Positions 1 to 28,443 of a stretch of DNA of 28,443 bases are shown piece after piece (position 1 is the stretch's first letter; every line of letters starts with the position of its first letter). This DNA comes from Spirochaetia bacterium. Lineage in GTDB: Bacteria > Spirochaetota > Leptospiria > Leptospirales > Leptonemataceae. The position numbers were made by a program, and so were the translations under genes. Below the pieces are notes generated by a model. The model saw only the letters and a list, made by a program, of their open reading frames with translations. It was not told where the DNA came from and did no database searches. The DNA is taken from assembly GCA_029880625.1 (NCBI GenBank), contig JAOUOA010000001.1:1-28443 (forward strand), written 5' to 3'.

Positions 1-1
1 C

Positions 2-559
2 GGAATGATTTCTGTTAAACTTGACACATTCGGCGGATTTGCTCTGAAGGTGATCCGAAAACAGGAATTTCGTGTGCAGGCAAGCGCCCCGGGTTATGAA
101 AATGCATATAAGGTTTATTTTGAAAAAGAAAATTTAAAAGAAGTTGTAATTGAACTGAGTAGGTCAAGCGGAACCGTTGTTTGTCCAGGCGATGCTCCTG
201 AGTGCATTGATAATCTTCGGATTTATTTTGATATAAACAGTTCGACGATTCAGAAAGATCAGGAAAAGACTCTTCTTGCCATAAGAAATATTTTAAGAAA
301 AAATCCGGGATTGAAGATTGAAATTCAGGGCCATACAGACAGAACCTATAGAGGACCTCAAAAAGAAGCTTTTAACTACAACAAAAGACTGTCTGAAATG
401 AGAGCGAGAAGCATTTATCTCTATCTGACAAGAAAAGGAATTTCAGGAAATCGTCTTCGGATCAAGGGATACAGTTTTGTCAGTCCCCGGATTAAAAAAG
501 CAGGGCCCAAAAGCAGATATCTGAACAGACGTGTTGAGTTCAGAAGAATTTTAAAGTAG
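2..559 (+). CDS. OmpA/MotB-like C-terminal peptidoglycan-binding domain protein, 5'-partial
   Basis: OmpA_C motifs IYFDINSSTI, KIEIQGHTD, YNKRLSEMRARSI and NRRVEF, preceded by a beta-sandwich-like segment (FRVQASAPGYE). The frame is open to the window edge (GGA at 2-4 precedes ATG at 5), so the real start is probably upstream. Confidence 0.88.
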   Translation, partial: GMISVKLDTFGGFALKVIRKQEFRVQASAPGYENAYKVYFEKENLKEVVIELSRSSGTVVCPGDAPECIDNLRIYFDINSSTIQKDQEKTLLAIRNILRKNPGLKIEIQGHTDRTYRGPQKEAFNYNKRLSEMRARSIYLYLTRKGISGNRLRIKGYSFVSPRIKKAGPKSRYLNRRVEFRRILK

Positions 560-568
560 AGTAAATCT

Positions 569-1714
569 ATGACTACGTATGAAATTTTACACAGAGAATG
601 GCAGCATATCACCGATGCCGATAAGCTGAATTATCTCCTGAAAGAAAAACTCAAAAATGCAGATTTGAAATTAAAAAATTCCTCTCCGACTCAGACGTAT
701 CGTTTAGTCGAAATGACCAATGAAGGTTTTGAATTTAAAGGTCAGAAACTCATGAAGTATGATTACGTGACGTTACAGACAACTCTTAAGCGTCATGTTG
801 AAATTGATTTTGAATTTGTGAGGAATCTGGAGTCTGACGGATCAATCCTCTTAAAGCCGATCGAAGGGCGGATCAGTAAAGTAATTCGTTCTTCTGATAG
901 GATTTCCGTTAAAGAAAAAGAAATTCATGCTACAAATTTCCGAATTCCCAAAGACGGAGTTCAGGGCGGCTTCGGAATAAAAAATTCTCTGACAAACCAG
1001 GTTATTTTTGATGATTTTAAAAATAAATTAATGAACACTCTTCCCGGTCTGGAAATTCTGAATGCTTTTGATCCAGAGAAAGGGGCTGAGTTTAAATATC
1101 TGAAAGATTCTGAAAAAAAAATCTTTGTTAGCGATATAGAAAATCTTCATTTAGCTGCGGAAGATTCGGATACTGAATTTTTGAATGCAGACGAGCTTGT
1201 GAAAAATAATTCCAGTTTTATGAAAAGAGTTCAATATTACAGGGAAAATGGAATTGCATCTTTCGCTATTGTTCCAATTGTGTCCAGATCGGATGAGTCA
1301 GCGATCCTGACGGTGGGGTATATTCTCTGTGCTTCTAAGGAAGCTTTTCCAAATGATGTAATTGAAAAAATGGAAGGTCTTGCAGGAGATATTCTTTTCA
1401 GGATGGCGGAAGCAAATTCAGTTCCTGTTAAAGTTTCCCAGGAAGTGGTGAATATTTCCCGGGGCGGAGTTGCTTTAAAAATTACCGATAAAACTCTTAA
1501 CCGAATGATTCCTGAAAAAAAGAAAATGATCTTTGATTTAGTTTTTTCAAAACAGACTCCGCTCAGATTTCAGGCAGATGTATGCCATATTGATGAAAAA
1601 AACAATTCCCTGATTGCCGGCGTAGCATTCCGCGGCATCGGACATACAGGCAGCGGAACAGGCAACCTCCGCAGGTATGAAAAATATCTTGAATCTCTAA
1701 AACAGGCGAACTGA
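569..1714 (+). CDS. DUF1577-family YcgR/PilZ-like putative c-di-GMP receptor with an inserted GAF-like domain
   Basis: RxxxR (RSSDR, aa107-111) and PilZ N-x-S-x-x-G (NISRGG, aa295-300), separated by a GAF-like segment (ASFAIVPIV...VGYILC). C-terminal PilZ-like barrel (FQADVCHI...IAGVAF). Family assignment by recognition of this architecture. Confidence 0.75.
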   Translation: MTTYEILHREWQHITDADKLNYLLKEKLKNADLKLKNSSPTQTYRLVEMTNEGFEFKGQKLMKYDYVTLQTTLKRHVEIDFEFVRNLESDGSILLKPIEGRISKVIRSSDRISVKEKEIHATNFRIPKDGVQGGFGIKNSLTNQVIFDDFKNKLMNTLPGLEILNAFDPEKGAEFKYLKDSEKKIFVSDIENLHLAAEDSDTEFLNADELVKNNSSFMKRVQYYRENGIASFAIVPIVSRSDESAILTVGYILCASKEAFPNDVIEKMEGLAGDILFRMAEANSVPVKVSQEVVNISRGGVALKITDKTLNRMIPEKKKMIFDLVFSKQTPLRFQADVCHIDEKNNSLIAGVAFRGIGHTGSGTGNLRRYEKYLESLKQAN

Positions 1715-1715
1715 A

Positions 1716-3017
1716 TTGTCGATTTCTCTAAAGCCATATATCGGTTCTCGTGATTTCTATCCTGATGAAATGCGTTTCCGCAGCTGGATGTTTTCTGTCC
1801 AGAGAAAAATCTGCAGTTCTTACGGATATGGCGAATATTCCACTCCCATTCTTGAACCGCTAGAGCTTTATGCAGCAAAATCATCGGAAGAAATCGTTAG
1901 CGATCAACTTTACCGATTTACAGACCGCGGAGACCGGGAAGTTGCAATCCGCCCTGAACTGACGCCTTCTCTGGCAAGGATTGTTTCTGCTCGGGCCAAA
2001 GAACTGCCCGTTCCCATTCGAATGTTCAATATCGGAAATTTTATGCGTTATGAACGTCCGGGAAGAGGAAGACTTCGAGAATTTTATCAGCTCAATGTTG
2101 ATTTGATCGGTTCCGCATCTGCTTCAGCCGATGTGGAAATTGTAAGTATGGGAGCAGAAATCCTGAAAGGGTACGGTGCAAAAAATCAGGATTTTTTAAT
2201 CCGCATCAGCGACAGACGTCTTATGAGTTCCTATTTTTCAGATCTTTCCTCGGATTCATTGCGAAAACTGGGCAGGCTTCTGGATAAAAAGGAAAAAATC
2301 AGCCCAGAAGACTTTCAGAAAGAACTTCTTCAAGTTAAAGACGATAAGACATTTTCTGAAAAGGTGGATTCATTTCTTTCTCTGGATCTTGAAGGAGCTT
2401 TTAATCTTTCTGAACAGGAAAAGCTTGACAGTGATGCAGTGATGCATCTCCGGCAGGTGATTTCTGATCTTGAAAAACTGGGTTTTGCAGACTGTCTTAA
2501 GTTTGATCCGGCAATTATGAGGGGATTTGATTATTATACGGGACTGATTTTTGAAATTTACGATACTCATCCGGAAAACCGCAGAGCACTCTTCGGCGGC
2601 GGACGGTACGATAAACTAATGGGGCTTTTCGGAAAACATGACCTGCCTGCAGTGGGTTTTGGAATGGGTGATGTCACTCTTGAAAACTTTTTAAAAATTC
2701 ATGAATTAATCCATGAGGATACTCAAAATTCAGCCGGAATCTATTTAACTCTTTTTTCAAAAGAGATGATGGATCATAATATGAAAATTGCAGCGCTTCT
2801 TCGTGCTGGAGGCCTTGAAGTAGAAACATCTCTTGAACCGACAAAAAAGCTCGGCAGACAATTTGAAATAGCTGAAAAGAAAAACAGGAAATTTGCCGTT
2901 GTGATCGGAGAAGATGAAATTCTCAATAAAATGATTCGAATCAAAAACCTTCAGACCGGAGAGCAGAAAGATGTCAGCGAAGACGATATGGTATCTGTGC
3001 TCCGGGAAGGATTTTAA
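1716..3017 (+). CDS. hisS: histidine--tRNA ligase
   Basis: Class II motif 2 (RYERPGRGRLREFYQ), RGFDYYTG loop, GGGRYD motif and a C-terminal anticodon-binding domain, which excludes HisZ. TTG start 1 nt after the upstream stop. Confidence 0.97.
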   Translation: MSISLKPYIGSRDFYPDEMRFRSWMFSVQRKICSSYGYGEYSTPILEPLELYAAKSSEEIVSDQLYRFTDRGDREVAIRPELTPSLARIVSARAKELPVPIRMFNIGNFMRYERPGRGRLREFYQLNVDLIGSASASADVEIVSMGAEILKGYGAKNQDFLIRISDRRLMSSYFSDLSSDSLRKLGRLLDKKEKISPEDFQKELLQVKDDKTFSEKVDSFLSLDLEGAFNLSEQEKLDSDAVMHLRQVISDLEKLGFADCLKFDPAIMRGFDYYTGLIFEIYDTHPENRRALFGGGRYDKLMGLFGKHDLPAVGFGMGDVTLENFLKIHELIHEDTQNSAGIYLTLFSKEMMDHNMKIAALLRAGGLEVETSLEPTKKLGRQFEIAEKKNRKFAVVIGEDEILNKMIRIKNLQTGEQKDVSEDDMVSVLREGF

Positions 3018-4289
3018 TTATTCTCTGTATTTTTTCCAGATTGCAACGCCGTTGACATCTCCAAAACCGAAGCTTGATTTTGCCAGATAATTAATTTCTG
3101 TATCGATTGTTTTTTTAACCACGCTTTTTTCAAATGGAGCAATATCGGGATGGATATCTTCGCAGTTGAGAGAGCCATGAACAAATCCTTTGTAGATTTG
3201 TAAAACAGCTGTGACACCTTCCACACCGCCCGCAGCGCCCAGACAGTGACCCACAAGAGATTTGGTTGAATTTATATAAGGAAAATTCTCCGGACCTCTG
3301 CCCAGAGCTTTCGACCAGTTTCCGATTTCAAGCGGATCTGCAATGGTTCCTGTTAGATGGCCGTTTACAACGTCAATTTCATTTGCTGTGATCCCTGCAT
3401 CTGTCAGTGCATCTGTAATAGCTCTTCTTACACCCTCAGGATTTGGAAAGGTCATGCTGCCGCCCATTCTGTGTCCGCCTCCGTTCAGGCAGGCTCCTGC
3501 AAGTTCTGCGTAAATTCGGGCTCCACGTTTTTTTGCGGTTTCCAGTTCTTCCAGAATCAGCATCCCGGCGCCTGCGCCTGGAATAAAACCTGCCGCAGTT
3601 GCACTCATCGGTCTTGAAGCTTTTTCCGGAGTGTCATTAAAATTCTTATTCAGAACCTTCATCGCATCAAATCCGCCCCAGTTTAAAAGCGATGCTGTAT
3701 CAACACCTCCTGCCACCATGCGGTTTGCAAATCCAGCCTGGATCATTCTTGCTGAAGTGATAACGGCATCGGTACCTGTTGTGCATGCACTGGAAATGGT
3801 GCTGGCCTGTCCACCCAGTGCAAGAAGTTCTGTCACACGAGCGCTTGGCGCACTGGTCATGATTTTTTCTACAACAGTAGAGCCGAGTCTTCGAACTTTT
3901 CCTGCGTCAATTTTATGGGCAACTTCCCAGATTGTATCAGTATCGGATTGGCCTATTCCAATGATGGTTCCAGTATCCCAGTAAACTGTGTCTTCACTCT
4001 GTTCTGGAATTTTGAGACCAGCATCTTTCCATGCATCAATGGCCGTAATCCCTGCATAAATGAGGAGTTCGTTCATTGCAAGAAGCCTGTCCTCAGAAAA
4101 ATATTCTTTTGCCTTCTCCAGATAATTTTCAGGAATTCCTCCAACATGACATGCAAAACCGGCATCCTTCATTTTTTCAATGAAGCGTATTCCGCTTTTT
4201 CCTTCTCTTAGTGCTTTTTCAAAATCTGTCAGACCATGTGCATTGGGAGCTAAAATCCCCATGCCGGTGACAACAACGCGTCTTTTCAT
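3018..4289 (-). CDS. beta-ketoacyl-[ACP] synthase (FabF/KASII-like, divergent)
   Basis: RRVVVTGMG N-terminus, Cys-His-His triad in SACTTG, NGHLTGT and GHCLGAAG, ASRP motif, KSSFGFGDVNG C-terminus. AAGG ribosome-binding site 6 nt upstream of the ATG. Confidence 0.92.
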   Translation of the reverse strand: MKRRVVVTGMGILAPNAHGLTDFEKALREGKSGIRFIEKMKDAGFACHVGGIPENYLEKAKEYFSEDRLLAMNELLIYAGITAIDAWKDAGLKIPEQSEDTVYWDTGTIIGIGQSDTDTIWEVAHKIDAGKVRRLGSTVVEKIMTSAPSARVTELLALGGQASTISSACTTGTDAVITSARMIQAGFANRMVAGGVDTASLLNWGGFDAMKVLNKNFNDTPEKASRPMSATAAGFIPGAGAGMLILEELETAKKRGARIYAELAGACLNGGGHRMGGSMTFPNPEGVRRAITDALTDAGITANEIDVVNGHLTGTIADPLEIGNWSKALGRGPENFPYINSTKSLVGHCLGAAGGVEGVTAVLQIYKGFVHGSLNCEDIHPDIAPFEKSVVKKTIDTEINYLAKSSFGFGDVNGVAIWKKYRE

Positions 4290-4321
4290 ACGAAACCTTC
4301 TTTTTCAGAATCAATTTAACG

Positions 4322-4327
4322 ATTATA
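4322..4327 (-). promoter_or_regulatory. candidate sigma70 -10 element for the ketosynthase gene
   Basis: Perfect TATAAT on the minus strand, 32 nt upstream of the ATG. No consensus -35 at 16-18 nt spacing. Confidence 0.35.
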
Positions 4328-4610
4328 ACTGAATGATATGACCAGATTATGGGTTAAGCCCTATATTTCAATCACTTTCCCGGTAAACATTTGTTAAGCG
4401 TTACGGTTAAAGACAGGTTTGTTCAGGCGTAAATGATCCAGTTTTTCAGTCTGAAGTTCATCAAGAAAGCCTTTATCATTATTTTCAAATGAGAAATAAC
4501 TTTGGATGATTCCGTAAATAAAAACAATTCTGGAAAAATAAATAACAGAATGAGTCAGTGAAATGAAAGGAAAAAGTGATGTGAAGAAGAATGACAGAAC
4601 ACAACTGCAA

Positions 4611-4643
4611 CATGACGGCACCTGTAAATGAGATGCCGTCATG
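4611..4643 (-). terminator. stem-loop directly downstream of the LipL45-like gene, candidate terminator
   Basis: Perfect 10-bp arms CATGACGGCA / TGCCGTCATG. On the minus-strand RNA the stem extends to 13 bp through a U-G wobble with a 7-nt loop. It begins 6 nt after the stop codon. The U-tract on the minus strand is weak; the + side is T-rich. Confidence 0.6.
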
Positions 4644-4649
4644 GTATTT

Positions 4650-5735
4650 TTATTTGGAAAAGTAGTCTACGTAGTCAATTTCTTCAGTACTGATCTGTGC
4701 GACTCCGTCTGCTGAATGAAAAATGACATCATCGCCTACCTGCGTGACAATGGCTCCGGTTTTCTTTTCTCCGGTTTTTTTCACAAGCTCTTCATAGAGT
4801 TTGTAATGATCCTTGATCGCTTCTTCAGTCTGCAGATTGGTTTCCTCTGCCATATTCTGCATAGATTCACTCAGATTTTTATTGTAGTTTGTCTTGATCT
4901 GTTCTGATGTTTCTGCAGAAACCAATTTGTTTTGATGCGTATCTATTGTTTCAGATAGCATTTCCTGTTCCACGCCAGAGAGGGTTGCAAGTTCGCTTTT
5001 TTCTTTAGAATTCACAGGAGATTCAGAAGAGGTTATCTTTTCCATCTGTTTTAATTTTTTGATTTTGTCGGGATTCGGATCATGGTTGACTTTCTGAATC
5101 AGTGCATTCTGTTCTTTTGTTACAGAAGTTTCTGTTTCACTTTCAAGAATGACTTCCTGCTGATCCTGAATCTCTTTTAAATCGCTGAGATTTTTATCTT
5201 TTCTTATTTCTTCTTCGCTTTTATCGTTCAGGATTTCAAGATTGGGTTTGACAGAGACTGTTCCTTCGTAAACGCGGACCCTGGGAGCGTCTTCATCAAG
5301 AAGCTCAACGGAAAAAGTGGTTCCTCTTACTCCCGCAATTGCTGTCGGCGTATGAACGGTGTATTCGTCATCGGAAGATATTTTTTTTATTTTAGCCAGC
5401 ATTGCTCCTTCATTCAAGGTTACTTCCGCTTTATTTGCCGGAGCTTTTAAGAGGGTATTGATGGTCAAAGAAGAGGAGTCCCGAATCCGGATGATGCTGC
5501 CGCTTCTGTTCTGAATGTCTACCGTGCCGTTTTTGGTTTGAATGGTATCATTTTTTTTCAGAATAAAACCAGGAAAAGCTTTCATCTTTTTACCATCGCG
5601 TATTACCGTTGATGTTTTTGATGAATAGATGATCATAAAAACATCACTTTCTTCCGCTCGTGATTTTTCAGAACAAACGGCTGAAGTGATAGTCAGAGTT
5701 ATTGTGATAAGGAACAGTATGACTTTCTGTTTCAT
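4650..5735 (-). CDS. FecR-domain exported protein or lipoprotein, LipL45-like
   Basis: Signal peptide ending TSAV-C21, FecR motif (VHTPTAIAGVRGTTFSV), acidic helical linker, and a C-terminal small beta domain (GAIVTQVGDDVIFHSADG...IDYVDY) resembling leptospiral LipL45. GGAG ribosome-binding site upstream. Confidence 0.78.
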   Translation of the reverse strand: MKQKVILFLITITLTITSAVCSEKSRAEESDVFMIIYSSKTSTVIRDGKKMKAFPGFILKKNDTIQTKNGTVDIQNRSGSIIRIRDSSSLTINTLLKAPANKAEVTLNEGAMLAKIKKISSDDEYTVHTPTAIAGVRGTTFSVELLDEDAPRVRVYEGTVSVKPNLEILNDKSEEEIRKDKNLSDLKEIQDQQEVILESETETSVTKEQNALIQKVNHDPNPDKIKKLKQMEKITSSESPVNSKEKSELATLSGVEQEMLSETIDTHQNKLVSAETSEQIKTNYNKNLSESMQNMAEETNLQTEEAIKDHYKLYEELVKKTGEKKTGAIVTQVGDDVIFHSADGVAQISTEEIDYVDYFSK

Positions 5736-6034
5736 GGTAAATCTCCCTGGTTTATGTTATTTTCAGCTCTTTGGCCCAATCCGGTTCTCAATATTCTTTG
5801 TATTTATCAGATTTTAAAACTTATGCAATCAATTTTTACAGAATTTAGGCCATCAGCTTCAAAATAATTACTGAAATTCCATCTTTCTTTATATGTCTGT
5901 TAAGACAATTCTGTGTTGATTATTTTTCAAAAAAAAATAAAAAAAATTGAAGCGGTGAAAAAAATGCAGTTTTTTGTGTTTCACAATAATTTGACCGAAA
6001 TCTTAGAAAAAAATTAAAAACATTAATTAATCTG

Positions 6035-9000
6035 TTATCGGAGGTACAGGGGTTTATTAAAAATACAGTATAGAACCGGAACCATCAGGAGATTCACCAT
6101 CACTGAGAAGATAATTCCGATCAGAAGCGTAAGAGCGATTTTTTGCCACAAACCGCTTCCTTCCAGAATCATCGGAATCAGAGAAAAAATCGTTGTAAGA
6201 GATGTTATTATAACTGGGCGGATTCTCCGGACGGCACTCTGGATGATGAGTTTGTATTTTTGCTTTTTATTTATTATGAAGCCCTGCGGTAGAGAATGGC
6301 TGATGGATGAGGTCAGAATAATAGCTGGATTGACCGCCATTCCAGTTAGAAGGAGAAAGCCGATTAAAATTGAAAGATCAAGAGGTTTTCCTGTTATAAA
6401 ATAAAGATCAATTACAAGAAAAAGAGAAGCAGGAACCGAAAGAAGGATCACCAAAGGAATTTTAACTGATTCATAGAGGGCGCCAAGAAGCAGATAAATC
6501 AACAGTACAGCTGTAAGAATCAGTTTGATTGATTCATCATGGTGATTCATCATTTTTCTGTACCGATCTCCGAAAGTAAAAGTGATTCCTTTCGTGAATA
6601 ATTTCTCCTTTAATAAATTTTTTATTTCACGGGCAGCATGATCAACTGATTGATTTCGGAAATAAACAGTCAGCATGAGGGTTTTTCTTTTGTTTTTTCT
6701 CCAGAGTTTTGTTTCCCTTTTATGATTTTGAAAATTGGATATAGATTTGATATACGAATCTTTTTCTCCGGGCATAACTCTTAACTCAACGAGATCTCTG
6801 TTCCCAGGGCTTGCTGCTTCTCTGCCCATCATCCGAACGTCAACTCTGCGCCCAGACTGGTATATTTTACTGATGATCATTCCTGATAGAAGAAGATTTA
6901 AATGTCTGCCCAGTTTATAAACGGAACATCCGCTGCAGAATAATTTTTCCTGATCCGGCTGAATTTGAATTCCCTGTCCGGGTTTTTTAAAGCGGTAAAC
7001 GATTCGATCGATTCCCGAAACGTTTTGATGAATTAATTTTCCGGAATGAATAACTGAATTACGAAGTTCGTCGATATCCTCTCCGAAAAATTCAAGATCA
7101 AGAGTTTGAGAAGGATCGGGTTGTGATTTTCGAAAAAAGATCTGCGCATCTGGAAATCTTGAGTCTAAATATCTGAACTGATTTTGAAATTCTGCTATTT
7201 CAGGATTCCATGATTCCAAATTTATTTTGAGATGAAGATCTGCATGCGCTTTTTCAATTCTTGAGGAAACTTCAAGAATTTCAGGATGAACGAGAAGTTC
7301 CTTTTCAATTTCCTTTACCTCAAGCTGTGTTGCGGCGAGACTGTAATTTGCATTAAATTCTACTGAAGCATGCAGAATGTCTTCCTCAGTCATTTTGTTT
7401 TCTGTTCTTTCAGAAATCAATAAAACAGGAAACGAGATCAGTGTAAAAACAGAGAAAAAGAAGGTCACAGATTTGTGATTTTCTAAAAAAATTTCTGCAA
7501 TCCTTGAATATAGAGTTTCCGTTTTATGGATGAAAAGAAATGCTGAATTTGATAAAAATTCATAAATATTAAGAAAAACATGCATGAGGAAATCTGTAAA
7601 AAACAGTTTGGAAATATTCCACTTCATAATAACGGAAGAATAATATTGAGGGATGATTTTTGAGACATTCTTTTTTTCAAAATAAAGCATAAATGAAGGA
7701 ACAATTGTTATGGAAATTAAAAGAGACGAAGTTAAGGAGAAGATTACGGAAAGAGCAAGATCTTTAAAATAAGACAGAGTCTGCAGGTCGGAAAAATAGA
7801 GAGGAAAAAAAACAATCCCTGTGGTTAGAGCTGATGCTGTAAGTTCATGAATGACCCCGGAGCTGCCTTCATAAACTCTTTGAAATATGCCGTTTCTTTT
7901 TTTTCTGAATGTTTCGATTGATTCCAGAAGAACAATGGAATGATCAATCATCATTCCGGATCCCAGCGCAAGCCCTGAAAGGCTCATCAGGTTGATGGGT
8001 GTTCCGGATAAATTCATAAACAAAAAAGAGGTTAAAAAAGATAGTGGGATACTGAGAGTTATAATGAAACTGGAAATGACATTTTTAATAAAAAGATAGA
8101 GGATGAATGAAGCAATGCAGCTTCCAATCAGTCCTGCAGAAGCGAGTGTCTCAATCTCTTTTTTGATTCTAGCACCCTGATTGTATATTTCATAGCTTGA
8201 AATGTTTTTTTCTGTTTGTCTTAGAATGGAAGAGCACATTTCAGAAATGCGGATTGTATCGCCATTACCGCTCCTGTATACATAGATGCTGATCCCGTCT
8301 TCGCCGTTTGTCCTGGAAATGCTGCTTCTTTCCTTGAAATGATCCTTGATTTCTGCAGCGCTACCGAGCTTAAAAGATTTGATATTTTTTTTGACTGAAA
8401 TAACGTCAAGATCTGCGAGATCTTCTGCAGACTCAATTCCGGACAGGATTCTAATTCGATATTCATATAGACCGTCAGATATCAATCCTGCCTGAATGGA
8501 TCTGCTGTTTTTTTTAATGCTGCGAATTATATCATCCGGATTGATCTGATTGGAAGTGAGAAAATCGTTATCCAGAACTATCTGAAATTCTCTTTCAAAT
8601 CCTCCAGAAATCTGCACCTGAGATACGCCTTTGATTTTTTCAATTTTTGGCTTGATTCTATATTCTACGAAATTTCGCAGATCTGAAATTTTAACGCTGC
8701 TGCTTTTAAATGATGCTATAAAAACAGGATTCTCGGAAGGATTGTGCTGAAAAATAAGAGGTTCATTGGCATCTTTTGGGAAATAATCTCCGATCAGCTG
8801 AAGTTTTTCGGATGCTTCGAGATTCTTGTGATTGATTCTGGCATCCCCTGCGAAGAAAAGAGTGATGCTTGCTTCTCCTTCTTTTGAAAGGGATTCAATT
8901 TTTTCAATTTCTGAGATTTGGCTCAGAATATTTTCTGCGGGGATGGTGATTTGTTCTTCAATTTTTTCTGCCGCAACGCCGCTCTGGTGAATTGCAATAT

Positions 9001-9139
9001 TTAATGATGAGCTTTGTACCTCAGGCATCAGTTGGATTGGAAGCTTTACAAGGGAAATCGATCCCATAAGAGTTAAAAACAACGCAATCATCAGGGCTGT
9101 TACCGGATGTTTGAGAAAATACAATATTATTTGATTCAT
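6035..9139 (-). CDS. AcrB/AcrD/AcrF-family RND permease (second of pair)
   Basis: 1034 aa. LPIQLMPEV N-terminal motif, IEKIKGVSQVQISGG, TM4 GMMIDHSIVLLE, C-terminal RRIRPVIITSLTT. Its ATG overlaps the upstream TAA by 1 nt. Confidence 0.93.
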   Translation of the reverse strand: MNQIILYFLKHPVTALMIALFLTLMGSISLVKLPIQLMPEVQSSSLNIAIHQSGVAAEKIEEQITIPAENILSQISEIEKIESLSKEGEASITLFFAGDARINHKNLEASEKLQLIGDYFPKDANEPLIFQHNPSENPVFIASFKSSSVKISDLRNFVEYRIKPKIEKIKGVSQVQISGGFEREFQIVLDNDFLTSNQINPDDIIRSIKKNSRSIQAGLISDGLYEYRIRILSGIESAEDLADLDVISVKKNIKSFKLGSAAEIKDHFKERSSISRTNGEDGISIYVYRSGNGDTIRISEMCSSILRQTEKNISSYEIYNQGARIKKEIETLASAGLIGSCIASFILYLFIKNVISSFIITLSIPLSFLTSFLFMNLSGTPINLMSLSGLALGSGMMIDHSIVLLESIETFRKKRNGIFQRVYEGSSGVIHELTASALTTGIVFFPLYFSDLQTLSYFKDLALSVIFSLTSSLLISITIVPSFMLYFEKKNVSKIIPQYYSSVIMKWNISKLFFTDFLMHVFLNIYEFLSNSAFLFIHKTETLYSRIAEIFLENHKSVTFFFSVFTLISFPVLLISERTENKMTEEDILHASVEFNANYSLAATQLEVKEIEKELLVHPEILEVSSRIEKAHADLHLKINLESWNPEIAEFQNQFRYLDSRFPDAQIFFRKSQPDPSQTLDLEFFGEDIDELRNSVIHSGKLIHQNVSGIDRIVYRFKKPGQGIQIQPDQEKLFCSGCSVYKLGRHLNLLLSGMIISKIYQSGRRVDVRMMGREAASPGNRDLVELRVMPGEKDSYIKSISNFQNHKRETKLWRKNKRKTLMLTVYFRNQSVDHAAREIKNLLKEKLFTKGITFTFGDRYRKMMNHHDESIKLILTAVLLIYLLLGALYESVKIPLVILLSVPASLFLVIDLYFITGKPLDLSILIGFLLLTGMAVNPAIILTSSISHSLPQGFIINKKQKYKLIIQSAVRRIRPVIITSLTTIFSLIPMILEGSGLWQKIALTLLIGIIFSVMVNLLMVPVLYCIFNKPLYLR

Positions 9140-12100
9140 TATGCTTTTCGTTTCAAGCCTGCCATGAGTCGGAAAAATTTCAATTCAATTGCGTAAAAAA
9201 AGAAGGCGAATACAGCCGGAGAAAACAGCGTTGAAAAAAATATTCCTCCTGTAACCGCAGAGGCGAGAGATTTTTGGGGCGATGTGTTTTCGTCCAGAGA
9301 AACAAGAAGAGGGATCATGCCTGCCAGTGTTGTCATGCCTGTCAAAAGAATGGGACGGATTCTTTCTCTGACTGCGGAATAAATGCATTGTTTCAGAATT
9401 TTTCCGTATTGATCAATGCACTGAACGGCCTGTACATCTTGTTTTTCCAGGTTCTGTTTTATGCGTTCATATAAAATAATTGAAATATTAACGCTGATTC
9501 CGGAAAGCAGGATCAGGCCAGTTGCAGATGAAAGGTTAATTCCGTTTCCGGTTAGAATCAGGAATAGAAATGCGCCAGGTAAAAAAGCGATTGAAGATAT
9601 GACAGCTGATAGAGGATGAATGAGAGATTCGAACTGTGCGGCGAGAATCTGATAAATAAGAATCAGAGAGAGAAGAAGAGAAAAACCCAAACTGGAAATT
9701 GAAAGTAAAGTTTCACTGTTTTCTTTTAGGAGCTTTACAGATATTGGATTGATCTTTGACTGATTATTTTGGTTGTCAACAATGCTGCGAATCTTTTTAA
9801 GCGAGTCACCGAAGCGCCCCTCATCTGCTGTCTCAAATGATATATATTCAAGAAGTTTCTGGTTCTCGCGGTACAGACCTGAAAACGCATTTCCCTGTTT
9901 GACCTCAATCAGATCACGCAGAGGAACAGAAATTCCGTTTCGGTTCTGCACCAACAGTTCCCGGATCTGTTCCGGTTTGTTTCTGTCCTCGTTTTTCAGT
10001 CTCACGCGAATATCGATTTCCCTTTCCTGTTGCTTGAATTTTGATGCAACAGTTCCTGCAAATGCTTTATGAATCAGACTGCCGATATCTGAAGGGTACA
10101 GACTGAAATGCATGAGCTTTTCTTTATGGAAGGAGACTTGAATTTCAGGATCTTTCGATAAGACAGAGGAGCGGATTGAAACGATCCCCGGCTGTCTTTT
10201 TATATTTCTCAGAAGTTCTTCTGTTTTTTTTCTTGCCGCTTCTCTGTTGTTGCATTCAATTAAAATTCGGTACCTACGATCCGACTCTCCGATTAAATTC
10301 TGAAGTTCGTCTTTTTTAATCTGGAAAGATTTTTTTATTCCCCGGAATGAAGAAACAGCGGCGGAAACCTGACGTATGAATTCCCGGGAGGATACAATAT
10401 CCGTATTAACAAAAAAGACTGTCCTCGAAATATTTTTTCTTTTTGCATCCTGGATCAGAGATTCCGCGCTTTCAGCGTCATATCCAATTTTTGTAATGCT
10501 TTTTTGAATCAGTCCTCTGGAAATTAGCAATCGGTTCAGATCTCTGTGAAACGATTCGGATTCTATCAGCGGCGCTCCATCAGGAAGTTCAAATTCCGAA
10601 ATGAGAATTCCCGTATCCTGTTCCTGAAACAGCGAAATCTTAAGAAACGGAAACATCAGTATGCTTGCTGAAGCTAAAAGAAGATACAGAAGCGGAATGA
10701 ATCTTTTATGTTTAAAGGAAAAAGCCAGAAGTTTTGCATAAAAGTGATCTGCATAAAAGATCAATGATTCTGCAGCGCCGCATGCAGATTGAAACAATCT
10801 GAATTTTTTCATAAAGGGAAACTTCAGCCATGGCAGTTCTAAACAGGCAAGAACGGGAATTAAAGTCTGCGATGAAAAGAGGGAAACTGCAAGTGCAAAA
10901 CTGACTGTCAGTGCAAGGTCTTTAAAAATAACACCGGGAAGTCCCGGCAGAAAAATAACAGGCAGAAAAATAACAGCAGAAGTCAGGGCAGACCCGGTTA
11001 GCGAATGAGAAACTCCTGATACTGCCCGGTTGATATTCTGAATTTTATTTTTATTCGGATGAAGACTGATTTCACGGAAAATGGATTCAAGAGTTACGAT
11101 CGCGCTGTCAACAAGCATTCCGGTTCCAAGGGCAAGCCCCCCCAGGCTCATGATATTAATAGAAATTCCCGAGACATGCATGAAAAAAAAGGTGATGATA
11201 ACAGAAACAGGTATGGAAATTGCGATAATAAAGGATGATTGTATATTTTTTAAAAATATGAGTAAAATAAAAAAAGAAAAAAAAGCACCCAGCACAGCTG
11301 AATTTCTAACGGAGTCAATGGAATGACGCACCGGCACCGATGCGTCATTGATGATGCTGAATTTTATGGATTGAAATTCCTGCTGAATCTGATGCAGGGA
11401 TCTGCTTACGTTGTCAGCTGTCCTGATCAGATTTTTTCCGGGGTCATTTCTTATTCCGATTAAGACCGCAGGCTCTCCATTGAGAAGCGTGCTCGACGTT
11501 CTTTCTTTCAAGCCGTCAATGATTTCTGCGATCTGATTTACAAAAACCGGACTTCCGTCTGTACCATATCCGGCCGGTATATTTCCAATATCGCTGATGG
11601 ATTTGAAATTTCCTGAAAATCTTACAGAATGCTCATAAATCCCGTTTTCTATGTTTCCTGCCGGATAGTCGAAATTAGCAGACGCCAGAGCATTTGAAAC
11701 CTGATCTATGCTGATTTTATTTTCCTGCATTTTCTGCAGATCCAGATTTACGCTGATTTCTCTTTGAGTTCCGCCAGAAAGAAAAATGCCTGCAGCACCG
11801 TCGATTCGCTCAAATAAAGGAATTACATTTTTTTCAAGATCATCTCTGAGATTATTATATTCACCTTGAACGGATTCTGCTGAAATCAGTACTGCAGGCT
11901 CGGCGGCAGGGTCATACCGGATAATAACGGATTTTTGCGCTTCTTCAGGGAGGGTATATTTAATTCTGTCGAGTTTCTGGCGAAGCTGAATGATGCTCAG
12001 ATCAGGTGAACTATTCCAGTCCAGCTGAATTTCAATGGAAGAGAAGCCTTCTTCAGACCGTGAGCGAATCTTTTGCACTCCCTGAACAGAGCTGACAGCA

Positions 12101-12297
12101 TATTCAACTGGTTTTGTAATTAAATTTTCAATTTCATCCGGGGGTGCGTCAGCCATCATTGTGATTACTGTAAGCCGGGGAAAAATAATTTCAGGAAACA
12201 GTGAAATTTCAAGTTTCGTCAGAGATATTCCTCCGAGCAGGATGAGAAATCCGAAAAGCATAAGAGTTGCGATGGGTCTTTTTATAAAAATAAGCAT
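9139..12297 (-). CDS. AcrB/AcrD/AcrF-family RND permease (first of pair)
   Basis: 1052 aa. KRPIAT start, LFPEIIFP, EIENLITKPVE, TM4 GMLVDSAIVTLE, RERIRPILLTGMTT, LASAVTGG. Confidence 0.95.
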   Translation of the reverse strand: MLIFIKRPIATLMLFGFLILLGGISLTKLEISLFPEIIFPRLTVITMMADAPPDEIENLITKPVEYAVSSVQGVQKIRSRSEEGFSSIEIQLDWNSSPDLSIIQLRQKLDRIKYTLPEEAQKSVIIRYDPAAEPAVLISAESVQGEYNNLRDDLEKNVIPLFERIDGAAGIFLSGGTQREISVNLDLQKMQENKISIDQVSNALASANFDYPAGNIENGIYEHSVRFSGNFKSISDIGNIPAGYGTDGSPVFVNQIAEIIDGLKERTSSTLLNGEPAVLIGIRNDPGKNLIRTADNVSRSLHQIQQEFQSIKFSIINDASVPVRHSIDSVRNSAVLGAFFSFFILLIFLKNIQSSFIIAISIPVSVIITFFFMHVSGISINIMSLGGLALGTGMLVDSAIVTLESIFREISLHPNKNKIQNINRAVSGVSHSLTGSALTSAVIFLPVIFLPGLPGVIFKDLALTVSFALAVSLFSSQTLIPVLACLELPWLKFPFMKKFRLFQSACGAAESLIFYADHFYAKLLAFSFKHKRFIPLLYLLLASASILMFPFLKISLFQEQDTGILISEFELPDGAPLIESESFHRDLNRLLISRGLIQKSITKIGYDAESAESLIQDAKRKNISRTVFFVNTDIVSSREFIRQVSAAVSSFRGIKKSFQIKKDELQNLIGESDRRYRILIECNNREAARKKTEELLRNIKRQPGIVSIRSSVLSKDPEIQVSFHKEKLMHFSLYPSDIGSLIHKAFAGTVASKFKQQEREIDIRVRLKNEDRNKPEQIRELLVQNRNGISVPLRDLIEVKQGNAFSGLYRENQKLLEYISFETADEGRFGDSLKKIRSIVDNQNNQSKINPISVKLLKENSETLLSISSLGFSLLLSLILIYQILAAQFESLIHPLSAVISSIAFLPGAFLFLILTGNGINLSSATGLILLSGISVNISIILYERIKQNLEKQDVQAVQCIDQYGKILKQCIYSAVRERIRPILLTGMTTLAGMIPLLVSLDENTSPQKSLASAVTGGIFFSTLFSPAVFAFFFYAIELKFFRLMAGLKRKA

Positions 12298-12300
12298 GGG

Positions 12301-13800
12301 TTAAAAAGTAAAGATCAGGTTGAAATCCTGTTCCATGTAGTTATGACTGCTGTCCTGGACTCCGTCCCGTCCTCCGCGAATTCTGAATCTGTGCACAGGA
12401 GTGGATTCATTTCCGGAAATGACAGGGGCATTGAAGCGAACTCTAACGGTTTCTCCTGTTTCCGAAACGATAATGTCCTGAATTGTGAAATTATTATTCC
12501 AGGTGTCGATGATGGACTCAAATGAAGTGACAGGAGGTAGAAAAGAATTCCGGAGCATCGGTTTTGAGAACTGAATTGTCAGTTCTAATACGCAGTTTTG
12601 ACCAGAAGAAGGATCCATGTCAAAAAATTGTGAAAGATCCAGGACACTGTAGTTTTCAAGAGGCGAGTTAGGCGTGAATGCAGAAGAGGGCGTAATACCG
12701 CTGCAGTCATTTGCTGATGCCTTGAAAGAGGACTGTGTTTGCATGATGTCAACGACGTAAGGAGGAGACGAATCGTCTGCATTTGTAATTAAACCGTATG
12801 ATTCTGTATTTAAAATCGGATTGAATGAAGCATCTTTTGCATTCTGATCAATTAAGACCGTATAATACGTATTTGAAAGAAGCGGTTCATTGAAATTAAC
12901 CTGCAGAATGTTATTTTGTACCCAGACTGAGCTAAAGGGAGAAGGCGGGAAAAGTTTGATGCCTTTTTCTGAGGAAGGGTCCATGGCTTCTGAAAATTCA
13001 ATGAAAAGAGGCGAGTTCTTGCTGCAGTCAGGAAGAAACAAACCTTCATTCAATACATTTTTTCCTGATCGAACGGAGATGATTTCCGGTGGATAAAAGT
13101 CAGAACCGACGGTAAATACAATCGATCTACTGTTCCGGAGTGAGTTCCCTGATAGATCTTTCAGATGACTGTTGATATGGATTGTGTATTGTCCGGGCTT
13201 CAGATCGTATACGGGACGGATGAGGATCCGGTTTTTCTGAGAATCCAATACAGTAAAAAGAAAGGACGGGGTTATTTTAATTCCTTCAAATATTGTCGAA
13301 CGGTTAATGGCTTCTGAAAATTCAAGCGAAAGATCGATGCCGGGAGATACACCTGTTTGGCTGTCAGAGGGCGATGATGATATGAGCGAAGGGCCCATGA
13401 TGTCTGTAACCGTGTGAAAATAAAAGGTGAAATCTGATTTTATGTTTACGCCTTCGTTTGATTCTGCTGAGCGCTGAATCACTGACGTATAACGGCCTGG
13501 AAGTTTTAGCTGTGATGAAGGAGTGAAAATCATTAGATTCCCCTGCCACAGGAAGTTTCCGGAAATCCTTCCTTCCGGTCCCGAAAGCAGAAGTGCTGAT
13601 TGAGTTTTTTCTTTATCCATCGGCTGGCTAAACTGAATTTTGATTTCGCTCTTTGTGGGGACCCCCATTGCTGAATTTTCCGGGTATGTTAAAATAACTT
13701 CAGGGATTCTTGCGCTTTCAGGAAGAAAAAAAAATTCAGCTTCTTTTCCTGAGCAATTTTGATAAAGGAATATCAGGGCTAATACAGTAAGAAATTTCAT
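12301..13800 (-). CDS. lipoprotein with four tandem Ig-like (Big_5/SbsA-type) domains
   Basis: Spirochete-type lipobox LYQN-C16. Four repeats with the core I.FS..M (QFSQPMD, EFSEAIN, EFSEAMD, QFSKPML) and D..GN-type ends. Confidence 0.85.
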   Translation of the reverse strand: MKFLTVLALIFLYQNCSGKEAEFFFLPESARIPEVILTYPENSAMGVPTKSEIKIQFSQPMDKEKTQSALLLSGPEGRISGNFLWQGNLMIFTPSSQLKLPGRYTSVIQRSAESNEGVNIKSDFTFYFHTVTDIMGPSLISSSPSDSQTGVSPGIDLSLEFSEAINRSTIFEGIKITPSFLFTVLDSQKNRILIRPVYDLKPGQYTIHINSHLKDLSGNSLRNSRSIVFTVGSDFYPPEIISVRSGKNVLNEGLFLPDCSKNSPLFIEFSEAMDPSSEKGIKLFPPSPFSSVWVQNNILQVNFNEPLLSNTYYTVLIDQNAKDASFNPILNTESYGLITNADDSSPPYVVDIMQTQSSFKASANDCSGITPSSAFTPNSPLENYSVLDLSQFFDMDPSSGQNCVLELTIQFSKPMLRNSFLPPVTSFESIIDTWNNNFTIQDIIVSETGETVRVRFNAPVISGNESTPVHRFRIRGGRDGVQDSSHNYMEQDFNLIFTF

Positions 13801-13803
13801 AAT

Positions 13804-15297
13804 TTAATTTACCGTGATAAAAATGATTGGGTTTTGCTGCATCCATACAGGGCTTTCCTGAAGGTTGTAAGAAGAGAGAATTCCATTCCTGCCTCCGATA
13901 AATTCCAGTGCATATTCATCAGCGGGCGAAAGGCCTGAAATACTGATCAAAACGGTTGTGTCCGGAAATCCCTTGAATGTTCCCGGGAGAATGGATGTGA
14001 AAAATGCATGGGGTCCTTCGGGAAGTCGATCAATCTTTCTGTTTAAATTTATATTAGATGGGATGCTTCCTGCATCAACAGTATGAGAAAAGTGAACCAG
14101 AATTTCCAGGTTCCCGTTGTCGGTTGAAACAGGATTTGAGGGCTGCGAAAAGTCTGACGAAAGAGTAATAGTTTCAGAAAGAGGGTAAATGGATTCTGCA
14201 GAAAGAATTTTAAGGTAATCGGGATTTGTCTGAAAAGGAAGAATGTAATCTTTTTCTAAATGGAGTCCGGATAGATCCCGGGCGCATGTTGATACGAATA
14301 GTTCATATTTACTTTCCGGTGAAAGAGGAATTTCAGGAGTGAAGGTCAGCGTCTGAAAAAGGCTGTCCCAGAATAATATCCCCTTTACGGAACTGCGGCT
14401 ATCTGACTGGATCATTTCAGTACAGGAAGGTACGGAGCTGTAATCCATTTTTTCGCTGAATTTGATCAGAAAGGAAGCATTTCTGGAGACGGTACTTCCT
14501 GCTTCAAGAGCAGCTGGATTCCCTTGAACATGCAGGGAAGATATAAAAGGAGGAGTAAAATCCGTTCCTGTTTGAAATGTCAGATTAAAATTTTTCTGCA
14601 AGAAAATTCCCTGATGATCTTCTGCTTCAGTTGAAATTCTTACATTATACATTACAGCATGATCAAAAGGTAGATTCGGTTGAAACGTAAGAACGGTGAA
14701 ATCTCCGTTCCATAGAAATGTTCCGTCTTTATGAGGCGAAAGATTAAATGATTTTTGAACTGCATTTGGATTCATCGGCTTGGTGAAAATCACCTGGATT
14801 TCAGAATCAAGATCGATATCAGTTTCGCTTCCAGCAGGGAAGGATGATATAATTTCGGGAAAATCAGAAGAAGATCCTGAAGTGAAATGTACAATGTATT
14901 CTTTTTCCATTTTAATTCCTTTCGCAGATGATGCATTTCCGTTCAGATTCAGGATATAGGAACCTCCCGGTACAGGCGGTTCTTTCAATTCATAAATCAG
15001 TTTTGCAGATTCCCAGCGAAATATGCCCTCGGGCTGGCCCGGACCGGTCAGAGTAAAGGAGCTTTCAACACTCTTATGATCCATATCTCTGTCAAAAAGG
15101 ATACTGATAGAAGTGCCTTCAGGAAGAATTTTGACTGCAGGATCAGGGACACTTTTAAGGATCACCGGAGGATTTTCAGGAATCATCAAATAAAGGAATG
15201 ACTCGGGAAAATAATTTTTGCCGCCGCACGCTGAATGAAGCATTATAAATGTAAAGATTGTGCTGAAAAACGCGGATGACTCTGGAATCCATTTCAT
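13804..15297 (-). CDS. lipoprotein with three clear and one divergent Ig-like (Big_5/SbsA-type) domains
   Basis: Lipobox LHSA-C24. Repeat cores LFDRDMD, IFTKPMN, KFSEKMD and HFSHTVD, with G...W and A.D..G elements. ATGA overlap with the upstream adaptor gene. Confidence 0.85.
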   Translation of the reverse strand: MKWIPESSAFFSTIFTFIMLHSACGGKNYFPESFLYLMIPENPPVILKSVPDPAVKILPEGTSISILFDRDMDHKSVESSFTLTGPGQPEGIFRWESAKLIYELKEPPVPGGSYILNLNGNASSAKGIKMEKEYIVHFTSGSSSDFPEIISSFPAGSETDIDLDSEIQVIFTKPMNPNAVQKSFNLSPHKDGTFLWNGDFTVLTFQPNLPFDHAVMYNVRISTEAEDHQGIFLQKNFNLTFQTGTDFTPPFISSLHVQGNPAALEAGSTVSRNASFLIKFSEKMDYSSVPSCTEMIQSDSRSSVKGILFWDSLFQTLTFTPEIPLSPESKYELFVSTCARDLSGLHLEKDYILPFQTNPDYLKILSAESIYPLSETITLSSDFSQPSNPVSTDNGNLEILVHFSHTVDAGSIPSNINLNRKIDRLPEGPHAFFTSILPGTFKGFPDTTVLISISGLSPADEYALEFIGGRNGILSSYNLQESPVWMQQNPIIFITVN

Positions 15298-16904
15298 CTG
15301 TCTTTTTTCTCCTGCTTTAAGATTTGTGTTTCTGATTTTCTGCTTTTTATTGCAATCTTGCTTCCATCTTTAATAATGAGAAGTCGGTCTGTAATGATTT
15401 GATCGCCTTCGGAAAGACCAGATAGAATTTCTATTTCATTGCCAAACGTCTCGCCTGTAACAACAGGAACTTCAATTGCAGTTCTATTTTTTACAGAAAA
15501 AACAAATCGGCGGCGATTTTTTGATTCGTCTTCTTTCGCGATTACGAAATTTTCAGGAACTGCAAGAGCATTCTTTTTCTCTCGTATCAGCAGGCGGCAT
15601 CTTGCAAACATCCCTGGAATAATTTTTCCTTCCGGGTTCTCAATTAAAATTCCAATTTCAGACATGCGAGAAGATGGATCGATCAAAGGCGCAATTCTGC
15701 TGACCGCTCCTTTGATTATGCCTGATTTATTATTTCCAATCTCGCATTCTGCATCCTGTCTTAATTTTATATTTTCGAATTCTGATTCTGCAATTTGTAC
15801 TGAAACGATGTATCTGCGATTGTTAAATACTGAAAAAACCGGATCGCCTCTTGATACTTCCTCGCCTGCGCTTGCCTTGCGATCTGCGATGATTCCGTCA
15901 ATTGGTGAACGGATTTTACTTTCTTTTAGATAGAGTCCGGCATGTTTTACTTCAAGGAGAGCATTTTTATAGGCTGCCCGTGCCGCATCAATTCCACTTT
16001 TTTCAATTTCTGAATTTGATTCAATTAATGCTTCAATACGATTCTGTTTCTTGAGGGAATCGGATAGGTCCTTGTTTCTGAAACCAACAGAAGAAATTTG
16101 AAGCTGTTTTTTGGTCTGATAAAACTTTCCGGATGTGCTGATATACTCCGTTCTTGCCCTGATCAGTTCATGCCGGGAGATTCCGCCGATTTTATACAGT
16201 TCCATTTTATTTCTGTATTCATTTTTTGATCTGATGAAATCTGAATGGGCTGTAATGATTTCTGATCGAAGTTTGTCCAGACCTTTGATTTCTTTTTCCG
16301 CATTTTTTCTGGAACGCGAATAACGAGCTCTGGACTGCGCAAGAGCTGATCGTGCAGAACTTAAATTGCTTTTTGCTTTTTCCATACTGATTATTAAATC
16401 AAAGGTTTCAAGTTCGCATAAAATATCGCCCCTCTTTACTGTGTCGCCTTTTTCGAAAAAAGTTTCTGAGATGCGCCCCTGAATTTTTGAAGACACAACA
16501 GCCTTCTCCATGATTCTCACAGTACCTGGCCTTTTGATTTCATGTCTGAGATTCTTCTTTTTTAAGACCAGAGTATTGACTGTCGGAATCATGGCTTTTT
16601 GATCGGCGGCCTGCGGCCTTTCTTTGAAAAGCTTCAGAGATTGTATGAAAAGGATTATGATAAAACTGAGGATTAGAATTCTTATTGCAACAGAATGTTT
16701 TGTTGTTTTATCTGGATTAGCGCATCCTAACCATTTGAATGAATTATGGAAATATTTAGAAAAACATTTTATTTTTTGAGTGTGGGCTGTAACGTGCATA
16801 ATCAGAATTTGAATTGATGAAATAAACTCTTGGGAAATATTTACCTGTTTCTTGCAATCGGATGGTTTTGCTGAACCTTTTTTTCTTTTTGGTTTGTTTT
16901 TCAT
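15294..16904 (-). CDS. efflux RND periplasmic adaptor subunit (membrane fusion protein)
   Basis: TM anchor at about aa73-90, split lipoyl halves (SSKIQGRI..EKGDTVKRGD and IRSPIDGII..AGEEV..GD), PGMFARC and VVTGETFGNEIEILSGLSEGDQII. The start codon is uncertain (an alternative Met is at aa36). Confidence 0.9.
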   Translation of the reverse strand: MKNKPKRKKGSAKPSDCKKQVNISQEFISSIQILIMHVTAHTQKIKCFSKYFHNSFKWLGCANPDKTTKHSVAIRILILSFIIILFIQSLKLFKERPQAADQKAMIPTVNTLVLKKKNLRHEIKRPGTVRIMEKAVVSSKIQGRISETFFEKGDTVKRGDILCELETFDLIISMEKAKSNLSSARSALAQSRARYSRSRKNAEKEIKGLDKLRSEIITAHSDFIRSKNEYRNKMELYKIGGISRHELIRARTEYISTSGKFYQTKKQLQISSVGFRNKDLSDSLKKQNRIEALIESNSEIEKSGIDAARAAYKNALLEVKHAGLYLKESKIRSPIDGIIADRKASAGEEVSRGDPVFSVFNNRRYIVSVQIAESEFENIKLRQDAECEIGNNKSGIIKGAVSRIAPLIDPSSRMSEIGILIENPEGKIIPGMFARCRLLIREKKNALAVPENFVIAKEDESKNRRRFVFSVKNRTAIEVPVVTGETFGNEIEILSGLSEGDQIITDRLLIIKDGSKIAIKSRKSETQILKQEKKDR

Positions 16905-16919
16905 CGTATGCGCAGGAAT

Positions 16920-18362
16920 TTAATCCCTGAAACTCCTTTTTATACTCTGATAATCTTTTTTTGAATATTCCTGAATGATGTACAGCCTTAATGAATCAAG
17001 CGGCAGTCCGAGTTCTGATTCAAGCCTGCCTGCATTGATCATATAAGAAATTTTTTCTCGAATTTCTTTAAGTCTGACTTCGTTTAAGATGTGTTCTTCC
17101 CGAAGATAGTCGTGGAGAGATGTTTGGCCGAGATGAAATTTTTCTTTTTCAATTGCATTTTTTTTCCTGAGAATTATTGTATATTCATTGAGAAGATTCA
17201 GATTTATGAAGGCTTCTCTTAAAGACTGCAGCAGTCTTTTTACGGAAGTTTTGTTTTGGAAATCAGCATCTTTCTGGCTGTAGAGAGAACGCTCGAGATC
17301 CAGTTGTTTTTCCATCCTGTTTTTTTTCCAGAGTGGATTGTCGTAGAGCTGTATATTCGAATCTGATGAGAAACTTTTTTTAAATTTATTTCTTGAGGAG
17401 GAAATACCGCTGTTATGTGTCACGCTGCTGCCAAGAACGTAAAATGAAATATTGATTCCGATACCGACTTCCGTGTTTTCGGGGGGCCAATTTTCTCCGT
17501 TTTTTGAATAATGTCCTGTTACAGCAAAGGAAGGAATGTAAGAATATTTTTCAATCAGCATCTCTTTTTTCTTTTTTGCCGATGCAAGTTTTAAATTTTG
17601 AAGCGAAGGAATTTGTCGTCTCTTTAAGAATAAATTTGCAATGCCGTTTTGATCGGGGCGCTTGAAAGTGATGCGGTCAAAATCCACATGCTTTACGGAA
17701 GAGACGCCGTAATCTTTGCCAAGAATATGATAAAAATTTTCGATGGAATCATTTAATTCCCGAAGGGAAACGCTGTAAGACAGTTTTCTTCGCCTGTATT
17801 CATTCTGAATTTCCTGGTGGTCAAGCCGCTTTATCATACCAAGACTTATTTCCTTTTCCGCCCGGCGAAAAATATTCTCCGCATTGAGCATGCTTGACTT
17901 TAACAGCATGCTGATTTCTCTTTTCTCCTGAATATCCAGGTAGGCCTGTCTTACTTTGTATGAAAGTTTATGTTTCTGGATTAAATAATGATTCCTTGCG
18001 ATCCGCTGGTTGATTTTACTGATCTCATAGATGATTTTGTTTCTTCCCGCGTCAAAGATGGGCTGTGACAGCGACAGTTTGATTGAGTGATTGCTGTAAT
18101 CATAATCTCTTTCTGTTATGCTTCGTCTGCGGCTGTAGCTGATTGTTGCCGAAGGGAAAAAGTTCCTGAGCTTGCTTTTTGAAATTTCTTTTTCAAGTGC
18201 AATTTCTTTTCTGAGCGATTTCAGTTCAAAATGGTTTGCAAGAGCAATTTTTTCGGCTTCTTCAGCGCCGATTTCCTCGGCGGTAAGTTTTTTAATAGAA
18301 TAACTGAAATATGCGGTCAGAAACAATAAGAGGAACAGGTTGAAACGACAGAAGAAATGCAT
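16920..18362 (-). CDS. TolC-family outer membrane channel
   Basis: Signal peptide and two outer-membrane-efflux repeats (FFPSATISYS...LSLSQPIFDAG; YIPSFAVTGHY...GIGINISF), each followed by helical segments. Located in an operon with an adaptor and RND permeases. Confidence 0.85.
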   Translation of the reverse strand: MHFFCRFNLFLLLFLTAYFSYSIKKLTAEEIGAEEAEKIALANHFELKSLRKEIALEKEISKSKLRNFFPSATISYSRRRSITERDYDYSNHSIKLSLSQPIFDAGRNKIIYEISKINQRIARNHYLIQKHKLSYKVRQAYLDIQEKREISMLLKSSMLNAENIFRRAEKEISLGMIKRLDHQEIQNEYRRRKLSYSVSLRELNDSIENFYHILGKDYGVSSVKHVDFDRITFKRPDQNGIANLFLKRRQIPSLQNLKLASAKKKKEMLIEKYSYIPSFAVTGHYSKNGENWPPENTEVGIGINISFYVLGSSVTHNSGISSSRNKFKKSFSSDSNIQLYDNPLWKKNRMEKQLDLERSLYSQKDADFQNKTSVKRLLQSLREAFINLNLLNEYTIILRKKNAIEKEKFHLGQTSLHDYLREEHILNEVRLKEIREKISYMINAGRLESELGLPLDSLRLYIIQEYSKKDYQSIKRSFRD

Positions 18363-18375
18363 GTTTTATCCAGAA

Positions 18376-19020
18376 TTATTTGAAATTTGCCTGAATCGCT
18401 TTTTGAAAGAGTTCGGCTTTTTTTAAATGAAGAGCTTCTCTTTCCTTTAATTTTAGTTTCTTGCAGAGTTTTGCTGATGATTCATGAATTCGTAATAGTT
18501 CTGCTTCAAAAGCGGATGCTTTCTGGTATTCGATGAGAGCTTTTCTCAGCATCCCTTTCTGTTCATAAATTTTTCCAATTCGGTAATGGGCTGAATGATT
18601 ATCAGGATCATGGTTCAGAATTGAACGGTAATATAACAAAGCATCATCCATTCGATCTCTCTGTACCGAAAGAATATTTCCGAGCCACATGAGAAGGTAA
18701 GGACTTTCCCCAAAACATTTTATGTAATCTTTAAGAATCGCTTCGGCATGAGAGAAATCCCGGGTAAAAAATTTAATTTTAGCATACAGCACCGTTCCTT
18801 CAAGATGTTCCGGATATTTTTTTAAGAAGGATCGGCTTTTCTGTGCGGCTTCTTTGAATTGTCTTCTGTAATAAAGCACAGAAACATCCTGGAACTGCAT
18901 TTTGATCTGTTTATTTTTTAGATTTTTTTCCAACGGAAACAGCAGCAATGCTGACAGAGCGAAACCCGCAGCAATTGCTCCGGAAAATATTGAAAGAAGG
19001 ATTAATATTTTATTTTTCAT
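18376..19020 (-). CDS. membrane-anchored tetratricopeptide repeat protein
   Basis: N-terminal hydrophobic helix (aa5-28) and several TPR-like repeats (YLLMWLGNIL..DDALLYYRSILNHDPDN; AHYRIGKIYEQKG...ALIEYQKA). Confidence 0.85.
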   Translation of the reverse strand: MKNKILILLSIFSGAIAAGFALSALLLFPLEKNLKNKQIKMQFQDVSVLYYRRQFKEAAQKSRSFLKKYPEHLEGTVLYAKIKFFTRDFSHAEAILKDYIKCFGESPYLLMWLGNILSVQRDRMDDALLYYRSILNHDPDNHSAHYRIGKIYEQKGMLRKALIEYQKASAFEAELLRIHESSAKLCKKLKLKEREALHLKKAELFQKAIQANFK

Positions 19021-19178
19021 TGTAATTCTACTGTGTAATTATTTTTAAAATCGTTGCACAGATTTATGAAAAAAAATTAAATTCAATAAAAAAAATAAAA
19101 ACAGAAGCTGTAAAGTGAAAGCGAAAAGGGCAGCGCCTCAGCAGGAATTAAAAGAGGATTTAAAAACTGAAAAAAACA

Positions 19179-20972
19179 TCAAGAGGTCTGTTTGATGTAG
19201 GGACGAAGACCCCGTTCCAGTTCCTTTAATATTTTACGAAAATATTTTCCATGGATTTCTCTGGATTTTTCTTTTTCAAGTTTTTCCTGATTCCTCAATA
19301 AATAAACTTCCATTTTACGCATTAAGGTTTCCGTGAAAGGATATTTCTCCATGAAAGAACTGAATTCAGAATCGTTTTTCATAAGGGTATGTTTGAGATC
19401 GCTGTAAAAATTAAGATTTTTCTGGCTATGATGTTTTTGGGGAGATGAGGCATCTTGAAAAAGCTTCTCAGGATGATCGATTTCAGGAAGAGCGTCAATC
19501 CATGCATCCAGATTTTCCGGCCGGACAGCTCCTTTAAGAAAAGCACCATCCGATGAAAGGTTCCAGGTTCTTATACCACAATCAGGAATCGACTGCTCGA
19601 ACCAGCTTCTGTAAAGATCCAGAACAAAATCTGTAAGAACCGATTCTTCATGTAAAGAGGGCACCTGGTATGTTTCTCTTTTTCTGATAATTTTTTCATT
19701 AATTCCTTCAAGGGTTTCTGTACGGTTTAGAAGTCCCAGCCATTTTTCATTGTGATGCGTACCGGTAGAATGAATCTCCCTCCCTGTATAGGCCAGGTCC
19801 TGGCCGATTAAAAAGATTTCACCCGCTCCAAGAAAACGGAGAAGGTCAAAGCCGCTTGTAGCAACGGAGCCTCCTGATTGAAGAGAACCAAGAATTCCAT
19901 GAAACTCTTCAATATATTCCGTTCCGGGAGTACATTCGCGCAGAACTCTGCCGTCATAAGTGCCTGTAAATCTTGCTGTTGTGGAAAAGATGATTTTGCC
20001 GGGATTTAAATCTTCAATGAGTCCGGGATTGCTTACAATATCTGCAAAAAGAATGGATTCAGAAAGATCGACTCCCTGAAAATGAAAGATGCTGTGTTTC
20101 TGTGCGTCAAGAGTGATGACTCCGTGAAAAGGGACATTTCCTGCCTTTAAAACTTTTACGGAAGTATCGCATGCCAGGATAAAACATTTGCTGGCAAGCT
20201 TTTTGATCACAGGAAGACTTCTGCGCAGGGATGGACCGGCAGAAACAAGAAGGGCCGGGATTCCATTTAAAATTCCTTTATAATACAGCAGATTGACCGG
20301 TAATGCAGATCTATTCTTATTTTCAGGAAAAAAAGCAGAATTTGCTATGATATTTTTAATCCAGAGTTTTTCAAATTCAAACCGAGTCAGAAGATCCGAA
20401 ATTCTTGAACGGAATGCATTTTGAATTAAATCTTCTATATAATGGTAGTATTCCGGTTCCAGATTGATTGATGGTTTATGACTGAGCAGTTTTACTCCTC
20501 TGAGTTTTTCTCCCGGAAGGGATTCCAGGTATGTGACAAGCCCTTCCTCCATTTCAGGCCCGCAGAACATATGGCATCCGGGCCTTTTTAAGAATTGCAT
20601 CGGCTCTTCAAAATTACTGCAGAGGAATTTTCCCATTTCAAATTGAGCATCAATTGCTATACAGATTTGGTTAGGTTGAAGGACTTTTTCAATATTTGAA
20701 AAAAGATATGGATTTCCAAGGCCTAATAGGATAACAATCTGTCCGGCCTGCCAGAGATTTACATCTGCCGGAATGATTCGTTCTGCTTCAAGCTGTGGAT
20801 TATAAATACTGGAAAGTCTGATTATGTCATTTTTTTTCTGTTTACAAATAATCTTCTGGCCGTTTTTTGCATTTTCCAGACATAACGTTTCTGGATACGG
20901 CTGCCCGTAGAAATAGGGTTCCAGATAGGGCTTTTTTCCCAGTAATTCTTGAATGTTATCATTCATTTTCAT
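19179..20972 (-). CDS. motility-associated factor (Maf/DUF115) glycosyltransferase family protein
   Basis: LLVSAGPSL, ILACDT, VITLDAQ, GGSVAT and IFLIGQDLAY motifs. N-terminal RLSSIYNPQLEAE segment typical of long Maf proteins. Confidence 0.85.
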   Translation of the reverse strand: MKMNDNIQELLGKKPYLEPYFYGQPYPETLCLENAKNGQKIICKQKKNDIIRLSSIYNPQLEAERIIPADVNLWQAGQIVILLGLGNPYLFSNIEKVLQPNQICIAIDAQFEMGKFLCSNFEEPMQFLKRPGCHMFCGPEMEEGLVTYLESLPGEKLRGVKLLSHKPSINLEPEYYHYIEDLIQNAFRSRISDLLTRFEFEKLWIKNIIANSAFFPENKNRSALPVNLLYYKGILNGIPALLVSAGPSLRRSLPVIKKLASKCFILACDTSVKVLKAGNVPFHGVITLDAQKHSIFHFQGVDLSESILFADIVSNPGLIEDLNPGKIIFSTTARFTGTYDGRVLRECTPGTEYIEEFHGILGSLQSGGSVATSGFDLLRFLGAGEIFLIGQDLAYTGREIHSTGTHHNEKWLGLLNRTETLEGINEKIIRKRETYQVPSLHEESVLTDFVLDLYRSWFEQSIPDCGIRTWNLSSDGAFLKGAVRPENLDAWIDALPEIDHPEKLFQDASSPQKHHSQKNLNFYSDLKHTLMKNDSEFSSFMEKYPFTETLMRKMEVYLLRNQEKLEKEKSREIHGKYFRKILKELERGLRPYIKQTS

Positions 20973-21076
20973 TGAAAAAGGGCTGACCGTATAAAAGAAT
21001 TTTACGATTCTGTCCTCTCAGGGGCTTCTTGCGCTAAAATTCGGCATCATTCTCAGGATAAAAGAGGTTTTTATTC

Positions 21077-23836
21077 ATGTTATTGAAAAAAATCCGCATG
21101 ATTGGATTCAAATCATTTGCAGATGAAACAATTTTCGAACTCGAAGAAGGGATTACCGCTGTCGTTGGGCCGAACGGCTGCGGTAAATCAAACATACTGG
21201 ATGCTGTAAGGTGGGTTCTCGGAGAAAAGTCTGCCAGAGGTCTAAGGGCCAAAAGTATGGATGATGTGATCTTTCTTGGATCGGAAAACAGAAAACCTGC
21301 CGGTATGGCTGAAGTAGAAATCATCTTTAATAATAAGGACAGAATCCTCGGTGTTGATCTCGATGAGGTTTCTGTAGGCAGGCGGATTTATTTAAATAGC
21401 GCCAGTGAATATCTTTTAAACGGAAAAAAAACAACAAGAAAAGAAATCGAGCAGGTTTTCATGGATACCGGGATCGGCAAAACTGCCTATTCCATCATGG
21501 AGCAGGGAAGAATGGCTGAAATTCTTTCAGCCTCCCCCGACGATAGGCGAAAACTTTTTGATGAAGCAGCCGGAGTTTCCCGTTTCAAAGCAGAAAGAGA
21601 GGAAACTCTTGCAAGACTGCATGATACAGATCAGAATCTTCTTCGGCTAAATGATATATTAAAAAGCAAAAATGAAGAAATGGAAAATTTGGAACGACAG
21701 GCGAAAAAAACAAGAGAGTACATCCATTTAAAAGAAAAACTTGATGAGCATCATCTGAATCTGAATTATATAAGCTACAGAGAACTCTCTGAAAAGAAAA
21801 GGAAGATTGACGAACGTTTGCTGAATATCTTAAAAAAAAGAGATGATGTATTTGAAAAACTTTCCGAACGCGAAGCCAGTTCCGAAAAAATAGAGTTGGA
21901 ACTTCAGGAGCAGGTCCAGAACATGCATCAGAAAGACCGGGAATTTCATCAGGATCAGTCACGTATGGAGTCGATCCAGGAAAGTCTGGAAAGAATCACA
22001 GGGGAAATTCAGGACAGAGTCGAACGTCAGGAAGGGATCGAACAGCGGAAAAAAACAGAAGAAAAATTAAATAAAGATATTGAAGCGCGTCTTCAGGCTT
22101 CCATGCAGATGGAGCTGGATCTTGACAGCGAAATTAAAACGCTGCAGGATGCTGGAAGCCGTCTCGGGAAAAGTATTGAGGTTCTTTCATCAGAAATACA
22201 AGAATCACAGGGAAAAGAAGAAGAAAATCATGAAGAACTTCAGAGGATTGAGAAAGAACATTCGTCTCTCCTTGAAGAACTGAAAAATGTAACACGCGAA
22301 ATTATCCAAGAGTTGGAGAGCAAAAAAAAGGATCTTGCAAAAAAAGAAGATTTCAGAAAGAGTCTTAAAGACGCTATTGAAAACAGCCTTTCCGATGCAG
22401 AGGAAAAATTAAATTCTGTTTCCGGCCTGATAGGTAATAAAGAATTTGATCATCTTCAAAGCATGATTGCTGAAATCAAGCCTGGAAAAATTCTCAGAGA
22501 TTTTTCTTCATACGAGGAAATTGAAAGCGAATTTCGCTCTATTCTATTTGCGCGTAGCGGACATCTTGCTAAAAAGGAAGAACTGGATGCGAAAATGGAC
22601 GAGCTTCGCTCTCGAAAAGAATTTCTGATAAAGGAAAATGGTCATCTGATTGAGAAGAGAAAAATTAATACAGTAAGTCTTGAAAAAGAAAAAAACCGGA
22701 AAGTGGAAGTGGAACTTCAAATTCGAGATTTTCAGGTGAGAAGGGAATCTTCTCTGGAAGCACGAGAAGGAATTGCAGAACAGCTCAAAGAGTCTGCTGA
22801 CAGAATTAAGTATTATTCAGGCGAGATCAGCCGTGTAAGCTCTGAAAAAGGAAAGCTGGTAACGGAACAGGCTTCTTTGAATCAGGAACTGGATCATATG
22901 CAGAAAAATACTCTGAAACAGACATCCGCACTTGAGGCAATGAAGCTTAAAATCGAAAAAACAAAAACTTCAATCAATGATCTCAAGGAAAAAAATAAAA
23001 AAGACAGGGAGCTGATTGAAAAAATTATTCCGGAAATCGGCGAAATGGAAAGGGCTGCTGAAAATATTTCTGTACAGGAACATACGCTGCAGGAAGAGCT
23101 TTACAATGATTTTCAAATTTCCCCGGGAGAACTGGAAGACCGCTGTTCTTCGCTTGATTTGAATAAATCCAGGGAAGAATCTGAATATAGACGGATTAAA
23201 AGCGATATCTCAAATCTCGGACAATTCAACGCGCTGGCTATTGAAGAACTGGATAGAAGCCGCGAGTCCTGCAGTCATCTGAAGCAGCAGGAAGATGATA
23301 TTCAGAAGGCACGCAAAAATATTATTTCAATAATTGATGATATTGATCAAAAGTCCAGGGCCCGTTTTCGTGATACTTTTGAAAGAATACAGAATAATTT
23401 TTCTGAGATATTCCAGTCTCTTTTTGGAGGTGGCAGAGCATCCCTCTCTCTGGTGGATACTGAAAATCCCATGACAAGCGGGATTGATATTATGGTTCAG
23501 CCTCCGGGTAAAAAAAACCGAAGCATCTCCCTCCTTTCAGGAGGCGAAAAAAATATGACTGCGATTGCGCTTATGTTTGCGACATATCTGGTCAGACCTT
23601 CGCCATTCTGCTTCCTGGATGAAATTGACGCTCCTCTTGATGAGAGCAACGTAAGCCGATTTCTTAAAATGCTTTCCGGTTTTGCCGGAAGATCTCAGTT
23701 TCTTGTTATCACTCATAATAAGCAGACCATGACAAAATCCCAGGCGATTTTTGGCGTTACTCAGGAAGAGGCAGGTGTGAGTAAAATTGTATCTGTAAGA
23801 CTATCTCAAAATAAAGAAACTATGACCTATGCCTGA
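21077..23836 (+). CDS. smc: chromosome segregation SMC-family ATPase (short, 919 aa)
   Basis: GFKSF, Walker A GPNGCGKSN, Q-loop MEQG, long coiled coils, signature LSGGEK, Walker B/D-loop FLDEIDAPLD, H-loop VITHN. Confidence 0.92.
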   Translation: MLLKKIRMIGFKSFADETIFELEEGITAVVGPNGCGKSNILDAVRWVLGEKSARGLRAKSMDDVIFLGSENRKPAGMAEVEIIFNNKDRILGVDLDEVSVGRRIYLNSASEYLLNGKKTTRKEIEQVFMDTGIGKTAYSIMEQGRMAEILSASPDDRRKLFDEAAGVSRFKAEREETLARLHDTDQNLLRLNDILKSKNEEMENLERQAKKTREYIHLKEKLDEHHLNLNYISYRELSEKKRKIDERLLNILKKRDDVFEKLSEREASSEKIELELQEQVQNMHQKDREFHQDQSRMESIQESLERITGEIQDRVERQEGIEQRKKTEEKLNKDIEARLQASMQMELDLDSEIKTLQDAGSRLGKSIEVLSSEIQESQGKEEENHEELQRIEKEHSSLLEELKNVTREIIQELESKKKDLAKKEDFRKSLKDAIENSLSDAEEKLNSVSGLIGNKEFDHLQSMIAEIKPGKILRDFSSYEEIESEFRSILFARSGHLAKKEELDAKMDELRSRKEFLIKENGHLIEKRKINTVSLEKEKNRKVEVELQIRDFQVRRESSLEAREGIAEQLKESADRIKYYSGEISRVSSEKGKLVTEQASLNQELDHMQKNTLKQTSALEAMKLKIEKTKTSINDLKEKNKKDRELIEKIIPEIGEMERAAENISVQEHTLQEELYNDFQISPGELEDRCSSLDLNKSREESEYRRIKSDISNLGQFNALAIEELDRSRESCSHLKQQEDDIQKARKNIISIIDDIDQKSRARFRDTFERIQNNFSEIFQSLFGGGRASLSLVDTENPMTSGIDIMVQPPGKKNRSISLLSGGEKNMTAIALMFATYLVRPSPFCFLDEIDAPLDESNVSRFLKMLSGFAGRSQFLVITHNKQTMTKSQAIFGVTQEEAGVSKIVSVRLSQNKETMTYA

Positions 23837-25340
23837 ATCCCGGACCATAAAACGTTCTTTCTGGATTATCTTTGCCGCAGCGGCGGTATTGAATGCTTCG
23901 CAGATATTTCCACAGACGGAAATAATCGAAAATGGAACGGGAAAAAAAATCGAATATGTGGAACACGAAGCATTTCGCACTCTTGCAGTTATTCCTCTTG
24001 CTAATGAAACGGGCGAAGAGCGTGTTGATTATCTTCGAACAGGCATCCTGAAAATGATACGAAGCGAACTTGAAAAAATTTACCAGGTGGTGGTGGATGA
24101 TCCAGAGGTCAGGTTTATTGCACGCCCTTATCCTCATAAAAAAAACAGGAAATCTTATAGAAAGGGAAAAAGCCGACTTCCCCTCAGGATACGGCTCATA
24201 CAGCTGAACAGCGATATGGAAGATCTGTTTTATATGACAGATTCTGTGAAGCAGGCTGAGTCCCTGAACGCGGATTATATTCTTTCCGGAAATTTTTCCG
24301 GGGATTCTGTCGGTATACTTGTACTGAATTTTACTCTGTTTGATGCGCGTCGGATGAAGACAAAAACCTTTCAGTATGAAGTGCACGTTCAGAATATTTA
24401 CAGTAATCTCGGTCCAATCGCAGAGAAGATTGCCGGGGAATTTTCATCCTATGAATTTGCAAATTTGACTGTAAGAACGCCCGTTGACGGAGCGATGGTT
24501 TATCTGGATGACCATTATCTTGGAAAAACACCCGTAAATAAAAAAGTCTTTCCTGACCGGTATACTCTCTATGTGGAACAGGACGGCTATGAAACTTACA
24601 GTGAGGAAGTAAATCTTCCGGTTGGGGCTGTTAAAGCAGTTACCGTGAACAGTAAGAAAAAGATTCATAAAGGAATTCTTTCTGTGACCAGTGAACCATC
24701 CGGTTCTGATGTTTATCTGAATATCACGAAAATCGGAACAACTCCTCTTATCAGAGATGATCTTCCCGAGGGAACCCATCGAGTAAGAATTTCAAAAGAC
24801 GGCTATATTGACCGCTTTATTGGTGTAAAGCTTTCAGGAAAAAAATCAACTTCCTTTAATGTCCGCATGAAAGAAGGAGATACATTTCGTCACTTTCGAG
24901 ATCCGCATTATGTGGTTCTGGACTGGACATATGATGATCTTTCTTTTTCCACAATGATTTCATCTCTATTTTTTTATGCAGGTTACTGGAGCTATCGGGC
25001 CAATGCCGATAGGATTCTGGATTCCATGAATCTGGAATACCTCCAGCTTCTTGCGGTTTTCAATCAACCGGAACTTACTTTGATTGAATATTTCAGATTG
25101 GAAGCGGAAGCCAAAAAAGCGGCGGCTTCTGTTCGAAAGGCCAATATTAGCGCAGGAGGAGGCGTTTTTATGCTTCTGCTTTCCGGCGCTCTTCTTTGGC
25201 GAGGCCTTTTTCTTGAAACCAAAGAGACAGGAGAAGTTCTGAATAAAAAAGATTATTCTTTTTACATTGCCCCGGATTTTAATCCAGAGCAGAATCTTAA
25301 AGTTTCAGGAATGGACCTAGGATTAAGAATTCGGTTTTAA
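23829..25340 (+). CDS. PEGA domain-containing envelope protein
   Basis: N-terminal signal or anchor, TolB_N/CsgG-like domain (LAVIPLANETG; LNADYILSG), two PEGA repeats (GAMVYLDDHYLGKTP; GSDVYLNITKIGTTP), two hydrophobic helices and C-terminal LGLRIRF. Overlaps smc by 8 nt. Confidence 0.85.
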   Translation: MPESRTIKRSFWIIFAAAAVLNASQIFPQTEIIENGTGKKIEYVEHEAFRTLAVIPLANETGEERVDYLRTGILKMIRSELEKIYQVVVDDPEVRFIARPYPHKKNRKSYRKGKSRLPLRIRLIQLNSDMEDLFYMTDSVKQAESLNADYILSGNFSGDSVGILVLNFTLFDARRMKTKTFQYEVHVQNIYSNLGPIAEKIAGEFSSYEFANLTVRTPVDGAMVYLDDHYLGKTPVNKKVFPDRYTLYVEQDGYETYSEEVNLPVGAVKAVTVNSKKKIHKGILSVTSEPSGSDVYLNITKIGTTPLIRDDLPEGTHRVRISKDGYIDRFIGVKLSGKKSTSFNVRMKEGDTFRHFRDPHYVVLDWTYDDLSFSTMISSLFFYAGYWSYRANADRILDSMNLEYLQLLAVFNQPELTLIEYFRLEAEAKKAAASVRKANISAGGGVFMLLLSGALLWRGLFLETKETGEVLNKKDYSFYIAPDFNPEQNLKVSGMDLGLRIRF

Positions 25341-25364
25341 TTTTATGAATTCTTTCTGAAAGAT

Positions 25365-25396
25365 TCATCTTGCATAAAACAGCTTCTGCAAGATGA
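25365..25396. repeat. perfect 10-bp inverted repeat in the PEGA-lipoprotein intergenic region
   Basis: TCATCTTGCA (25365-25374) and TGCAAGATGA (25387-25396) with a 12-nt spacer. Function unknown. Confidence 0.55.
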
Positions 25397-25427
25397 TGTC
25401 GGAATATCAAAATTTCAGGAAAATTTA

Positions 25428-25976
25428 ATGTTGATGAATTACAAGAAAGCAGCTTTTGTTTTTTCAGGAATTGCGGGCATGTTTCTGTTTTCCTGCGGCG
25501 GGGTTATGGAAAATCAGCCTGGACCGGTCATCCTGCCTGCTCATATTTTAAGCGGTTCGTTTATCGGAAAACGGATCATCAGAGACAGAAACTTCAATAT
25601 CAGAGCGGTAGCGGAGGTTGAGCGAAGCTGCCGAGCTGTGTCTGAACTGGAAGGCTTATGCGAGGATAAAATTCTTACATACGGAATCGAAGGTATTGTT
25701 CAGGAAAAATTTAAATATAAAATATATTTTGATGATCAGCTCCGCACTCATCTGTCAATCCAGGGAGACCGAGGTTCTCTTGATGGCAGACTGTACGGAG
25801 CAGGACTTTTTCTCACAGGATTATTGAAGATACCGGGTGAAAATAAAACGTCGTCGGTTCAGACGCGATGGGAGCGTATGTCGCTTCAGGATCATCGTAT
25901 TTCAATCCAGAGAGATATGTATTATTTTTCAGGATTCCTTTTTGCAGGGTCTGTTGAGACGGTCTGGCAGAAATAA
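25428..25976 (+). CDS. hypothetical lipoprotein
   Basis: Basic N-region, hydrophobic core and lipobox FLFS-C23. Fills the gap in a co-oriented run and abuts the next gene. The start could be 25434. Confidence 0.7.
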   Translation: MLMNYKKAAFVFSGIAGMFLFSCGGVMENQPGPVILPAHILSGSFIGKRIIRDRNFNIRAVAEVERSCRAVSELEGLCEDKILTYGIEGIVQEKFKYKIYFDDQLRTHLSIQGDRGSLDGRLYGAGLFLTGLLKIPGENKTSSVQTRWERMSLQDHRISIQRDMYYFSGFLFAGSVETVWQK

Positions 25977-27305
25977 GTGCCTTTAACAGTGATTAAAAAT
26001 ATAACTGACAGGTTCTCTTCCGGCGTACGCAGAGCGGCTGTTGTTTTTCTTGCACGGTCTCTGAATTCGTTCCTTGCTCTGATATTTTCTCTTATTGCGG
26101 GAAAAATACTGTCTGTTGAAGATCACGGTCTTTACGGACAGGCAATGGCAAGAATCATTGTCTTTCAGGCTTTCCTGGAAGTGGGACTTCAGTATTCTCT
26201 TGTCCGCTTTCTGACTCCTGCCATAAAAGAAAAAAATGCTTCGCTTACAGCAACCATCAATTCTGCATCTCTCCTCTTAAAGCTATATGCATTTCTTGCT
26301 GTAGGTGGGGTGACCCTTCTTTTTATTCCCGTATACGCAAATATGGCCGATTCGGTTTCTCTTATTGTTCCTTTTGTTTACCCCGACGGAATTTTAATTC
26401 TGTGGATGGTTTTTCTGGGCGGAGCAGGCATGTCGCTTATTTCCTATCTGGATGCGCTTCTGGTTTCTCATCAATATTATTTCCGGCTTTCGCTCTGGCT
26501 TCCCGGAGTAGGAATCCTTCGTCTTTTTTTTATAGGACTCTTGTTTTTCCTTGAAGACGGAGATATTTCGGGCGCTCATGTGGTCTATATTTTCTCGATT
26601 GTTCCTTATTTTGTTGTGATTTTATTTTTCTTATTTTTTTCTCCGTCATTTTTTTTTCAGAAACCTACCGGCGATATTCAGTTCTGGCTGAAAAAGCTGT
26701 TTTCTTATAATCTGTGGATTCTGGCAGCTTCGTTTTTCTCCATTACTTCCGACTGGATGGAAATCCTTCTGATTACAAATACAAGAGATTCAGGACTTTA
26801 TAATGCGGCAAGACTGCCCATGCAGGGTTTTTTAATTCTTCTTGCTACAATGCAGTCTATTTTGCTTCCCCGATTCAGTGTTCTGGAAACAAAAAGCGAG
26901 TATCTTGCTATCTTTAAAAGAATTTATAAATACATTATTCCTCTAACGGTAATGTTCCTTCCCGGTTTATGGATTTTTGCTCTTTTTATTCCGGCATGGT
27001 ACGGTGAAGAGTATCTTCCATCTGTTCAGCTTCTGTATGTCCTTTACCCCTCGTTTCTGCTCAGGATGGTTTTTGCTCCACTGGGTACGGCATTATTTGC
27101 CCTGGATCAGCCTCGTATCATCACAATTGAGGCAGGGCTTCGCATGATGGGGGGACTGGTCTTAAATTTAATTTTAATACCGGAATTCGGAATTATGGGC
27201 GCCGCTTTTGCAAATTTCTTTTCGCAGTTTGCCGGATGGGCATTTTTGATATACTGTTATTACCTCTATTTTACAACAGAAAGGTTCCCTCTCAATAAAA
27301 AATAG
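25977..27305 (+). CDS. MOP-superfamily oligosaccharide flippase (Wzx-like)
   Basis: About 12 hydrophobic segments, ILSVEDHGLY, EVGLQYSLVRF, LILIPEFGIMGAAFA. The GTG start immediately follows the upstream TAA. Confidence 0.85.
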   Translation: MPLTVIKNITDRFSSGVRRAAVVFLARSLNSFLALIFSLIAGKILSVEDHGLYGQAMARIIVFQAFLEVGLQYSLVRFLTPAIKEKNASLTATINSASLLLKLYAFLAVGGVTLLFIPVYANMADSVSLIVPFVYPDGILILWMVFLGGAGMSLISYLDALLVSHQYYFRLSLWLPGVGILRLFFIGLLFFLEDGDISGAHVVYIFSIVPYFVVILFFLFFSPSFFFQKPTGDIQFWLKKLFSYNLWILAASFFSITSDWMEILLITNTRDSGLYNAARLPMQGFLILLATMQSILLPRFSVLETKSEYLAIFKRIYKYIIPLTVMFLPGLWIFALFIPAWYGEEYLPSVQLLYVLYPSFLLRMVFAPLGTALFALDQPRIITIEAGLRMMGGLVLNLILIPEFGIMGAAFANFFSQFAGWAFLIYCYYLYFTTERFPLNKK

Positions 27306-27365
27306 AAATAGTTATTGAAAGTTCCGATTGACAGAAGCGCCCGAGGTCCGGTTTGGTGAAAGAAG

Positions 27366-28443
27366 ATGAAGGACAGTCCAAAAATTGATCCGTACCGCCA
27401 GAGTGTCTTTACACCGCCGGGGAAAACTGGAATTTTTTCAAGAGTCATTTTTCATTACTGGAATGATAAAATATTATTTTTTAATTCAGGCGATGACAGA
27501 AAAGATCTGCTTAAGGCAGCGATTCTCCTCTTTGGATTGTTTTTTGTTTTTACGCTGATGCTGGTTGCCTCTCCTGCAGATCCTTTTGTAGTTTTTCTGG
27601 ATAAAGGATATGAACGTCCTTCCATTGTTTATTCTGTGGGTGAAATCGGAGAGGATGTTGCTATTTCAGAGTACTATAATTTCAGCCGACGCGTTATACA
27701 CCTTGACCAAAAAAAGGCAGAGTCAAAGATTGCAAAATGCTTTGTTGCAACGGAAGATAACAATTTTTTCACCCATTTCGGAATTGATATACGGGGAATT
27801 TTACGCGCCGCTTTTGTAAATGTTATTGCCGGTAAAGTTAAAGAAGGAGCATCAACAATTACGCAGCAGGCGGCAAGACTTCGTTTCCTCTCAAGAAAAA
27901 GAAGCATGCTTCGCAAAGCCAGAGAGGCATTCTATGCTTTATGGATGGAATTGAGGTTCAGCAAACCGGAAATTCTGGAGATTTATTTTAACGAAGTGCC
28001 TTTAGGGCATGGCACCATCGGAGTGGAAGCTGCATCGCAATTCTATTTTGATAAAAATGTATTTGATCTTAACTGGGGCGAAGCAGCAGTCATAGCCTCC
28101 CTCACAACGCGTCCCAGAGACTTCAGTCCTCTGCGCGATGTAAATGAATCCCGTATGAAGGTTCGGGTTGTTTTCAAGCGCCTGATCGAAAACGGAATGA
28201 TTGATATTCGTGAAGCGACCCTGTCATACAGGAATCTTGAAGAAGATTATTATTCTGTACTGAACCGCTCTCCCAATGAAAGCGCATTCGGTCAGAGACT
28301 GAATCTGCACCCTTATGTAAGCGCATACGTTCGATCGGTTCTTCCAGGAAAATTCAAGCGCAAACTGGAAACAGGAGGACTTCATATTTTTACGACCATT
28401 CAGGAGGCTCATCAGAGGGCTGCAGAAGAAACCTTTATTCCCT
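27366..28443 (+). CDS. mrcA: class A penicillin-binding protein (PBP1A family), 3'-partial
   Basis: Not in the ORF track. Translated by hand from ATG 27366 (in-frame TGA at 27357) and open to the window end: MKDSPKIDPY..., a TM helix, then GT51 motifs ATEDNNFFTHFGID, GASTITQQAAR, RKAREA, EILEIYLN and GVEAASQFYF. The transpeptidase domain lies beyond the window. Confidence 0.93.
   Translation, partial: MKDSPKIDPYRQSVFTPPGKTGIFSRVIFHYWNDKILFFNSGDDRKDLLKAAILLFGLFFVFTLMLVASPADPFVVFLDKGYERPSIVYSVGEIGEDVAISEYYNFSRRVIHLDQKKAESKIAKCFVATEDNNFFTHFGIDIRGILRAAFVNVIAGKVKEGASTITQQAARLRFLSRKRSMLRKAREAFYALWMELRFSKPEILEIYFNEVPLGHGTIGVEAASQFYFDKNVFDLNWGEAAVIASLTTRPRDFSPLRDVNESRMKVRVVFKRLIENGMIDIREATLSYRNLEEDYYSVLNRSPNESAFGQRLNLHPYVSAYVRSVLPGKFKRKLETGGLHIFTTIQEAHQRAAEETFIP

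Follow-up and report, generated by a model that had tools for sequence, protein, structure and literature searches.

A spirochaete variant of the tripartite RND exporter encoded with two Ig-fold lipoproteins and a TPR protein

Few bacterial machines have been studied as closely as tripartite RND pumps, whose accepted components are a permease, an adaptor and a channel, sometimes joined by a small chaperone or a small membrane peptide. The two-permease HAE1 pumps of Proteobacteria, MdtABC-TolC and MuxABC-OpmB, are encoded by two tandem, mutually divergent RND permease genes with touching frames, along with an adaptor, and use an outer-membrane factor. The HME-type operon CusCFBA includes an extra periplasmic protein that serves the pump, i.e., the small, soluble, metal-binding chaperone CusF. 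Mycobacteria do not have a TolC-type channel. The trimerization and activity of the mycobacterial HAE2 permease MmpL5 require MmpS5, a membrane-anchored, Ig-like periplasmic partner encoded with the permease (PMC12501195). In spirochaetes, a tripartite RND system, BesABC, is described from Borrelia burgdorferi; its adaptor BesA is reported to be without an alpha-hairpin, and judged by the component names (BesA, BesB, BesC) the system is without a second permease, Ig or TPR partners (PMC2279261, PMC3807786).

The locus analyzed here shares features with each of these systems and is best read as a spirochaete-specific elaboration of the tripartite RND exporter, a variant for which we found no description; our literature search likewise returned no account of Ig or Big_5 partners of spirochaete RND pumps. 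A variant that occurs across a phylum and adds a pair of large Ig-fold lipoproteins plus a TPR partner would extend the RND parts list, and a near-constant adaptor hairpin length across distant lineages would do the same. The partners and the fixed hairpin may show how a pump was fitted to a periplasm that, in spirochaetes, also contains the flagella.

According to the list of open reading frames (ORFs), seven co-directional genes lie on the minus strand of the window (the whole stretch of DNA analyzed, 28,443 nucleotides), from position 19020 to 6035. From first to last they encode a TPR protein, a TolC-like channel, an adaptor, two Ig-fold lipoproteins (hereafter, Ig1 and Ig2) and two permeases (RND1 and RND2). 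The intergenic gaps, recomputed from the ORF coordinates, are 13, 15, −4, 3, 3 and −1 nt, the last being a 1-nt overlap of the RND2 start with the RND1 stop; order and gaps agree with the original prediction for this locus. Domains were called using Pfam and NCBIfam models with their cut-offs.

18376–19020, minus strand: TPR protein, 214 aa (Pfam TPR_19, TPR_14, TPR_2)
16920–18362, minus strand: outer-membrane factor (TolC-like), 480 aa, with signal peptide (Pfam OEP, 95 bits)
15294–16904, minus strand: membrane-fusion (adaptor) protein, 536 aa (TIGR01730, 192 bits; AF2 model)
13804–15297, minus strand: Ig1, Big_5 lipoprotein, 497 aa, lipobox Cys24 (Pfam Big_5 three times, 107 bits)
12301–13800, minus strand: Ig2, Big_5 lipoprotein, 499 aa, lipobox Cys16 (Pfam Big_5 three times, 139 bits)
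9139–12297, minus strand: RND permease 1 (RND1), 1052 aa (ACR_tran, 621 bits)
6035–9139, minus strand: RND permease 2 (RND2), 1034 aa (ACR_tran, 475 bits)

Two tandem lipobox proteins of about 500 aa, with Big_5 domains only, are thus found adjoining an adaptor, a channel and two RND permeases. A scan for promoters and terminators, in which the site count was not above that of shuffled sequence, was uninformative on the transcription unit. The domain search detected no ABC transporter ATPase anywhere in the window, as had been predicted, and no ABC transporter was found in the syntenic loci, for which the survey used ORF size and likeness to the seven proteins. A type I secretion system was rejected because no such ATPase is encoded with the adaptor and channel. 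A single public run holds the sequence, sediment metagenome DNA that is probably the source sample.

Both permeases match ACR_tran over their full length and align full-length with MdtB, CmeB, MexB and AcrB, and the closest solved chain to RND1 is MdtB (E = 6.6e-81). However, identity is only about 25%, and the MdtB and MdtC equivalog models score 290 and 304 bits, far below their cut-offs of 1584 and 1774; RND_permease_2 (513 and 373 bits) is also below its cut-off of 1250. RND2 is paired with RND1 in every syntenic locus, and the two probably assemble as a mixed trimer, like MdtB/MdtC. The HAE1 proton relay of AcrB and MdtBC (D407, D408, K940, R971 and T978) is absent from both permeases. 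In the alignment, RND1 has D-S-N-R-T and RND2 has D-H-N-R-T at AcrB positions 407, 408, 940, 971 and 978, i.e., D-x-N-R-T here versus D-D-K-R-T in MdtABC and MuxABC, and N940 is invariant across 36 Leptospirales orthologues. Given that D407, R971 and T978 are kept in both, RND1 and RND2 are both probably proton-driven via a single-carboxylate relay.

The altered relay had been taken to point to a machine other than an ordinary efflux pump, an argument that the relatives do not support. In the nearest RND relatives from many other phyla the commonest signature is D407, a neutral residue at 408, N940, R971 and T978, and D-N-N-R-T is frequent in plain adaptor-RND operons without Ig genes. The relay residues were therefore rejected as a sign of special function; the reduced set marks a broad, little-studied RND clade of many phyla, which corrects a tempting inference. 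With core parts that are all standard and a relay shared with many plain adaptor-RND operons, the locus could be read as an ordinary drug or metal efflux pump, with the Ig and TPR genes as functionally unrelated passengers of the operon. A weak CopC-like match in Ig2 (25.7 bits) would fit a metal pump, but no matched stretch passes alone and the CopC model NF033814 scores 19 bits against a cut-off of 95. We consider these marginal matches to be cross-matches between Ig-like folds and rejected a metal-chaperone role. An HME (CusA/CzcA) metal pump was also rejected, as the permeases score 301 and 258 bits with the HME model TIGR00914 (cut-off 701), the CusA model is also below its cut-off, and there is no CusF or other metallochaperone partner here. 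Passengers would not be expected to show a linkage that outlives permutation of gene order across the phylum and in paralogous systems (see below), and we regard this reading as very unlikely. Nothing in the content of the window points to drugs, metals or protein as the substrate.

The adaptor scores 192 bits with TIGR01730 (RND_mfp; cut-off 94.9), and its AF2 model (pLDDT 83.9) has the lipoyl, beta-barrel and membrane-proximal domains and an alpha-hairpin. Compared with the adaptors of MdtABC and MuxABC, it is anchored by a TM helix (residues 70–94) and has a hairpin of about 165 residues in the model (168–328), with a break at 272–285 that includes G274, R276 and D279. This exceptionally long hairpin also sets it apart from BesA as reported. 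The hairpin region is 169 residues long in 28 of the 31 Ig-linked adaptors, which have a conserved break motif, G-[FY]-R-[DN]-x-D, whereas in the adaptors of non-spirochaete relatives (n = 66) it measures 50–144 residues (three outliers) and the motif is absent with one exception; the sequences compared are related, so they are not independent observations. The occurrence of the fixed-length hairpin and its motif only with Ig partners suggests co-adaptation of the pump and these partners, and the break is a candidate docking site. For the channel, the OEP match (cut-off 22 bits) involves the first repeat alone, and TIGR01844 scores 54 bits against a cut-off of 225.

The lipobox Cys is invariant in all 51 Ig homologues compared. 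The AF2 model of Ig2 (pLDDT 90.9, pTM 0.71) is composed of four beta-sandwich domains (33–132, 137–234, 238–341 and 345–499) and contains no enzyme fold; neither Pfam nor Foldseek revealed a recognizable ligand-binding or enzyme module in the Ig proteins. In sequence and fold, the Ig domains most closely match the BIg domains of LdtMt2 and the S-layer Ig rods of SbsB and SbsC, also in a Foldseek search with Ig2. LdtMt2 has its BIg domains between a lipid anchor and a catalytic domain, and SbsB and SbsC form S-layers, whereas Ig1 and Ig2 contain nothing but Ig domains and are linked with a pump. A protein search with the Ig profile mostly recovered generic multi-Big_5 proteins with ice-binding or CopC domains; it was uninformative on taxonomic range, as the repeated domains inflate the score. 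In the Ig tree, Ig1 falls in the first-of-pair clade, and the pair order requires 3 label changes versus 17 in shuffles, so the tree indicates that Ig1 and Ig2 are old paralogues that have retained their order. Identities in the syntenic loci are 23–34% for the Ig proteins, 21–33% for the channel orthologues, 28–36% for the adaptor and 26–34% for RND2. By this measure, divergence of the Ig proteins does not outpace that of the channel and is only slightly faster than that of the remaining components; a surface antigen under rapid evolution would behave differently.

The TPR protein has a hydrophobic N-terminal anchor or signal (residues ~5–28) followed by TPR repeats (~50–200). It has no lipobox Cys, although nearly all of its orthologues have one, and the orthologues hold the same position in all 17 Leptospirales loci compared. 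The protein matches TPR_Slam weakly (26.9 bits, cut-off 35.2), which speaks for a further reading, namely that the Ig lipoproteins are clients moved by the RND machine to or across the outer membrane. The export route of spirochaete surface lipoproteins is incompletely understood, and the gaps of the Ig genes and RND1 (−4, 3 and 3 nt) suggest proportional co-transcription with the pump. On the other hand, we know of no RND pump that moves folded or lipidated proteins. Slam-like surface-lipoprotein export was rejected, given the TPR_Slam score below cut-off and a protein of 214 aa without the C-terminal DUF560 beta-barrel. The Ig proteins change at roughly the slow pace of the pump components, the candidate cargo near the modules of other lineages and near paralogues is a different, giant protein, and entire families rich in lipoproteins do not have the module (0 of 38 genomes in family f15). 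The original prediction allowed the Ig proteins to be cargo or structural subunits; their status as an integral, conserved part held up, but no positive evidence of cargo emerged, and we judge that role highly improbable.

To place the operon in its wider genomic context, we surveyed related loci. The same seven-gene order was detected in 13 further Leptospirales loci at 25–41% identity, indicating that the arrangement is not a chance neighborhood. In Leptospira proper the module is split into two divergent units. Type A is present in L. borgpetersenii, L. mayottensis, L. weilii, L. alstonii and L. alexanderi, so a similar gene order does exist in Leptospira, as had been proposed. Across 18 more distant spirochaete loci, the gene order is permuted into at least three layouts, and the Ig genes stay with the adaptor, channel and permeases in most of them. 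All RND1 matches of at least 550 bits in related genomes adjoin Ig2. Thus, the Ig genes are neither absent nor unlinked in most homologous operons within Spirochaetota, which bears out the claim that they are integral to the module. None of the 77 nearest RND loci of other phyla has an Ig gene within 8 kb. The paralogous pumps of types B and C each have a Big_5 protein of their own, and in type B of Leptospira one protein of 1225 aa with eight or more Big_5 domains takes the place of Ig1 and Ig2. Many Leptospira species and entire spirochaete families do not have the module, so it is accessory, which we count against the reading given next.

Based on these patterns, the reading that we favor, with about even confidence and doubt, is that the Ig lipoproteins, with the TPR protein, are dedicated, non-catalytic partners of the two-permease pump and not its cargo. 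By homology, the two different permeases, the membrane-anchored adaptor with its unusually long hairpin and the TolC-like channel would form the conduit. To these would be added the two anciently duplicated, four-domain Big_5 lipoproteins and the TPR protein, which may act as a scaffold, brace, assembly aid or substrate-handling arm along the long adaptor tube, possibly docking at the G-[FY]-R-[DN]-x-D break. We count in favor of this reading the Ig linkage kept despite permuted order and in paralogous pumps, the 77 loci of other phyla without an Ig gene nearby, the retained order of Ig1 and Ig2, the invariant lipobox Cys, the enzyme-free Ig2 model, the slow divergence of the Ig proteins and the adaptor hairpin with its break motif. 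By analogy, the closest functional precedent that we know for an RND partner of Ig fold is MmpS5-MmpL5, but MmpS5 is a ~15-kDa protein with one TM helix and one Ig domain, as compared to two lipid-anchored, four-domain proteins of about 500 aa here, its permease belongs to a different subfamily, and a sequence relation is lacking. The MMPL matches of the permeases are weak and secondary (30 and 55 bits) under strong ACR_tran matches, and no MmpS-like protein is encoded in the operon, so the likeness is one of analogy only.

The linkage would be equally expected of Ig proteins that act on the exported product away from the pump, and to that extent it counts against partnership. The Ig and TPR proteins would then belong to the same pathway but not the same complex, with the pump exporting a small molecule, lipid or polymer and these proteins binding, retaining or organizing the product, or protecting the producer, in the periplasm or at the surface. 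The number of Ig domains varies among the paralogous systems (~1–3 in 318 aa, ~5 in 605 aa, 4 + 4 here, 8 or more in 1225 aa), which speaks against a ruler or strut whose length is strictly fixed and is easier to reconcile with a binding or fence protein than with a fitted subunit. Also, Big_5 rods typically occur in proteins of the S-layer and the cell surface. Against this stand the fixed-length adaptor hairpin, whose conserved break is found only where Ig partners occur, and the lack of a recognizable ligand-binding or enzyme module in the Ig proteins. On balance, we consider action on the product alone a possible but unlikely explanation.

Quite unlikely, in our view, is that the long adaptor of fixed length, together with the Ig rods and the TPR lipoprotein, constitutes a new RND-energized envelope apparatus that exports or deploys macromolecules. 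If true, it would be an undescribed, spirochaete-only secretion route, e.g., for the giant, polymorphic-toxin-like proteins encoded on the flanks of a paralogous module within this family of genomes (L061 and L062). No giant or toxin gene flanks the operon, and apart from the permeases neither the window nor the type-A loci of Leptospirales contain an open frame longer than 1100 aa, so a giant-protein cargo encoded beside the operon was rejected. The largest open frames of this genome have no significant similarity to the giants flanking modules elsewhere. On the apparatus reading, the Leptospirales version would serve cargo encoded elsewhere. Orthologues of the module are present in cultivable Leptospira species, saprophytes included, which makes the role of the Ig partners testable with existing genetics, beyond the uncultured lineages.

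The window comprises the whole of the longest contig of its source assembly, a 666-contig metagenome-assembled genome (MAG) that is 81% complete, and a sediment metagenome is the only public run containing its sequence. ORF coordinates and domain searches bore out the original prediction of a seven-gene operon, with all ORFs on the minus strand (19020 to 6035) and successive gaps or overlaps of 13, 15, -4, 3, 3 and -1 nt. The pair of ~500-aa Big_5 lipoproteins is hereafter Ig1 and Ig2, and the permeases RND1 and RND2.

Genes of the operon, from 19020 to 6035, and of its flanks.
18376-19020, minus strand: TPR protein (domain search)
Second gene, minus strand: outer-membrane factor, OEP/TolC-like (domain search)
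15294-16904, minus strand: adaptor, an RND-type membrane-fusion protein (TIGR01730, 192 bits, cut-off 94.9)
Fourth and fifth genes, minus strand: Ig1 and Ig2, with three recognisable Big_5 domains apiece
Sixth and seventh genes, minus strand: RND1 and RND2, ACR_tran over the full length
Flanks (1): OmpA-family protein; DUF1577/PilZ protein; HisRS; KAS-type synthase; LipL45/FecR-like lipoprotein
Flanks (2): MptE-like protein; SMC-like ATPase; PEGA protein; flippase-like protein; transglycosylase

Homology shows the core to be a tripartite RND exporter with two permeases, similar in kind to MdtABC and not a member of the MdtABC family itself. Domain searches of the window found no ABC transporter, and assigned the flanking genes to housekeeping or envelope functions unrelated to the operon. 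Upstream of the operon lies the MptE-like gene, and divergent from it is the gene for the SMC-like ATPase, a 919-aa SMC_N/AAA_23 protein (21077-23836) putatively without a hinge.

An Ig2 query matched 32 of 41 related genomes, mostly as two hits side by side. When all seven window proteins were mapped onto 17 loci from related genomes, the complete TPR-TolC-adaptor-Ig1-Ig2-RND1-RND2 order was recovered at 11 loci, spread over nine genera in the family to which the window belongs, at only 25-41% identity, and two genomes each carried two copies of the operon. The complete order was also present at two other Leptospirales MAG loci (L071 and L072), and a third locus (L073), where TPR had no match, had the order TolC-adaptor-RND1-RND2-Ig1-Ig2. 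In Leptospira proper, four loci encode TPR-Ig1-Ig2-RND1-RND2 on one strand, with TolC and the adaptor divergent ~2 kb upstream, and two more Leptospira-family loci have the adaptor gene downstream of RND2. A similar gene order is thus indeed present in Leptospira. By exact look-up, the Leptospira orthologues belong to L. mayottensis, L. borgpetersenii, L. weilii, L. alstonii and L. alexanderi and are annotated only generically ("Ig-like domain-containing protein" or "conserved hypothetical lipoprotein"). Conservation of this kind shows that the clustering is no accident.

In one Leptospira genome, an in-frame TAG splits the RND1 orthologue into 352 and 742 aa (L036:3981-7045), likely a pseudogene in one species. 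In most relatives, RND2 is followed by a ~270-aa ORF without a Pfam match, often with overlapping stop and start, and then by a Yip1-domain membrane protein (e.g., L022:15074-16602, L031:15385-16859 and L059:18030-18719). Neither is found in the window (4394-5735), where a 300-nt gap precedes the LipL45/FecR-like lipoprotein gene and an 82-aa ORF.

Across the phylum, an HMM of Ig2 orthologues gave matches (E <= 1e-20), mostly as adjacent pairs, in 99 of the 301 Spirochaetota genomes that were sampled and in 53 of their 126 genera. At most of 18 distant spirochaete loci the Ig genes remain beside the adaptor, channel and two permeases, with the order permuted. TolC-adaptor-Ig-Ig-RND-RND was the commonest layout, and others were adaptor-RND-RND-Ig-Ig (L043 and L054) and Ig-Ig-TolC-adaptor-RND-RND (L047 and L048); the exceptions were L051, L057, loci cut by contig ends, and two with a single Ig gene detected (L049 and L050). 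In a search of related genomes seeded with RND1, every match of at least 550 bits directly adjoined an Ig2 match. The TPR gene is less constant, being detected in Leptospirales and three other loci only. Since the linkage of Ig genes and pump persists despite rearrangement, it is good evidence of a functional tie; that the Ig and TPR genes are unrelated passengers of an ordinary pump is very unlikely.

Scanning 185,579 species genomes with a pattern retrieved 77 loci outside the phylum, at 27-31% identity, from many phyla (including Clostridia, Omnitrophota, Acidobacteriota, Gemmatimonadota and Planctomycetota). These are organised as adaptor-RND or adaptor-RND-RND, and no gene resembling Ig1 or Ig2 lies within 8 kb at any of the 77. 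In several of these phyla (Omnitrophota, a Planctomycetia MAG and others) an RND1-like and an RND2-like gene likewise stand in tandem. What may be new in spirochaetes, on one reading, is the addition of the lipoproteins to a two-permease pump.

RND1 matches of ~400-520 bits in related genomes belonged to paralogous systems, again with Big_5 proteins, whose gene directly follows TolC. Two types were distinguished from the window-like type A, and further paralogous loci were L063, L066 and L067.

Paralogous Ig-linked RND systems, in gene order.
Leptospira type B (L059, L060): TolC, 1225-aa protein with eight Big_5 domains, ORF, TPR, adaptor, RND, RND, Yip1 membrane protein
Type C (L064, L065): TolC, 605-aa Big_5 protein, two ORFs, adaptor, RND, RND

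We aligned the proton relay (AcrB positions 407, 408, 940, 971 and 978) of 18 RND1 and 18 RND2 Leptospirales orthologues to E. coli AcrB, MdtB, MdtC and CusA from the MG1655 record. All 36 permeases have N in place of K940 and retain D407, R971 and T978, except for S at 978 in two RND1; position 408 is variable and neutral (S in window RND1, H in window RND2). This strict conservation suggests that the permeases are active with one carboxylate. In types B and C the relay of RND1 is D-x-D-V-N and that of RND2 is wholly lost, whereas the window keeps the set in both permeases. The altered relay had been taken as a pointer to a machine other than an ordinary efflux pump, but D-N-N-R-T (D407, N408, N940, R971, T978) dominates at the loci of other phyla that lack Ig genes, where it is by far the commonest signature (75 of 141 aligned open frames of at least 800 aa, a set that includes non-RND frames and five reference sequences). 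The reduced relay thus belongs to a broad RND clade that has apparently not been characterised, and it is unusable as evidence for an unusual function. The loci of this clade (L074-L150) are mostly adaptor-RND operons, and its close matches included no solved structure.

In an alignment of 51 first- and second-of-pair Ig proteins the cysteine after the signal peptide is invariant, which identifies them as lipoproteins. The confident AlphaFold2 model of Ig2 from this alignment (pLDDT 90.9, pTM 0.71) has a short helix just past the lipid anchor and then four beta-sandwich domains, the last of which is Big_5-like but divergent and carries loop insertions; conservation is highest in the anchor-proximal domains 1 and 2 and lowest in domain 4. 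The top sequence and fold matches were the bacterial Ig-like domains found in LdtMt2, a mycobacterial lipoprotein, together with S-layer Ig rods (SbsB and SbsC) and eukaryotic tandem-Ig proteins. The Ig proteins contain neither an enzyme domain nor a known ligand-binding module. Marginal CopC-like hits were rejected as cross-matches between Ig-like folds. A maximum-likelihood tree, weak in its deep branches, mostly separates first- from second-of-pair proteins (3 label changes versus a shuffle mean of 17), so the duplication is ancient; the retention of the two copies in a constant order suggests that Ig1 and Ig2 have different roles.

Identity to the window across Leptospirales was 23-34% for the Ig proteins, 21-33% for TolC, 28-36% for the adaptor and 26-34% for RND2, and on this measure the Ig proteins do not resemble a surface antigen undergoing rapid diversification. 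That they evolve as slowly as the pump parts also speaks against their being cargo, as does the absence of the module from whole spirochaete families (in one, 0 of 38 genomes had an Ig2 HMM match). RND pumps are not known to transport lipoproteins in folded form, and we consider the cargo reading very unlikely.

The adaptor of the window was modelled by AF2 (pLDDT 83.9) with a TM helix (70-94), the standard lipoyl, beta-barrel and membrane-proximal domains, and a hairpin made of a 71-residue outgoing helix (168-238; ~10 nm if straight) and a return helix interrupted at 272-285. Its first ~70 residues are of low confidence and an alternative in-frame Met lies at codon 36, so the true start of the ORF (15294-16904) is uncertain. 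The break residues G274, R276 and D279 are invariant in 31 Ig-linked spirochaete adaptors, only 22-32% identical to that of the window, and the hairpin region has 169 residues in 28 of them (range 164-173; window 164). In 66 adaptors of the nearest non-spirochaete operons this region has 50-144 residues, three outliers aside, and the break motif is absent with one exception. A kinked hairpin of fixed length that co-occurs with Ig partners, a correlation among related sequences, is the best hint from this analysis that pump and partners are matched to each other. We favour, with moderate confidence, the reading that the Ig lipoproteins and TPR protein are dedicated non-catalytic partners of the pump. 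The closest precedent for them is MmpS5, an Ig-like protein anchored in the membrane, without which the RND pump MmpL5 neither trimerises nor is active (PMC12501195). Paralogous systems vary in how many Ig domains they have, which counts against a strictly fitted strut; action in the pathway of the pump, outside the complex, is a somewhat unlikely alternative to dedicated partnership. Full-text literature searches turned up no account of Ig or Big_5 proteins as partners of spirochaete RND pumps, and public annotations are generic.

A lipobox Cys is present in nearly all TPR orthologues, in Leptospirales and beyond. The window TPR protein (18376-19020) has an N-terminal hydrophobic segment without cysteine, seemingly a signal-anchor or uncleaved signal in place of the lipid anchor.

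Two paralogous loci of the ~400-520-bit tier from the window's family (L061 and L062) had no Ig gene in the stretch retrieved, and their pump adjoins a PT-HINT (pretoxin) protein, MORN-repeat proteins and a >2276-aa open frame without a Pfam match (L061:1184-2611, L061:5175-5789, L062:2-6829 and L062:14884-15720). At one distant locus a 3147-aa ORF follows the Ig pair. No giant exported or toxin-like neighbour was found in the window or in type A Leptospirales loci, and the link to giant proteins is real for some versions of the system and not a property of the window's version. The longest open frame of the window's genome (C188:7785-14933), of 2383 codons and without significant similarity to the giant ORFs near Ig-linked pumps elsewhere, runs into a contig end; a lipoprotein-like signal and a stretch rich in Gly mark its beginning.
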